Notes under the pieces: generated by a model
Told to the model about the DNA's origin: nothing
Database searches by the model: none
Seen by the model: only the letters and a program-made list of their open reading frames with translations
In this document: positions 1 to 64,000 of the stretch, one piece after another
Position numbering within the stretch: position 1 is the stretch's first letter
How the letters are laid out: each line of letters opens with the position of its first letter
Translations under genes and position numbers: made by a program
Assembly: GCA_031414775.1 (NCBI GenBank)
Contig: JANOQI010000041.1
Span: 1-64,000 of the forward strand
From: Synechococcales cyanobacterium VAR_4_metabat_354
GTDB lineage: Bacteria; Cyanobacteriota; Cyanobacteriia; Cyanobacteriales; Chamaesiphonaceae
Length of the DNA stretch: 64,000 nt
Direction: 5' to 3'

Positions 1-138
1 ACATTCCCGGCATCGCTCTCCAGTTAATTGCTTTGTCAACATTCTCTGTGGATTGATTGCTTATTGTCATCAACCTAAGAAGCCAGGAATCGCTATGGAA
101 CACAATTTACTGGCTTCTGTTTAACCCGAACTCAGGTT
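1..138 (+). mobile_element. 3' end of an IS982-family insertion sequence (transposase C-terminus 2..124 plus right terminal repeat), truncated by the window start
   Basis: Frame starting at 2 reads [40 protein letters not shown], matching the IS982 transposase C-terminal motif as I recall it (HSRHRS..N...NL..GLIAY...PKKP). It is followed by ACCCGAACTCAGGTT (124-138), typical of an IS982-type end. Confidence 0.8.
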
Positions 139-356
139 AGTTAAGGAATTTTACTCAGACCAGCTAAAAGTGATATTATGTGATGTTCGGATTATAAATC
201 CTCACTTTCGCACCTCATTGTTCACAAATGGGGACTCACTCTCTCACCTCTTCGTGAGGAATAGTAGAGCTGTGTTAATTGAACAAGCAACTTGTTGGTT
301 GTTCTGTTAGCAAGGGGCGTAGTAACTACAGAGAACTTAAACTTAGGAAATTTCGC

Positions 357-1346
357 ATGGTCAATCAGAAAAAAACCGCTACCGATATTGGCTTCACCCT
401 CGACGATTTTGCTGCTTTATTAGACCAGTATGACTACCATTTCAGCCCTGGTGATGTGGTAGCCGGTACGGTCTTTAGTCTAGAACCCCGGGGAGCGCTA
501 ATTGATATCGGTGCTAAGACTGCTGCGTATATTCCCATCCAAGAGATGTCGATCAATCGCGTCGATGCTCCGGAAGAAGTTTTACAGTCCGACGAAACGC
601 GAGAGTTTTTCATTCTTACCGATGAAAATGAAGATGGTCAGCTCACGCTGTCGATCCGGCGGATTGAATACATGCGCTCTTGGGAAAGAGTGCGGCAGCT
701 GCAAGCTGAAGATGCCACTGTTAGATCTCAGGTATTTGCCACTAACCGTGGTGGTGCTTTGGTGCGCATTGAAGGTCTGCGGGGCTTTATTCCCGGTTCT
801 CACATCAGCACTCGTAAACCTAAGGAAGAGTTGCTAAATGAAGAATTGCCGTTGAAGTTTTTGGAAGTAGATGAAGACCGTAACCGTCTAGTTCTCAGCC
901 ATCGTCGGGCGTTAGTCGAACGGAAGATGAATCGCCTGGAAGTAGGCGAAGTCGTAATCGGTTCGGTACGTGGGATCAAGCCTTACGGTGCCTTTATTGA
1001 TATTGGTGGTGTTAGTGGTCTGCTACACATTTCCGAGATTTCTCACGACCATATTGATACGCCACATAGTGTTTTCAATGTGAATGATGAAGTGAAGGTC
1101 ATGATTATCGATCTAGATGCGGAAAGAGGTCGGATTTCTCTTTCGACTAAGCAGTTAGAACCCGAGCCTGGTGACATGATTAAGAACCGCGAGCAGGTTT
1201 ATGAAATGGCTGAAGAGATGGCTCAGAAGTACCGTGAAATGCTGATTGCGAAGGCTTCTGGTCAGTCGATCGAAGCATCAGCTAATGATGAAGATTCGGA
1301 AGTTGAGGTTCTGGAAGAAGATTTTGTTTCAGCTACTGAGGAATAA
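357..1346 (+). CDS. rpsA: 30S ribosomal protein S1
   Basis: Three S1 domains (GALIDIGAK, RGFIPGSHIS, YGAFIDIGGVSGLLHISEIS). ATG at 357 follows AGGA and is preferred over the upstream start at 279. Confidence 0.97.
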   Translation: MVNQKKTATDIGFTLDDFAALLDQYDYHFSPGDVVAGTVFSLEPRGALIDIGAKTAAYIPIQEMSINRVDAPEEVLQSDETREFFILTDENEDGQLTLSIRRIEYMRSWERVRQLQAEDATVRSQVFATNRGGALVRIEGLRGFIPGSHISTRKPKEELLNEELPLKFLEVDEDRNRLVLSHRRALVERKMNRLEVGEVVIGSVRGIKPYGAFIDIGGVSGLLHISEISHDHIDTPHSVFNVNDEVKVMIIDLDAERGRISLSTKQLEPEPGDMIKNREQVYEMAEEMAQKYREMLIAKASGQSIEASANDEDSEVEVLEEDFVSATEE

Positions 1347-1368
1347 GCTCAGAGTCATTTTATTAATC

Positions 1369-1405
1369 AATCCGTCTTCAACTAACTTCTGTAGACGGGT
1401 TTTTT
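1369..1405 (+). terminator. Rho-independent terminator after rps1
   Basis: AATCCGTCT...AGACGGGTT stem followed by a T-run. Confidence 0.65.
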
Positions 1406-1479
1406 GTGAGATTTTGGGGGCAGAGCAGTCTCCCCGCAATGTTAAAATCGGTTAATCGTTTTTAATAACCTATTATCTT

Positions 1480-1842
1480 ATGGCTCAAATGCAGTTTTCG
1501 CGCGGCACGACGGAAGGAGTGCTACCTGATGTTCGTTTGACTAAATCTCGTGATGGTCAAGAAGGGACAGCAATTCTTTATTTTGACAAGCCGGAAGCTC
1601 TGTTCCGTAACGATCCTGATGCCGTTACTGGCTTGTATATGATCGATGAAGAGGGGGAAATCATTACACGGGAAGTTAAAGCCAAATTTGTTAATGGTCA
1701 ACCGGCGGCACTAGAAGCAATCCATTTGATGAAGTCTCCAGCAGAATGGGATCGGTTTATGCGTTTTATGGATCGTTATGCGGCGGCTAATGGCTTAGGT
1801 TTCAGTAAATCTGCGGACTCAGATCAAGAGCCATCTGAATAA
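1480..1842 (+). CDS. psb28: Photosystem II assembly factor Psb28
   Basis: QFSRG..E.V.PDVRLT.SRDG..G.A, GLYMIDEEGEI.TREV.AKF.NG, EWDRFMRFM.RYA..NGLGF. Confidence 0.95.
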   Translation: MAQMQFSRGTTEGVLPDVRLTKSRDGQEGTAILYFDKPEALFRNDPDAVTGLYMIDEEGEIITREVKAKFVNGQPAALEAIHLMKSPAEWDRFMRFMDRYAAANGLGFSKSADSDQEPSE

Positions 1843-1915
1843 TCGTCAAATTTACGGATAAATGCAGTGATAAAACTCCAGTAAGCTGAATGGTGTGCTA
1901 ATTCAGGGTCAGTTG

Positions 1916-3031
1916 ATGAGTCTCAGAAATATCTTATCCTTTCTATTACTTTTTATTCCTATTTCGATCGCCGGTCACTTCTTGCATTGGAGTGCGCCGG
2001 TTATTTTTGTAACTGCTTGTTTAGGAATTATTCCGCTAGCAGCTTGGATGGGTACGGCTACTGAAGAAATTGCAGTGGTTTTAGGTCCATCCCTCGGTGG
2101 CTTGCTCAATGCGACTTTTGGCAATGCTACGGAGTTGATTATTGCTTTGGTGGCGTTGAATGCTGGTTTAGTCGATGTGGTAAAAGCCAGTCTCACCGGC
2201 TCGATTATTGGTAACTTGCTACTGGTAATGGGTCTATCGATGTTTCTGGGAGGACTGCGCTATAAGGAGCAAGAGTTTCAGCCGACAGTGGCACGGGTCA
2301 ATGCTTCTAGTATGAATTTAGCCGTAATTGCAATGCTGCTGCCCACGGCGGTGGATTACACCTCTACTGGCATTAGTGAGACTACGATTCAGAAGTTATC
2401 GGTGGCGGTGGCGATCGTTTTAATTATTGTTTATGTGCTGACGCTGCTGTTTTCGATGAAAACCCATACCTATTTGTATGATGTAGGATTGGCGGAACTC
2501 ACGCCAGGAGAATTAGCTGATGTAAACTTGGCTGATGATGGCGAGACTGCGGTGAATTTACCGTTGTGGATTGGTGTTTTGTTGGTTTGTACGCTGCTGG
2601 TTGCTATCGAATCAGAATTTTTGGTATCGACTTTGGAAGAGGCTACCAGTCAGTTTGGCCTCAGCCCGCTGTTTACGGGGGTAATCTTGGTACCGATTAT
2701 TGGTAATGCTGCCGAACATGCTACTGCTGTGTCGGTAGCGATGAAGAACAAAATGGATTTGTCGGTGTCGGTAGCTGTGGGTTCTAGTTTACAGATTGCC
2801 CTGTTTGTGGCACCGGTTTTGGTGATTGCCGGTCTGATCATAGGGCAGCCTATGGATTTGGATTTCAATCCGTTTGAGTTGGTCGCGGTAGCAGTGGCCG
2901 TATTAATTGCTAACTCGATTAGTTCGGATGGTCGATCGAATTGGTTGGAGGGCATCTTATTGCTAGCGGCTTATGTGGTACTGGGTTTCTCCTTTTACTT
3001 TCATCCCTTTATCCCGCACCATCTGAGCTAA
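1916..3031 (+). CDS. cax: Ca2+/H+ antiporter (CAX family)
   Basis: Alpha repeats LLNATFGNATE and PIIGNAAEH; about 11 hydrophobic helices. Confidence 0.92.
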   Translation: MSLRNILSFLLLFIPISIAGHFLHWSAPVIFVTACLGIIPLAAWMGTATEEIAVVLGPSLGGLLNATFGNATELIIALVALNAGLVDVVKASLTGSIIGNLLLVMGLSMFLGGLRYKEQEFQPTVARVNASSMNLAVIAMLLPTAVDYTSTGISETTIQKLSVAVAIVLIIVYVLTLLFSMKTHTYLYDVGLAELTPGELADVNLADDGETAVNLPLWIGVLLVCTLLVAIESEFLVSTLEEATSQFGLSPLFTGVILVPIIGNAAEHATAVSVAMKNKMDLSVSVAVGSSLQIALFVAPVLVIAGLIIGQPMDLDFNPFELVAVAVAVLIANSISSDGRSNWLEGILLLAAYVVLGFSFYFHPFIPHHLS

Positions 3032-3081
3032 AACTATTACTAACCCATCATCGTCACAGTCCAAAATTTTTGCTAACGTCT

Positions 3082-4461
3082 ATGCCCCCGATTACCCAAG
3101 CTCAACCAGCTCTTAAATTCTTACCACCTACATTTAATCCGATCGCTTTTAAGCTGATTCGGTTATTGTTACCTTTCTGGACTAAATTTCAGCTCAAAAT
3201 TAAACGGATTGATACTGTCAATGTCGATCGACTGTTGCAGCTCTACGATCAATTCCAACATAAGCAAATCCGCCTAATTTTGGCCTTTCGGCATCCTAGC
3301 CCTGATGATGGCTTTGCCATGATGCATTTGTTGTCCCAAGCGTTGCCAAAAGCTGCCAAGCGACAGCGCATCAAGCTATCAATTCCAGCCCATGCCCACT
3401 TCATCTACGATCGAGGGGTACCGATCTGGGCTGGTAAATTGGTTAGTTGGCTATTGCCCAATATGGGCGCGACGCCGATCCATCGCGGCAAGCTCGATCG
3501 CATGGGTCTAAAATCTATTCGAAATTTGCTCTGGCAAGGGTCTTTACCCCTGGCGATTGCCCCCGAAGGTGGTACTAATGGCCATAATGAACTCATTAGT
3601 CCTCTGGAACCAGGGGCGATTCAGATGGGCTTTTGGTGTATCGAAGACCTCAAGGCGGCTGGTCAAGATCAAGAAGTTTGGATTCTACCGATCGGCATTC
3701 AATATCACTATCAAAATCCACCTTGGGCGGCGATCGATCGACTGTTGCAGGAGCTAGAACTGGACTGCGGATTAACAGCTTTGCCGGGAGATTTTTCAGA
3801 TGTGCGCTACCAACGCCTCTACCGGTTGGGAGAATACATTTTGAATTTAATGGAAGATTTTTATCGTCGTTGCTATCGGCAAAGTTTTCCGGAACTGGTG
3901 GCTAGCGATCAACCAATTAGTGCAACGGAATTCACTAGGCGGTTGCAAACCTTGCTGGATTCGGCGCTGCGAGTTGCTGAGCAGTATTTTGGGATTCAGG
4001 CCAAGGGGACGGTGATCGATCGCTGCCGCAAACTAGAACAGGCCGGGTGGGATTGCATCTACCGCGAAGACATCAGCAATCCCGGTAAGCTCTCGCCCTT
4101 AGAGCGCGGACTAGCCGATCGAGTGGCCGCCGAAGCTAGTTCGCGCATGTGGCACATGCGCTTGGTCGAAGGATTCGTAGCCGTGACCGGGTCTTATGTC
4201 AGCGCCGTACCCAGCCCCGAAAGATTTGCCGAAACTAGTCTGATCTTGTGGGATGTGATTCATAAAATCAAAGGCGACCATGCCAACCATCAGCGACCAG
4301 ATCTAGGCGATCGACGGGCAACCATGACAATTGGTGAACCTATTTCAGTTTCAGCCCAATGGTCTCAATATAGTAGTAGTCGGGCTGAAGCTAAACAGAC
4401 CTTAGTCAAGTTAACAGAGCAGCTTCAAAATGCCTTGCAGGCCACAATTAAAAACAATTGA
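3082..4461 (+). CDS. Glycerol-phosphate/phospholipid acyltransferase (PlsC-like, cyanobacterial long form)
   Basis: HX4D motif (FRHPSPDD) and APEGG motif. Start moved to ATG 3082 to avoid overlap with cax. Confidence 0.8.
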   Translation: MPPITQAQPALKFLPPTFNPIAFKLIRLLLPFWTKFQLKIKRIDTVNVDRLLQLYDQFQHKQIRLILAFRHPSPDDGFAMMHLLSQALPKAAKRQRIKLSIPAHAHFIYDRGVPIWAGKLVSWLLPNMGATPIHRGKLDRMGLKSIRNLLWQGSLPLAIAPEGGTNGHNELISPLEPGAIQMGFWCIEDLKAAGQDQEVWILPIGIQYHYQNPPWAAIDRLLQELELDCGLTALPGDFSDVRYQRLYRLGEYILNLMEDFYRRCYRQSFPELVASDQPISATEFTRRLQTLLDSALRVAEQYFGIQAKGTVIDRCRKLEQAGWDCIYREDISNPGKLSPLERGLADRVAAEASSRMWHMRLVEGFVAVTGSYVSAVPSPERFAETSLILWDVIHKIKGDHANHQRPDLGDRRATMTIGEPISVSAQWSQYSSSRAEAKQTLVKLTEQLQNALQATIKNN

Positions 4462-4469
4462 TTCTCATC

Positions 4470-7313
4470 TTAAGTTTTTAGCCGGACATTGACTGCTTTA
4501 CCACTGATATTCAAGACTCCTAAGCGTTGAGTCGTAGTGTATTCCATCTGTTCTGTTTCCCCTTGACAAACCCAGGCTGCCCAAAAATAAGGGCGAGCAA
4601 AGGGGTAATTCTCGCCATCATCACAATTCGCCTCTTGGAGTTCAGCCAGTGCCCGGCGACCAGCGGCGGTTTCTTTCAGTTCCAGCCGCGTGCGCGTACA
4701 CAAATATACTTGAGCTTCAATGAGAGCAGCTCCTTTGCCCATTTTTTGATTCTGAAGATTATCAAAAAATCTTTCGATCAGTACGACTGAAACTAAAACC
4801 GGCACTGACCAAAGATTGGCGATCGTGGTTTGCGCTCCGGCAATGCCGAAAGCACGACGTAATTCATGAATGCCATCACCTGATTGGATCGTGCCGGGAG
4901 CCGTGCCACAGACAATCAGGATGGTGAGATTGTTACTGTGCAGATCGAGAGCGGCAATTTCGCTCGCTAACAGCAGGTTATTCTTGTCTACATTAGCTCC
5001 ACTCAGCGCTAGCCCTGATCTATTCATCAAATCTGGCGTGTTGTTGGTAGCTTGGAGGGCGAAGCCATAGGTGAGGATGCTGAGAATATGGGGGCAGGTG
5101 CTAGTGATAGCGTTTTTGGTAGCGGCTTGTTCGTAACGCTCTTTGCCATTGAGCCGATAGGCGATCGATCTTCCCAACAAGCCATAGTTATGCAATGGCG
5201 GGAAGTTGAGGTTGCCGATATCTGATTTGGCCAAATGTTCGGTAGCCATTGATAAAACTGGTTGGGGCTGAGTTGATACATCATCAAAATCGGGATCGGC
5301 CACAACTAAAGAGGCACTAGCCGGTTTGCGACTGGGACTACGCAGCAAATCTCGGCCAGTGGTGAGATAGGTGACGATGTGCTCGTCTAGTAGCAGGTTA
5401 AAGGGCAGATGCGAGAGTGTACCATCGGGCGCAATTACTAAGTGGAAGCTATGTAAATAAGGAAGTAAAGGGGCGATTAGTTTTTCGGGTAGCCCGGCAC
5501 TACTTGTATCTGAGGAGTCACTTTGGGTAGAGTTGAGATTAATAAACTGACGATAAGCTGCTACTAATTCATCAATGTCGGCGGCAGCTGCTAAAGGAAC
5601 CATTTGGACGGCACTGGGATGGGCTTGGGGTAAGATCAAGGCCATGTAATGTTCATCGCCCCAAGATTGGTGCTCAAAGTCGTAGGGGTGAAATTTAATA
5701 AATTCGATCAGGGTGCTGTCAGTAGGGAGGCTCAAGGCGATTGATTGATGATCAATCATCAGTGCTTCCGGGATCATCATTTCCAGTGCATCCTGGTCAA
5801 TTTCTACTTCGATTCCCCGCACCTGACTGAGAATATTTGCTCTAGCTGGATCGTTGTCTTCTAGATTGTTACCTTGAATAATCAGGTTACTGATCTGCTG
5901 AAATTTAGGTTGGAGATGAGCATAGTTAGCACTATGCAAAAGGGCATTGCGAGTGGCCATGGTAGTGGTGCCCAGCATCTTAGCGCGACAAACAGCACAG
6001 AGAGCGGATTCACGAGCCGCTGACTCATTAGGGAGGTAGGTAAAAACCAGAGAAAGGATAATATCTAGAGTGAATTTAATGTTTTGGATATAGAGCTGAT
6101 ATTCTTCTTCACCAACAAATACCAGTTGATGACGCAGGAAATTATATTGGCAAATTAAAGATGATTGATAGTGCTTTAGAGCTTCTCCGTACCATCCTTG
6201 GGCATAATGCAACTCGGCCAAATTGTTGAAACTGTTAGATACTAAAGGATGTTCATTGCCCAGTTGCTGTTCGTAGATGGTTAAAGCGTGTAGGTAATGC
6301 TGCTCAGATTCTCCGTACCACCCTTGCGATTTACATAACGCTGCTAAACCATTCAATATGTTCGCCACCGCCGGGTGCTCAGTGCCGAGTTGCTGTTCAC
6401 ATATCGCTAAAGCCCGCAGGTAATGCTGCTCAGATTCCGCATATCGCCCTTGAGATTCACACAATATGGCTAAATCATGCAGGGTATCGGCGGTATCATG
6501 GCCTAAACTATTTTCCCTCAACACCACATTGTTTAAACTAGGATCTATCGGGGCTGTTGCCAGGGCTGCTGTATCCTGATTTGCTAGTGGCGGATCACCT
6601 TTTTCAGATATTTGGCCTAATTTCTGCTCGGCGATCGCTAAAGCTCGACGATAAAGAGGTTCTGCTTCGGCATTACGACCTTGGGCTTCACACAAACCAG
6701 CTAAATTATTCAAGGTGCTGGCTACTGATGGATGGTCACGACCTAATTTCCGCTCCCGAATGGTAAGCGCTCGCAGATAAAGAGGTTCAGCTTTATCGTA
6801 TTGTTGCTGGGATTTGTATAGCCCTGCTAAGTTGTGTAAGGTGTTGGCTACTGATAGGTGTTCGCTACCTAGTTTTTGTTCCAATATCTCGATCGCTTGC
6901 AGGTAAAGATGCTGGGCTTCGCCAAATCGCCGTTGGGCTTTACACAACACCGCTAAATTATTCAAACTAGTGGCCACATCAGGATGTTTTCTCCCTAGCT
7001 TTTGTCCCCGAATGGCTAATGCTCGCAGGTAAAGAGGTTCAGCTTTATCGTATTTTTGTTGGGATTTGTATAACCCAGCTAAATTATTTAAGGTGAGAGT
7101 TAAATCGGTTGAAGAAAGATTCTCTGCTAGTTTGAGGGCTACTTTTCCTTTGCGGATACCTAATTCATATTCCCCTCGACTGCGCAGATCTTGCACCTGC
7201 TGCATGAGACCTTGCCACTGTTCCCGATTAGCCATCACTTTTCCTATTGTGTTAGACGATTTAAATTGATTCACTAATTTAATATTTAAAACTGACTTAA
7301 TAACTATTTCCAA
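4470..7313 (-). CDS. TPR-repeat protein with C-terminal CHAT (caspase-like) domain
   Basis: Repeated HP.VA..LNNLA.L...QG.Y..AE.LY.RAL.I units; CHAT motifs LVIAPDG.LS.LPF..L, LRRAF.IAGA.T.IANLW.V, PYFWAAWVC.G. True start may be further downstream (MANRE). Confidence 0.88.
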   Translation of the reverse strand: MEIVIKSVLNIKLVNQFKSSNTIGKVMANREQWQGLMQQVQDLRSRGEYELGIRKGKVALKLAENLSSTDLTLTLNNLAGLYKSQQKYDKAEPLYLRALAIRGQKLGRKHPDVATSLNNLAVLCKAQRRFGEAQHLYLQAIEILEQKLGSEHLSVANTLHNLAGLYKSQQQYDKAEPLYLRALTIRERKLGRDHPSVASTLNNLAGLCEAQGRNAEAEPLYRRALAIAEQKLGQISEKGDPPLANQDTAALATAPIDPSLNNVVLRENSLGHDTADTLHDLAILCESQGRYAESEQHYLRALAICEQQLGTEHPAVANILNGLAALCKSQGWYGESEQHYLHALTIYEQQLGNEHPLVSNSFNNLAELHYAQGWYGEALKHYQSSLICQYNFLRHQLVFVGEEEYQLYIQNIKFTLDIILSLVFTYLPNESAARESALCAVCRAKMLGTTTMATRNALLHSANYAHLQPKFQQISNLIIQGNNLEDNDPARANILSQVRGIEVEIDQDALEMMIPEALMIDHQSIALSLPTDSTLIEFIKFHPYDFEHQSWGDEHYMALILPQAHPSAVQMVPLAAAADIDELVAAYRQFINLNSTQSDSSDTSSAGLPEKLIAPLLPYLHSFHLVIAPDGTLSHLPFNLLLDEHIVTYLTTGRDLLRSPSRKPASASLVVADPDFDDVSTQPQPVLSMATEHLAKSDIGNLNFPPLHNYGLLGRSIAYRLNGKERYEQAATKNAITSTCPHILSILTYGFALQATNNTPDLMNRSGLALSGANVDKNNLLLASEIAALDLHSNNLTILIVCGTAPGTIQSGDGIHELRRAFGIAGAQTTIANLWSVPVLVSVVLIERFFDNLQNQKMGKGAALIEAQVYLCTRTRLELKETAAGRRALAELQEANCDDGENYPFARPYFWAAWVCQGETEQMEYTTTQRLGVLNISGKAVNVRLKT

Positions 7314-7544
7314 CTTTCATCAATCTTGCCATCCAGATACTGGCCAGCTAAGTTAGGGAACTTATTTCCACTTTTCCATGATGTTGGTAGTGTGATGGCG
7401 ATTAACGTTGATACATCAATTTTACAAGCCTATTCAATAAAATCATCGTTCAAATTGCTGACCAGAGTTTCGGCTAGTTTGGTTTAGCTCAATTAACTAC
7501 CAGCTCAATAATTTTTATTACTCTTGTCTAAGAATTAAAGTACT

Positions 7545-8042
7545 TCAAAAATTAAAGTGTTGTTTGATCATTGCCCAGCGAGAACAGTCCCAGTAGTCGA
7601 TATGGGCGGTAATCAAATTGTCGGCGCTAATACTCAATTCGCTCCAGCCGGTGACAGAAATACGTGGTTTCCAGGGTAGTGGGGCATCCCAACTCATTGT
7701 CCAACGGGTTTTTAGGCCGTTACTAACTTCTTCGATGCTATGGAGGTCGAGCTGGAGGTTTTTGAACCAAGTAGTAATAAAGCCAATCATCTTTTGGTAG
7801 CGCGCTAGCCCTCGAAAGTCGTACATTGGATCTTTGAAGTACACATCTGGGCTGTAGATGCTGTAGGTTTGAGCCTCCGGAAACTTGGCGTAGTCGGCTT
7901 TGATAATGGCGATCAGGTCAGTTGGGGACATGGGCTGGTTGGCGAAAATAAGTTTTCTATATTTTCCTTTGAATATATCTCTTCCGTCACAAAGTTGCCT
8001 TTGGTTAATGTCTGGCGGGGTGACAACGTAGTTGGCCAGCAA
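7545..8042 (-). CDS. DUF2358 (SnoaL/NTF2-like) protein
   Basis: DY..FP..QTYSIY..DVYFKDP...FRG...Y; RW.MSW..PLPWKPRI.V.GWSEL; HIDYW. True start is likely the internal MSPTD. Confidence 0.8.
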   Translation of the reverse strand: MLANYVVTPPDINQRQLCDGRDIFKGKYRKLIFANQPMSPTDLIAIIKADYAKFPEAQTYSIYSPDVYFKDPMYDFRGLARYQKMIGFITTWFKNLQLDLHSIEEVSNGLKTRWTMSWDAPLPWKPRISVTGWSELSISADNLITAHIDYWDCSRWAMIKQHFNF

Positions 8043-8073
8043 GATTTAGCAATTTTGTTACAATGCCCAAACC

Positions 8074-9660
8074 ATGCTGCGGCTTCTTTTTATGTCTCTA
8101 ATTACTTCTGCTCATCTGCCGATCGAACTACCAGCTCAACTGCAAAGAATGGATCGGTTTTGGCAAGATTATCGATCGATCACTAAGCTAGTTCCCGAAA
8201 TGGTGGCGTCATTGGGTGACCAACGATTGGGTGATTTGGATAGCGATGTGGTGATTTGCGGTGGCACTTTAGGTATCTTTCTTGGTTGTGCGCTGCAACA
8301 GCGCGGTTGGCGAGTAGTCCTGCTGGAGCAGGGCCAGCTGCAAGGCCGTGCCCAAGAATGGAATATTTCCCGGAAAGAATTAGAGGCACTGCTGGAGCTG
8401 GAATTGTTGAATACCGCCGAGCTAGAGCAGTCGATCGCTACCACTTATAATCCAGCCCGAGTCGGTTTCCACGGTGGTATCGAACTATGGGTGCGCGATA
8501 TTTTAAATATTGGGGTCGATCCAGTGTTTTTATTAGCCACGCTGCGCGCCAAATTTTTAGTTGCTGGCGGACGATTACTAGAATATACAGGCTTCGATCG
8601 AGCAGAGATTTATGCTGATGGGGTGCTAGTTCGGGGCACCAGTCACGGCACTCCAATCTCGATCAAAGCGCGGTTGTTGCTAGATGTGATGGGACACTTT
8701 TCGCCGATCGCCCAGCAGGCTAGAGCTATTACTCAAGGACAGCAACCACCAGAGGGAGTTTGCTTAGTGGTGGGAAGCTGTGCCCAAGGGTTGCCCGAAA
8801 AGTCTTATGGTGACTTGATTTATACTTTTGCCCCCATTCGTAACCAGTGTCAATATTTTTGGGAAGCTTTTCCGGCGCGGACTGGCCGTACTACCTACAT
8901 GTTTACTTATGCCGATGCCGATCCACAGCGTCCCAGCTTCAGCCAGTTGTTAGAGGACTATTTATCGTGGTTACCTCAATATCAAGAGGTGGAACTGGAG
9001 GCCGTAAAGTTTCAGCGGATGTTGATGGGATTTTTTCCGGCTTATCAAAAATCACCACTACAAACTCCCTGGCCGCGTATTTTGCAAGTTGGGGATAGTA
9101 GCGGTATGCAGTCGCCGTTGAGCTTTGGGGGCTTTGGAGCGCTGATGCGTCATTTAGTGCGGCTAACCGATAGCATCCAGGCATGTTTGACTCACGACTT
9201 TTTGGCCGCCGCTGATCTCCGATCGATCCAGCCCTATCAACCTAATATGTCGGTGACTTGGTTATTTCAAAAGGCCATGAGTGTTGGTGTTGGCCAGCAG
9301 GTAGAACCAGGTCGGATTAACCAATTACTCTCTACTACTTTCATCGCCATGGAAAAATTGGGAGATCCGGTGTTGCGCCCCTTTTTGCAAGATATCGTGC
9401 AGTTTCCAGCCCTTTCTCAAACCATGTTTGCCATGGCGCTGGCCGATCCGGTGCTGGTCATGAAGATCGTTCAGCAAGTAGGCATCCAGACATTGATCGA
9501 CTGGGTTGGTCACTATGCCAACCTGGGCGGCTATAGTTTCCTTCACCAACTGGATCACAGCTTTCCTACCGCTGGTCAGAACCTCTCCCCTCAGCAACAA
9601 TACCGGTGGCAATGCTGGCGTAATGCTTGGCGCTTTGGTTCTGGTGGTGATTATTACTAA
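8074..9660 (+). CDS. cruP: FAD-dependent oxidoreductase, CruA/CruP lycopene-cyclase family (CruP-like)
   Basis: DVVICGGTLG FAD site, GR.QEWNISR.EL, YFWEAFPA, GDSSG.QSPLSFGGFG; length fits CruP. Confidence 0.72.
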   Translation: MLRLLFMSLITSAHLPIELPAQLQRMDRFWQDYRSITKLVPEMVASLGDQRLGDLDSDVVICGGTLGIFLGCALQQRGWRVVLLEQGQLQGRAQEWNISRKELEALLELELLNTAELEQSIATTYNPARVGFHGGIELWVRDILNIGVDPVFLLATLRAKFLVAGGRLLEYTGFDRAEIYADGVLVRGTSHGTPISIKARLLLDVMGHFSPIAQQARAITQGQQPPEGVCLVVGSCAQGLPEKSYGDLIYTFAPIRNQCQYFWEAFPARTGRTTYMFTYADADPQRPSFSQLLEDYLSWLPQYQEVELEAVKFQRMLMGFFPAYQKSPLQTPWPRILQVGDSSGMQSPLSFGGFGALMRHLVRLTDSIQACLTHDFLAAADLRSIQPYQPNMSVTWLFQKAMSVGVGQQVEPGRINQLLSTTFIAMEKLGDPVLRPFLQDIVQFPALSQTMFAMALADPVLVMKIVQQVGIQTLIDWVGHYANLGGYSFLHQLDHSFPTAGQNLSPQQQYRWQCWRNAWRFGSGGDYY

Positions 9661-9709
9661 CCCACCCGCCCTCGGCTAGAATGATGTCCATCCGCTTCTC
9701 GCCACCGCC

Positions 9710-10687
9710 ATGCAGCTTTTTATCGACACCAATATTCTCTTGTCTTTCTATGCATTTAACCAGGAAGACTTAGAGGAGCTAGGCAAGCTGGCCGATCTGG
9801 TAGCTGCTGGTGAAGTGACTTTACTAATTACCGATCAAATTCTGGATGAATTTTATCGCAACCGAGAACGGCGCATCGAAGGAGCGCTGAAATCTTTCTA
9901 CAGTCAAACTTTCAATCCTCAGCTACCTCAGATTTGCGCGGACTATCCGGAGGTCGAACAGCTGCTCACTACTCTGAAAGAATATGAAAAAGTCCACAGC
10001 GCCATCGTTGCCAAAATTTCGATCGATATCAAAGCTAAAAACCTCCAAGCCGATCGGATGCTACGCAGCTTGTTTGAAAAAGGGACGAAGCTGGTGATCG
10101 ATGCAGCGGTGATCGATCGAGCCAGACTGCGGATGAGTGTGGGTAATCCGCCAGGCAAGAATAATTCCTTGGGCGACGCGATTAACTGGGAATGCTTGCT
10201 GACAGAGGTACCCGATGGTACCGATCTGTTCTTGATTAGCGGTGATAAAGATTATAGTTCGGTCTTTAGTGAAGACGATTTGAGCGATTTTTTGCGCGAT
10301 GATTGGGAACGGCGCAAACAATCTACCATTTACTTCTATCGCCGCCTCTCCGGTTTTTGCAAGGAGCAGCTGCCCACCATTGGCATGGCCAATCTCCGGG
10401 ATCGAGATTTTTTAGTGCGGGAGTTGGCCAGTAGTCAATCTTTAGCCGATGTTCACAAATATATCGGCAAACTCCGCACCTATCCCGAGTTTACCGCTCC
10501 TCAAGTCAACGGTATGGTAATGGCTGTCTTGCATAATCAGCGCGTGGCTTGGGCGATCGAAGAAGATGACATCCACAGCTTTTGGCAAGATTTGATAAAT
10601 CGGTATGAGCGCTATCTCGACCCGGCAGCACTCGATCGATTGAAACTGCTGTTGGCTCCACCAGACCCGGGGAACGTTACTTTTTAA
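9710..10687 (+). CDS. PIN-domain protein (DUF4935/PIN_12-like)
   Basis: N-terminal FIDTNILL, DEF.RNR, PPGK...GDAINWE, ISGDKDY acidic PIN residues. Confidence 0.75.
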   Translation: MQLFIDTNILLSFYAFNQEDLEELGKLADLVAAGEVTLLITDQILDEFYRNRERRIEGALKSFYSQTFNPQLPQICADYPEVEQLLTTLKEYEKVHSAIVAKISIDIKAKNLQADRMLRSLFEKGTKLVIDAAVIDRARLRMSVGNPPGKNNSLGDAINWECLLTEVPDGTDLFLISGDKDYSSVFSEDDLSDFLRDDWERRKQSTIYFYRRLSGFCKEQLPTIGMANLRDRDFLVRELASSQSLADVHKYIGKLRTYPEFTAPQVNGMVMAVLHNQRVAWAIEEDDIHSFWQDLINRYERYLDPAALDRLKLLLAPPDPGNVTF

Positions 10688-10861
10688 TGTTGAGTGGGAG
10701 CAGTAGATATAATATGAATAACATCCAGTTCTTGTGCAGACCGCTCCCAAATAATAGACAGAGCCATAGAGTCGCTAACTGTCCAACAGCTAACTTCTGG
10801 GAATGAACTATAGTCAGCACATATTTCCTAGCATTTAATATCAAGCGAGAGATTTTAATCC

Positions 10862-11278
10862 ATGACTCTAACCTCTATTTTGGTGGCAGTCGATGAAACC
10901 CCCTATTCGGCTCAAGTCATTGCTGCAATTGAGTCTCTACAGTTAGTTCCTACTGCTAAGATTGTGCTGTGTCACATCATTCCGACTAAGCAGGTAGAGT
11001 TGTCTGCCGATCTCCCCCACCGAGTTGGCTCCGATTATCCAGAGGTGATCCAGCAGCTCCAGAGCTATCAAGAGCACCTGAATTACCACAGTGAGTTGGA
11101 AATAGTGACTGGCGAGCCAGCGACCGAAATTGTCCGCTTGGCAAATATTCATCACTGCCAACTAATTTTGATTGGTAGTCGTGGCCTGATGGGGATCGAT
11201 CGGATCATTCAACGCTCGGTTAGTAGTCAAGTGGTTGAAGAAGCAACTTGTTCGGTGTTGGTCGTCAAAACCAATTAG
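10862..11278 (+). CDS. Universal stress protein
   Basis: ILVAVD..., G.PA.EIVRLA....LI.IGSRG......SVS..VV..A.CSVLVVK. Confidence 0.9.
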   Translation: MTLTSILVAVDETPYSAQVIAAIESLQLVPTAKIVLCHIIPTKQVELSADLPHRVGSDYPEVIQQLQSYQEHLNYHSELEIVTGEPATEIVRLANIHHCQLILIGSRGLMGIDRIIQRSVSSQVVEEATCSVLVVKTN

Positions 11279-11682
11279 CACCCGCCATTGGTGCGATTAC
11301 GACCAAAATCTAGCTAGCCAATAGATTAAATAATATATTTCTAACGCCTATAACGCTTGATAGACAAAGCTTATAGCTCAATCAATTTGATTAAGTCTAA
11401 TTACTCATTAAACTGTTGAATTTGATATTATTGGAGATGTTTGGAGAGGTCTAGGGGCAAATATGCAGAGAAAAATAACAAAGAAAGTATGAAAATCAAC
11501 ATAATTTAAGAATTTAAGTCTTCCAAAATATGCTTTCACCTATTAGAATAAGTCAGTGCAAATCTCGTTGAATCAAAGCTTCGGGGATTCTTCAGGTAGA
11601 AATCCTGACCGTACCTCCTCCGTATCTAGATTAATCATTGAGAAGCTCAACCCAATTTCCTTAGAACTAATGGAGACATTCA

Positions 11683-12009
11683 ATGAATAAAGGTGAATTA
11701 GTCGATCAGGTTGCTGATAAAGCTGCAGTTACTAAAAAGCAAGCAGACACCGTTCTCTCTGCTGCCTTGGAAGTGATTATGGAAGCCGTATCCAATGGTG
11801 ATAAGGTCACCTTGGTGGGCTTTGGTTCGTTTGAACCTAGACAGCGCCAGAAGCGTGAAGGTCGTAACCCCCGCACTGGTGAAAAGATGGAAATCCCCGC
11901 TACTAAGGTACCGGCGTTCTCGGCAGGTAAATTGTTTAAAGACAAAGTATCTGATTCTAAGGCAGCTCCGGTAGCAGCTAAAACTGCGACAGCAGCCAAG
12001 AAAAAGTAG
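11683..12009 (+). CDS. hup: HU family DNA-binding protein with Ala/Lys-rich tail
   Basis: MNKGELV, LVGFGSFE.R.R..REGRNP.TGE.M.IPA..VPAFSAGK. Confidence 0.96.
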   Translation: MNKGELVDQVADKAAVTKKQADTVLSAALEVIMEAVSNGDKVTLVGFGSFEPRQRQKREGRNPRTGEKMEIPATKVPAFSAGKLFKDKVSDSKAAPVAAKTATAAKKK

Positions 12010-12014
12010 GCTGA

Positions 12015-13082
12015 TTGAAACAATCCCCAACTCACGGTGGAAATCTGGCCTGGGCAGCTGCAATTGCTAGCTGCTCAGCTGATCGCATTTTGGATTTCTC
12101 CGCTAGCATTAATCCCCTGGGTCCCTCCCCGGGGGTGATTACCGCCATTGGTCAACACTTATCCAAAATTGACCAGTATCCTATTCCGGGCTACCAAGAA
12201 CTCTGCCAAGCGTTGGCTCAGCACCACCACATTGATCGCGATTGGATTTTGCCGGGTAATGGAGCTGCTGAATTATTGACCTGGGCTGGCCGGGAATTGG
12301 CTAATCAGACCCAGACGATACTGCTTACTCCAGCTTTTAATGACTATGCTCGGGCACTGACGGCCTTTGGCGCTCATATCGACAGGTATCCCTTCATTGA
12401 TGCCCAAGGACAGCTCCAAGATTTAGAACAAGTGCTGGCTAAGGCTCCAGCGACCGCTGGACTACTCATTAACAATCCCCATAACCCGACCGGCCAGTTA
12501 TTTGACAAACAGCTGCTAATGAGCTGCTTAAAGAAATTTGCCCTCGTCGTAGTCGATGAGTCTTTTATTGATTTTGTGCCGCCAGAGCAAAGTTTGGTGG
12601 ATGTAGTCACAAAATATCCCAATCTGATTATCATTCGCTCTTTGACCAAGTTTTACAGTTTACCGGGGCTGCGAGTCGGCTATTGCATTAGCCATCCTGA
12701 TCGGTTGCGGCAGTGGCAAGCTTGGCGCGATCCTTGGCCAGTTAATCATTTGGCAGAAGTCGCTGCCATAGCGGCTCTTGCTGATCAAGATTTTGTCGAT
12801 CGAACTTGGCAGTGGTACAACATTGCTCAGCCGGAGATGTTTACCAGTCTGCAAGCTATTTCTGGTCTCCAGGTTTACCCCAGTGCCGCTAACTTTTTTC
12901 TATTACGAGCCAATCGGCCAGTTCCTGATCTCCAGCGGCAGTTGTTACAAAAGTTCCAGATTTTAATCCGAGACTGTCTAAGCTTTCCCGAACTGGGAGC
13001 CAATTATGGGCGGGTGGCGGTGAAGTCGATCGCTGATAATCAAAAATTGTTGCTAGCTCTAGCGCAAATTTTCAACCCGTGA
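12015..13082 (+). CDS. cobD: L-threonine-O-3-phosphate decarboxylase
   Basis: HGGN, DFSASINPLG, NNPHNPTG, DESFIDF, RSLTKFYSLPGLRVGY (PLP lysine). Confidence 0.88.
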   Translation: MKQSPTHGGNLAWAAAIASCSADRILDFSASINPLGPSPGVITAIGQHLSKIDQYPIPGYQELCQALAQHHHIDRDWILPGNGAAELLTWAGRELANQTQTILLTPAFNDYARALTAFGAHIDRYPFIDAQGQLQDLEQVLAKAPATAGLLINNPHNPTGQLFDKQLLMSCLKKFALVVVDESFIDFVPPEQSLVDVVTKYPNLIIIRSLTKFYSLPGLRVGYCISHPDRLRQWQAWRDPWPVNHLAEVAAIAALADQDFVDRTWQWYNIAQPEMFTSLQAISGLQVYPSAANFFLLRANRPVPDLQRQLLQKFQILIRDCLSFPELGANYGRVAVKSIADNQKLLLALAQIFNP

Positions 13083-13948
13083 CTAATTTTGACCCACAGC
13101 CCACTGATGATGGCTCTTTCACATTTTTTTCTGAAGAATTTGGCCAAAATTTTCATAGTAGCTATGGTGCTCGGTCAGAAGCATTCTACAAATATGTAGC
13201 AGCTACCCAGCTGACCGAGCGCGCCCTGCGCCCTAGTTTGAAGATTCTTGATATCTGCTACGGTTTGGGCTACAACAGCGCCGCTGCGCTGGCCGAGATC
13301 TGGCGAGTCAATCCAGCTTGCCAAGTAGAAATAGTCGCCTTAGAAATCAGCCCGCAGGTGCCTCAAGATGCCGTTGCTCACGGGTTACTAGCCCAATGGC
13401 CAGAGCCCATTCCGTCCTTATTGGCAGAGCTGGCCACTAGGGGCAGGACCCAGCGCGATCAACTAACGGCCAGATTGGAGTGGGGCGATGCTCGTCACCG
13501 TATCCCATCAGTCAGAGACCGAGGATTTTTAGCCGATGCAATTTTTCTCGATCCTTTTTCGCCCCAGGCTTGCCCGCAGCTATGGACAGTGGAGTTCCTG
13601 AGCATCGTTGCGGCCTGCTGTGCCCCAGATGGTCTCTTAGCTACGTATTCTTGTGCTGCTGCTGTTCGTACCGCTTTACGTACGGCGGGTCTAGCAATTG
13701 CTGATATGCCCGCCGTGGGGCGGAAAGCACCGGGCACGGTAGCTAGCTGGAACCAGCAATTGCTCCCGGCTCTATCGATGATGGCTGAAGAACATCTTTT
13801 AACTAGAGCCGCTGTACCCTACCGCGATCCAGCGCTCCAAGATACGATGCCTCAAATTATGGTTCGTCGGGAAATGGAACAGGTGGACTGCCTGCTAGAA
13901 TCGACAGCTCAATGGAAAAAACGCTGGTTTCGTCATATTGGAGTTTAG
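13079..13948 (+). CDS. MnmC/MnmD-like SAM-dependent tRNA methyltransferase
   Basis: T.DGSFTFFS.EF...FHS..GA, LDICYGLGYN, DAIFLDPFSP..CP.LWT, LATYSCA. Confidence 0.8.
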   Translation: MTNFDPQPTDDGSFTFFSEEFGQNFHSSYGARSEAFYKYVAATQLTERALRPSLKILDICYGLGYNSAAALAEIWRVNPACQVEIVALEISPQVPQDAVAHGLLAQWPEPIPSLLAELATRGRTQRDQLTARLEWGDARHRIPSVRDRGFLADAIFLDPFSPQACPQLWTVEFLSIVAACCAPDGLLATYSCAAAVRTALRTAGLAIADMPAVGRKAPGTVASWNQQLLPALSMMAEEHLLTRAAVPYRDPALQDTMPQIMVRREMEQVDCLLESTAQWKKRWFRHIGV

Positions 13949-13982
13949 TTTGCTATTACAGATTTGCTGTCACCCAAAAAAC

Positions 13983-14219
13983 TTATTCACATCTCCAACG
14001 CCAATTAATAAAATCAGGCTTTTTATAAGTTTTGGGAACAACTGTTTTTCTATAAGCCACGCCTCGTGACATTAATTGTATAATTTCTCCTTCCTCATTA
14101 AATTCTCTACTTGGGGGATTGGGATCTCTGTAATACCTCTGGCCTCGGGACATCAGCTCTATCTTGAGCGTCATTTCAAGCTGTTCTCTAGTATTAGTTT
14201 CTGATAAAATGCTACTCAT
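13983..14219 (-). CDS. Small DUF4278-like protein
   Basis: Two internal copies of an L.(Y/S)RG..Y motif (LMSRGQRY, LMSRGVAY) and a C-terminal INWRW. Confidence 0.55.
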   Translation of the reverse strand: MSSILSETNTREQLEMTLKIELMSRGQRYYRDPNPPSREFNEEGEIIQLMSRGVAYRKTVVPKTYKKPDFINWRWRCE

Positions 14220-14437
14220 ATTTGTAATTTTGATTACTACAATCTGTTCTTTGACACAAAGTTTACAAATAAATCTTACGGCTAAAAAATTTTGTTGTCA
14301 GTGAGAAAAAGTAAGATAAAAGTAAGATCTGGAGCCTAACTAATTTTTACTCGGTAATATTTAGTGAGATTTTCTTAAAAACCTTCGTTCGACTTTATCC
14401 ATCTCCTAAAATTTCTTGCTTAAACTTAAACCATGCA

Positions 14438-14471
14438 AAAAACCCAGTTCAATTAATTGAACTGGGTTTTT
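14438..14471. terminator. Perfect 34-bp palindrome just downstream of tRNA-Ser (probable terminator)
   Basis: AAAAACCCAGTTCAATT|AATTGAACTGGGTTTTT; U-tract available on both strands. Confidence 0.75.
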
Positions 14472-14478
14472 GGGGGTA

Positions 14479-14565
14479 CGGAGAAGGAGGGATTCGAACC
14501 CTCGTTAAAGTTACCCCTAAACAGCATTTCCAGTGCTGCGCCTTCAACCGCTCGGCCACTTCTCC
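14479..14565 (-). tRNA. tRNA-Ser(GGA)
   Basis: Reverse complement GGAGAAGTGGCCGAGCGGTTGAAGGCGCAGCACTGGAAATGCTG...GAGGGTTCGAATCCCTCCTTCTCCG: acceptor stem, anticodon arm CAGCA-CTGGAAA-TGCTG, long variable arm, T-loop GTTCGAATC; CCA not encoded. Confidence 0.97.
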
Positions 14566-14638
14566 AAGTGAAGCTTAATTAGAGTATCTTATGTTTTGGT
14601 GCGGTGTCAATTAATTGGTGAAATACGGTAGCTATTCT

Positions 14639-16072
14639 CTATTGATTTGCCTGGCGAGCGGCTAGCTCTAACAAAATCTGTTGGTGCCGTTCCTTGGTAA
14701 TTGGGTAAAAGTAAGCGCAGGCCAAACCCCCGATTAAAGACAACGTAGGAATTGGTCCGATCGACCAACGAATTGCATCCAAGACCGCTGGTAGCTGATC
14801 TGGGGTCACTCCATCCACTGGTGGGCGATAACCTGTCCATTCCAAACTTTGCATCACAGTGGCTACTGCTATACCTAAACAGATTTTTTGCAAGAAAACC
14901 ATAAAGCTATAAAAGATCCCTTCCCGGCGCTGACCAGTATTCAGTTCATCTAGCTCAATCACATCTGGCAACATCGACCAGGGAATCAGATAGGCCGTGG
15001 AAACCCCGCAACCGGCCATAATTCCTAGCATATACATCCAAACAACTTGACCGGGCTGGAGCATAAACAAACCAATTTGAGCAATGATCCACAGGCTGGT
15101 GCCCATAAAATAAACTACTTTTTTGCCGAATTTTTGGCTGAGAATATTCCAGACCGATAGCATGGCCAAAGCCGTCCCCTGTACTGACAACATCACCAAT
15201 GGTGAATCTTTCTGGGGAAGATGCATCCAATTCACCACAAAGTAGGGAATGACGGCGGCGGTGAGCTGAAGGCTAAACCAAGAACAGAGATAAATTCCGA
15301 CTACATATAAGAAAGGTCGATTGGCTAAAGTTAACTTGATTTGCTGCCAAATCGGCATCGTGACTGGCTCTTTCTCGGCGGGGTGATCAATGGCCACTTG
15401 TTCGGCATGACGGCGAGTGCCAAAAACAGACCAAAACAGTGGCAATACCGTAATGGCTGCACAAATTCCGCCGATAGTTAAATATTGCTGCCCAGGAGCT
15501 GCATCCGACTGAAAGACTGCTCTGGCAATCAGCAGCGCCAGAATACTACCGCCGATCGAGAAGCTGAAACGGAAGGTGTTGAGGCTAGTGCGCTCGTTAT
15601 AATCTTGGGTTAACTCTGCCGTCAGAGCAGTATAGGGCAAATTAACAACGGTAAAAAAAGTATTGAATAGAATCGAGATGAAGGTGTAAAAGGCAAACAA
15701 CTCCCACTGTCGATCGCTAGCAAACGGCACAATCCACTGCAAGAAAAAGAAAATCCCGAAGGGAATTGCTCCCACTAGCATCCAGGGATAACGCCTGCCC
15801 CATTTTTTCCGAATCTTGTCCCCAAATAGATCACCTCGATCGCTCATCGTACCCACAATCGGATCGTTGATGGCATCCCAGATTTTACCCACCAGCTGAC
15901 TTTGGCCTGCTAGAGCCGGAGATAGATGCGCGACATCCGTGAGGAACGGTGAAAGGTAAGACAGCAAGATCATGGCAGTGATGGCGGTGCCGGTATCCCC
16001 AGCGCCGTAGGCCATCTTGGTGCCCAGAGTCATTTTGGACGGAATCGGAGTTGGTGTTGATGCTGGCGACAT
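14639..16072 (-). CDS. MFS transporter, GPH (glycoside-pentoside-hexuronide:cation symporter) family
   Basis: K.AYG.GD.G, WDAINDP.VG..SDR, GRR.PW, PY.AL..ELT.DY.ERT, PDVIE.DE..TG.RREG. Confidence 0.9.
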   Translation of the reverse strand: MSPASTPTPIPSKMTLGTKMAYGAGDTGTAITAMILLSYLSPFLTDVAHLSPALAGQSQLVGKIWDAINDPIVGTMSDRGDLFGDKIRKKWGRRYPWMLVGAIPFGIFFFLQWIVPFASDRQWELFAFYTFISILFNTFFTVVNLPYTALTAELTQDYNERTSLNTFRFSFSIGGSILALLIARAVFQSDAAPGQQYLTIGGICAAITVLPLFWSVFGTRRHAEQVAIDHPAEKEPVTMPIWQQIKLTLANRPFLYVVGIYLCSWFSLQLTAAVIPYFVVNWMHLPQKDSPLVMLSVQGTALAMLSVWNILSQKFGKKVVYFMGTSLWIIAQIGLFMLQPGQVVWMYMLGIMAGCGVSTAYLIPWSMLPDVIELDELNTGQRREGIFYSFMVFLQKICLGIAVATVMQSLEWTGYRPPVDGVTPDQLPAVLDAIRWSIGPIPTLSLIGGLACAYFYPITKERHQQILLELAARQANQ

Positions 16073-16128
16073 AGGATCAAAGTATCGGGTTATTAATCCT
16101 AATTATGCGTCTAACGCTTGACCATAAT

Positions 16129-17526
16129 TTATTTACCGATACAAAACCGACTAAAAATTCGCTCCAATACCGATTCAACTAGTTCCTCACCCGTCACTTC
16201 ACCCAGTGCCTGGATAGCAGTACGTAAGTCGATCGTCCAAAAATCCCAGGGTAAATCGTTAGCGATCGCCTCTTGCACTTGAGTTAAGGCTACTTGGGCG
16301 CGGGTCAATACCTCGGCCTGTCGCTGGTTAATGGCTAAATCTAGATTAGCAGCTTGCAATTCACCGGTTTGGACAATTGATAGGATGGCTGCTTCTAATC
16401 GATCGATCCCCGCCGCCTGCACAGCAGCGGTTGTTACTAGACCTTGGGATTGCACATGTGCCGGGATTTGGGGCGCTGTCGCCACCAAATCAATCTTGTT
16501 GATCACCAAAATAATTGGTTTGCCAGTCACTTGTTGGTAAATATTTTCCTCTGCTGCTGTCCAACCCTGCTGGGCATCGATCGTGAGTAGCACCAAATCA
16601 GCTTGCTGGGCGGCAGTCTTGGAGCGCGCTACCCCAATCTGTTCCACCACATCGGTGGTTTCTCTAATACCAGCGGTGTCTAGTACCTGGATGGGAATGC
16701 CCCCGACTACCAGATTAGATTCCACTACATCTCTAGTGGTGCCGGGTAAGTCCGTGACGATCGCTCGATCAGACTGGCTCCAAGCATTCAATAAGCTAGA
16801 TTTACCGACATTAGGATGACCAACGATTGCCACCTTTAGACCCATCCGCAACAATTCGCCTCGATCCGTGGTAGCCACAATGGCGGCGACTCGCTGCTCT
16901 AATGCCTGAATTTGCTGAATAACAGTGGCGACATCCAAGGGCGGTAAATCATCGGCAAAATCAATTCGAGCTTCAATTTCTGCCAAGATATCCAAAGCCT
17001 GTTGACGAATTTGCTGAATAGGGAGCCGCAGCTTGCCTTGCAGTCCGGCCAGTGCCGCTTGCGCTGCTGCTGGCGATTTGGCACCCACTAAATCGGCAAT
17101 ACTTTCAGCCTGGGTCAAGTCAATCCGACCATTGAGAAAAGCGCGGAGGGTAAATTCACCGGGCTGCGCCAGTTTGGCTCCAGCTTCGATACAAAGTTGC
17201 AAAACTTGCTGCACCGGCATCATCCCGCCATGACAATGGAACTCTACAACATCTTCACGGGTGTAGGAACGGGGCGCTTGCATGATTAGCAGTAGGGCTT
17301 CATCGATGATCGATCTAGTTTGGGGATGACGCACGTAGCCATACAGAATCCGATGGCTCTCCCAAATTTGCTGACCAGGTGCCTCAAAAAGTTGGTGAGC
17401 AATTTTGATCGCCGTTGCCCCCGAGAGGCGAATAATGCCGACACTGCCCTGTTGGGGCACAATGGCAGTCGCGATCGCGGCGATGGTGGCTTGTTGTTGA
17501 TTCATGCTTGTATTATCCATCACCAC
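16129..17526 (-). CDS. mnmE: tRNA modification GTPase MnmE (TrmE)
   Basis: [46 protein letters not shown]-terminal FCIGK. Confidence 0.97.
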
Positions 17527-17534
17527 CTAAAAAC

Positions 17535-17576
17535 TAATCGACGATCCGATTAAGTGTTCGATCGGATCGTCGATTA
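17535..17576. terminator. 16-bp perfect inverted repeat between the ABC operon and mnmE
   Basis: TAATCGACGATCCGAT-N10-ATCGGATCGTCGATTA. Confidence 0.6.
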
Positions 17577-17621
17577 ATTATTCTGATTACTCGCTGCTAG
17601 TTGTGGGCTTTAAAAATACCC

Positions 17622-18641
17622 CTAGAGAGCTTTCACAAAAGAGCTATCCACTAAGTCCTTACCCGCTAGCACCTTAGTTATTTTACCTGCTTTGACAAGC
17701 AGTGGTGCTGCCGAGTTAATACTGTTAATGGCATTGAGCGGATTTTTCTCATCGAAAACGATCGACTTATTCGCAGCCAGATTCATGATGCGCACCAGCG
17801 GAATTTGTGCTGATACTTCTTCCGGGGCAGCTGATGTCCATTTAGCCAATAACGCATTGGCCTCTTGGGGATTGGCTTCAGCAAATTTCATGCCCTTTTC
17901 AATAGCTCGCAAGTAAGCCATAATGTCTCCCTTGCGGCTTTGCAGTACCGAGCTTTCGGCGGCTAAACCGTTGGCGATAGTATTACTTCCTTTGGCTGTA
18001 TAGAGAACTTTGGATCCTGGTCTGCCCTTCAAAGCTTTAGTGATGAAAGGTTCATAGATAGTGGCTGCATCCACTTTACCCGCCACAAAAGCCGCATGGG
18101 CATCCGCAACTGCTAAGGATTCGATTTTTACATCCTTCTCCGTTAACCCGACCGATGCCAAATACTTATTGGTAAATACCACTTCATAAGGAACATCTTC
18201 CCGTGCTAACTTCTTGCCCTTCAGATCAGCTGGTGAATTGATCCCATTCCCAACGATTGCATCCACATCACCCGAGTAGTCCGAAGCATAAATAAACTTG
18301 AGATCTGGAGCTTTGGCGGCTAGTACCAGCAAATCTAAAGCCACCAACCAAGACATATCTATTTTCTTGGATAATAGCGCCGTGTTCACTTCCGTAACAC
18401 TTTGGAAGGCTATGTGTTGAACTTCAATTCCTTCTTCTTTAAAAAATCCTTTGACTTCGGCCAAATGGGCACTGCCCCAACCAATCCAAGGAATCAGGGC
18501 AATTCGCAAGGGGGCTTTAGCGGCAGAAGTTTTAGCCGCATCTTTTGGTGCTGTCTGTTGGCCACAGCTCCCCAAAATTGATGTAGAAACTGCACCCATT
18601 GTTAATAAGGCAGAAGAACGGAGAATATCTCTTCGACGCAT
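17622..18641 (-). CDS. ABC transporter substrate-binding lipoprotein (SsuA/THI5/NitT-TauT type)
   Basis: Tat-like MRRRDIL and lipobox LGSC; PW.GW, KGFF.EEG, DLKGKK, GKVDAA..YEP. Confidence 0.85.
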   Translation of the reverse strand: MRRRDILRSSALLTMGAVSTSILGSCGQQTAPKDAAKTSAAKAPLRIALIPWIGWGSAHLAEVKGFFKEEGIEVQHIAFQSVTEVNTALLSKKIDMSWLVALDLLVLAAKAPDLKFIYASDYSGDVDAIVGNGINSPADLKGKKLAREDVPYEVVFTNKYLASVGLTEKDVKIESLAVADAHAAFVAGKVDAATIYEPFITKALKGRPGSKVLYTAKGSNTIANGLAAESSVLQSRKGDIMAYLRAIEKGMKFAEANPQEANALLAKWTSAAPEEVSAQIPLVRIMNLAANKSIVFDEKNPLNAINSINSAAPLLVKAGKITKVLAGKDLVDSSFVKAL

Positions 18642-18707
18642 AGTTTTTACTTTTTGATGTTTAGAACAAGTGAGATTAGCTATCGAAAAACTGGTTTTCT
18701 AGCAAGT

Positions 18708-19553
18708 TCAGGCTTTATTATGATCTGCCCAGGGTGTTAGCACAATGGCCAATCGATGGAATATGTAGTCAGTGACCAATCCAATCAGCCCGATCAGGAC
18801 AATACAAAACAATACTTTATCGGTGTTGAGATATCGTTGAGACTGAATAATCCGAAATCCTAAACCTGATTGAGCCGCAATTAACTCGGCAAACACCAAA
18901 AAATTCCAAGCACCAGCAATATTCACTCGCAATGTATCTAAAATGCTCGGCAAAGATGCTGGTAAAATCACCTTCCATAAAATTTCGCGGCGATTGGCAC
19001 CCAGCGTATAAGCCGCATTTAGTAAATCATCGCTAATAAACTTCACCGCATCGGCAATCATGATCGTATTGTAAAGAACAATCCCCAGAAAAATCATGAT
19101 AATTTTAGCGTTTTCTTCCAGCCCGACCCAGATCATGACTAGGGGCACAAAAGCGTTCACCGGCATGTAGCGAACTGTGCCCACCAAAGGTTTGAATAAG
19201 CTATCAATACTCTGAAAGGTACCAGTCGCCAGACCCAAAGGGATGCCGATGATGGCAGCTGCTAAAAATCCGCCCAGGACTCGGCCAGTGCTGATCAAAA
19301 CGTCTGGTAGCAAGGTTCCTTCCTGCCACATTTTCCAGCCAGCGGCTAAAACCGCAGTGGGGGAAGGCAAGAAAGTAGCTGATGTAAAACCGCCATAGCT
19401 CAGAATTGACCAAAGTAAAAGCGGTACAGTCAATCCAATAATCGGCATTAAAATTTTGAGCCGGGGAGGAATCTCTTGCCGAATACTCCAAAATGGCGAA
19501 GGCTGAAGATGTTTGCGACGAGAACCAACGGACTGAGATGAAGAGCCTGTCAT
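18708..19553 (-). CDS. ABC transporter permease (NitT/TauT family)
   Basis: FLPSP..V, S..RV..GF, AAYTLGA.R (EAA loop), AELIAA.SGLG. Confidence 0.9.
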   Translation of the reverse strand: MTGSSSQSVGSRRKHLQPSPFWSIRQEIPPRLKILMPIIGLTVPLLLWSILSYGGFTSATFLPSPTAVLAAGWKMWQEGTLLPDVLISTGRVLGGFLAAAIIGIPLGLATGTFQSIDSLFKPLVGTVRYMPVNAFVPLVMIWVGLEENAKIIMIFLGIVLYNTIMIADAVKFISDDLLNAAYTLGANRREILWKVILPASLPSILDTLRVNIAGAWNFLVFAELIAAQSGLGFRIIQSQRYLNTDKVLFCIVLIGLIGLVTDYIFHRLAIVLTPWADHNKA

Positions 19554-19629
19554 AATTACGCTGTTTTTAATGGTGACTAACTGCTGAGTTGGTTGCTAGG
19601 AATGTGTAGACCATCCTGACATCTATTTT

Positions 19630-20445
19630 TTAATGTCCTAAGGAATGGACAACTTTTCTTTTAATCTGAATAAACTGTGGTTCTAATTTAAGTTCTAGCT
19701 CGCGCTGATCGGGCAGATCAACTTGAATTTCGTCTTTAATACAGCCGGGGTGAGTGCCCATTACATAGATACGCTGTGCTAAGAAGATGGCTTCTTCCAC
19801 ATCGTGAGTCACCATCAAAATTGTAGTTTGGGTGCGTTCCCATAGCTCCTGCATAAATTTTTGCATTTGTTCTTTGGTTTGGGCATCTAGGGCGCCAAAG
19901 GGTTCATCCATCAGCAGCACTGCCGGTTTATTGGCCAGGGCACGGGCGATCGCTACCCGTTGCTTCATGCCTCCAGAAAGTTGTTTGGGATAAGCATCGG
20001 CAAACTTAGTCAGCCCGACAACTTCGAGGTAATAGGCAACCTGCTGCTGGCGATCGGACTTCGATAGACCTTTTAATTCCAAGCCAAAGCTAATGTTATC
20101 GGCGACTGTTCGCCAGGGAAAGAGGGTGTAGTTTTGAAAGACCATCCCTCGATCGGCACCAGGACCTAAGACCAGTTCATCTTCTAGCAATATTTGTCCG
20201 GCGGAAGGTTGTTCTAAGCCAGCAATAATTTTTAGCAAGGTGGACTTGCCACATCCGGAGGCACCGACTAAACAGACAAACTCATTAGCATAGAGATGAA
20301 TGTTGATGTTATCTAATACTTTCAGTTTTTTATTACCGGTGAAGGCAAAAGTTTTGTCCAGGTGGCTTACGCGCAGTTGGCAGTGCTGGGTAACTTTATC
20401 AGCCTCTGGATTATTACCAGACAGAGGGAAGCTCTGATCAAACAT
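19630..20445 (-). CDS. ABC transporter ATP-binding protein (NitT/TauT family)
   Basis: GASGCGKST, LSGGMKQR, LLMDEPFGALD, VTHD. Confidence 0.93.
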   Translation of the reverse strand: MFDQSFPLSGNNPEADKVTQHCQLRVSHLDKTFAFTGNKKLKVLDNINIHLYANEFVCLVGASGCGKSTLLKIIAGLEQPSAGQILLEDELVLGPGADRGMVFQNYTLFPWRTVADNISFGLELKGLSKSDRQQQVAYYLEVVGLTKFADAYPKQLSGGMKQRVAIARALANKPAVLLMDEPFGALDAQTKEQMQKFMQELWERTQTTILMVTHDVEEAIFLAQRIYVMGTHPGCIKDEIQVDLPDQRELELKLEPQFIQIKRKVVHSLGH

Positions 20446-20510
20446 AATTGCAAGAGTGATAGTTTATAAGATTGATAGTTTGCACTAAATATTAATACAA
20501 CGGGGTAGCT

Positions 20511-21278
20511 TTGATGGGTAGAGTAGCAGCCAAAGCATGCGTGGTCACCGGTGCTGGATCGGGAATTGGGCAGGCGATCGCGGAGCGATTGGCTTTAGAA
20601 GGAGGTAAAGTGCTGTGTGTGGATATCAATGAAGCCGCAGTGGCAGCAACGGTGCAGGGTATTCAGGCTGCTGGCGGGGTCGCGGCGGTGGTGGTTGCTG
20701 ATGTGAGTGACTCATCTGCTGCTGATAACTTTGTACAGCGCTGTGTCGATTTATATGGTCGGATTGATGTGTTGGTGAACAATGCTGGTGTTAATCTGCC
20801 CGGGGTTTTTCACGAGGTGAGCAATGAGGTGATCGATCGAACCTTAAATGTAAATGTCAAAGGCTCCATTTATGGTAGCCGAGCGGCGATTCCGCATATG
20901 CTACGGCAGCAAGCTGGCTCGATCATCAACATGTCGAGCGTGAATGGGTTAGTGGCCGAGCCGTTCTTGTCTATATACGCAACTTCTAAGGGGGCGATCG
21001 TGATGCTCACCAAAGGTATTGCTTTGGATTATGCCAAGCAGGGAATTCGCTGCAATTGCATTTGCCCGGGCTGGGTGGATACGCCGATTAATTACGCCCA
21101 TGCCGAGATGATGGGCGGACTGGAAAAAATTTATGCTTCGATCGATCAATTTCAGCCGATCGGTCGTCCGGGTGCACCCAGTGAAATTGCTAACTTAGCC
21201 TTATTTTTGGCTTCCGATGAAGCCTCTTTTATGACTGGGTCGATTATTACCGCCGATGGGGGAATGACAATTCATTAG
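20511..21278 (+). CDS. Short-chain dehydrogenase/reductase
   Basis: TGAGSGIG, NNAG, YATSKGA. Confidence 0.9.
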   Translation: MMGRVAAKACVVTGAGSGIGQAIAERLALEGGKVLCVDINEAAVAATVQGIQAAGGVAAVVVADVSDSSAADNFVQRCVDLYGRIDVLVNNAGVNLPGVFHEVSNEVIDRTLNVNVKGSIYGSRAAIPHMLRQQAGSIINMSSVNGLVAEPFLSIYATSKGAIVMLTKGIALDYAKQGIRCNCICPGWVDTPINYAHAEMMGGLEKIYASIDQFQPIGRPGAPSEIANLALFLASDEASFMTGSIITADGGMTIH

Positions 21279-21398
21279 TCTTGTGGTGCAGCTTTTTCTC
21301 CAACATAGTAGAACTCGCTGATCCTGTATGATCTGAAAATTATTTCTACCAACTTCAGAACTAATCATACTAATTATCAATTTAGAGGGAGAACATCC

Positions 21399-21764
21399 AT
21401 GACTAAAACTAAAATTGCCACCACTGCTGATATCAGCACCGGTAAAGTCCTAAAAGCTAGTGCTAACGGCCAATCTGTCCTAGTAGCGAAGGTTGGGGAT
21501 AAATATTGTTCGATCGCTAATAAATGCCCACACCTGGGTCTGCCCCTGGCCAAGGGTAAATTTGAAAACGGCGTGATTACCTGCCCTTTTCATGGCTCCA
21601 AGTTTGAAATCTGCACTGGCAAAAACACTGAGTGGGTCGAGTCTTTTGTAGGTATTCCACTACCTGGTGTTGCTAAGAAAATGATGGCAATGGGTAAAGC
21701 CCCTACTGATGTGGCGAACTTTGCTGTGACCCAAGAAGGAGAAGATTTATTCATTGATGCTTAA
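21399..21764 (+). CDS. Rieske-type [2Fe-2S] ferredoxin
   Basis: CPH...CPFH motifs; GGAG ribosome-binding site upstream. Confidence 0.88.
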   Translation: MTKTKIATTADISTGKVLKASANGQSVLVAKVGDKYCSIANKCPHLGLPLAKGKFENGVITCPFHGSKFEICTGKNTEWVESFVGIPLPGVAKKMMAMGKAPTDVANFAVTQEGEDLFIDA

Positions 21765-21792
21765 TATCTAAAGCACTACATCTTCAGGTTCT

Positions 21793-21836
21793 AAACCCTC
21801 TTGGCCTCTCTAAAAAATAGGGGCTGAGGGGTTTTT
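21793..21836 (+). terminator. Probable terminator after the Rieske ferredoxin
   Basis: AAACCCTCTTGGCCTC...GGGGCTGAGGGGTTT imperfect stem with T-run. Confidence 0.55.
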
Positions 21837-22004
21837 AATTTACACCGGCTGTTGAAAGACAGTGCCAGTGTCCGCTGGTATCGATTTAAATTATCGATGC
21901 GGAGAAAATTCCCCCGCGTTAGGATAGAGATGATAGTAATCTATTGTGCTATGGGTGTCTAAGTTTGACTTCATAGCAGTAGTACGTTCTCAGGAAGGTA
22001 CATT

Positions 22005-23036
22005 ATGGTCGCTCACACTCCGACTGCGGAAAATCTCACCCAAGAACTACAAACTGCGGTCGCTGATTTACGTCAGGTCAATTCTCTCGTCGGTCTACTA
22101 CGGTTCATGACGATCGGAGCAATATTTCTCGGTTTGGTGTTGCTGGCTTGGTCAACGACCAATCTGGTGGCGTTTGTGGTGATTACAACAGTTGCAGGCA
22201 TCTTTTACGCGTTTTGGACGATCTGTAGTCACGATATGATCCACCAAACACTAACGGGCTGGCCATGGTTTGAGGCCATCATGCCCCGTCTGACGACTTG
22301 GCCAATGCTTTGGCCTTATGGCCTGTACGCGACGCTTCATCCTTTGCACCACGGCTGGAATGGCATCGACTTGCGCGACCCAGAGCGGGTGCAGTGGACT
22401 GCAACGGAGTATCAAATGGCTAATCCGTTACTGCGTTGGTATATCAGTCATCAATGGCTGGTAGATATTTTCGTGTGGGGTGGTATTGGACTGATTATCA
22501 AAACCTGTGCCAATGCTTGGCAGTTAAGAACTGTACTGCCGCAATTGCGATCGCAGTTTTGGATCGATCTGCTGGGCATACTGGTTATTCAGAGCGGATT
22601 GTTGGCTTTTTTTAGCTATCAGGGTGAAGTTGGTCGCTATGTGTTGTGCTGGTTGGTTTTGGAACGGTCTGCTGGTGTGATTATACAAGCGCGCGATCAT
22701 CTGGAGCACTATGGCTTGTGGGGTAAAACCAATAGCTACCAACTAACACAACTCTACGCCTGTCGCAATTTGAGGACTTATCTTTGGGTCAGCTGGCTAA
22801 TGGGCGGATTGGATTATCACGCCGTCCACCATGCTTTCCCAGATATTCCATTCGATCGCTTGCCGGAGGCTTTCCAGCGGATTCAGCATGTTTTAGAACG
22901 GCACGGTTTGCCACTCATGTTGCAAGGGGGAGGTTATTGGCAGGAAATTTTTCAATTAAGCCAGCACCCTGTAACGATCGGCGCAGTCAATTCCCAAGAT
23001 CTAACGGGTCGTTGTTACTTGATCGACTGTTCCTAG
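22005..23036 (+). CDS. Membrane fatty-acid desaturase-like di-iron enzyme
   Basis: Three His boxes HDMIH, HPLHH, HAVHH, plus hydrophobic segments. Confidence 0.85.
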   Translation: MVAHTPTAENLTQELQTAVADLRQVNSLVGLLRFMTIGAIFLGLVLLAWSTTNLVAFVVITTVAGIFYAFWTICSHDMIHQTLTGWPWFEAIMPRLTTWPMLWPYGLYATLHPLHHGWNGIDLRDPERVQWTATEYQMANPLLRWYISHQWLVDIFVWGGIGLIIKTCANAWQLRTVLPQLRSQFWIDLLGILVIQSGLLAFFSYQGEVGRYVLCWLVLERSAGVIIQARDHLEHYGLWGKTNSYQLTQLYACRNLRTYLWVSWLMGGLDYHAVHHAFPDIPFDRLPEAFQRIQHVLERHGLPLMLQGGGYWQEIFQLSQHPVTIGAVNSQDLTGRCYLIDCS

Positions 23037-23377
23037 GGCTTTAGTTCTGGTGGTAATAGGAAGGAACCATCGGCCTCTGATTCGAGATCGATCGCTTGCA
23101 CTACAGCATCAATATTTAACTCGCCGTAGATATGCGGGAAGAGATTATTATTCTCAGCACCTTCATAGCGAATTTCTGGTTGAACGCGATCGCTATCAAT
23201 GACTAAAATAACTAAATTTTTTTGACCTTGAAAGAACCGATTAGCTGATCCGACTGCTTGGGTCGCTGTAGAACAATGGATGAATCCTTCGGTGCCTAGG
23301 GTTTCACTCCGATAGGTGCCTAGGTTTTTGGCTGTTTCCCATTGTTGGCGTTGGGTGATGTGTAGTATTTTGTTCAT
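23033..23377 (-). CDS. DUF952 protein
   Basis: I.HI.....W, EGFIHCS...Q, FPHIYG.LN.DAV. Confidence 0.85.
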   Translation of the reverse strand: MNKILHITQRQQWETAKNLGTYRSETLGTEGFIHCSTATQAVGSANRFFQGQKNLVILVIDSDRVQPEIRYEGAENNNLFPHIYGELNIDAVVQAIDLESEADGSFLLPPELKP

Positions 23378-23401
23378 GGCTAATTTGACGCTCCTGATAT
23401 C

Positions 23402-24229
23402 CTAAAGAATTTTTTCCAGGCCGTAAATCAACGATTTTAGAGCCAAAATCTGACGAATTGCCAACAACACCCCCGGCATATAACAAGCCCGATCCATTGT
23501 GTCATGGCGGAGCGTATAAATTTGACCAGGAGCACCAAACAGAATTTCTTGATGAGCAATGAATCCCGGCAACCGCACGCTATGAATCCGAATATTTTCG
23601 TTAGCCTGCGCTCCCCGTGCCCCCACCATTTTCTCAGTTTCAGTCACCAGCGGCTTGTTAAAAGTCTGCCCCAGTTCACCCAACAGTTGAGCCGTCTGTA
23701 CCGCTGTTCCACTGGGGGCATCAGCCTTCTGGTTATGATGCAACTCAATAATCTCAACATTCTCAAAATATTTAGCCGCTTGAACTGCCGCTTGCTGCAT
23801 CAAAACCACTCCGATCGAGAAATTGGGAATAATTAGGCAACCAGTGCTAGCCTTATCGGCAAACTCCGTCAATTCTTGCATCTGCCGCTCGCTTAAACCT
23901 GTGGTGCCTACCACTGGCCTTACCCCGTAGGCAATCGCCGATCGCACATTTTCATATACCCCGTCAGGATGGGTAAAATCTACCATCACTGCTGGTTGTT
24001 TTTGCTGGGAAGCTATGGCCAATGTCGCCTGGAGATCGTTCAATACCGGAATTTCCAATTCGCCACAACCAGCGATCTCACCAATATCTTGACCTTGGAT
24101 GTGGGGATTTCGATCGATCGCCCCAAACAGCACCATATCTTCAGCCTGGGCGATGGCTTTAATTACTTCTAAACCCATTTTGCCAGCGGCACCATTGACT
24201 ACAACTGGAATAGGAGATGGATTACTCAT
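23402..24229 (-). CDS. dapB: 4-hydroxy-tetrahydrodipicolinate reductase
   Basis: [36 protein letters not shown]. Confidence 0.96.
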
Positions 24230-24321
24230 GGGGTCATGCTCAGCAAAATATCATTGCTCAGTCTAGCAAAATTTGCCCTCCTGCAACCGCTCGGATGGGA
24301 CTAGCCTTATTCCAGCAAAAA

Positions 24322-24645
24322 CTAGTGTCCAGCTTTGAGCAACACCACACCAGCGATAATGCAACCGATCGCGATGAAGCGGGTGAAATGTGTGGAGTCA
24401 TGATAAACCAGCACTCCGACTAAAAATGTGCCAGCCGCACCAATGCCTGTCCAAACGGCATAGGCGGTACCGATCGGGATTTCTTTTTGAGCAAACCACA
24501 ACAGTCCCCCACTCAACGCAAAAGAGACCAAAGACAAAATAACACCAGGCCAAGTTTGGCTGGGACTTTGAGACATCTTCAGTCCAATTGGCCAGCCTAT
24601 TTCGGCAATACCGGCTAACAACAAAGCCATCCAAGCTGTACTCAT
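24322..24645 (-). CDS. SMR-family small multidrug/guanidinium exporter (SugE/Gdx-like)
   Basis: AW..L..AG..EI.W...LK, IPIGTAYAVWTGIGA.G; four TM helices. Confidence 0.85.
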   Translation of the reverse strand: MSTAWMALLLAGIAEIGWPIGLKMSQSPSQTWPGVILSLVSFALSGGLLWFAQKEIPIGTAYAVWTGIGAAGTFLVGVLVYHDSTHFTRFIAIGCIIAGVVLLKAGH

Positions 24646-25013
24646 GTAATTTTTGATGCGTTGGTTAATTTAGTTACCTTCAATGTCAACCAATCTAGTC
24701 CAAGTGTTGGAGGGCTGTATAGTAATAGGGCTAAATGGGAATTTCTTTGACCCCATAATCTTTATCTAATTTCATGCTAACAGCAAACGTTCGATCGACT
24801 TGATCCAATTTGGGCATTTCTGGGTGGGATTGTGCTGAGATATGGGGGCGATTTACTGAAGTTTCTGGGTCAATTTGGTACACAACGCTTGACCTCTATC
24901 CTGACAATCGCCGAAACCAACCCGGTTTATAGTGCGATGTGTTGGGAACTCGATCGGAATTGGAATTTTTTCTGCTTCGCTGGATTGTACAACTTAGCTC
25001 AATGCCAATAATT

Positions 25014-25781
25014 TTAGCTTTGGGCATACCCAGCATCTACTACTATTGTTTGACGAGTAATCACTTTCGAGGTGTCGGAAGCTAGAAATAAATAAGTTCC
25101 AACCAACTCATCTGGCGTGATTTCAATGGGGATAGATTGCTGTTCATATAAATTCTTTTGCTTGGCTTCTGGTGTTACCAATTGCTCAATCTGCCTTTCG
25201 GTCATTGTCCAACCTGGAGCTACGGCATTAACTCGGATATGGTGTTTTCCCACCGCCTCCGCCAAGCTGCGAACCATCCCAATAATTGCTGCTTTAGTTG
25301 CATTGTAGGCAATCATTTCTGGTTTAGCAACCCAGACAACGTGAGAACTGGTCATAATAATACTACCTTGACTAGCTTTAATCATATCTGGTAAAAGTTC
25401 GCGGCAAGTCACAAAGTAATGCACTACATTCAGTTGAAATAAGTCGTTCCATTGCTTTTCAGACATTTCCAATAATGGATATCTTGGATCGTACCCAGCA
25501 TTATTGATTAAAACATCGACCACTTTTTTTTCTTTTCTGATTTCACCTAATATTTCTGTCAGCGCTAAGGTATTAGTTAAGTCTACAGAGTAGAAATTAA
25601 CATTGCCTTCCAACTGTTCACATTCTTGAGCTACTATCAAGCCTTTCTTGTGATCTTTATCAAGAATAGTTACATTAGAACCCTGTTGAGCAAAAGCGCG
25701 AGTCAAAGCTTCTCCAATGCCATTACAACCACCAGTGATCAGGACGTGCTTGTTTTTTAAATCGGGATAAATCGGATGCAT
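25014..25781 (-). CDS. SDR oxidoreductase, resembling aldose/xylose 1-dehydrogenase-type SDRs
   Basis: IYPDLK.K.VLITGG..GIG, NNAG.D.R, YNATKA, IRVN.V.PGW.MTERQ. Confidence 0.85.
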   Translation of the reverse strand: MHPIYPDLKNKHVLITGGCNGIGEALTRAFAQQGSNVTILDKDHKKGLIVAQECEQLEGNVNFYSVDLTNTLALTEILGEIRKEKKVVDVLINNAGYDPRYPLLEMSEKQWNDLFQLNVVHYFVTCRELLPDMIKASQGSIIMTSSHVVWVAKPEMIAYNATKAAIIGMVRSLAEAVGKHHIRVNAVAPGWTMTERQIEQLVTPEAKQKNLYEQQSIPIEITPDELVGTYLFLASDTSKVITRQTIVVDAGYAQS

Positions 25782-25846
25782 ATTTTTCCTGTTATTGTGA
25801 TATTTAAGAACATGTATGATAAAGATTAAAATATAAATAATTTATC

Positions 25847-26650
25847 TCAAATCGCATTTTCAGTTAGCCAATTTTTGCTCGTAGTAACATATGATTTTAT
25901 TTCATCCAAGCTACCCATAACTACAGATCCAGGAGTTTGTCGAGGGTAAGCACATTCAACTATGATTGGGTTAGCATATTGAATACTATCTAAAGCTGCA
26001 ATGTGCTTAGCAAAATCAATATGCCCAAAGCCAATTCCTTTTCTATTGGAATCAGATATTTGATATATGCTGAGTTTACTTCCGCACTGAATTATTGCCT
26101 TGATTGGATCTTTTTCTTCAAGATTCATATGAAATGCATCCAAAATAATAGTCATGTTTGAGGCATTAATTTGACTCAGCATAGAAAGAACATCGGTACT
26201 TTCGAGGATAAAACGGCACAAGTAGCGATTTAGTGGCTCAAAACCCAAATTAATATTAAATTGCTGAGCATAAGTAGCTAGCTGCTGACAGGATTCTATC
26301 AATAATTCTATAGAGCCTAAATAAGTGCCCATTTGGGGCTGAATATATTCATGGCAAGTAACAGTTGGATGACCTAATTCAGCACCATAATCAATTAATC
26401 TCTTGTAATAATCAAGAGCAAAATTTCTAATATTGGAATCGTTAGCAGCTAAATCTACGTTACCTGGAGTAAGAGAATAAATTTCCAAATCTCTATCTGT
26501 AAAAACTTTCCTAGCATATTGGCTGGAAATGCGGTCAATGTCTACAAAAAGTTCTACACCATCAAATTTAATTTCAGCAATTATATCGGCGATGTCAGCT
26601 AGGTCAATGTCCCCAAAACTCCACGTAGTTACACCAATTTTTCTTTTCAT
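25847..26650 (-). CDS. Sugar phosphate isomerase/epimerase TIM barrel (ketose 3-epimerase/IolO-like)
   Basis: FEPLNRY, DAFHMNLEE, SDSNR...G.GHIDF, IIVE metal-binding pattern. Confidence 0.85.
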   Translation of the reverse strand: MKRKIGVTTWSFGDIDLADIADIIAEIKFDGVELFVDIDRISSQYARKVFTDRDLEIYSLTPGNVDLAANDSNIRNFALDYYKRLIDYGAELGHPTVTCHEYIQPQMGTYLGSIELLIESCQQLATYAQQFNINLGFEPLNRYLCRFILESTDVLSMLSQINASNMTIILDAFHMNLEEKDPIKAIIQCGSKLSIYQISDSNRKGIGFGHIDFAKHIAALDSIQYANPIIVECAYPRQTPGSVVMGSLDEIKSYVTTSKNWLTENAI

Positions 26651-26733
26651 ATTTTAGTACTAATTAAATTGACAACTGGATTGAAAAAAAACACAAAAAT
26701 TTCTGGCTAAGACTAAAAGCATACTCTACACAC

Positions 26734-27960
26734 TTATTTTACTAAGGTACGCATTTTGGGCAAAAGTATATTCATTAAGCCAAATATAACAGTAGAAAAA
26801 CAGGCACTTACATAAAAAACCCCTTGCAGTCCCCAAACACTAAATGCTGTTCCAGCTAAGACTGGTCCCAATGCTTGTCCTAACGATAAAGCTGTAGCAT
26901 TGACTGCCATAAATCCAGCTCGATATTCTTGTGGTGCTAATCCACCTAACAAAGCTTGAGTTGAAGGAAAAATCATGCCATGTGCGGCTCCAAACAACAG
27001 GCTAGGAATCAGCAATAACCAAACATTATGCAAAGCAGGGGTAATTATTAGCGCTACCATATAGACAATAAAAGAAACTTTTACTAGCATCACCTCTGAA
27101 AGTGACTGGGTGAATAGTGCAAGTTGTGAAGACACAAAAGCCATTGATAGCGCCATGCTTGCTAGAATGATGCCAATGACTACATTGGAAGCTCCTAAGG
27201 TATCACTTGCCAAAATAGGAATGTAAGTAAAATAGGCACCAAATAAAAGAATAAATAAGGCAACTACAGCAATTAGCAATCCAATTACTTGACGGTTGTC
27301 AATACTGCACCAAATTTTTTGCAAATAATCTTGATAATACGAGTCTGATTTCTTTTGCAGCTCGGGTACCTGGAGAAAAAATAGCACTAAAATTCCAATC
27401 GGGATTGCAGTTAATGACATGAGAAAAGGATACCGCCATCCAAGTGTTGCTAGCCCTCCACATAGCAGTGGATACAACGCTAAGCTAATACCGATCGCGC
27501 TACCATTGAATGCCATCGCTGATGTTAGTGCTTTCCCGGCATAAAGATCGCTGATCAATGTCAGCGCTAGCGATTCTAAAGGAGCAGCACCGATTCCTTG
27601 CAAAAAGCGCATCTCTAACAAAGTACGGAAATTGTAGCTAAAGGCACAAGCAACGCCAGCAAATGCGAATAACAATAGTGCTGGCACCAAAATCTGCTTC
27701 CGTCCAAAGCGATCTGCTAATATTCCAGACACTGGAGTTCCAAGTGCGATCGGAATAACAAATGCTGTAATTATCCATCCAATTTGTTCGGGAGGAATTT
27801 TAAAATCTTCTGCTATTGCAGGTAATGCTGGTCCAATACTACTAGAACCTAAAACGGCTATCAACGTGACCGTAATGACGATTTGGAGGTTTCTATCATG
27901 ATGAACATTGCTGGGATATGTGCTTGTCTCACGATTATTTGGTGTTTTCAAGAACTTCAT
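26734..27960 (-). CDS. MFS transporter (DHA1-like, probable exporter)
   Basis: PALP.IA..F, G.LADRFGRK (motif A), RFLQGIG, GWRYPF; 12 TM helices. Confidence 0.88.
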   Translation of the reverse strand: MKFLKTPNNRETSTYPSNVHHDRNLQIVITVTLIAVLGSSSIGPALPAIAEDFKIPPEQIGWIITAFVIPIALGTPVSGILADRFGRKQILVPALLLFAFAGVACAFSYNFRTLLEMRFLQGIGAAPLESLALTLISDLYAGKALTSAMAFNGSAIGISLALYPLLCGGLATLGWRYPFLMSLTAIPIGILVLFFLQVPELQKKSDSYYQDYLQKIWCSIDNRQVIGLLIAVVALFILLFGAYFTYIPILASDTLGASNVVIGIILASMALSMAFVSSQLALFTQSLSEVMLVKVSFIVYMVALIITPALHNVWLLLIPSLLFGAAHGMIFPSTQALLGGLAPQEYRAGFMAVNATALSLGQALGPVLAGTAFSVWGLQGVFYVSACFSTVIFGLMNILLPKMRTLVK

Positions 27961-28081
27961 CTCTTCACAAACAGTTTATTAATCTAAAAGGGCGTGGCCA
28001 ATAACTCTAAACTGCCATTTATGACATTAGAGTTACAAAAATTCGGAAGTAGTCAAGCTATCTCACCGAAGTTGACCGTGT

Positions 28082-28123
28082 ACCTAGCTCACCTCAGATT
28101 TGACAATCTGAGATAAGCTAGGT
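28082..28123 (-). terminator. 19-bp stem-loop between the cyclase and MFS genes (terminator or mRNA-stabilising hairpin)
   Basis: ACCTAGCTCACCTCAGATT-TGAC-AATCTGAGATAAGCTAGGT. The two mismatches become G-U pairs on the minus (coding) strand. Confidence 0.55.
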
Positions 28124-28184
28124 TACAGAAAATATTTTTAATCTGGGGCTAAAACTTGCGGACTAAGACAAATGGTATTGCTTC

Positions 28185-29369
28185 CTAAGCAATCATCGAC
28201 AATTCGCGAGTTTTGGCATTTCTTTTCTGAGCCTCATATTGCAAATACTTCTCAATAACTTGCTTTACCAATTTTTGATCAACTGTAACTAGGTGGTCTC
28301 CTTCGGGATCACAGCATTGACCGATTTTATCCAGTAAAATGAAGCGTAGTTCTGTCCCTGTTTTTTTGTTGTCTGCAATCATTGCATCCATCAGCTTTTC
28401 AGCAGTTATGTATTCAGGAAGAAGATTATTAAACCCCAGCTTTTCGTCAATTACATAATAGTGTCGTTCTACATCTGCTTGCGAAATCAATCCCATTTCT
28501 TTGCCGAGTTCCGCCGCAATCTTCATGCCAAACGAAACAGCTTCCCCATGAGATATTCTGCCTTGTTCTAACCATTCAATTCCATGACCGAATGTGTGAC
28601 CATACTCAAGAATCAGCCCATAGTTTTTTTCGCTAGGATCTTGTTTGAGAATCTCTAATTTCGATAGAATTATTTTGTATGCAATTTCATGCAACTCTTG
28701 TGCAGAGAAATTTACTTCGGGGTTAAGAGATTTTTCTAAGTAACTTAGGAAGTTCTCATCAGAAATAAATCCATTTTTAATGCCTTCAATTATGCCACTG
28801 CGTCGCGAATTAACTGGGTCTGTCTTTAGATACTTCGTATCTGACCAAATAAATATTGGTGCATGGTAAAGACCGAAGTGATTTTTACCTGTTTTACCAT
28901 TAATAGCTTGTTTGTTGCTAAGTGTACTATCTGTTTGCCCCGTCATACTTGTCGGGACTTCGATAAAGCGAATGCCACGATAAATCAAGCCAGCCGCTAA
29001 ACCAACACAGTTGCCAACTGTTCCACCACCAAATGCTAGCAAAATAGATTTCTTTGATGCACCTTTAGCTATTAAGTTTTCGCAGGTTTCCTCTAAAACA
29101 GGGAAATATTTACATTTCTCTCCGGCAGGTACATATTCAAGCTCACAGGGATATTTAGCGCGAATTTTCTCGTATAGTTCTCTGCCGTATATCTCAAATA
29201 GATGTGGCTCAGTAAAGAAAAAGAGTTTGTCAAACTCATATTTGTCTAGCTCAGCAACAAAATTTTCTTGAATATCATATCCAAAATAAAAGGGGCTAGA
29301 TTGTTTTAAATGGGTGCTTAGTTGAATGACTTTCCCCGGTTCCCATTTCATTTTTTGGTCGTAATTCAT
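28185..29369 (-). CDS. Sugar-phosphate cyclase, 2-deoxy-scyllo-inosose synthase (BtrC)-like
   Basis: DHQS fold with DOIS-type residues: GGGTVGN, DSTLSNKQAIN, GKN, E..KN, D..EK..GLILEYGHTFGH.IE...QG.ISHGEAV, DNKK. Confidence 0.82.
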   Translation of the reverse strand: MNYDQKMKWEPGKVIQLSTHLKQSSPFYFGYDIQENFVAELDKYEFDKLFFFTEPHLFEIYGRELYEKIRAKYPCELEYVPAGEKCKYFPVLEETCENLIAKGASKKSILLAFGGGTVGNCVGLAAGLIYRGIRFIEVPTSMTGQTDSTLSNKQAINGKTGKNHFGLYHAPIFIWSDTKYLKTDPVNSRRSGIIEGIKNGFISDENFLSYLEKSLNPEVNFSAQELHEIAYKIILSKLEILKQDPSEKNYGLILEYGHTFGHGIEWLEQGRISHGEAVSFGMKIAAELGKEMGLISQADVERHYYVIDEKLGFNNLLPEYITAEKLMDAMIADNKKTGTELRFILLDKIGQCCDPEGDHLVTVDQKLVKQVIEKYLQYEAQKRNAKTRELSMIA

Positions 29370-29545
29370 GTTTATTTACCTTGAGTTTGCAGGAAAATTG
29401 TTTTTGCAATCTTGTCATTTATCCGCGAAGAAAATTTTACCTTCTCTTTTGAAGGGGAGAGACTTAAATTATGACTAGACAAAATTTAATGGCTAGATAC
29501 TATTAGAGATTTAGAATAAAAAGACTGATAGTATCTGCCTCTGTT

Positions 29546-29650
29546 TACAGCAATCCTAAGTTAGTTACCAGACATAAATCTGAGATTGTTTCTTTTCAAG
29601 ATAAGAGCTTTAGCCAAGACTGGCTAAAGAAATTATTTAGGATTGCTATA
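29546..29650. mobile_element. MITE-like 105-bp element with TA-ended terminal inverted repeats
   Basis: Left end TACAGCAATCCTAAGT against the reverse complement of the right end TATAGCAATCCTAAAT (14/16 identical); internal hairpin CTTTAGCCA-AGAC-TGGCTAAAG; no ORF. Confidence 0.55.
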
Positions 29651-29974
29651 GAACCCCCACTCATACAAATTTCAGAATACTTTCTGGAAAAAGTAATAGT
29701 AAAATTTTTCACTTGACTTACCAAGAATATCACACTATTGAAGATTCTTATCAATAAAGAGTGTGTTTTGCTACAAAAAAGGAAATTCGCCTATTGAGAA
29801 CTAGATTAAACTTCCTGCTCTTTAGACTAAACTCCAGCCGCGTAATGGTTAGGTAGGATATGATTATCATGGCGCTGATTCTATTTTGTCGCCACGATTT
29901 TAAGGTGACTGATGTCTAAACAACCCAATTACCGTAAAGTTGACTAAAATTTGGGAGTGTAACTTTCCCCAGCC

Positions 29975-31840
29975 ATGAGTAGCAACACCCTCTTAAACCA
30001 GCCCGAAAAACTGGAAGCCAGACTGCGAGAGATTCCGCCAGATCCGGGTGTGTATTTCATGAGGGACGATCGCGACCATATTTTATATATCGGCAAGTCC
30101 AAAAAACTGCGATCGAGAGTGCGTTCTTACTTTCGAGATTCTCAGGATCTGTCTCCGCGCATTGCGTTGATGGTGCGTCAGGTCGTCGAAATAGAGTTTA
30201 TTGTCACCGATACCGAAGCCGAGGCGTTGGCACTGGAAGCGAACCTGATTAAGCTCAATCAGCCACACTTTAATGTGCTCCTCAAAGATGACAAAAAATA
30301 TCCTTATGTCTTAGTTACTTGGTCCCAAGACTACCCGCGTATTTTTATTACCCGCAACCGGCGGCTGGGTAAAGGCCGCGATAAATACTATGGTCCTTAT
30401 ACCGACTCTCGCCTTTTACGGGAGACCTTGAATTTGGTGCGGCGGATTTTTCCGATGCGTCAGCGTCCCCAGCCGCTTTTTAGAGATCGCACTTGTCTGA
30501 ATTATGATATCGGTCGTTGTCCCGGCGTGTGCCAGAAATTAGTAACTCCTACCGATTATCGGTTGATGATCGAGAAAATTACGATGGTCTTTCAGGGGCG
30601 CAGTAGCGAACTGATCGACACCTTGACAAAGCAAATGCACCAAGCCGCCGAGGATTTAAACTTTGAAACGGCGGCGGCGTTGCGCGATCGAATTCAGGGT
30701 TTGCATTCCCTAACTGCTGGTCAAAAAGTTTCCCTGCCGGATGATACAGTCAGTCGCGATGCGGTAGCTTTAGCTGCTAATGACCAGACCGCCAGCATTC
30801 AACTTTTCCAAATTCGCGCTGGTAAATTGGTAGGGCGGCTGGGCTTTATTGCCAATGTTGCCGATGGGTCATCCCCGGCGGAGTTGGGCGCTATTCTTCA
30901 GCGGGTACTAGAAGAACACTATCAGCAGGCCGATCCGGTAGAAATCCCGCTGGAAATCTTGGTGCAGCACGAGCTACCAGAGGTCGAAATATTGGCCAGT
31001 TATCTCAGCAATAAGAAAGGCCGCAAAGTATCGATCGAATCCCCGCAGCGTCAAGGCAAAGCAGAATTAATTGAAATGGTCGAGCGGAACGCGGCTTTTG
31101 AGCTGGCTAGATTGGCTCAGCATAGTGAGAGAGAAGCAGCTAGTATGCAAGATTTGGCCGCCATTTTAGACCTGCCGGATCTGCCCCACCGGATCGAAGG
31201 CTATGACATTTCCCACGTGCAGGGTTCTGATGCGGTTGGTTCCCAGGTGGTATTTATCGAAGGATTACCGGCTAAACAATACTATCGTCACTACAAAATC
31301 AAAAATCCCGATGTGCATATTGGTCGCTCTGATGACTACGCCAGTCATGCCGAGGTGATTGGCCGGCGCTTCCGTAAATATCAGGGTGGTGTGGACTTAG
31401 ATAACTCCGACTTTCCGGATGTGGTGATGATTGACGGCGGTAAAGGTCAGCTTTCTACCATTGTGAAGGTGCTCACCGATATGGAGCTGATTGAGCATGT
31501 GCGGGTGGTCAGCTTGGCCAAACAGCACGAGGAAATTTTCGTACCGGGAGCTACTCAAGCCTTGCCCACTGAGCCAGAACAGCCCGGCGTGCAACTCCTG
31601 CGCCGTCTCCGGGACGAAGCCCACCGTTTTGCGGTCAGTTTTCACCGTCAACAGCGCAGTAAGCGGATGACTCGATCGTACCTAGATGATATTCCGGGAC
31701 TGGGGGCGCAGAAACAAAAACAGCTCTTGGCTCATTTTCATTCGATCGATTACATTCGCGCCGCCGATACCCAAGCTTTGCAAAAAGTCCCCGGTGTTGG
31801 AGAAAACTTAGCTGAAGCGATTTACAGCTATTTTCACTAG
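29975..31840 (+). CDS. uvrC: Excinuclease ABC subunit C
   Basis: GIY-YIG (PGVY...YIGKSK.LR.RVRSYF), [26 protein letters not shown]-terminal HhH. Confidence 0.97.
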
Positions 31841-31942
31841 CTTGATTGAGTCTCAATCAATGCCGAAAACCGCAAAAATTCGTTAAATCCGTTAAATTAG
31901 AGAAATAGCGCGTGCGCTTTTCCCTCCATCAAATTGCGAATT

Positions 31943-32581
31943 ATGGCCCCCTCTTCGATCGCTGTCCGCGAACTACCTTTGTTTCCCTTGCCAGAAGTGG
32001 TGCTGTTTCCAGGACGGCCATTGCCGTTGCACATTTTTGAATTTCGCTATCGCATTATGATGCATACGATCATGGAGGCCGATCAGCGGTTTGGTATTTT
32101 GATGTGGGATCCCGTCCGCGAAGAGCCAGCAGTGGTGGGCTGTTGCGCCGAAATTATTCACTTTCAACGGCTCCCTGATGATCGGATTAAAGTATTGACC
32201 CTCGGCCAGCAGCGCTTTCGCGTTTTAGATTATGTCCGGGAAAAGCCCTACCGTGTTGGCTTAGTCGAATGGATTGAAGATGCTCCCACCCAGCAAGATC
32301 TGACCAGCTTATCCAGCAACGTTGGTGAACTCTTGCAAGATGTGGTGAATCTGTCGGCCAAACTCACCGACCAATCGATCGAACTCCCCGAAAACCTGCC
32401 TAGTTCGCCGATCGAACTTTCTTACTGGGTGGCCAGCAATCTTTATGGGGTTGCCGCTGAACAACAAGCGTTGCTGGAAATGCAAAATACTGGCGATCGA
32501 CTAGAACGAGAAGCGGAGATCTTGCTCTCCACTCGCAATCATCTAGCCGCCCGCACCGCCCTGAAAGATGTGTTGAGTTAA
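31943..32581 (+). CDS. LON peptidase substrate-binding domain protein
   Basis: ELPLFPLP.VVLFPG.PLPLHIFE.RYR.M, G.QRFRV. Confidence 0.9.
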   Translation: MAPSSIAVRELPLFPLPEVVLFPGRPLPLHIFEFRYRIMMHTIMEADQRFGILMWDPVREEPAVVGCCAEIIHFQRLPDDRIKVLTLGQQRFRVLDYVREKPYRVGLVEWIEDAPTQQDLTSLSSNVGELLQDVVNLSAKLTDQSIELPENLPSSPIELSYWVASNLYGVAAEQQALLEMQNTGDRLEREAEILLSTRNHLAARTALKDVLS

Positions 32582-33519
32582 AAAGTATCCACCCGGTTCT
32601 CGATCGAATCTTGAACATCTTGAGGGATATTTCTAAAAAAGTTATAACCAGTCAGCTTTTCCACCTCCCGCACTGTTTTCCGGTAAGCTCGCCAGGGATT
32701 GCCCTTGATACCTTGGACATTCGGAATTACCACTGCAATCGCCCTGGTATCTTTGTTGATCCCCTTTAAACCAACTCCTAGCCGATCGTTTACTAGCACT
32801 ACCTTCCAGGTATTAGCGGGGACTGGTTGGCCACTCGCTAGCTCGCGCCTAGCACCCTTGTCGCCCACCCCGCCCTGACCCTGCGGTCCAGCGATAATAT
32901 ATAGCTCTTTGCCCTGTCTAACCAGTTGGCGACAATAGTTTTCTAGCTCCACCCACACGCCGCGATTGTTATCTGGTGCTTGGGGAATCATGTTAGTCAT
33001 CAAAAAAGTAGCAGAATTATCGATCGGATTGCTACTGCGATCTTCTGAGTTAGCCAAATGTCCTCGATCGAACCCACTGCCGGTGTAATCTTGTGGTCGG
33101 GTAGCTGACCAATCACTGGGCAAGTCGGGATCGACGCGAAAATTATTTTGACGACGACTAGTACCAGGTGCCGCCAAATTGCTGGTCTGTAATTGCCAAG
33201 ATACCCAGTTGGGGATTTTTTTGCTGCGCGAGTAAGACAACGCATACTGCGGTTTCAACATCAGATAATTTTCGGCATTATTAGTGGCGGTGGTAGCGTT
33301 GCTGGGATTTCCTAGTAATAGATGAGGATTACTGCTGGGTAGCTGAATTTGATCCTGCCCCCAACAACCCGTTAAAAAACACAACCACATGAACATAAGG
33401 CCATAACCTGTATATCGAAGAATTTGACGCAAAATAGGCACGGCGACAATCACTGTTAGACTAATCAGCAAATTAACATAAACTAGCCATTGAATAACTA
33501 ACCAGCTTTTACCGATCAA
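32578..33519 (-). CDS. nucA: Sugar-nonspecific DNA/RNA endonuclease (NucA-like), probable lipoprotein
   Basis: LLLGNPS.A, PNWVSWQL, DY.GSG.DRGH, TFLMTNM.PQ..DNN...W..LE; lipobox LTGC. True start is uncertain. Confidence 0.85.
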   Translation of the reverse strand: MIGKSWLVIQWLVYVNLLISLTVIVAVPILRQILRYTGYGLMFMWLCFLTGCWGQDQIQLPSSNPHLLLGNPSNATTATNNAENYLMLKPQYALSYSRSKKIPNWVSWQLQTSNLAAPGTSRRQNNFRVDPDLPSDWSATRPQDYTGSGFDRGHLANSEDRSSNPIDNSATFLMTNMIPQAPDNNRGVWVELENYCRQLVRQGKELYIIAGPQGQGGVGDKGARRELASGQPVPANTWKVVLVNDRLGVGLKGINKDTRAIAVVIPNVQGIKGNPWRAYRKTVREVEKLTGYNFFRNIPQDVQDSIENRVDTF

Positions 33520-33539
33520 GTGTGAGGGGCAAAAATTAG

Positions 33540-34145
33540 ATGGCTGATCGATTGTGGAAATATATCACACCTGGTATTCCCGATGACTTATTTGAGCAAC
33601 TCCCCGGCATTCCAATGACCCAACGGGAGGTGCGGTTGCTGATGATTGCCGCACTTAAACTAGAAATTGATTCTACCGTTTGGGATATTGGGGCAGGGAC
33701 TGGCACCATTCCGGTGGAAACCGGTTTGCTCTGTACTCAAGGCCAAATTATCGCGATCGAACGGGATGAAGAAGTGGCCAGCTTAATTCGCCACAATTGT
33801 GATTTATTTGGGGTGACTAATGTCAAGATTATCGAAGGTAGTGCCCCGGAATGTTTGGCCGATATTTCTGAACGACCTCACCGGGTTTGTATTGAAGGTG
33901 GTCGATCGATCGCCGCCATCTTGGAGGCAGTGTGGCCACTCCTAGATTTCCAGGGTCGAGTAGTCGTCACTGCCAGCAATTTAGAAAACCTGTATGCCGT
34001 TTTGGATAGTTTTACCAAGCTGCATGGCCGTCATGTAGAAGTAGTCCAAGCGGCTATTAATCGGTTAGAAACCAGAGGCATGAATCGGAGTTTAGTCGCG
34101 GTGGACCCCATTTTTATCTTGAGTGCTCAAAAGCTAGATTCTTGA
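33540..34145 (+). CDS. cbiT: Precorrin-6B C15-methyltransferase (decarboxylating)
   Basis: PGIPD..F...PG.P.T.REVR, WDIGAGTG.I.VE, AIER, G.APE.L. Confidence 0.9.
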   Translation: MADRLWKYITPGIPDDLFEQLPGIPMTQREVRLLMIAALKLEIDSTVWDIGAGTGTIPVETGLLCTQGQIIAIERDEEVASLIRHNCDLFGVTNVKIIEGSAPECLADISERPHRVCIEGGRSIAAILEAVWPLLDFQGRVVVTASNLENLYAVLDSFTKLHGRHVEVVQAAINRLETRGMNRSLVAVDPIFILSAQKLDS

Positions 34146-34217
34146 TTAGCCAAATTAATCCCTTGCGCTATCGGCTAAACATGACGCTAGAATTGGGGCT
34201 GTTAGAGATTTTGGTAT

Positions 34218-34709
34218 TTGTGTATGAACATCAAACGTCGTTCTTTTTTAACTTATTTGGGCGTAGGCTGGGCAGCTAGCTGCTTTCCCCTAGTGTTATC
34301 CGCCTGTAGTAGTGATAGTAAAACTGGAGACAAAAAGGCTGCTATTGATGCTGCCGATCTGTCATCGAAAGCCAATGCTGCCTCTGCTACCGACATCGCT
34401 GCCGCTGGTGGCTTTAAATCGGTAGGTACTGTTGCCCAACTGAATAAAGCTGGTAGCGTGGGGGTGGATAAAAAAGTCATAGTGATTCGCGATCCAGCCA
34501 ATAAAGCCAAACTGATTGCTGTCAATCCTACTTGTACTCATCAAGGCTGTATTGTGAAATGGGAAAGTAAAGCAAAGGATTTTGAATGTCCTTGTCACGA
34601 TGCCCGTTTTGCGACCGATGGCAAAGTCAAGAGCGGTCCGGCATCTAAACCGCTCGCTACCTATAGTGCGAAAATCGAAGGGGATAAAGTCCTAGTTAAA
34701 ATGGCTTAA
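34218..34709 (+). CDS. Tat-exported Rieske protein (PetC3-like)
   Basis: KRRSFL Tat motif, lipobox LSAC, CTHQGC and CPCH boxes, GPA..PL. Confidence 0.82.
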   Translation: MCMNIKRRSFLTYLGVGWAASCFPLVLSACSSDSKTGDKKAAIDAADLSSKANAASATDIAAAGGFKSVGTVAQLNKAGSVGVDKKVIVIRDPANKAKLIAVNPTCTHQGCIVKWESKAKDFECPCHDARFATDGKVKSGPASKPLATYSAKIEGDKVLVKMA

Positions 34710-34735
34710 TAAATAAAATAGCCTCGGTCTTAAAT

Positions 34736-35455
34736 TTATCGCCCAGCATCAGGATTATTTAACTGGTAGCCTTTGCCGTAGACGGTATAAATTAGCTCTA
34801 ATTGTCCTGGCAAAGTCAGTTTGCGGCGTAATAATCTCATCAAAGCTGCTAGTACATTGCTATTCGGGATATTAGTATTTTTCCCCCATAAATGTTCGTG
34901 AATCTGCTGGTGAGTAACTAACTTACCAGCATTTTTCATCAGGTAGGCTAGCAATTGAGCCTCTTTCTCGGAAAGCTCGATCGTTTGGTCAGCCCAATAA
35001 GCTAGCTGACTGTCAGGATCTAGAATCAATTGACCCACTTGCAATTTAGGAGATCCAAAGTGACCAACTTTGGCCAAGCTATCTGCTTCTTCCGAGCGCC
35101 CTCGCCGCAGTAGGGCGCGGATTCTAGCCAAGAGTTCGCGCAGCTCGAAAGGCTTGACTAAATAATCATCAGCCCCGGCATCTAATCCCAGCACTCGATC
35201 GTCTAAAGTATCTTGCGCCGTTAAAAATAACACCGGCTTGGTGTTACCAGTGCCCCTTAGACCTTGGCAAATTTCGATACCAGTGACGATCGGCAGCACC
35301 CAATCGAGGATGTAAAGGTCGTAAGACTGATTGGTAGCAAGTTGCTGACCAGTCCAGCCATCAGTGGCTACATCAACCTCATAGCCTTCTTGCCGCAGAA
35401 CACGACTGAGTGGGTTAGTAAGCTCAATTTCGTCATCAACTAACAAAATATCCAT
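34736..35455 (-). CDS. OmpR-family response regulator (no adjacent kinase)
   Basis: ILLVDDE, ILDW, GLDAGADDYLVKPF, winged-helix TVYGKGY. Confidence 0.92.
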   Translation of the reverse strand: MDILLVDDEIELTNPLSRVLRQEGYEVDVATDGWTGQQLATNQSYDLYILDWVLPIVTGIEICQGLRGTGNTKPVLFLTAQDTLDDRVLGLDAGADDYLVKPFELRELLARIRALLRRGRSEEADSLAKVGHFGSPKLQVGQLILDPDSQLAYWADQTIELSEKEAQLLAYLMKNAGKLVTHQQIHEHLWGKNTNIPNSNVLAALMRLLRRKLTLPGQLELIYTVYGKGYQLNNPDAGR

Positions 35456-35677
35456 GTCCAGTCAGCAATTTGTGGGATTGTTTATTCTAAATTAACAACA
35501 AGGTCAGGTTCTCTGGGTATTATACTGTTGACTATATCTCACAAGGTAAATTTGCACTTTTGAGCTAGAACCCAGTTTAGCTCTTGAGTTACTACACATT
35601 CAATCTGGAATAGTAGATTGAATTAAAATCAGAGTGCTAATTGTATTTTTTCTTTCGTTGAGGCCAATCAGCCAGCC

Positions 35678-37321
35678 ATGCAACCAGCAATTCCATTAGG
35701 AACACTGCTTCAAAAGCGTTACCGTGTTACCAAAGTTCTCGGTCAAGGAGGATTTGGCCGCACCTACTTGGCGCAGGATACAGCTTGTTTCGATGAGCTG
35801 TGCGTGCTGAAAGAATTCACTCCCAACGAACGCGGACGTGACTCTCTCAAAAAAGCCAGGGAACTGTTTCAGCGCGAAGCCAAAACTCTGCACCGCGTTA
35901 GCCATCCCCAAATCCCTAGTTTTCGTGCCAACTTTGAGGAAGCGAAACGCCTATTTCTGGTACAAGAATATGCCGAAGGTAAAACTTATGCCAAAATTCT
36001 AGGTGAAAGGATCAGAGAATCCAAGACTTTTACCGAAGAAGAAGCCATTACCTTTTTGTACCAGATGCTGCCTATTCTCACGAATATTCACAATCAAGGC
36101 ATTGTTCATCGGGATATTTCACCTGACAATATCATTCTGCGCGAGTCCGACCAGCTGCCCGTTTTAATCGATTTTGGGGTAGTCAAAGCAGGGGTACAAA
36201 ACCTAGAGGCCGCCGGTGGAGAGATTGGCCAACAGGGGACTACGGTTGGGAAAGCAGGTTACGCTCCCAATGAACAGTTACAAACTGGTGAAGCCTATGC
36301 CAACAGTGACTTATATGCTTTGGCGGTGACTGTAGTTGTTATGATGACCGGTCGGAAACCAGAAAGCCTGATTGATAAATCCACCATGACTTGGAAGTGG
36401 CAACAATTGCTTCCTACCATTAGCCCTTGGTTTGCGAAGGTGCTGATGCGAATGATGAGTTATCGTCCTAACAACCGCTATCAATCAGCCAAGGAGGTTA
36501 GTCAAGCGCTGCGGGCAGTAGAAGATGTAATTGGTAGCGCTTCCGGATTTGCGGCTGACCATATTGCCCCGTCTACTGGTGGTCAATCGAACAACAAATC
36601 TTTTTCGCCATCTGGCAATAAGTACAAGAATTATGCCTCTAAGTATCGACAGCGGAGTCAGTTATGGACTAATCCTTGGGCCTTATCGGCGGCTGGCGGT
36701 ATTATTATTTTGGTTCCTTTCATCATCCTGAAAAACTTCTTTTTGTCTGGAACTGAGCCAGCGCTGACACCGAAGCCGACTCCTGCCATTGTCAGCGACT
36801 CGGCTAATCCTAATCCCAGTATGCCCCCGTCACCGATTGTGGCGCAGCCAGTACCAGTGCCAGCATCACCATCAGCAGTTGTTTCCACTGAGATAGTATC
36901 CTTATTGCCCTGGCAGCCTTCGTTGGTGAAGCAAGGCTCCATCAAAGAGAATCAAACGATCATTTACCAAATTAGTAATCTGATCCAAGGTCAAAAGTTG
37001 GTAGCTAATTTGGAAGGGATCACGCAGATGAATATATTGGCGCCCAATCGAGCGCCGATCGATTTCCAGTCCCAGAAAGTTAATAAGTGGCAGGGCAACA
37101 TTCCTACCAATGGTGATTACTATGTGGAAATATCTTTACCACCGGAGCTAAATACCTCTAGTGGCAACTATAAGCTCACCTTGAGCGGTAATAGTGCCAC
37201 CCCAGCTCCGCTGCCAACTACCAGCAGTCTATTTCCGGAAACACCTGCTTTGAATTTACCAGATAGCGCTAAACCTAATGCTCCGAAACCTCCTCGTAGT
37301 AATCCATCAATTAGTCCGTGA
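35678..37321 (+). CDS. Hanks-type Ser/Thr protein kinase with TM segment and Pro-rich C-terminal region
   Basis: LGQGGFGRTY, VLKE, HRDISPDN, IDFG, GYAPNEQ, SDLYAL. Confidence 0.92.
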   Translation: MQPAIPLGTLLQKRYRVTKVLGQGGFGRTYLAQDTACFDELCVLKEFTPNERGRDSLKKARELFQREAKTLHRVSHPQIPSFRANFEEAKRLFLVQEYAEGKTYAKILGERIRESKTFTEEEAITFLYQMLPILTNIHNQGIVHRDISPDNIILRESDQLPVLIDFGVVKAGVQNLEAAGGEIGQQGTTVGKAGYAPNEQLQTGEAYANSDLYALAVTVVVMMTGRKPESLIDKSTMTWKWQQLLPTISPWFAKVLMRMMSYRPNNRYQSAKEVSQALRAVEDVIGSASGFAADHIAPSTGGQSNNKSFSPSGNKYKNYASKYRQRSQLWTNPWALSAAGGIIILVPFIILKNFFLSGTEPALTPKPTPAIVSDSANPNPSMPPSPIVAQPVPVPASPSAVVSTEIVSLLPWQPSLVKQGSIKENQTIIYQISNLIQGQKLVANLEGITQMNILAPNRAPIDFQSQKVNKWQGNIPTNGDYYVEISLPPELNTSSGNYKLTLSGNSATPAPLPTTSSLFPETPALNLPDSAKPNAPKPPRSNPSISP

Positions 37322-37965
37322 AGGGTAAAGCTCTAGCCTTATGTTTCACGATCGGTTGTTTGTTATTGACGATTGCTGGTGCCTATTATCTGGGCGGAGT
37401 TAATCCCCAAGTTTTACAGAGATGGTTGACTAGTGTTGGAATCTGGGCACCACTCATCTATATTTTGGTCTATACGATCGGCACTTTGTTAATGTTGCCC
37501 TCTACCCCTTTGAACTTATCGGGGGGAGCGGTTTTTGGGGTGGTATGGGGGACTGTGTGGACGACAGTCGGGGCGATCGTCGCGGCTGTTATTTCTTTTT
37601 GGTTTAGCCGCACTATTGGTCGTAATTATGTCCATCGTAAATTTGCTCAGCGCTGGGCAAGGATTGATCGAGAGATAAGTGTTGGTGGCATTTACTATGT
37701 AATCGCCGTCCGGCTGCTGCCTTTACTGCCCTATGGTTTGGTTAACTTTGGGGCGGGATTAACTTCCATCCGGTTTCGAGACTATCTATGGGGTACGATT
37801 ATTGGTACCGCACCAGGATTAGTTCCATTTGTAATGATGGGTAGCGGTTTGACAGCGCTGCGCCGGGGTGACTTGTGGCCGTTGGCAGTTTCTTCAAGTT
37901 TAATTGGACTATCGGTAGGAGCGGCAACTTGGTATCAACGACGGCACCAGGAACAGCGCAAATAG
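37318..37965 (+). CDS. TVP38/TMEM64 (DedA/VTT) membrane protein
   Basis: P.TPL.L.GGA.FG, RL.P..P...VN..AGL..I.F.DY..GT..G..PG. Confidence 0.88.
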   Translation: MKGKALALCFTIGCLLLTIAGAYYLGGVNPQVLQRWLTSVGIWAPLIYILVYTIGTLLMLPSTPLNLSGGAVFGVVWGTVWTTVGAIVAAVISFWFSRTIGRNYVHRKFAQRWARIDREISVGGIYYVIAVRLLPLLPYGLVNFGAGLTSIRFRDYLWGTIIGTAPGLVPFVMMGSGLTALRRGDLWPLAVSSSLIGLSVGAATWYQRRHQEQRK

Positions 37966-38026
37966 TTGAGACCAAAGTGATACCCTAGAGGGTGATTAAT
38001 CGTAATACAGTCTGAAATGTTTCGAT

Positions 38027-39775
38027 ATGCACGAGCCGAATTCTTCCGTCCGCCGAAAACGCCGCCGCCGACCAAACCCCAAACTTCGGCGATCGATCGC
38101 TGGAATTGTGGCAGCAGTGGCAACGGCGATGGGAATTTACCTGGCATTTGCGAATCGATCGACTAACTCTAAACTAGATATCCCCCTGGGAGCAAATTAC
38201 TTACCAGCAAACACCCTGGTGGCTGTGACACTATCGACCGATCGCCAGCGGTGGCAGCAGCTCCAACAGCTTGGTACTCCCCACAGTCGGGCAGTGGTTA
38301 CCCAAGAATTGGCTAAGTGGCAGCAAGAGTTTTTTACCGATCATGGCCTAGACTTCGAGCGCGATATTCAGCCAGTGGTCGGCTCCGGGATCGCGGTGGC
38401 TTACCTCGCGCCGCCGACTGCGCCCACTGCTAGTAGTAAAAATTCAGCACCAGTTAAAAATCTGCCGATCGTCTTGCTACCAATGAATTCAGATACGGCG
38501 GCAACCCAGTTATTCGCCAAAACTAAAGTCTCTAATGGTGGCCAAGACAAAGCAGTAGAAAGTATCTACAAAGGAGTAACGCTCCAAGAAAGCACCCACA
38601 ATAACAACACTTTGGTAGTGGCTATCGTCGAGCGAGTGGCGTTGTTTAGCCCCAGTGTGCAAGCGGTTGAACAATCGATCGATGCCTTTAAATCTGGCAA
38701 AACTTTAGCAAAAACACCTGGCTATACTCCCGCCTGGGGTGCGATATCTATGAACCAGCCCCTAGCTCAAGTCTATGTGAATGTGCCCTTGGCCGTGGCT
38801 CATAATACTAGTATTTCGACTCCGGATAAGTTAGCGCAATCCCCGCAGCAACAAAGTTTGGCCGCTAATATCAATCTCGATGGCAATCTGATTACCAGTA
38901 AAGGTATTTCTTGGTGGCAATCCCCGCAGCCTACGAGTCTAGTCCCTAGTAAAAATAGTCCAGATTTTGGTCATCGCCTGCCCGAAAACACGGTGATGAT
39001 GATTTCCGGTAATAGTTTGGCGCAGTTGTGGGCAGATTATTTGCCTTTGGCGAATAAAAATCCGGCAGCACCAATATCCCCAGAAATAGTAGTTGATGGT
39101 CTTAAATCGACCACTGGCCTAGACTTAACAACTGATATTTTGGCTTGGAGCAAAAATGAATTTTTACTAGCTCTGGTACCGGCCGATCAACCGAGCCAAA
39201 ATTTTTTAGGTGGTTCCTTACTGTTAATGTTGAAGCCCTCCGATCGATCAGCTGCTGAAGCGACTTTCCACAAGTTGGATCAGGCGATGGCTAGTCGTTA
39301 CCAATTTCAGGTGGCCAAGACCAATACTAAAAATACTGATGTGGTCAATTGGTCTTCACCAATCGGTGGGGTGAATGCCACCCATGGTTGGCTCTCCGAT
39401 AACTTGGCCTTTCTAGCCTTGGGCACACCAGTTACTGATCAATTTCTACCGCAACCAGCAGCGGCTTTGGCTAATAATAAACAGTTTCAACAGGTGATGA
39501 AATCGGAAATCTCTCCGTACAATGGTCAATTTTTCATTAATTTAGACAAGATGTCGCCATCACAGCGGGCTTTGCTACCACAGCTCACCCCAACGGCTCA
39601 ATCGATCATGAGTGGAATTAATTCAATCGGTCTCACTAGCAATGCCAGTAGCAATGTTACTAATCGCTTTGACCTATCAGTCTCCTTGAAGCAGGTCGCT
39701 GCCGGAACATCTGCTAATTCCTCGTCTAGTAGCGGTTCTCTGGTCAGTCCAGGTTCTAATTCCAACTCTCGTTAA
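38027..39775 (+). CDS. DUF3352-like membrane-anchored protein
   Basis: N-terminal TM, GA..LP, W..L...GTP, DIQP.VG, GLDL..DIL.W...EF, ..HGWL pattern of cyanobacterial DUF3352. Confidence 0.7.
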   Translation: MHEPNSSVRRKRRRRPNPKLRRSIAGIVAAVATAMGIYLAFANRSTNSKLDIPLGANYLPANTLVAVTLSTDRQRWQQLQQLGTPHSRAVVTQELAKWQQEFFTDHGLDFERDIQPVVGSGIAVAYLAPPTAPTASSKNSAPVKNLPIVLLPMNSDTAATQLFAKTKVSNGGQDKAVESIYKGVTLQESTHNNNTLVVAIVERVALFSPSVQAVEQSIDAFKSGKTLAKTPGYTPAWGAISMNQPLAQVYVNVPLAVAHNTSISTPDKLAQSPQQQSLAANINLDGNLITSKGISWWQSPQPTSLVPSKNSPDFGHRLPENTVMMISGNSLAQLWADYLPLANKNPAAPISPEIVVDGLKSTTGLDLTTDILAWSKNEFLLALVPADQPSQNFLGGSLLLMLKPSDRSAAEATFHKLDQAMASRYQFQVAKTNTKNTDVVNWSSPIGGVNATHGWLSDNLAFLALGTPVTDQFLPQPAAALANNKQFQQVMKSEISPYNGQFFINLDKMSPSQRALLPQLTPTAQSIMSGINSIGLTSNASSNVTNRFDLSVSLKQVAAGTSANSSSSSGSLVSPGSNSNSR

Positions 39776-39909
39776 TTCTTATCAATGAGCACAAATACTT
39801 AGTGATTTCTGAATTGGCGATATGCCAAGACCGCTTTGTGGTTAAATTATGGGTAGCTGAGAATTCGACACAAAACTAAACATTTTTATTAATAAAGGAG
39901 ATTAATTAT

Positions 39910-41112
39910 ATGACTAAAAAATCTGTAGCTAGCTTATCGGCAGCGGACTTAACTGGTAAGCGCGTTTTAGTACGGGCTGATTTTAATGTGCCAGTTGATG
40001 ACAATGGCAAAATCACCGATGATACGCGCATTCGGGCGGCATTACCCACTATTAAAGATTTAACTGGTAAGGGTGCGATCGTGATTTTATGTAGTCACTT
40101 TGGTCGGCCAAAAGGTGTAGATGAAAAGTTGCGATTGACTCCGGTAGTAGCGCGCTTATCAGAGTTGCTGGGTCAGAATGTCGTGAAATGCAATGACTGT
40201 ATTGGTGATGAAGTAGCAGCGCAAGTTGGAGCCATGACCAACGGTCAAGTAGCACTGCTCGAAAACGTTCGTTTTTATCCAGAAGAAGAAAAGAACGATC
40301 CAGAATTTGCCAAAAAGCTGGCTTCGATCGCTGATGTCTATGTGAATGATGCCTTTGGTACTGCTCACCGCGCCCACGCTTCGACCGAAGGGGTGACCAA
40401 GTATTTGAGGCCTGCGGTAGCTGGTTATTTGATTGAAAGCGAACTGAAGTATTTGCAAACTGCGATCGAATCCCCCAAACGGCCATTGGCAGCAATTGTC
40501 GGTGGTTCTAAGGTTTCGAGCAAGATTGGTGTGATTGAAACGCTGTTAGACAAATGCGACAAACTGTTTTTGGGCGGCGGCATGATTTTTACTTTCTATA
40601 AAGCGCGGGGCTTGAAGGTTGGTAAATCTTTGGTAGAAGAAGATAAGCTAGAATTAGCCCGGACACTGGAAGCCAAAGCCAAAGAAAAGGGTGTACAGCT
40701 GATTTTACCGACAGATGTAGTGGTCGCTGATAACTTTGCCCCTGATGCCAATTCCCAGATTGTGGATATCAATAATATCCCTGATGGCTGGATGGGTTTA
40801 GATATTGGTCCAGATTCGATCAAAGCTTTCCAATCGGCCTTAGCTGACTGTCAGTCAGTGATTTGGAATGGCCCCATGGGTGTATTTGAGTTTGATAAGT
40901 TTGCCGCTGGTACTGAGGCTGTTGCTCACACCCTAGCGGAAATTTCGGCGCAGGGTGCGATCACTATTATTGGTGGTGGCGACTCGGTAGCCGCTGTTGA
41001 GAAGGTCGGCTTGGCGGATAAGATGAGCCACATTTCTACTGGTGGTGGAGCTTCCTTGGAACTTTTGGAAGGTAAGGTGTTACCTGGGATTGCAGCTCTC
41101 GACGAAGCGTAA
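39910..41112 (+). CDS. pgk: Phosphoglycerate kinase
   Basis: [53 protein letters not shown]. Confidence 0.98.
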
Positions 41113-41122
41113 GCACTATTAC

Positions 41123-41165
41123 ACACTACTACTAGCGGCCTGGTTGCTAGTAGTGGTGTTTTTTT
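41123..41165 (+). terminator. Rho-independent terminator after pgk
   Basis: ACACTACTACTAGC-N9-GCTAGTAGTGGTGT followed by a T-run. Confidence 0.8.
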
Positions 41166-41256
41166 ATGTAGAATTACGGTCATTAGTAGATCGACTCACC
41201 AAACTAGTCTTGTAGCTTAATAAATATGTTGCGATCCCCATCTATGTCAAAATAAA

Positions 41257-42555
41257 GTGAAACAATTTCTGCCACCAACCATGACTACCCGCCGCCAATT
41301 TATCGCCTACTCTGGCTTAAGTATTCTTTCTGGATCGATCGTCAGCTGCACTGGTGGTCAAAAAGCAGGTGGTAGCGGCGAAATTGAATTCTGGACAATG
41401 CAATTGCAGCCCAAGTTTACCAGCTACTTCCAAGACTTAATTGCCAAATTTGAGCAAGCCAATCCCGGCACTAAAGTAAAATGGGTCGATGTACCCTGGT
41501 CAGGGATGGAAAGCAAAATTCTAGCCGCGATGCAGGCTAAAACAGCCCCAGATGTGGTGAATCTTAACCCAGATTTTGCCGCCCAGCTCGCCGCTAGAAA
41601 TGCTTGGCTGGAACTAGATAGCAAACTGCTTAATGGTGAGAGTAAACAGTACTTACCAGGCATGTGGAAAGCTAATACTTTAGGCGATAAAAGCTTTGGC
41701 TTGCCTTGGTATATCACCACCAACGTTACTATTTACAATCAAGAACTATTCAAAAAAGCCGGGATTACTCAGCCACCAAAAACTTACCAGGAACTAGCGC
41801 AGGTAGCCAAGCAGATCAAAGACAAAACCGGAAAATATGCTTTCTTTGCCACCCTCGTACCAGAGGATGCCAATGACGTGCTGGAGTCTTTGGTACAGAT
41901 GGGAGTTGAATTAGTGAACTCCTCTGGTCAAGCCGCTTTTGATACACCTGTTGGCCAAGCCGCTTTTCAATATTGGGTGGATTTGTATAAGCAAGGTTTA
42001 TTGCCCAAAGAAATTCTCACTCAAGGTCATAAACAGGGAATGCAGCTCTATCAATCGGGAGAAACCGCCTTACTATCAGCCGGTGCGCCAGCCGTTAATG
42101 ATATTGCTAAAAATGCCCCCCAGATTGCTAAGGTATCAGCGATTGCTTCCCAAATTTCTGGTCAGACAGGCAAAATTAGTGTGGCCGTTATGAATATGGT
42201 CGTGCCCCGCACCACCAAAAATCCAGATGCTGCTGTGAAATTCGCCTTGTTTGTGACCAATGCTGCCAATCAATTAGCCTTTGCCAATAATTCTGATACT
42301 CTGCCTTCACAAATACAGGCGATTGCCGACTATCAAACTAAAATGAAAACTAGTGACAATTCGGCACTGGCACAGGGTAAAGCAATCAGTGCTGGTCAAC
42401 TAAGCAAAGCCGAAGTATTGATTCCGCCCATGAAAGATATTGGGTTACTCAAAAAAGCGATCTATGAAAATCTTCAGGCCGCGATGCTAGGTGAAAAAAC
42501 TGTTGATCAGGCCATTAAGTTGGCCATGAAAACTTGGGATAATCGAACTAAATAG
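41257..42555 (+). CDS. Sugar ABC transporter substrate-binding lipoprotein
   Basis: TRRQFI Tat-like motif plus IVSC lipobox; FWTMQL.P.F, WVDVPW, PDVVNLNP. Confidence 0.88.
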   Translation: MKQFLPPTMTTRRQFIAYSGLSILSGSIVSCTGGQKAGGSGEIEFWTMQLQPKFTSYFQDLIAKFEQANPGTKVKWVDVPWSGMESKILAAMQAKTAPDVVNLNPDFAAQLAARNAWLELDSKLLNGESKQYLPGMWKANTLGDKSFGLPWYITTNVTIYNQELFKKAGITQPPKTYQELAQVAKQIKDKTGKYAFFATLVPEDANDVLESLVQMGVELVNSSGQAAFDTPVGQAAFQYWVDLYKQGLLPKEILTQGHKQGMQLYQSGETALLSAGAPAVNDIAKNAPQIAKVSAIASQISGQTGKISVAVMNMVVPRTTKNPDAAVKFALFVTNAANQLAFANNSDTLPSQIQAIADYQTKMKTSDNSALAQGKAISAGQLSKAEVLIPPMKDIGLLKKAIYENLQAAMLGEKTVDQAIKLAMKTWDNRTK

Positions 42556-42558
42556 TCA

Positions 42559-44277
42559 TCATACCTTGGCCACCTGATTATCAAGTGGAATAGTATGAGT
42601 ACTCATTTGTTCTTTTATCCGATCGGCTAACCGGATTGCTAAAGCAATGATCGTGAGGGTCGGATTAGCATAACCGCCAGTGGGAAAAACAGAGCTGCCC
42701 GTAATAAACAAATTAGAGATCCCATACACCTGACAGTTAGCATCAACAACGCCCTGTCGGGGATCATTATGCATTCTGGTGGTTCCCATATGATGGTGTG
42801 AACTAGAATGCAACATTTGAGGTAGATTGCCATTGAGTTCAACTTGTAACTTCCCAATTCCAGCTCGGGCAAATTCCGCAGCTAAAATAGTTTGTGATTT
42901 CCGAATACTTGCTACGTCGGTGGCAGTCCAATACCAATGCAACTGTGTCTGTGGGCAGCCCAGCTGGTCGAGTTTGTCGCTGAGGGTGACTCGATTATCG
43001 GGATGAGGTGCTTGTTCAGTTTGATGAAATACTTCAAACGTGGTAAATTTCTGGTCTTTATTGGCCAGATTTGACCACCCCCCCCTTACGTGTGAGGGAA
43101 ATAGCGGTTTCATACGAAGATATTGAGCATAGTTCAAAAGACCCCTGATATCTCCTAGAATGGTGCCTAAATGCTTCAAGAGATTGGGAGGAAACTGCCG
43201 ACGGTGAAGGGCTGCTACTAAGACTTTTAAAGAATCTTTTCCTGGGGTTTTAAATTCTTGATCGTTGAGTAATTCTGGTTGTTTATGAAAGTCTGGGATT
43301 CTGGGAAACATCATGACACTGATATTTAGCAGTTGTTCACGGCGCAGCGTTTCTTCTGCCACGGTGAATTTGCCCATCACGGCCACATTGTGGACAGTCC
43401 TTAAATCATACAAAGCCGTCTGGTTAAAGATATTTTGATCGATCGGAATCAATAAACCAGAACGCACCTGCGGATGATCCATGAAGAACCTACCCACTAC
43501 ATCGTTTTGATTGCCCAGCCCAGTTTGTTGAACCTTGTTAGACATCAATAACAAACGAGCATTTTCAATGCCCCCAGTAGCCAGAATAAAGATTTTGGCC
43601 TTCACCCAAAACCGATTGCCTTGCAGACAAGCAACCCGCACCCGAGTTACCTGCTGGGCTGTTTCATCGGTTTCAATTTCTACAACATTGGCATTTAAAT
43701 AAGTAGTAATATTCGGAGAGTTACAGATTTCTTGCCGATATTCATCGAGAAAAGCGTCCTTCGGACTAAATTGAAATACCCCAGTTGTGACCACTCCAGG
43801 GTCAAGAGGTAATCGGGGAGAACTGGCATCTTCCCAAACATCGGCCTCGTACATCAAATTGCTAAGTTTGCAAACCGTCTGTGCTCTCTGATAAAAAGGA
43901 TCGAGATGAGCTTTCGGAAAAGGCCAGCCACTATAGGGCACTCCTGACCTTTGCTCAAAATCTACTTCATCTAAAGGTGCATGGCGTAACCCTGTCTGCT
44001 TGCGACCAATATCAACACCCCATTCATTGGCCAGTCCCCCGAATTGACGATGGCGAGTTTCATAAAGCGTTTTAAAATCGTCGCCGATTGTTTCGCCAAT
44101 GCACAAATTCTGGGTTTCTTGGTTGAACTCCACATCACCACTTTCTAGGAGACAAACCTGAAAATCTTGCCCAATTAACTCTCTAGCTAAGGTCATTCCG
44201 GCTGGCCCAGTGCCAACGATACAAACGTCTGATTCAATGATAACGTTGGCGAGTAATTGACGACTATCAATCAACAT
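42559..44277 (-). CDS. GMC-family FAD oxidoreductase
   Basis: DVCIVG.GPAG, LATGGIENARLLL, VGR.FMDHP, EQAP.PDNRVTL, HH.GTTRM, SSVFPTGG.ANPTLT. Confidence 0.9.
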   Translation of the reverse strand: MLIDSRQLLANVIIESDVCIVGTGPAGMTLARELIGQDFQVCLLESGDVEFNQETQNLCIGETIGDDFKTLYETRHRQFGGLANEWGVDIGRKQTGLRHAPLDEVDFEQRSGVPYSGWPFPKAHLDPFYQRAQTVCKLSNLMYEADVWEDASSPRLPLDPGVVTTGVFQFSPKDAFLDEYRQEICNSPNITTYLNANVVEIETDETAQQVTRVRVACLQGNRFWVKAKIFILATGGIENARLLLMSNKVQQTGLGNQNDVVGRFFMDHPQVRSGLLIPIDQNIFNQTALYDLRTVHNVAVMGKFTVAEETLRREQLLNISVMMFPRIPDFHKQPELLNDQEFKTPGKDSLKVLVAALHRRQFPPNLLKHLGTILGDIRGLLNYAQYLRMKPLFPSHVRGGWSNLANKDQKFTTFEVFHQTEQAPHPDNRVTLSDKLDQLGCPQTQLHWYWTATDVASIRKSQTILAAEFARAGIGKLQVELNGNLPQMLHSSSHHHMGTTRMHNDPRQGVVDANCQVYGISNLFITGSSVFPTGGYANPTLTIIALAIRLADRIKEQMSTHTIPLDNQVAKV

Positions 44278-44586
44278 GGCGTAAAACCGTTGGTATACAT
44301 AGAGAATAGAGAGAATATCTACTGATGTTTAATATCTCATTAAGTTATAATATCTAGCTCAGTCAAGAAAATCTGTAATTAACGCTGCTGAGAGCAGATT
44401 ATTTAGTCAAATTACTGAATAAATTTATGCAATTTGACTTGACCGTCCATAGTTATAGAATTCATGAAAGTAACTAGAAGTATACTATTAAATTACAATA
44501 CTATTACTGAATTGTTTGCAAAAAATCAGAGCCAAATTTATAGCTTGACTCTGGGTTGTGAAAGTAAATTGGTGATGGCGATCGAT

Positions 44587-45783
44587 CTAAACAAATTTGT
44601 GAGTAAACTTACAGGTGTAGTCCACTCGCCCTCTACGCAGCAAGGCTGGATCCATCCGATCGGTAGTATTACAAGTCATTAATACCACCAGCTTTTGTTT
44701 CATTTGCACCCCATTTTCATCAATCACACTTTGATACAACGTGCCATCCAACAAACTGAGAATATGCTCGGTTTTATTGTTATCTTGGGCTGATTCAAAA
44801 GCTCGATTTTTGGCCAAATTATCGGCCTCATTGATGATTAGGCAGATCTTTTCTAGATAAACCGGGGGGATAAAATTTTCCACGGCATCATGATCCAAAA
44901 TAAAGATGGTATAGCCTAGCGGCATCATCACTTCTTTCGCAAAAGCTTGTGCCCAGACTGTTTTACCAGTACCTGGTTCACCATTAACTAACACGGCCAT
45001 TTGCGAACTGTCAAAAACAGCTTGCTGTACCGTATCCGTAAAAGCCTGAATCTCGGCTGGGAAGGATTTAAGTTGATGTTGACTATGCACCTGACCAACC
45101 CGACTCTTGTAACCGCTCAGAATCACTGCCAGATTATAAGTAGCCTTATTCACCAACGGTGTCAGGTCATTAGCATAGAGATTGTACTGGCGCTTGCCCC
45201 GTTCATAGGTTTCAATTTGTAGCCAGACATCCTGCTCTTGCCAGTAAGCCGACACATGTCCCATCACTTCTAGCCGCTCCCAAGTGCTAAACCGCTCCGG
45301 TGGATAGTAAAAGTAACGCTCCCAATAATATTGGGTGATCAGATCGGGCTTGCCCAGCAGTTCTAAGATCCGCATGATCGTGATTTCTTCCAGGCGATTC
45401 AGCACGTAGTCGATCGGAATGCTATCACGACTGACCATCTGAACTACCGGGGTTTGTACTGATAGACTTTCCTGGTGTCGATGGTCGGGGGCTGCTGGTT
45501 CGGGCGTAATAAAATTCCAAAACTCATTGATCTCATACTGGATGTGATCTGAGAATAAGTTGAAGAAATTGGCCACCGCCGAATACTCCCGCCGACCGGA
45601 AGCATCGGCCACGTCACTTATTAAATCCAAGCCTTTCTTGGCTAAATTCATCGGGTCATTCCAGGCCACATTCCACAAAAACCCTAAGTCTAAATCACGA
45701 GATAAAGGTCGCCAGCCCGATGCTAGCAAGCCCTTGTTTTGAGCACCATCTTTGCCCTGACGGTTGTAATCACCAGCTGCCAT
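44587..45783 (-). CDS. AAA-family ATPase with uncharacterised N-terminal domain
   Basis: Walker A GEPGTGKT, variant Walker B LIINEAD, SRH TCN...MDPALLRRGRVD. Confidence 0.85.
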   Translation of the reverse strand: MAAGDYNRQGKDGAQNKGLLASGWRPLSRDLDLGFLWNVAWNDPMNLAKKGLDLISDVADASGRREYSAVANFFNLFSDHIQYEINEFWNFITPEPAAPDHRHQESLSVQTPVVQMVSRDSIPIDYVLNRLEEITIMRILELLGKPDLITQYYWERYFYYPPERFSTWERLEVMGHVSAYWQEQDVWLQIETYERGKRQYNLYANDLTPLVNKATYNLAVILSGYKSRVGQVHSQHQLKSFPAEIQAFTDTVQQAVFDSSQMAVLVNGEPGTGKTVWAQAFAKEVMMPLGYTIFILDHDAVENFIPPVYLEKICLIINEADNLAKNRAFESAQDNNKTEHILSLLDGTLYQSVIDENGVQMKQKLVVLMTCNTTDRMDPALLRRGRVDYTCKFTHKFV

Positions 45784-46081
45784 AGATTTTGTTGTTGAAT
45801 AGTTGATAGTTATGGACGTGTTGTCGAGGTTCAGTAAAGATACGGCTCATTAATGAGCTGTGTTGATATCAATGACTGTTAATCAGCTTTTAGTAGCCCC
45901 ATTATTGGTTGAAGCTATCCACACCTTTTCCTGGCGGTTTCCCACTTACTGTCTAGCGGAGGGGTATTAGTGAAAAATATCAGCTGGATTCTGGATTAAT
46001 AAAATCCGAAGAAAGTATTTAGTTTCTCCAGCTCCGATCGTTGACATAGCATGATATTAAGTAACCTAAACTAAAGGTCTC

Positions 46082-46177
46082 ATGACTCTCCCTGATCTAC
46101 TTACCCTCGGACTACTGCTCTTGCCCGGACTACTGCTATCTGTGATCGTGATGGTAACTTTCGCAGCTGGCGGCTAA
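46082..46177 (+). CDS. 31-aa single-TM microprotein (not in the ORF track)
   Basis: ATG preceded by AAAGG; MTLPDLLTLGLLLLPGLLLSVIVMVTFAAGG*; the stop overlaps the convergent DUF760 stop by a few nt. Confidence 0.6.
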   Translation: MTLPDLLTLGLLLLPGLLLSVIVMVTFAAGG

Positions 46178-46518
46178 TCAGCTTCTTGATCAGCTTCAAA
46201 AAAGGAACCGCTTAAGGTTTCATCTAGTTCCATCCGCTGTTCCATCTGGCGGAGAAAATAACCAGTCATCATGGCCGAACCTAAAAGATTGGCCAGATGT
46301 TCTCGATCGGTGGTTACTTGCACGCTGAAGTGATCGGTAGGCAACATGCCAAGCAACCCTTGCACGTTGTGAGAGATCACATCCTTCACTTGTGAACTAG
46401 CCGACTTGGCTACTTGAGCGAGTACCTCTGGCGGTTGGTGCTGGAGGTATTTTAGTAGCTGATTAATGTTGATATCTGCGGTAGTTTTCGAGTCAAGGAA
46501 ATCTGAATTAAATGCCAT
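46174..46518 (-). CDS. DUF760 protein
   Basis: N.LL.YLQ.Q.PE.L..VAKSAS..V...I..NVQGLLG.LP...F.V...T.RE.LA.LL.SAMMTGYFLR..E.R..L. Confidence 0.9.
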   Translation of the reverse strand: MAFNSDFLDSKTTADININQLLKYLQHQPPEVLAQVAKSASSQVKDVISHNVQGLLGMLPTDHFSVQVTTDREHLANLLGSAMMTGYFLRQMEQRMELDETLSGSFFEADQEAD

Positions 46519-46596
46519 TTAAACCTCGCTCAGTTCTTTCTTCAAGATCACTTTTAATACTGTAGTCGATCGACATGGTAATTAACAATTCTAGGC

Positions 46597-47229
46597 CTAA
46601 ACTTCCGTTGATAGTAAAGCTATTTCTTCTGAATCAAAGTCTGTCTCAGGGTCTGCTTCTGGCGGCAGTAACGCTTCCCTAGCCTTAGCCGCAGCAATAT
46701 AGATCTGTAGATCATCGCTCAATTCGTAGGTTTGACGAAATTTATCGGTGACCTGAATTAGAGAGGAGCGATTGCCTACTTGTCTTCGTTTGCGAATTAG
46801 ACCTAATACAGCCAACTCTTGGACATGTTGATAAGCGCCACTACCGCGCAGTTCTACTAACTCGGACTGAGGGATGGGACCTTTGAGGGCGATTGCAGCC
46901 AGGGTGCGTAAGGCACCAGTACCAATCTCGGCTGGAATAATTTTGTCTCGTAGCGCCTGGAAAGATTCTTTTAGTTGGAGAGCATAACCGCCATCAATTG
47001 TTTCAATAATTTCGAGGGCACTATCTCGGTGAGCATAGTCACCCATCAGTTCGATGATGGCATCAGTGGCGGCATCTCGATCGCAATCAGCACAGGCCGC
47101 AATCGTATCTAGATCTAGGGCTTGGCCTTTGAGATATAAGATGGCTTCAATTTGGTTGACCAGACGATGCATAGCAATTGAGGAAAAGTATAGGGCTAGA
47201 TATGGCCAAATTCCTGACTGGTTGCTCAT
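46597..47229 (-). CDS. scpB: SMC-Scp complex subunit ScpB
   Basis: IEAILY, ALEI.E...GY.LQL, LRTLA.IA...PI.Q..L..LRG. True start is likely the internal MHRL. Confidence 0.9.
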   Translation of the reverse strand: MSNQSGIWPYLALYFSSIAMHRLVNQIEAILYLKGQALDLDTIAACADCDRDAATDAIIELMGDYAHRDSALEIIETIDGGYALQLKESFQALRDKIIPAEIGTGALRTLAAIALKGPIPQSELVELRGSGAYQHVQELAVLGLIRKRRQVGNRSSLIQVTDKFRQTYELSDDLQIYIAAAKAREALLPPEADPETDFDSEEIALLSTEV

Positions 47230-47308
47230 TCTAGCATTAATTTGACACTAAACAGCCCAGGACTAACCTAGGCTGTTTGGTATCAAATTTTACTTTGACA
47301 TGAAATTT

Positions 47309-47638
47309 CTAAAGAGCGGGACTACCCATGTTACTGATCGATTCACCAGTGTTAGCGACCATTCTCCGCGCACCGCTACGAGTACTTTGATGCTCTTCTA
47401 GAGGGACAAATTCGATATGGTTGAGCAGTGTCGTTACAAAAGCAAAGAGCAAGAAAGGTAAAGACAAAACTAAAATGAGTCCCACCGTCGCCATCGCATA
47501 GATTTGGCGAACACTGCTCCACAGAGCCAAAGCTGATGCCAAACTGAGGAAAATCACCATCAGCCAAATGACGATTTGGCCATAAATATCACTAAAAGAA
47601 AGGGTGCAAACCACCCGATACCGCTGGAACTTGTCCAT
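47309..47638 (-). CDS. Conserved cyanobacterial two-TM hypothetical protein
   Basis: YR.VCTL.F.DIYGQI..WL.VIFLSLA...LSLPFLLFAFVTTL.NHIE. Confidence 0.7.
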   Translation of the reverse strand: MDKFQRYRVVCTLSFSDIYGQIVIWLMVIFLSLASALALWSSVRQIYAMATVGLILVLSLPFLLFAFVTTLLNHIEFVPLEEHQSTRSGARRMVANTGESISNMGSPAL

Positions 47639-47658
47639 AATCTTTAGCGCTCAGTTTC

Positions 47659-47694
47659 AAATATTAATATGTAGCTGCTTACATATTAATATTT
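47659..47694. promoter_or_regulatory. 15-bp perfect inverted repeat just upstream of the 47309-47638 gene
   Basis: AAATATTAATATGTA-GCTGCT-TACATATTAATATTT. Confidence 0.4.
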
Positions 47695-47769
47695 CTGCGG
47701 TCAATTATGAGAACATCTCAATCTTTCGACAAATCTAGTTACATAAGTTTATATATTTGAGTAGAAAAA

Positions 47770-48216
47770 TTAGCAAACATCTGGTGGTAAGGTATTGCTG
47801 TTTTGTAAGTGCTGTTCGATCGACTGTTGCAGATCCGATCGACTGAGGGTGCGCCCGGACTCCATGTTTCCTACTTCGTCGAAAAAGATCAGCTGATTAA
47901 TCGATGCTAAGGCCAGCAGCTGAAACAGCAGATCAATTACTGGCATCTCGATCGCTAGTTCGGTAGGGCCATAAAACTTTACCGCATCCTGTTGATGGCC
48001 AAAAGCATAGACAGCGTCCATCTGAACTTTTTCGCCATTTTGCAAAGTAATCACAATCCACTCTTGAGAGCTATTTTGACCAATAAAGTAGGACTGATGA
48101 GCCAGATCTTCTGCTATTTGGTTTAGGACTGGAGAGATATGAGCGATCGGCTGCTGTAAGTCGGCTGGAGCTTGATCAATCAATTTTTGGATTTGTTGTT
48201 CTAAATTGACAACCAT
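47770..48216 (-). CDS. Conserved cyanobacterial hypothetical protein
   Basis: LEQQIQ.LID.AP, L.H..Y.I.Q.....W..., YAF, LFQL.AL....IFF. Start placed at MVVNL; the ORF track extends to 48336. Confidence 0.65.
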   Translation of the reverse strand: MVVNLEQQIQKLIDQAPADLQQPIAHISPVLNQIAEDLAHQSYFIGQNSSQEWIVITLQNGEKVQMDAVYAFGHQQDAVKFYGPTELAIEMPVIDLLFQLLALASINQLIFFDEVGNMESGRTLSRSDLQQSIEQHLQNSNTLPPDVC

Positions 48217-48396
48217 AATTCCCCTCACACGATAACCCATAAATTTTACCGTGATTTTCCGGATTGCGAATCTTACCGGATGACAGTCAGTAAAGTTTGA
48301 ATATCCATCAATAAACAGCATCTTCCAGTACAGCAACCTTGAAATGACTATCCTATCGGGTTACCCAGTAATCACTCGAATTTTGGCAAAGCTGCA

Positions 48397-48606
48397 ATGA
48401 CTGGAGGCACATCCCTAACAGTGGCAAACAAGCGCGTGTATTTTGCAATCATAAAAAAGTTATCAGTTGAAGAGAACCCGGAGCCGCCGTTATTTCCGTG
48501 GGAAAAATCCATGAGCGACTACACCGATGATGGTACAGACCAGCCCCCCCACGGGCATGATAAGTCAGAACCTTCCCCGGCGGTTGCATCTCCCGCTGAC
48601 GAATAA
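48397..48606 (+). CDS. Small hypothetical protein with PPLFPWE motif (PatU N-terminal-like)
   Basis: KKL..E..PEPPLFPWE..MSDY.D; ends 3 nt before the transglutaminase gene. Confidence 0.45.
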   Translation: MTGGTSLTVANKRVYFAIIKKLSVEENPEPPLFPWEKSMSDYTDDGTDQPPHGHDKSEPSPAVASPADE

Positions 48607-48609
48607 TTT

Positions 48610-50919
48610 ATGTTGCCAGCTCTTCCACAACTATCTGCCCGCCGTCAAACCATGGCCAGCGAGAATTCTCTCCTACTGCGAGTCTTGATCCAGTTACTGG
48701 TAACGGTGGGAATTATCGCGACCGATGTGGCGGCTGATACTCAGATGAGCCTCTGGGCAGTGCCAATTAGTGCAATGGGGGCACTATGGAGTTGGCGGCA
48801 GCGCGATCGATCACAAGTTGCCATTAAATTTGCATTGGCGGCAGCTATGTTGGCAGCGCTGGCTTATTTTTTTCAGCATTTGCTCGGTAGTCTGAATGAT
48901 ACCCGTTTAGTGTTGGCCGAACTGCTGGTGCAAATCCAGACTATTCATACTTTTGATATGCCCAAGCGTAAAGACTTGGGCTATTCGATGTTAATTGGTT
49001 TGATTTTGGTGGCAGTGGCGGCCACCATTAGCCAAACCATGACCTTTGCCCCGCTGCTGTTGTTGTTTGTGGCGATCGGACTACCAGTACTATTTTTAGA
49101 TTATCGTTCTCGGTTAGGTCTGCCTCCGATGGTTTGGCATCGCCAAATGTGGTGGGGACAGACAGCGCAGTTACCAATTCAGAATTTGCTGAAACTGTGG
49201 GGAGTGATCTTGGTTTTAGGATTACTCCTGTTCTTAGCCATGCCCCGACTACCAGGCTATCAAATTCAAAGTATGCCAGTGAGTCCTAACTTACCCAGTA
49301 CTGCTAACTATACTGGCCAGCAGATTAATAATCCTGGCTATAAAAGCAAAAAAGGTCGAAATCAATCCGGGCAAGGTCAATTAGGCACTGGAGCCGAGAC
49401 AACTGGTGATCAAGATGGAACTAAATTCGATGAAACCTCTTACTACGGATTCAACCAGCGGATCAACCAAAATTTGCGCGGTCAGCTGAAACCGCAACTA
49501 GTGATGCGGGTTCGATCTCAAGCTCCCGGTTTTTGGCGAGTCCTGGCTTTTGATAAATATACTGGCCAGGGCTGGGAAATATCTCATAACGAGGATGTGC
49601 AAAAGTTACAGCGTTCTAGCTGGTCAAACAAATTTACGCTTTCACCGACTACTTTTCAGGCTCCGGTTAAGCAAATTATTCAAAGCTACACAGCGGTAAC
49701 AGAGTTGCCAAATGTACTGCCCGCTTTGCTTTCAGCAGCTGATGTGTACTTCCCGACCCAAAATCTGGCGATCGATCGAGAAAATAGCTTACGATCACCA
49801 GTCGGTTTAGCTCCCGATCTGACCTATACAGTTCTGTCGCAGGTAGCAGAACGGTCGGTAGATTTATTGACTAAAGCCGGGAATCAATACGATCGAGAAA
49901 ATAAAGAATTCCAAAAATCTTTGCCAGATTATTTGCAAATCCCGGCGGACTTAAAAGAAAAACTACGGCCTTTTACTGAAAAAATTGTTGCTGATTACCC
50001 AAAAACCCAAATCAGCCAGCATCCCGAGCCGTTAAACAATAACTATGACACTGCGCTCTACTTAGCTCAATACCTCAAACAGAACTACCAAACGCCTACC
50101 AATCCCATGCTCTTACCACCAGTACCAGCTGGTCAAGATTTGGCTGAATGGTTTTTGTTTCGCTGTGCTAAGGCTCAGACGGCCTGCGTGCCGGGCGGTT
50201 ATCCCGATCACTTTGCGACGACCTACACGATGATGCTGCGATCGATCGGTATTCCGGCACGCTTGGCAGTCGGATTTGAGCCAGGTTATTTCAATCCTTT
50301 TACAGGCATGTACGAAGTGAAAAACACTGATGCCCATGCCCTCACCGAAGTTTACTTTCCTAAATACGGCTGGTACAGCTTTGACCCCCTGCCCCATCAT
50401 CTGCTTTTCCCGCCGAGTATCGAAGACGATCAGACTTTTAGTATCCTGAAGCAAATCTGGAAATGGGTGGCCGGTTTATTGCCAACCCCCGTAACTGCTT
50501 GGATTACCACCATTGGGGGCTATGTAGCGCTGGTAATCGTCTGGCTTTGGAGTTTCTTTGTCGGTAGTTGGTTGGGAGCAGTGGCGGCTCTGGCCACCTT
50601 AATCATCATCTCTTTTAGTGGTTTGTTGCTGTGGAAAACTTGCCGCCATTGGCAATACCAACGATGGTTACAACGACAGCCACCAATGGAACAGATCTAT
50701 CAACAACTGCTCCAGCATTTAAATCCAACCTGGCCAAAACAACCGAGCCAGACTCCTGGGGAGTACTTGCAAGTTCTAAGCCAGCATTCCGACCCGGTTT
50801 TGTCGGCAACAGCGCAGCCGATCATATCGGCCTATGTGGCTTGGCGTTATGGCCATCAAACTCCGGCTTTGGGCTACTTGCGATCGATCCTACAAAACAT
50901 CCAGAAGGCTAAAGTTTAG
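48610..50919 (+). CDS. TgpA-like membrane protein (DUF3488 + transglutaminase-like + DUF4129)
   Basis: N-terminal TMs, VMRVRS..PGFWR..AFD.Y.G.GW, HFAT....MLRS.GIPARLAVGF.PG, DAHA..EVYFP..GW..FDP. Confidence 0.85.
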   Translation: MLPALPQLSARRQTMASENSLLLRVLIQLLVTVGIIATDVAADTQMSLWAVPISAMGALWSWRQRDRSQVAIKFALAAAMLAALAYFFQHLLGSLNDTRLVLAELLVQIQTIHTFDMPKRKDLGYSMLIGLILVAVAATISQTMTFAPLLLLFVAIGLPVLFLDYRSRLGLPPMVWHRQMWWGQTAQLPIQNLLKLWGVILVLGLLLFLAMPRLPGYQIQSMPVSPNLPSTANYTGQQINNPGYKSKKGRNQSGQGQLGTGAETTGDQDGTKFDETSYYGFNQRINQNLRGQLKPQLVMRVRSQAPGFWRVLAFDKYTGQGWEISHNEDVQKLQRSSWSNKFTLSPTTFQAPVKQIIQSYTAVTELPNVLPALLSAADVYFPTQNLAIDRENSLRSPVGLAPDLTYTVLSQVAERSVDLLTKAGNQYDRENKEFQKSLPDYLQIPADLKEKLRPFTEKIVADYPKTQISQHPEPLNNNYDTALYLAQYLKQNYQTPTNPMLLPPVPAGQDLAEWFLFRCAKAQTACVPGGYPDHFATTYTMMLRSIGIPARLAVGFEPGYFNPFTGMYEVKNTDAHALTEVYFPKYGWYSFDPLPHHLLFPPSIEDDQTFSILKQIWKWVAGLLPTPVTAWITTIGGYVALVIVWLWSFFVGSWLGAVAALATLIIISFSGLLLWKTCRHWQYQRWLQRQPPMEQIYQQLLQHLNPTWPKQPSQTPGEYLQVLSQHSDPVLSATAQPIISAYVAWRYGHQTPALGYLRSILQNIQKAKV

Positions 50920-51355
50920 TACAAACACTGTTTTTGGTTTCTTGAATTTGATAACAGGTAATATCGCCCTGTTCATTAATGACATTGCCCAATTCATTGG
51001 TTTGAATAGAAGACCGATGATAGCGCAGGGCGCGACGACCATTCACAAAGAAACGGCAGTAGCCGTCAACGGTGAAGGTTTTATTAGGCAAGAAATCGCA
51101 TTGAGTCAATTTTTCGATGCCGCTCCAGGTTTTGTCTGGCCAGCTAACGCGGAGAGTTTGGAGACCAATTTTATTGGTGTAGCTCAATTTGCAAGGTGTA
51201 GTGCTAGTTAACCGATCTTGTTGATAGTTGTAGCAGGTACTTTTATTACCAATGGCAATCCAGTCGTCGTTGGCAAAACATGGCTGAATCGCGACTGGGT
51301 GCATTGTGATGATTAAGGCCGCAGCTATTGGACCAAAAAATTGATTCCGATTCAT
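50909..51355 (-). CDS. Hypothetical secreted Cys-containing protein
   Basis: Signal-peptide-like N-terminus and several Cys; no family recognised. Confidence 0.55.
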   Translation of the reverse strand: MNRNQFFGPIAAALIITMHPVAIQPCFANDDWIAIGNKSTCYNYQQDRLTSTTPCKLSYTNKIGLQTLRVSWPDKTWSGIEKLTQCDFLPNKTFTVDGYCRFFVNGRRALRYHRSSIQTNELGNVINEQGDITCYQIQETKNSVCTKL

Positions 51356-51488
51356 AATGCCGGTAGATTAAGATGTGATCCTTATTACTAATGATTACTC
51401 TACGGATCGGGATGTTTCCGAAGATGGGTGCTTAAAGCTTTCTTTTGAGATTTCATACTATTAATAAACTGCAATATTCTATTATTGT

Positions 51489-51522
51489 GAGAGTGTTGGC
51501 TTTGTCAAAAGCCAACACTCTC
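51489..51522. repeat. 15-bp perfect hairpin in an AT-rich divergent intergenic region
   Basis: GAGAGTGTTGGCTTT-GTCA-AAAGCCAACACTCTC. Confidence 0.7.
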
Positions 51523-51818
51523 TATTTAAATTCTTCAAAGTAATATGTTTGTGCAGAGATATTTTCTTTAATACAAATAATACTTTTTATTTAAAGATAT
51601 TAATATATTACGATATTTACAAGAGATGAATGTATCTGCTAGACAGCAAAACTGTTGTCTAGAGGTGTTTCTTCAGCTAGCTATTTAACTTTTGTTTGAA
51701 TTGTAGCGTATTTGACACAAATATTTGTGACAGATTTTATATATAAAACTAGAGTTTTATTAATATGTGCCACAATGATTGTAATTTGAAATAATTAAGC
51801 GAATTACCCATAATAAAT

Positions 51819-52217
51819 ATGGAAATTTTAAATGATTTCTTAGCACTTTCCCGCGTTTTAACTGGGGAAGATTCTCTAGATACAGCTTTATCAGCAGAAT
51901 ATTTGGAGCGGCTACAGCAAGTTTATACAGATGGTTTAAGTGCACTTATTACTGCTTTTAATAGCCTGGACTCTTGTGCTGATGTAACGACAGAACTAGA
52001 TAGCCTATTGGACTTAGATCAAAACCTAGCTAATACTGCCAAACAAATTATTAGAATTTGGTATTCAGGCCAATTTAATGAGCCAGATGGCACTATTAAT
52101 GGTCCAAAAACTCCAGAACAATATCGATCAGGACTGCTCTGGCAGATTATTCATGCTCATGCCCCTGGCTATACCAATGGCACATATGGCTATTGGGCAA
52201 CGGCTCCAGAAACTTGA
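51819..52217 (+). CDS. FAD sugar/sorbitol dehydrogenase small subunit (FAD-SLDH-like)
   Basis: FLALS..LTG...LD, A..II..WY.G, Y..GL.W......PGY.....GYWA..P. Confidence 0.75.
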   Translation: MEILNDFLALSRVLTGEDSLDTALSAEYLERLQQVYTDGLSALITAFNSLDSCADVTTELDSLLDLDQNLANTAKQIIRIWYSGQFNEPDGTINGPKTPEQYRSGLLWQIIHAHAPGYTNGTYGYWATAPET

Positions 52218-52248
52218 CTAACGCAATACTTTTGTAAGGTGAACTTTT

Positions 52249-53952
52249 ATGGATTACGATATTATCATTGTTGGAGCCGGGGTGGCCGGAGCACTCTGTG
52301 CGTGGAGATTGTCTCAGCAGACAGATCTCAATATTTTATTGATTGATGCCGGTTTGAATGAATTAGACGATAATCAGCGACGGGAGTTTGTTACCACCTT
52401 TGCAGTGGCAACTAACAAAAGTCAGCTTTCGCCCTACGCCAAGTTAGAAAGCAATAAATATGCAGTAAATCAGGATGGGGGCGGAGATAAGTTTTTACTA
52501 AATCGCTATTATGTGCAACCAGGCCCAGATTTGTTTAAAAGTGCTGGGGTGAAGATGGTAGGCGGCAGCACTTGGTCTTGGCGGGGGAATACACCAAGAT
52601 TCATTCCCAGCGATCTGAAGCTGAAAACAGCATACAAAGTAGGAGAAGATTGGCCGATCACTTATGACGACCTTGAGCCTTATTATGTTGAGGCCGAGCA
52701 AGCCATGGGCGTTTCTGGGAATGACGCCGAATGGGATAACTTATTGGGAGCCTATCGTAGTCAACTTTTCCCGATGCCAAATATTGTCCAGAGCTATGGA
52801 TCGCAAAAGGTAAAAGCGGCGATCGATGGCATGGTGATTGACGGCAAAACTATTCAGGTTGTGAGTACCCCTCAAGCCAGAAACTCTCAAGAATACGATG
52901 GGCGATCAGCTTGTCAAGGGAACTCTAGTTGTATTCCGATCTGTCCGTCGGGAGCAAAATATGATTCTTCAGTTCACCTGAAAAAAGCATTAGCCAATGG
53001 CGTAACTCTGAAAAAAAGCTCTGTCGTGACCAGACTGAAAGCCGAAGAGAATGGTGATGTTAATACTGTTTTCTTTAAGGATTGGTCAACACCAGACAAA
53101 AAAGAACAGTCTTTAACTGGCAGAATCATCGTGCTGGCTACCCACGGTATTGAAACTCCCCGGCTGTGGTTATCATCCCCAACTTTACGTAATCAAAGCG
53201 ATCAAGTGGGTAGAAACTTAATGGATCACCTGGCGGAGGAAGTGACCGGCTTGTTTCCGGAGGCTGTTTTTCCGTTTCGTGGGCCTCAAAGTACTGCCAG
53301 CATTGAGGTGTTTCGCGATGGAAAATTCCGTGAGATCTGCGGGGCGTTTCGCCTGACGGTTGGTAACGATGCTTGGGGGCGGAAAGAACACCCCTTCAAA
53401 TCCTTAGACAATTTGATGGTAGAAGATCTTGGTCTGGATGCCAGTGGTAAGAAAAAGACTGGTATCCGATTTGGTAAAGATCTGCGCAACCGTCTAGAGG
53501 ATCGAATTACAAGGATGGTAAGAATCGGCTATTCGACAGAAATGTTGCCCCACAAAGATAACCGGGTCACGTTATCCGATGAAAAAGATGCTTTCGATTT
53601 AGTTCGACCTAAAATCACCTTGAAAATAGATGATTACTCCAAGAAAGCTTTGGCCTATGGATATAGTGTCGCCAAGCGAATCTTCGATCAAATGAATGGG
53701 GAAGAAGAGGTCGATCCGATCGCCCCAACTTTTGACTACAACGGGGCAGGCCACCCCATGGGCACTTGCCGAATGGGCAATAACCCTAACACCTCTGTGG
53801 TGGATTCTCAAGGTCGATCGCATGAGCATCGCAATCTCTATGTGGTGGGATCTAGCGTTTTTGTAACGGGTGCGACAGCCAACCCCACGCTGACGATCGC
53901 TGCTCTAGCTTTACGGACAGCTGATGCAATTAAAACAAATTTGACGGTATAA
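52249..53952 (+). CDS. GMC flavoprotein, FAD-glucose/sorbitol dehydrogenase large-subunit type
   Basis: IIVGAGVAG, VGGSTW.W.G..PRF.P.D, CQGNSSCIPICP cluster motif, SDQVGRNLMDH, H.MGTCRMG, NPTLTIAAL. Confidence 0.88.
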   Translation: MDYDIIIVGAGVAGALCAWRLSQQTDLNILLIDAGLNELDDNQRREFVTTFAVATNKSQLSPYAKLESNKYAVNQDGGGDKFLLNRYYVQPGPDLFKSAGVKMVGGSTWSWRGNTPRFIPSDLKLKTAYKVGEDWPITYDDLEPYYVEAEQAMGVSGNDAEWDNLLGAYRSQLFPMPNIVQSYGSQKVKAAIDGMVIDGKTIQVVSTPQARNSQEYDGRSACQGNSSCIPICPSGAKYDSSVHLKKALANGVTLKKSSVVTRLKAEENGDVNTVFFKDWSTPDKKEQSLTGRIIVLATHGIETPRLWLSSPTLRNQSDQVGRNLMDHLAEEVTGLFPEAVFPFRGPQSTASIEVFRDGKFREICGAFRLTVGNDAWGRKEHPFKSLDNLMVEDLGLDASGKKKTGIRFGKDLRNRLEDRITRMVRIGYSTEMLPHKDNRVTLSDEKDAFDLVRPKITLKIDDYSKKALAYGYSVAKRIFDQMNGEEEVDPIAPTFDYNGAGHPMGTCRMGNNPNTSVVDSQGRSHEHRNLYVVGSSVFVTGATANPTLTIAALALRTADAIKTNLTV

Positions 53953-54253
53953 ACAAGGTCAAAAATCATGGCAAAAGCAATTGAAGAGCTCCAGCTGGCT
54001 GGAGGAAGCCGGAGCTGAGTCTGCCTGCTCGGTGGGCGATCGATCTTAGTAAAAATGATGATGTATTAATTCCCCCGCAGGAGTATCACACGATCCCTCA
54101 TGTTGAAGATCGTTTATTTATTGCTGCTGACTACTTACCACTGTTTGAAAAAGCTGGGTGGCGACAGCTATAGCCATCGTTGCCAGGACGTAAACTGCGG
54201 CTCAGCAGTAGATAAAGAGATTTACCAGAGAATACCAATAAGTAACTACATTT

Positions 54254-55357
54254 ATGAACAGATTATGTACCAGCCTAACGATTATTTTGATGTCAGCGAT
54301 TACCTCCGGTATAGCAAAGCTGAACGATCCATGGTCGATTCCAGTGGCTAATGCTCAGATTCCCCCCGCCGGCACATTTACCGCCACTCAAATCTGTCCG
54401 ACTCCTAAAAAAATTGCTGGTGGCAATCCAGGGAATGTTCAAACAGTTGTCGGCAAAACTTATAGTACGGTGGGGTTTAATTCGGCAGCACGCACCTATA
54501 TTTTGCTCAAAATTGCTGGTGCTACCCCCAGTCAACGCTGGGTTAAAAGTAGTTGTGGCGATTTTCAAGCTAGTGCTTCCCCTCCGCCGGGTTCAGGCAA
54601 CATCAATCTTCTTCCTTTCTTCGATAATCAAGATAATCCGATCCCTGTCAACTTTCCGGTAGGCAGTTCCAAAGATATCACCCCACCGCCACCGCAGTTA
54701 GAACCATTCGATCGAAGAGTTTTAGCTATGTGTGGAACAGGATTTAACGCGCCAGTAAGTGAACAAAGCTTTAGAAAATTATTGCAAGATTATCCTGATG
54801 TTTTTAGTAAGCTTAAAAATGCTGCTGGAGGTAGCATCAAACCTAATCGAGGTACCGATGCTCCTTTCGCTGACGATTTAGTCCAAATATGGTTCAGCCA
54901 AAGGGGTTTCAAGCATATTTTGTGCGGTGAAATCAGTGATAAACGACGGCCTAATAATGTGCCAATTCTAGATGGATTACATTTCTCTGGGCGCTACTTA
55001 CAACTTCAACAACAGTCTGGTACTAAAACTGGGCGCTATAGTGCTGCTGATACACAACAAGAAGTAGTAGATGGAGTGATTTATACTTTTGGGGCAAGAG
55101 TTGTTAAAGGAAATACTTTAGTCGCTGAAGCACCGATTAAAGGCTACTCTTACGTTTTGAATGCTCAAGAAATTCTGATTCATGCAACAAAAGCATTTAA
55201 GGTCTTTAACCCAGGTGCCGGACAGCCACCAGCCTGTCTTTACCAGGTGTCTGACCCCGATGCTGCTCCTTTTCAGGCTGTTTTTGTGAAGAAAGCTGGA
55301 GCGATCCGCACGTTTTACCCAGATGCCACACCTACGGGTAATGCCTGTGGTGGGTAA
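54254..55357 (+). CDS. Secreted EndoU-domain nuclease
   Basis: Signal peptide, GTF.A.Q.C...NPG N-terminal domain, GF.HI.CGEI, GLHF.GRY, C-terminal IRTFYPD. Confidence 0.72.
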   Translation: MNRLCTSLTIILMSAITSGIAKLNDPWSIPVANAQIPPAGTFTATQICPTPKKIAGGNPGNVQTVVGKTYSTVGFNSAARTYILLKIAGATPSQRWVKSSCGDFQASASPPPGSGNINLLPFFDNQDNPIPVNFPVGSSKDITPPPPQLEPFDRRVLAMCGTGFNAPVSEQSFRKLLQDYPDVFSKLKNAAGGSIKPNRGTDAPFADDLVQIWFSQRGFKHILCGEISDKRRPNNVPILDGLHFSGRYLQLQQQSGTKTGRYSAADTQQEVVDGVIYTFGARVVKGNTLVAEAPIKGYSYVLNAQEILIHATKAFKVFNPGAGQPPACLYQVSDPDAAPFQAVFVKKAGAIRTFYPDATPTGNACGG

Positions 55358-55376
55358 ATGCAAGATTTAAATGTGG

Positions 55377-56270
55377 CTATTGCGATGAACTCACCGCCTT
55401 TGCTTTAGCCAATAGCGGAAATCCCATCTCTTCACGCTGTGCCACATAAACCTGAGCCACTTGCCTAGCCAAGCCACGCACAGTCCCAATATATCTAGTC
55501 CGCTCTGTTACCGAAATAACCCCGCGCGCATCCAGTAAATTGAAAGTATGCGAGCACTTTAACACGTAGTCTAAACTGGGCATCACCAGCTTACGCTCCA
55601 ATAACTGCTTGGCTTCTTGCTGGTACAAATCGAATAGCGTAAACAACAATTCTGGATTGGCAGCCTCAAAATTATAAGTAGATTGTTCGATCTCATTCTG
55701 AAGAAAGATATCGGCATAGGTGAAAGTATCGTTCCACTGTAGTTTATCGAACGAATTAACCCCTTGTAGCTCTAGACAGAGCCGTTCTAAACCATAAGTG
55801 ATTTCAATCGATACTGGCCGACAATCGATGCCACCGCACTGCTGAAAGTAGGTGAACTGGGTCACTTCCATGCCATCCAGCCAGACTTCCCAGCCCACGC
55901 CCCAGGCTCCCATCGCGGCATCTTCCCAGTTATCTTCTACAAATCGAATATCATGATCTTCGGTTTTAATACCCAAGGCCCGTAAAGAATCCAAGTAAGT
56001 TTCTTGAATGCCACTAGGGGAGGGCTTAATGAGTACTTGATATTGATAGTAGTATTGATAACGATTCGGATTCTCGCCATAGCGACCATCCCCCGGCCTG
56101 CGACAGGGTTCTACATAGGCCACCGCCCAGGGTTCGGGACCAAGCGATCGCAAGAAAGTATGGTGACTTTTGGTGCCTGCCCCTTTTTCAGTATCGTAGG
56201 GTTGAGCAATCATACAACCCTGGTCACTCCAGAACTGGTTGAGAGTAGCGATGACAGATTGAAAATTCAC
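55377..56270 (-). CDS. glyQ: Glycine-tRNA ligase alpha subunit
   Basis: [50 protein letters not shown]. Confidence 0.97.
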
Positions 56271-56288
56271 GTAATATGCTCCGAAAAG

Positions 56289-57380
56289 TTAGCGTAAGAT
56301 ATGGCATTGGGCGTGGTGGCGCAGGAGATGATCGCAGAGTACCAGGGCGACCATCGCTTCGACCATCGGCACCGCCCGGGGTAACACACAGGGATCATGA
56401 CGACCTTTAGCTGCTAGCGTGGTTTCTGTTTTATCGGTATTAACGGTGCGCTGCTCTTTGCGGATCGTCGCGGTGGGCTTAAAAGCTACCCGCATCAGAA
56501 TATTTTCTCCATTGCTGATGCCGCCTTGAGTGCCGCCGGAACGGTTGGTCACGGTGCGGATTTCACCTTGATCGTCGGTATAAAATTCATCGTTATGCTG
56601 ACTGCCGGTTAGTAGGGTACCAGCAAAACCGGAGCCAATTTCAAATCCTTTGGTAGCTGGTAAAGACATCACTCCTTTGGCGATGTCGGCTTCTAACCTG
56701 TCGAACACTGGTTCACCCAAACCTTTGGGCATGCCGCGTACTACGCATTCCACTACCCCGCCGATCGAATCCCCCGAGCGACCAATGGCTTCAATTCGAT
56801 CGATCATCTTCTCCGCCCAGACTGGGTTCGGACAGCGCACAATATTACTCTCCACCTCGGCCATCGTCACCGTATTGCTATCAATTTCGGCCTCTAAATC
56901 TTGGATGCGTTTGACATAGGCAATGACCTCGACACCGGCCACTTGCTTCAGGATTTTTTTAGCGATCGCCCCTGCTGCGACCCGTCCGATCGTTTCCCGC
57001 GCCGAAGATCTACCACCGCCTTGCCAGTTCCGAATTCCATATTTGGCATCGTAAGTGGCATCAGCATGGGAAGGCCGATATTTTTGAGCCATTTCATCAT
57101 AATCTTGTGATCTAGCATCCTTGTTTCGTACCAGAATACTAATCGGGGTGCCAGTGGTTTTTCCCTCAAACATCCCCGATAAAATCTCACAGGTGTCAGT
57201 TTCATTACGGGGTGTGGTTATTTTGCTCTGGCCGGGACGACGGCGATCGAGTTCTAGCTGAATTTCTTCAGCTGTGATTGCTAACAGCGGTGGGCAGCCA
57301 TCGATTACTACTCCGACCCCACCACCGTGGGACTCGCCAAAAGTGGTAATCCGAAATAAATGTCCGAAAGTATTGCCCAT
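56289..57380 (-). CDS. aroC: Chorismate synthase
   Basis: [42 protein letters not shown]. Confidence 0.98.
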
Positions 57381-57479
57381 AGTTCATGCTCTGTTTTGTC
57401 TGCGCCGCCCATCAATGATATAGCAAAGCCACTGAAACTGACAGCGGCCACCAATGCCAGCTGGAATCAGCGCCGCTGA

Positions 57480-59354
57480 TTATTCCACCGTCACTGACTT
57501 TGCCAAATTACGCGGCTGATCCACATCCAATCCTCGCATGGCGGCAATATGATAAGACATCAACTGCATCGGAATTACTGTCAATACCGGCGATAACAAT
57601 TCATCCACATCTGGTACAGGCAAAACCTTGTCAAAGATCTCCGCTGCATCTTTATCGCTAGCCGCAACTACCCCGTACAGATGTGAATCCCGCGCCTTGG
57701 CCTCTTGTGCGTTAGAAATCGCCTTCTCATAAACTTTCCCAGGCATCGCGATCGCGACTACCGGCACTTTAGAATCTAACAACGCAATCGGACCGTGTTT
57801 CATCTCCCCCGAAGGATAGCCTTCGGCATGGATATAGCTGATTTCTTTTAGTTTCAAAGCTCCTTCCAAGGCAATCGGGAAATTAATACCGCGCCCCAAG
57901 AAAATTACATCCTGGGTTTCTAAGAAACTGTGGGACAGCTCTTCGATGTACTTTTCTTGGGTTTCTAGAATCATCTCAATCTGCGAAGGTAGCATCTTCA
58001 GCCCCGCAATTATTTCCTGCATTCTGGTGGGCGTGATAGTCTGCCGTTGATAAGCCAACTCCAGTGCCAAAAAATAAAAGGCCATCAACTGACCCATAAA
58101 AGTCTTGGTCGCGGCCACCCCAATTTCCATTCCGGCATGAGTATCAATCACGGTGCCGACTAAGCGGGCGATCGCACTATCTGTTCTGTTAGTAACGGCC
58201 ATCAACCGCGCTGCATACTTGGCCTCTTTGCTTTGTCGCCGCTTTTGCTCAATCTCGATCGCGGCCAAAGTATCGGCAGTTTCACCCGACTGGGTAATGC
58301 CGATCGTCAGTGTATTGGCCATTAAAGGTGGCGGTGAGTACCGAAACTCAGAGGCGTATTGAATGTGGGTGGGAATCTGCGCTATGTCTTCCAACAAATA
58401 GCGACCAACCATCCCGGCATGGAGACTAGTGCCACAGGCCACAATCTGAATATGCTCTAGGTTGTCCAACAATGCTGCTGGTAGATCGAGCTTAATCGGT
58501 GATTTGCCACTCTCTGGTGTCCAGGCCAAGTCTAGATAAGCTTCTAAACAAGTCCGTACCACTGCTGGCTGCTCATAGATTTCCTTGGCCATGAAGTGCT
58601 TAAAGCCCTGCTTCTCCACCGCGATCGGATTCCAATTTAGAGTGCGGGGAGTTTTGCGCACCTGATCGCCCTTGAAGTTAAAGACTTCATAGCCTTCAGT
58701 AGTCAACCGGGCAATTTCTTCATTCTCCAGCTGTACGACTGTTTGAGTGTATTGCACCAACGCTGGGGTATCAGAAGCACAAAAGTATTCGCCATCGCCT
58801 AAACCCAGTACCAAAGGTGCTTGCTGTCTGGCCACAATTAATTCATCGGGATAGTCGGCAGCGAGAACGGCGATCGCAAAAGCTCCTTCTAGTTGATGCA
58901 CGGCTTTTTGCACCGCATCTAATAGCGAGGTCGCGCCCTGTTTAAAACATTCCGCCAGCAAGTGCGGAATTACTTCAGTGTCAGTCTCCGATCGGAACTC
59001 GTGGCCTTGAAACTTTAATTTATCTCGCAATTCTCGGTAGTTTTCGATGATGCCGTTTTGGACAACGGCGATCCGCCGAGCCGTATCGGTATGGGGATGA
59101 GCGTTATATTCTTCGGGTTTGCCGTGGGTCGCCCAGCGAGTGTGGCCAATGCCAATTTGAGACTGGTTGGAGGAAATTGTAAGCTTCTCCCGTAGATTTT
59201 GGAGCTTGCCCTTAGCGCGAATGCAATCAATCTGGTCGTGATCGATCGTGGCAATCCCGGCCGAATCGTAGCCGCGATACTCCAGCTTTTCTAGACCAGA
59301 TACCAAAATTGACTGGGCTGCTTTGTTGCCAATGTAACCAACGATTCCGCACAT
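57480..59354 (-). CDS. glmS: Glutamine-fructose-6-phosphate aminotransferase
   Basis: MCGIVG N-terminal Cys, LEYRGYDSAG, GHTRWATHG, QSGETADT, C-terminal PRNLAKSVTVE. Confidence 0.98.
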   Translation of the reverse strand: MCGIVGYIGNKAAQSILVSGLEKLEYRGYDSAGIATIDHDQIDCIRAKGKLQNLREKLTISSNQSQIGIGHTRWATHGKPEEYNAHPHTDTARRIAVVQNGIIENYRELRDKLKFQGHEFRSETDTEVIPHLLAECFKQGATSLLDAVQKAVHQLEGAFAIAVLAADYPDELIVARQQAPLVLGLGDGEYFCASDTPALVQYTQTVVQLENEEIARLTTEGYEVFNFKGDQVRKTPRTLNWNPIAVEKQGFKHFMAKEIYEQPAVVRTCLEAYLDLAWTPESGKSPIKLDLPAALLDNLEHIQIVACGTSLHAGMVGRYLLEDIAQIPTHIQYASEFRYSPPPLMANTLTIGITQSGETADTLAAIEIEQKRRQSKEAKYAARLMAVTNRTDSAIARLVGTVIDTHAGMEIGVAATKTFMGQLMAFYFLALELAYQRQTITPTRMQEIIAGLKMLPSQIEMILETQEKYIEELSHSFLETQDVIFLGRGINFPIALEGALKLKEISYIHAEGYPSGEMKHGPIALLDSKVPVVAIAMPGKVYEKAISNAQEAKARDSHLYGVVAASDKDAAEIFDKVLPVPDVDELLSPVLTVIPMQLMSYHIAAMRGLDVDQPRNLAKSVTVE

Positions 59355-59524
59355 GGGATGCTCCTCCAACTCGATAGACTACTCACCGTTATCAGTATGC
59401 CTTTGTTTTTAGCTAATTTATCGTATTTCATGCTACTGACTCGATATTTAACCATTCTGAAATAATCTGAAATCTATTCCAGAAAAGAGCTTCAGCGCAT
59501 TCGTTGCGATTTTTTAATGGTTAT

Positions 59525-60361
59525 TCAGTAGTTCATAATTAATACTTCATTCACCTTGCCTCTTTTTTGGGCATTGGAATTGATGGCGCGGGTGGCCGTG
59601 ATCGTTTCAATTCGATAATCCTGATAGAGATTCAAAATGAATTCAGTATTGGAATTACTCAGCAACACATAACAACCCTGGTTAGATAAATACTCGAAGA
59701 TAGCTCTCAGGCGGACTTGTTCCGATCGATCAAAACCATTAGTATCATAGCCAGTGAATGATGAAGTACTAGAAAGCGGGTCATAGGGCGGATCGAAATA
59801 AATTAAGTCTCCCCTGGTCGCTGTTTGGATAGCTGCTTGAAAATCAAGATTTAGAATTTGGATCTGAGCGGTGTTGAGATAGCTACTAACCGCTCGCAAT
59901 ACGTCTTCGTCTAAGATTTTTGGTGACTTGTATCTGCCAAAGGGTGCATTAAATTGACCTTTGGCATTGACTCGAAACAGGCCGTTATAGCAGGTTTTGT
60001 TTAAGAAAATAATCCGAGCGGCTCGTTCGATCGCTGATTTTTCGGCATAGTCTGGCTGCCGATCCCAGGCTCTAATCTGGTAATAATAAGCTTGATAATT
60101 CCGGTGAGAGCGCAGACTAGCAATTAACTCCTCGACAGAATTCTTAATTGTCAAGTAGCAGTTGATCAATTCTGCATTGCTATCATTGATCACTACTGAT
60201 GATGGGCGTAAATCTAAAAACAGGGCACCCGCTCCCACAAATGGTTCATAGTAGTTCTGATAATCTGGCGGCAAGTACTTAGCTTTGATTTCTGGAACTA
60301 GTTGTCTTTTGCCACCTACCCATTTCAAGAAGGGCTTCACCACCAAATGTTCTTGAAGCAT
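59525..60361 (-). CDS. dam: Dam-family DNA adenine methyltransferase (probably GATC), orphan
   Basis: PFLKWVGGK, Y.EPFVGAGA, LNKTCYNGLFRVN..G.FN.PFG, DPPY. Confidence 0.9.
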   Translation of the reverse strand: MLQEHLVVKPFLKWVGGKRQLVPEIKAKYLPPDYQNYYEPFVGAGALFLDLRPSSVVINDSNAELINCYLTIKNSVEELIASLRSHRNYQAYYYQIRAWDRQPDYAEKSAIERAARIIFLNKTCYNGLFRVNAKGQFNAPFGRYKSPKILDEDVLRAVSSYLNTAQIQILNLDFQAAIQTATRGDLIYFDPPYDPLSSTSSFTGYDTNGFDRSEQVRLRAIFEYLSNQGCYVLLSNSNTEFILNLYQDYRIETITATRAINSNAQKRGKVNEVLIMNY

Positions 60362-60382
60362 ATACCTGAGCGATCGAACACT

Positions 60383-60410
60383 TTGTTACTAACCAGATCC
60401 CTCCTATAAT
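60383..60410 (+). promoter_or_regulatory. Candidate sigma70-type promoter for nirBD
   Basis: TTGTTA-N16-TATAAT about 120 bp upstream of the nirB ATG. Confidence 0.35.
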
Positions 60411-60527
60411 GCATTAAAAGTAACTTTTTTGTGGCAAATATTATGGTTTGCTAATAATATTTTTCGGTTCATTCAATTAACCTCAACAACAGAATTAGGC
60501 TCTAAGCATCGATCCTCATCACAATAT

Positions 60528-63068
60528 ATGACTAAACAGAATTTGGTAGTTGTCGGCAATGGCATGGTTGGGCACAAGTTCCTAGAACGCATGGTGGGCA
60601 AGGATGCTCATCAAGATTGGAACCTAATCACCTTCTGCGAAGAACCCCGGGTGGCTTACGATCGAGTCAATCTGAGTGGCTTTTTTGCGGGTAAGACAGT
60701 AGCCGATTTAACGCTGGTTGAACCTAACTTCTACCAAGACAATGGCATTCAGCTGCATCTAGGCGATCGAGTAATGGAGATCGATCGAGATGCCAAAACC
60801 GTGACCTCGGCCAATGGCGTGGTTACGCCCTACGACAAAATTGTTTTAGCCACTGGCTCTTACCCCTTTGTGCCACCAATCAAAGGTAGTCTCACTGAAG
60901 GAACCTTTGTTTATCGGACGATCGATGACTTAGAAGCCATGTTGGCCTTCGCCACTAATTGTCAGACGGGGGTCGTCGTTGGTGGTGGTCTGCTGGGCTT
61001 GGAATGTGCTAACGCCATCCAAAATATGGGATTAACCACCCATGTAGTAGAATTTGCTCCGCGTCTGATGCCGGTGCAGGTGGATGAGATGGGTGGTCTG
61101 ACCCTCAAAAATAAAATTGCCGAACTGGGTGTGACTATTCATACCAGCAAATCCACCACCGAAATTGTCAGCAACAACGGCCGCGTCCAGAAAATGCTGT
61201 TTGCTGATGGCAGTGAATTGCTGACCGATATGATTGTATTTTCCGCCGGAATCCGTCCCCGCGACGAAATGGCGCGACAATGTGGCTTGGCGGTTGGCGA
61301 TCGCGGCGGCATTGTGATTAACGATCACTGTCAAACCTCTGACCCAGATATTTACGCGATCGGCGAATGCGTGCTCCACCAAAATCGGGTCTACGGCTTA
61401 GTGGCTCCTGGTTACACGATGGCCACTGTCGCTGCTGACAACCTTTGCGAACTGGGTAGCAATACCTTCACTGGTGCGGACATGTCTACCAAGCTCAAGC
61501 TGTTGGGAGTTGATGTAGCCAGTTTTGGGGATGCCTTCGCCACCACGCCTGGAGCAAAAGAAATTGCGATCTCTGACGCGATCGCCGGTACTTACAAGAA
61601 ATTAGTGGTGAACGAAACTGGCAATCAGTTGCTGGGCGGGATGCTAGTTGGTGATGCCAGCGCCTACGGCAATCTGTTGCAACTAGTCCAAAACCAAATT
61701 GTCTTGCCGCCCCATCCCGAAGATTTGATTTTGCCAGAACGTAGTGGTAAAGCAGCGGGCATGGGCGTGGACAGCTTCCCGGACAGTTCTCAAATCTGTT
61801 CTTGTAACAACGTCACTAAAGGCCAAATCTGCACCGCTATTCAAGAGCATGGTTTTACGGAAGTCGGGGCGGTGAAAAAATGTACTAACGCTGGCACTGG
61901 CTGTGGTGGCTGTGTGCCGCTCGTTACTGATATCTTGAAGATGGAGATGAAGAAGGCTGGACTAGAGGTCAAAAACAATCTCTGTGAGCATTTTGCCTAT
62001 TCCCGCCAAGATTTGTATCTGCTAGTGCGATCGCAACAAATTCACACCTTTGATGATTTATTGGTGCGTCATGGTGCTGGTAAGGGGTGCGAAATCTGTA
62101 AGCCAGCAGTGGGTTCGATTTTGGCCTCGGCCTGGAATGATTATGTCTTGAACCCACCCCATGTGGGATTGCAGGACACCAACGATGCGTTCCTGGCCAA
62201 TATCCAAAAGGACGGTACCTATTCGGTGATTCCGCGCGTTCCCGGCGGTGAAATTACTCCTGATGGTTTGATGGCGATCGGTGCGATTGCTAAAGAATTT
62301 GGTCTCTATACCAAAATAACTGGAGCGCAGCGCATTGATTTGCTAGGTGCCCGGGTCGATCAATTGCCTCAGATTTGGCAAAAGTTGATCGCTGCTGGGT
62401 TTGAGTCTGGTCATGCTTATGGCAAAGCTTTGCGGACTGTCAAATCCTGTGTCGGCAGCACTTGGTGCCGCTTTGGGGTGCAAGATTCTGTGAGTCTGGC
62501 GATCGATGTCGAGCTGCGTTATCGCGGTCTTCGTGCTCCTCACAAGTTTAAATCAGCGGTTTCCGGCTGTACCCGTGAATGCGCCGAAGCCCAGAGCAAA
62601 GATTTTGGAATTATTGCCACCGAAAAAGGCTGGAACCTTTATGTCTGCGGCAATGGCGGCATGAAGCCCCAACACGCCCAATTGCTGGCCGAGGATCTCG
62701 ATCGAGAGACCTTGATTAAATATATTGATCGTTTCCTGATGTTTTATATCCGCACTGCCAATCGTCTTGAGCGCACCGCCACCTGGTTCAACAAACTGGA
62801 AGGCGGCCTGGATTATCTTAAGCAAGTGGTGATTCATGACTCACTTGGTCTCTGTGCTGAGTTTGAAGCGGAAATGGCCAGTCAGGTAGCTACTTACCAG
62901 TGTGAATGGCAAGCAACCATTGCGGACCCAGCTAAGTTGCAGCGGTTTAGTCATTTTGTGAATAGTGATCAACCCGATCCTAGCTTGATGCGGGTGGCCG
63001 AGCGAGGACAAACTCGTCCAGCCTACGACCATGAAAAAATCTTAGTTACTCCAGGTGCGGAGCATTAA
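60528..63068 (+). CDS. nirB: NAD(P)H-dependent nitrite reductase large subunit
   Basis: VVGNGMVG FAD site, GGGLLGLE NAD site, CSCNNV and GTGCGGC BFD-like boxes, CVGSTWC and SGCTREC siroheme/Fe-S ligands; start at MTKQN. Confidence 0.95.
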   Translation: MTKQNLVVVGNGMVGHKFLERMVGKDAHQDWNLITFCEEPRVAYDRVNLSGFFAGKTVADLTLVEPNFYQDNGIQLHLGDRVMEIDRDAKTVTSANGVVTPYDKIVLATGSYPFVPPIKGSLTEGTFVYRTIDDLEAMLAFATNCQTGVVVGGGLLGLECANAIQNMGLTTHVVEFAPRLMPVQVDEMGGLTLKNKIAELGVTIHTSKSTTEIVSNNGRVQKMLFADGSELLTDMIVFSAGIRPRDEMARQCGLAVGDRGGIVINDHCQTSDPDIYAIGECVLHQNRVYGLVAPGYTMATVAADNLCELGSNTFTGADMSTKLKLLGVDVASFGDAFATTPGAKEIAISDAIAGTYKKLVVNETGNQLLGGMLVGDASAYGNLLQLVQNQIVLPPHPEDLILPERSGKAAGMGVDSFPDSSQICSCNNVTKGQICTAIQEHGFTEVGAVKKCTNAGTGCGGCVPLVTDILKMEMKKAGLEVKNNLCEHFAYSRQDLYLLVRSQQIHTFDDLLVRHGAGKGCEICKPAVGSILASAWNDYVLNPPHVGLQDTNDAFLANIQKDGTYSVIPRVPGGEITPDGLMAIGAIAKEFGLYTKITGAQRIDLLGARVDQLPQIWQKLIAAGFESGHAYGKALRTVKSCVGSTWCRFGVQDSVSLAIDVELRYRGLRAPHKFKSAVSGCTRECAEAQSKDFGIIATEKGWNLYVCGNGGMKPQHAQLLAEDLDRETLIKYIDRFLMFYIRTANRLERTATWFNKLEGGLDYLKQVVIHDSLGLCAEFEAEMASQVATYQCEWQATIADPAKLQRFSHFVNSDQPDPSLMRVAERGQTRPAYDHEKILVTPGAEH

Positions 63069-63151
63069 CTGCTAGCAACTGTTTGATCATGGCGGCGGTC
63101 ATCTGCCGCTTTTTCAATTCTCCCTCACCCAATTACTTCTTACTTCAACTT

Positions 63152-63490
63152 ATGACTTCATTGTTAACCATGACTTGGACTACTGTTTGCCCTCTCAGCC
63201 GCATCCTGCCTAATACTGGTGTTTGTGCCCTGATTGCTGGTCAGCAAGTGGCGATTTTTCGGGTGGGTGAATCGGAGGTGTATGCGATCGACAACTACGA
63301 TCCTTTTAGTGAAGCCTTTGTGCTATCGCGGGGGATTATCGGCGATCGTAACGGTATCCCTAAAGTGGCCTCTCCTATTTATAAACAGAACTTCAATTTA
63401 ATCACTGGGCAATGTTTGGATGATGATACTGTTAGTGTTGCTGTCTATGCTGTCCAAGTGGTAAATGATAATGTGCAGATTGGCACCTAA
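63152..63490 (+). CDS. nirD: Nitrite reductase small subunit
   Basis: W..VC....I.P.TGVCAL....QVAIFR, N.DPFS.A.VLSRGI.GD, VASP.YKQ.F.L.TG.C. Confidence 0.93.
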   Translation: MTSLLTMTWTTVCPLSRILPNTGVCALIAGQQVAIFRVGESEVYAIDNYDPFSEAFVLSRGIIGDRNGIPKVASPIYKQNFNLITGQCLDDDTVSVAVYAVQVVNDNVQIGT

Positions 63491-63677
63491 TTGAGTAGCT
63501 GCTGTGAATATCTATAGACAAAAAAATAAAATTTTGTCTGCCAATTTGGGATCAGCTATACTTATCGGATGTGTATTATCGTCAGTGAGCGAGGATGTCA
63601 TCTTTAACAATGGCACTAACTGCTTGAGATAAGTTCTGCTTTGGGTTTAGCCTACTTTTATTTAGAGATGATATCCT

Positions 63678-64000
63678 ATGGAAATCACCACCACAGATTA
63701 TTCAAAAGACCAAATCGAGCCAACACAGTCGCTAACTGTACGTATTCCCGAAGCAACATTAGATGAGCTTTTTGAGGAACAGCTCGATGACCTGCTGCGA
63801 ATGGAAGAAATCAAGCCAAGAAAAATAAAGCAGTCTGTACCGCCATCTAATTCCCCGAGCCAAAAAAAAATAAAAGAGGCTGTGTCAACGCCAGAAATAA
63901 AGCAGCTGCCCCCTGTCACAGAAGTAGTGATTGACCAGCAGCATCAACTAGAAGAATATCAACGTCAGTTGAATACTCAAGAGCAACAAATTAAGGCGCA
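63678..64000 (+). CDS. Hypothetical protein, 5' part (runs off the window)
   Basis: Open frame from ATG 63678 (MEITTTDYSKDQIEP...QQHQLEEYQRQLNTQEQQIK) with no stop to the window end; Gln/Glu-rich coiled-coil tendency. Confidence 0.6.
   Translation, partial: MEITTTDYSKDQIEPTQSLTVRIPEATLDELFEEQLDDLLRMEEIKPRKIKQSVPPSNSPSQKKIKEAVSTPEIKQLPPVTEVVIDQQHQLEEYQRQLNTQEQQIKA

Follow-up and report, generated by a model that had tools for sequence, protein, structure and literature searches.

A four-gene cassette in a cyanobacterial genome looks as though it closes glucose into a carbon ring, reworks that ring without nitrogen, and exports the product, which would be either a small phenol or quinone or a deoxy-inositol; the gene evidence alone does not decide between these. 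The cassette lies in a window of 64,000 nucleotides (the whole stretch of DNA that was analysed) and encodes a sugar-phosphate cyclase, an MFS transporter, a TIM barrel protein and an SDR. Our preferred reading, held tentatively and with a little less than even confidence, is that the cassette is horizontally mobile and biosynthetic and that its product is an exported polyphenol or quinone made without shikimate or nitrogen. We lean this way because two gene modules swap in place and because the neighbours of the cassettes with an IolI-like TIM barrel point to hydroxyquinol. The preliminary description knew of no characterised cyanobacterial system with this layout, and a literature search likewise found no description of the four-gene cassette.

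The four co-oriented minus-strand ORFs were recovered where they had first been placed (Table 1), flanked by an SMR gene and dapB and by a divergent uvrC. The intergenic gaps, from cyclase to SDR, are 224, 83 and 65 bp, and the products carry the Pfam domains DHQ_synthase and DHQS_C (cyclase), MFS_1 (transporter), AP_endonuc_2 (TIM barrel) and adh_short (SDR). All four genes are intact and under purifying selection, with dN/dS values of 0.03-0.20 in 12 of 12 gene-by-locus comparisons. The cassette sits on a low-GC insert, between two remnants of a decayed AAA-ATPase gene. Window positions 24789-24956 match the intact 409-aa AAA gene of a genome without the cassette (G003) at 79%, and the whole left remnant matches a second genome (G007) at 76%. 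The right remnant matches the next stretch of the AAA gene in both genomes at 77-78%; in G007 both AAA pieces lie together, upstream of the cyclase.

Table 1. Features of the cassette and its borders (window positions)
Feature	Position	Strand	Basis
Sugar-phosphate cyclase, DOI-synthase type, 394 aa, first cassette gene	28185..29369	-	Pfam, BtrC alignment, tree
Stem-loop of about 20 pairs, cyclase-MFS spacer	28079..28124	-	folding energy against shuffles
MFS transporter, efflux-like, 408 aa	26734..27960	-	MFS_1, NCBIfam
Metal-dependent TIM barrel, ketose 3-epimerase fold, 267 aa	25847..26650	-	structure model, residue columns
Classical SDR, aldose-1-dehydrogenase group, NAD(H)-type, 255 aa	25014..25781	-	motifs, PDB matches
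Left remnant of decayed AAA-ATPase gene, interrupted at the cassette	24712..24956	+	match to intact gene
Right remnant of the same AAA-ATPase gene	29814..29932	+	match to intact gene

The cassette is found in scattered cyanobacteria. A synteny search, suggested at the outset, showed that the cyclase does co-occur with these neighbours: of the 78 related loci, 26 have their genes in the order cyclase, MFS, TIM barrel, SDR. This recurrence and the dN/dS values establish that the cluster is more than a chance grouping. In a single draw of 301 genomes, the cyclase occurs in 12, this TIM barrel in 8 (never without the cyclase) and an IolI-like TIM barrel in 4; the two TIM-barrel sets are disjoint and together make up exactly the 12 cyclase genomes. 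That the cyclase is invariably accompanied by a TIM barrel is a new finding. Among the 78 loci, 35 carry the TIM barrel with the SDR, 24 an IolI-like barrel without an SDR, and 9 a third TIM type, with 10 unlabelled and none carrying two types. In the third type the barrel is accompanied by a Zn dehydrogenase, for which the best-scoring NCBIfam model, far below cut-off, is scyllo-inosose 3-dehydrogenase IolM (E 1e-34). Starred branches require a minimum of 3 in-place module changes on the MFS tree and of 5-6 on a quick cyclase tree; the MFS stays 90-93% identical across the swaps, and no column of the MFS or cyclase alignments separates the TIM+SDR type from the IolI-like type. These alignments and trees indicate that two modules are swapped repeatedly behind a near-identical MFS.

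The absence of aminoglycoside-type aminotransferases and glycosyltransferases, part of the original proposal, proved to be a conserved property. Flanks were scanned at each locus for up to 10 kb, some ending at contig edges, and tblastn with two DegT/BtrR-type aminotransferases and two glycosyltransferases, drawn from aminoglycoside-type loci and from the genome, gave no match at the E <= 1e-6 threshold at any locus among the 78. Elsewhere in the genome, on other contigs, are three strong DegT-family genes. Two plasmid DOI-synthase control loci carry glycosyltransferase, deacetylase and radical SAM genes, one of them with a DegT-family aminotransferase.

The assignment of the cyclase to the DOI-synthase type is also upheld by its relatives and residues. 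Its best solved relative is the DOI synthase BtrC (2d2x, E 3e-56), followed by a DHQ synthase (5.8e-43). Alignment to 2d2x indicates the DHQS-like fold, the three metal ligands (Glu, His, His) and the catalytic Lys/Glu set, with K237, E247, G251, E255, H258, H262 and H274 aligning with BtrC K225, E235, G239, E243, H246, H250 and H262, residues which we take to have the catalytic and metal-binding roles assigned to them. The cyclase clade is sister to three DOI synthases annotated as such in their records, apart from AroB (support 99/98). E255 and N120 occur in 18 of 18 sampled clade members and in the three annotated DOI synthases (N and D in the AroB rows), and position 251 is small (G/A/C) in the sampled clade and R in AroB. 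The cyclase has the DOI-synthase pattern, in which EYGH and Gly replace the NLGH and Arg of DHQ synthase and Asn stands in GGGxxxN. Conversion of glucose 6-phosphate to DOI (2-deoxy-scyllo-inosose) is thus a well-supported prediction, although H164, present in 14 of 18 sampled clade members and replaced by Leu in AroB and the annotated DOI synthases, casts slight doubt on the substrate. An AroB identity was rejected (TIGR01357 243 bits against a cut-off of 305; separate clade). The genome encodes AroB separately, along with a third paralogue that we presume, from its motifs, to be DDGS-like.

The TIM barrel was first called an epimerase, a name that holds for its fold, its activity being a prediction. 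The structure model (pLDDT 93.9) is closest to ketose 3-epimerases (Z 31.9, rmsd 2.1-2.4), then to QuiC1 (26.8), IolE (26.2) and AsbF (24.2). E138, D171, H174, R203 and E232 are kept, and the two catalytic glutamates, E138 and E232, are invariant among cassette TIM barrels. The ketose 3-epimerase (DTE/DPE/IolO) metal site Glu-Asp-His-Glu with its O1-binding Glu is absent: the metal-ligand His is Gln (Q197) in 33 of 33 cassette TIM barrels, the NRYE motif occurs in 0 of 33, and the equivalent of Glu158, the O1-binding residue according to excerpts of PMC8167858, is Leu. The loss of this O1-binding Glu is as expected for a substrate with a CH2 beside the carbonyl. For both the TIM barrel and the SDR, all NCBIfam scores fall well short of the cut-offs (115/300, 92/300, 204/400). 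The cassette clade is nested among iolG-linked TIM barrels, from whose 7 rows the changes G101E, E144L and H197Q separate all 17 cassette rows (clade support 100/98); one of the 7 lacks His at 100 yet has the same G/E/H. The nearest relatives adjoin iolG in inositol operons that carry their own separate iolE, so these relatives are probably inosose isomerases. Together these features favour the suggestion that the TIM barrel acts on an inosose, and argue that it was remodelled for a deoxy-inosose, as a predicted dehydratase or epimerase; though without the standard metal site, it may still work like a ketose 3-epimerase.

A motif comparison, at weak overall similarity (NF042435, E 7e-9), pairs E138, D171, H174, Q197, R203 and E232 with Glu134, Asp165, His168, Gln191, Arg210 and Glu239 of QuiC1/QsuB, aromatising dehydratases whose active-site set includes Gln191 in excerpts of PMC7442255. 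Descent from isomerases does not exclude dehydration, because the IolI-like protein also descends from isomerases. Equally, Gln at the metal site is not diagnostic of a dehydratase, because it is also found in hydroxypyruvate-isomerase-type isomerases.

The SDR shows the classical NAD(H)-dependent pattern (TGxxxGxG, NNAG, YxxxK, acidic residue after beta-2), with TGGxxGIG, NNAG and YxxxK all intact and with Asp following beta-2 in every one of 31 cassette SDRs; an acidic residue there confers NAD(H) preference. Its top PDB matches are 7wwx, sulfoquinovose 1-dehydrogenase 9gwu, 4lvu and dihydroanticapsin 7-dehydrogenase 5itv, and its characterised relatives bear dehydrogenase names. Identity with D-xylose 1-dehydrogenase XylB was rejected (NF053674 204 bits against a cut-off of 400; gene context other than a sugar-uptake and dehydratase operon). 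The transporter fits MFS_1 (E 3e-56) far better than Sugar_tr (E 1e-9), and its best NCBIfam matches, all below cut-off, are efflux models (Bcr/CflA and BcbE exporters). The same MFS family serves 26 TIM+SDR, 6 IolI-like and 2 unlabelled loci among the 78. The preliminary description had the MFS exporting or retaining the product; export, and not uptake, is favoured, and a retained compatible solute is probably the weakest of the roles it proposed, because the transporter resembles exporters.

In the preferred scheme, the cyclase would close glucose 6-phosphate to DOI. The NAD+-type SDR would then oxidise the C3 hydroxyl beside the ring CH2 to give a 1,3-dione, since C3 next to CH2 mimics the anomeric position of an aldose. 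The TIM-barrel metal would bind the C1 carbonyl and C6 hydroxyl, E138/E232 would form an enediolate, and expulsion of the C5 hydroxyl would aromatise the ring to 1,2,4,5-tetrahydroxybenzene, the reduced form of 2,5-dihydroxy-1,4-benzoquinone; the SDR and TIM-barrel steps could occur in either order. The MFS would export the product. Sister cassettes, with an IolI-like barrel and no SDR, would yield hydroxyquinol, one oxidation level lower. The pair 1,2,4,5-tetrahydroxybenzene / 2,5-dihydroxybenzoquinone is our best guess at the compound, although as a specific structure it is rather unlikely to be right. The product would probably act outside the cell as a reductant or chelator (iron mobilisation, redox shuttle), or else as an allelochemical.

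The neighbours of the IolI-like cassettes include phenol-handling genes in several separate lineages. One locus (L023) has a flavin halogenase-like gene and an intradiol dioxygenase whose five best PDB matches are PnpC, three named hydroxyquinol-type dioxygenases and one unnamed intradiol enzyme; the hydroxyquinol-type dioxygenase was seen at this single locus. Others carry a vanadium haloperoxidase-like gene (L044) or UbiG-like methyltransferases (L050 and L058), and five have UbiG and UbiE beside cbb3 oxidase genes. These neighbours point to hydroxyquinol, that is, DOI minus two waters, as the candidate product. Among the 35 TIM+SDR loci, 15, which are related and hence not independent, have a gene resembling either cytochrome b561 (9) or a quinone reductase (7); 3 have a sulfotransferase and 3 a SnoaL protein. 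SnoaL genes are also present at 5 near-identical metagenome loci. Only 3 of 15 and 1 of 4 genomes with the cytochrome and reductase families, respectively, carry them in the cassette, and 2 of 3 cassette-free cytochrome copies examined follow ergothioneine-type genes. The alternation of TIM+SDR with the IolI-like barrel and the redox genes at 15 of 35 loci go beyond the preliminary description.

An exported polyphenol or quinone would account for the disjoint TIM-barrel sets, the in-place swaps, the phenol-handling and redox neighbours (sulfotransferase and SnoaL included), the IolM-like dehydrogenase of the third type and the match of Q197 to Gln191. Precedents are the ebo/thallusin pathway, where a deoxy-inosose feeds an aromatic scaffold (excerpts of bioRxiv 10.64898/2026.05.21.724671), and the chemical dehydration of myo-inosose to a tetrahydroxybenzene (excerpts of PMC11467972). 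On the other side, the window's own cassette has no phenol-handling gene, this genome has no close copies of the cytochrome, reductase, sulfotransferase, SnoaL or dioxygenase genes, the dioxygenase evidence is from one locus, and members of the cytochrome and reductase families also occur outside cassettes. The nearest folds are epimerases, ahead of QuiC1, with both catalytic glutamates kept and a Gln that is not diagnostic, and ketone reduction by NADH is thermodynamically easy.

A quercitol route, as originally suggested, is a strong rival, if still a doubtful one. The TIM barrel would epimerise DOI at C6, the SDR would reduce C1 with NADH, and the MFS would secrete the product, proto- or epi-quercitol by stereochemical reckoning, as a protectant, a glycosidase inhibitor or a private carbon source for partner bacteria. 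IolI epimerises scyllo-inosose, and the nesting among probable isomerases, the retained glutamates, the Leu at the Glu158 position and the lack of redox accessory genes in the genome all suit this route; the aldose-1-dehydrogenase fold would suit a DOI/quercitol pair, with CH2 replacing the ring oxygen. Yeast enzymes reduce DOI to scyllo- and vibo-quercitol (excerpts of PMC7348060), which also tells against the polyphenol or quinone. However, a quercitol leaves unexplained the repeated exchange with a hydroxyquinol-pointing module behind an MFS without distinguishing residues, and the redox genes at 15 of 35 loci, and the SDR is NAD-type with relatives named as dehydrogenases. Of the earlier claim, the inosose-acting TIM barrel and the nitrogen-free cassette are supported; quercitol as the product is not established.

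It is improbable that the product is a partly unsaturated cyclitol, either a conduritol-type tetrol (an enone reduced by the SDR) or, by SDR oxidation, a non-aromatised trihydroxy-cyclohexane-1,3-dione, which would be a gadusol-like UV-B absorber. A dehydrating TIM barrel with an SDR and a shared exporter, the SnoaL genes and an MDR-family reductase would fit, and conduritols act as glycosidase inhibitors in the literature excerpts consulted. However, the 3-epimerase fold acts at the carbinol beside the carbonyl (excerpts of PMC8167858), so that the C5 hydroxyl would be expelled and the ring would aromatise, and direct support for a conduritol or dione was not found. Less probable again is use of another sugar phosphate by the cyclase, giving a DOI stereoisomer and shifting every downstream structure. 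The large distance from BtrC, clade-own residues such as H164 and the use of mannose 6-phosphate by EboD (excerpts of PMC12904256) would allow this, but all checked BtrC catalytic and metal residues are kept. The cyclase also scores only 159 and 169 bits on the AroB-like models PRK06203 (cut-off 333) and TIGR04425 (cut-off 400), which we take to be linked to EboD. An ordinary sugar-catabolic operon, named earlier as a refuting outcome, or a chance cluster is very improbable. Distant relatives of the SDR and TIM barrel do lie in catabolic operons with ABC importers, but the cyclase is an enzyme committed to biosynthesis, the cassette loci show no recurring importer, kinase or iolCDE genes, and the TIM barrel is tied to the cyclase across the 301 genomes.

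Among known systems, the ebo/thallusin pathway (EboD, EboE, EboC) is the nearest analogue, sharing a deoxy-inosose-making cyclase, a xylose-isomerase-like TIM barrel and presence in cyanobacteria. The cassette cyclase is of a different subfamily, an SDR and MFS stand in place of a UbiA prenyltransferase, TatD hydrolase and phosphatase, and the aspartate-derived nitrogen is not implied. As regards the ebo core (eboB, eboC, eboE, eboF), neither the cassette nor the annotated recurring neighbour clusters include a UbiA, TatD or phosphatase gene; at a single locus (L024), a gene of the UbiA family lies some 3 kb upstream. The 2-deoxystreptamine clusters (BtrC, BtrR) share the cyclase type but have the BtrR-type aminotransferase and glycosyltransferases. 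Inositol catabolism (IolG, IolI, IolE; Thermotoga IolM, IolN, IolO) shares the TIM-barrel ancestry, the IolI-like alternative module and the IolM-like dehydrogenase, whereas the cassette would start from a sugar phosphate and lead out of the cell, having an exporter but no iolCDEB, and its barrel differs in three active-site columns. QuiC1/QsuB and AsbF have the same barrel and a ring-aromatising dehydration like that proposed here, but are only weakly similar, and their substrate is a shikimate-pathway carboxylate. In fold and sequence, the TIM barrel is nearest to ketose 3-epimerases (DTE/DPE/LRE) and the SDR to aldose 1-dehydrogenases (XylB, sulfoquinovose dehydrogenase), but the O1-binding Glu and His metal ligand of the former are replaced.

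A broader proposal, which we consider somewhat unlikely, is that this group of cyclases opens a route of two or three enzymes that leads from glucose 6-phosphate to benzenoids and needs neither shikimate nor an oxygenase, the IolI-like type making hydroxyquinol and the present type 1,2,4,5-tetrahydroxybenzene / 2,5-dihydroxybenzoquinone. If so, hydroxyquinol would be methylated, halogenated, cleaved or built into a respiratory quinone by other genes. The present type would add an NAD+ oxidation, and cyanobacteria would secrete its product as a redox shuttle that mobilises iron and is recycled by cytochrome b561 and the quinone reductase where these are present.

The stem-loop in the cyclase-MFS spacer (-33.8 kcal/mol, z -6.4) was equalled by 0 of 200 shuffles, and its sole match in an Rfam scan was at chance level (E 0.94). 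A complementary stem can be drawn by eye in 4 of 4 aligned loci, one of which (L036) has a different sequence and a long loop; a possible function is as an mRNA stabiliser or attenuator.

The four genes that the preliminary description had assigned to the cassette (sugar-phosphate cyclase, MFS transporter, TIM barrel and SDR) were confirmed in coordinates, minus-strand orientation and Pfam folds, and together they appear to constitute a real, undescribed pathway within sugar-phosphate-cyclase chemistry. 2-Deoxy-scyllo-inosose (DOI) synthase is familiar as the enzyme that opens aminoglycoside antibiotic biosynthesis. The cyclases considered here form a sister clade of the DOI synthases that spans cyanobacteria and several other phyla, lacks a nearby aminotransferase, and is combined with three alternative tailoring modules. 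All four genes are under purifying selection (dN/dS 0.03-0.20 in 12/12 comparisons with three related loci), and no named NCBIfam enzyme model was matched above its cut-off by any of the four proteins. The intergenic gaps are 224, 83 and 65 bp, and the cyclase-MFS spacer contains a strong stem-loop (z -6.4), a complementary stem being visible in 4/4 aligned loci. Promoter and terminator scans stayed at chance level (19 against 17.2 expected, and 3 against 3.6), and Rfam gave no real match, including any riboswitch before the SMR gene.

Features in the window and in loci around relatives of the cassette genes (L-numbers)
Feature	Position	Strand	Remark
Cyclase	28185-29369	minus	Pfam fold confirmed
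MFS	26734-27960	minus	Pfam fold confirmed
TIM barrel	25847-26650	minus	Pfam fold confirmed
SDR	25014-25781	minus	Pfam fold confirmed
AAA-ATPase gene remnants	24712-24956 and 29814-29932		flank the cassette on either side; collinear, decayed
iolG-adjacent unnamed TIM-barrel subfamily	L187:6998-7816, L196:11998-12846, L189:6001-6837, L118, L114, L124		inositol operons

The cassette was acquired as a unit. GC content is 0.375 within it, compared with 0.456 for the genome; among 3,297 windows, each 4.9 kb long, 99.2% have a higher value. It contains 2 CGATCG sites where about 11 are predicted from the genome rate. The cyclase is found at >90% identity in 3 of 12 genomes of the genus. The interrupted AAA-ATPase gene is intact in a related genome without the cassette (G003), where the two remnant stretches are contiguous; in another (G007), the two occur side by side upstream of the cyclase gene. 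The cassette showed neither a transposase nor terminal repeats, and repeat finding gave no target duplication. The SMR gene, dapB and uvrC were rejected as members based on their host-like GC; uvrC flanks 1 of 78 loci and SMR/dapB likewise 1 of 78 (best 80 of about 120 relatives), placing them outside the unit.

The four-gene synteny search proposed in the preliminary description was carried out on species-representative genomes, where 78 loci were retained from the best 80 of 120 relatives. The order cyclase-MFS-TIM-SDR recurs in 26 of these 78 best-80 loci, and 9 more have the TIM barrel and SDR without this MFS. When the TIM alignment was used to scan metagenomes (best 80 of 121 relatives), all close loci of sufficient length had the same order, and a SnoaL-cyclase-SDR-TIM variant also occurs. 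Five metagenome loci duplicate genome loci at about 100% identity, and the loci may overlap with a separate draw of 301 genomes, so the counts are not additive. The cassette is present in 8 of the 301 sampled genomes of the order, and named marine genera carrying it are Okeania, Dapis, Trichodesmium and Crocosphaera. Ahead of the cassette, 12 loci have a conserved helix-turn-helix gene of 79 aa. A picocyanobacterial-type variant (L065, L068, L073, L079) has the order cyclase, phytase-like protein, SDR, TIM barrel and no MFS; the phytase-like protein, whose gene was called in three of these four loci, has a hydrophobic N-terminus.

The closest solved relative of the cyclase is the DOI synthase BtrC (E 3e-56), ahead of the DHQ synthases. 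K237, E247, G251, E255, H258, H262 and H274 correspond, as counted from the alignment, to BtrC K225, E235, G239, E243, H246, H250 and H262, residues with catalytic roles. In a 27-row tree, the 18 sampled relatives form one clade (99/98), with three record-annotated DOI synthases as its sister group and AroB placed separately. Many of these cyclases are already labelled DOI synthase in public databases, and thus the gene is known while the pathway is not. The available portion of an overview of the cyclase family (PMC4426668, eLife) yielded no DOI-synthase fingerprint. The window's genome also encodes a separate AroB and a third sugar-phosphate cyclase paralogue (G000:C62:31222-32211), presumably DDGS-like by its motifs, which suggests a mycosporine cluster elsewhere in that genome. 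Elsewhere the cyclase forms a fusion with an IclR-type regulator (L084:4197-6119 and L088:9992-11911), is directly preceded by an IclR gene (L081, L082, L085), or is tandemly duplicated ahead of the MFS (the Okeania loci L034 and L038).

The cyclase is accompanied by one of three unrelated TIM barrels. Among the 78 loci from the best 80 of 120 relatives, 35 have the window's TIM barrel with an SDR (TIM+SDR), 24 an IolI/3U0H-like barrel alone and 9 a third barrel, usually with a Zn dehydrogenase; none has two types, and 10 are unlabelled, several of which end at contig edges. Where the ORF caller had favoured opposite-strand frames, labels were assigned manually, to four TIM+SDR loci and one of the third type. 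In the single draw of 301 genomes, 12 had the cyclase, 8 the window-type barrel and 4 the IolI-like one, the two being disjoint and exhaustive. The TIM+SDR and IolI-like modules interleave on both trees: the MFS tree requires at least 3 changes, and the cyclase tree at least 5-6, by a quick method that flagged long branches. Close relatives have alternative modules in the same slot (L027/L032 versus L031; L041 versus L042), MFS identity across swapped cassettes is 90-93%, and the MFS and cyclase alignments contain 0 columns separating the two types. One MAG contains cassettes of both types: the TIM+SDR cassette (L040) is intact, the IolI-type cassette (L058) broken. In Paenibacillus thailandensis (L074:9971-20634), a long cluster begins with the cyclase and also encodes the third TIM type, a methyltransferase, a BtrH-like protein, a PLP decarboxylase and an AMP-binding enzyme.

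The window's TIM barrel was modelled with a pLDDT of 93.9, and its nearest folds are ketose 3-epimerases. Its closest non-cassette relatives (30-38% identity) adjoin iolG, with iolE also present in three of the operons, and are therefore probably inosose isomerases; this iolG-adjacent subfamily is a candidate for an inosose isomerase distinct from IolI. Nested among these relatives, the cassette proteins group as one clade (100/98) and carry the changes G101E, E144L and H197Q. In PMC8167858, Glu158 is described as binding O1 of ketoses and His211 as a metal ligand. E144 aligns with Glu158 and H197 with His211; the O1 binder is lost, as predicted for a CH2 beside the carbonyl, which ties the barrel to DOI. 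A glutamine at the metal site is found in some isomerases. The aromatising dehydratases QuiC1 and QsuB have one too, according to PMC7442255, and the IolI-like protein has Glu at this position in 22/22 sequences. These data show the substrate class of the window's barrel, not its reaction.

Hydroxyquinol is DOI minus two waters, and we infer that the IolI-like barrel aromatises DOI, despite its isomerase ancestry. One such locus (L023) has the order cyclase, TIM barrel, intradiol dioxygenase, halogenase-like gene, second MFS. The five best PDB matches of its dioxygenase are PnpC, an unnamed intradiol enzyme and three hydroxyquinol-type dioxygenases, with catechol dioxygenases lower. The co-oriented run L023:9932-17918, which includes the flavin halogenase-like gene and a Na/H exchanger, may encode a pathway that ends in a halogenated product of ring cleavage. 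L052 has a gene with an intradiol-dioxygenase domain, and L050 and L058 have UbiG-like methyltransferases. At L044:9953-15430, the cyclase occurs with vanadium haloperoxidase-like and ureidoglycolate-lyase-like genes, a split MFS and the IolI-like barrel. In five Desulfobacterales-like loci (L061, L062, L063, L069, L071; about 5,000-12,700), ubiG and ubiE lie between cbb3-oxidase genes and the cyclase, which is followed by the IolI-like barrel; here a respiratory quinone might be made by way of hydroxyquinol with no hydroxylase step. UbiA was rejected as support, being present in 5/5 of these genomes but also in 14/14 controls, and is thus uninformative.

The SDR is intact, and cassette SDRs are NAD-type in 31/31 cases. 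Its nearest relatives are aldose 1-dehydrogenases, which act at a carbon flanked by the ring oxygen, and dihydroanticapsin 7-dehydrogenase. Because the CH2 of DOI can replace the ring oxygen, reduction at C1 (giving quercitol) and oxidation at C3 (giving a 1,3-dione) are both plausible; the dehydrogenase of the third cassette type is IolM-like, which fits C3 oxidation. A cytochrome b561-like or quinone-reductase-like gene occurs in 15/35 TIM+SDR loci, which are related to one another, versus 0/24 IolI-like loci (best 80 of 120 relatives); the reductase-cluster members from L054 and L088 were excluded, having proved unrelated when their sequences were read. Both genes are absent from the window's genome. 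Both families also occur outside the cassette, being cassette-borne in 3/15 cytochrome-carrying and 1/4 reductase-carrying genomes. Two of three cassette-free cytochrome loci examined have an ergothioneine-type context: at L202:747-5068 and L203:4227-8956, the cytochrome relatives follow GATase, DinB/FGE-sulfatase and histidine methyltransferase genes. Database look-ups of the cytochrome and SnoaL neighbours returned Pfam families only. At window 17622-21278, an ABC transporter, of nitrate/sulfonate/taurine type by sequence reading, lies opposite a second SDR unrelated to that of the cassette (27%).

The analysis demonstrates the genes and their conservation, the missing nitrogen-handling genes, the mutual exclusion of the modules and the changed active-site residues; all reactions, and any ecological role, are inferred. 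The product is tentatively placed as an exported polyphenol or quinone. If C3 were oxidised and the C5 hydroxyl lost, the result would be 1,2,4,5-tetrahydroxybenzene, which is hydroxyquinol plus one oxygen. This product would account at once for the exporter common to both modules, for their exchange in place, for an SDR of the NAD type and for the redox accessory genes. Epimerisation and reduction of DOI to proto- or epi-quercitol, the product type first suggested, is somewhat less probable; the ancestry of both enzymes agrees best with it, and the reduction of DOI by yeast provides a precedent (PMC7348060). A conduritol or gadusol-like dione is improbable. More doubtful still is a different cyclase product: H164 is specific to the cassette clade, so that another hexose phosphate could be the substrate, as with mannose 6-phosphate for EboD (PMC12904256). 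A catabolic or chance cluster is scarcely credible. Either of the two leading products, benzenoid or quercitol, would be new biology. With the benzenoid, sugar would be converted to an aromatic ring in very few steps, cyanobacteria would have an exudate of a new class that might serve in iron uptake or allelopathy, and enzymes would be at hand for an aromatisation of inososes that the available parts of PMC11467972 and PMC12919712 describe only chemically. Quercitol would imply defined genes for deoxy-inositol synthesis from glucose 6-phosphate.

The cassette is neither an aminoglycoside cluster nor AroB nor the ebo cluster. The closest working analogue is the start of the ebo/thallusin route, in which a deoxy-inosose feeds an aromatic scaffold (bioRxiv 10.64898/2026.05.21.724671). 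As had been anticipated, no described cassette or natural cyanobacterial DOI pathway was found in the literature covered, which included few subscription papers or patents. The reported lack of an aminotransferase also held: aminotransferase and glycosyltransferase queries matched 0 of the 78 loci (best 80 of 120 relatives). Among plasmid DOI-synthase control loci, 2 of 3 had aminoglycoside-type genes. On a Streptomyces plasmid (L186:6950-9663), with no annotated aminotransferase, an annotated DOI synthase is followed only by an MFS gene.
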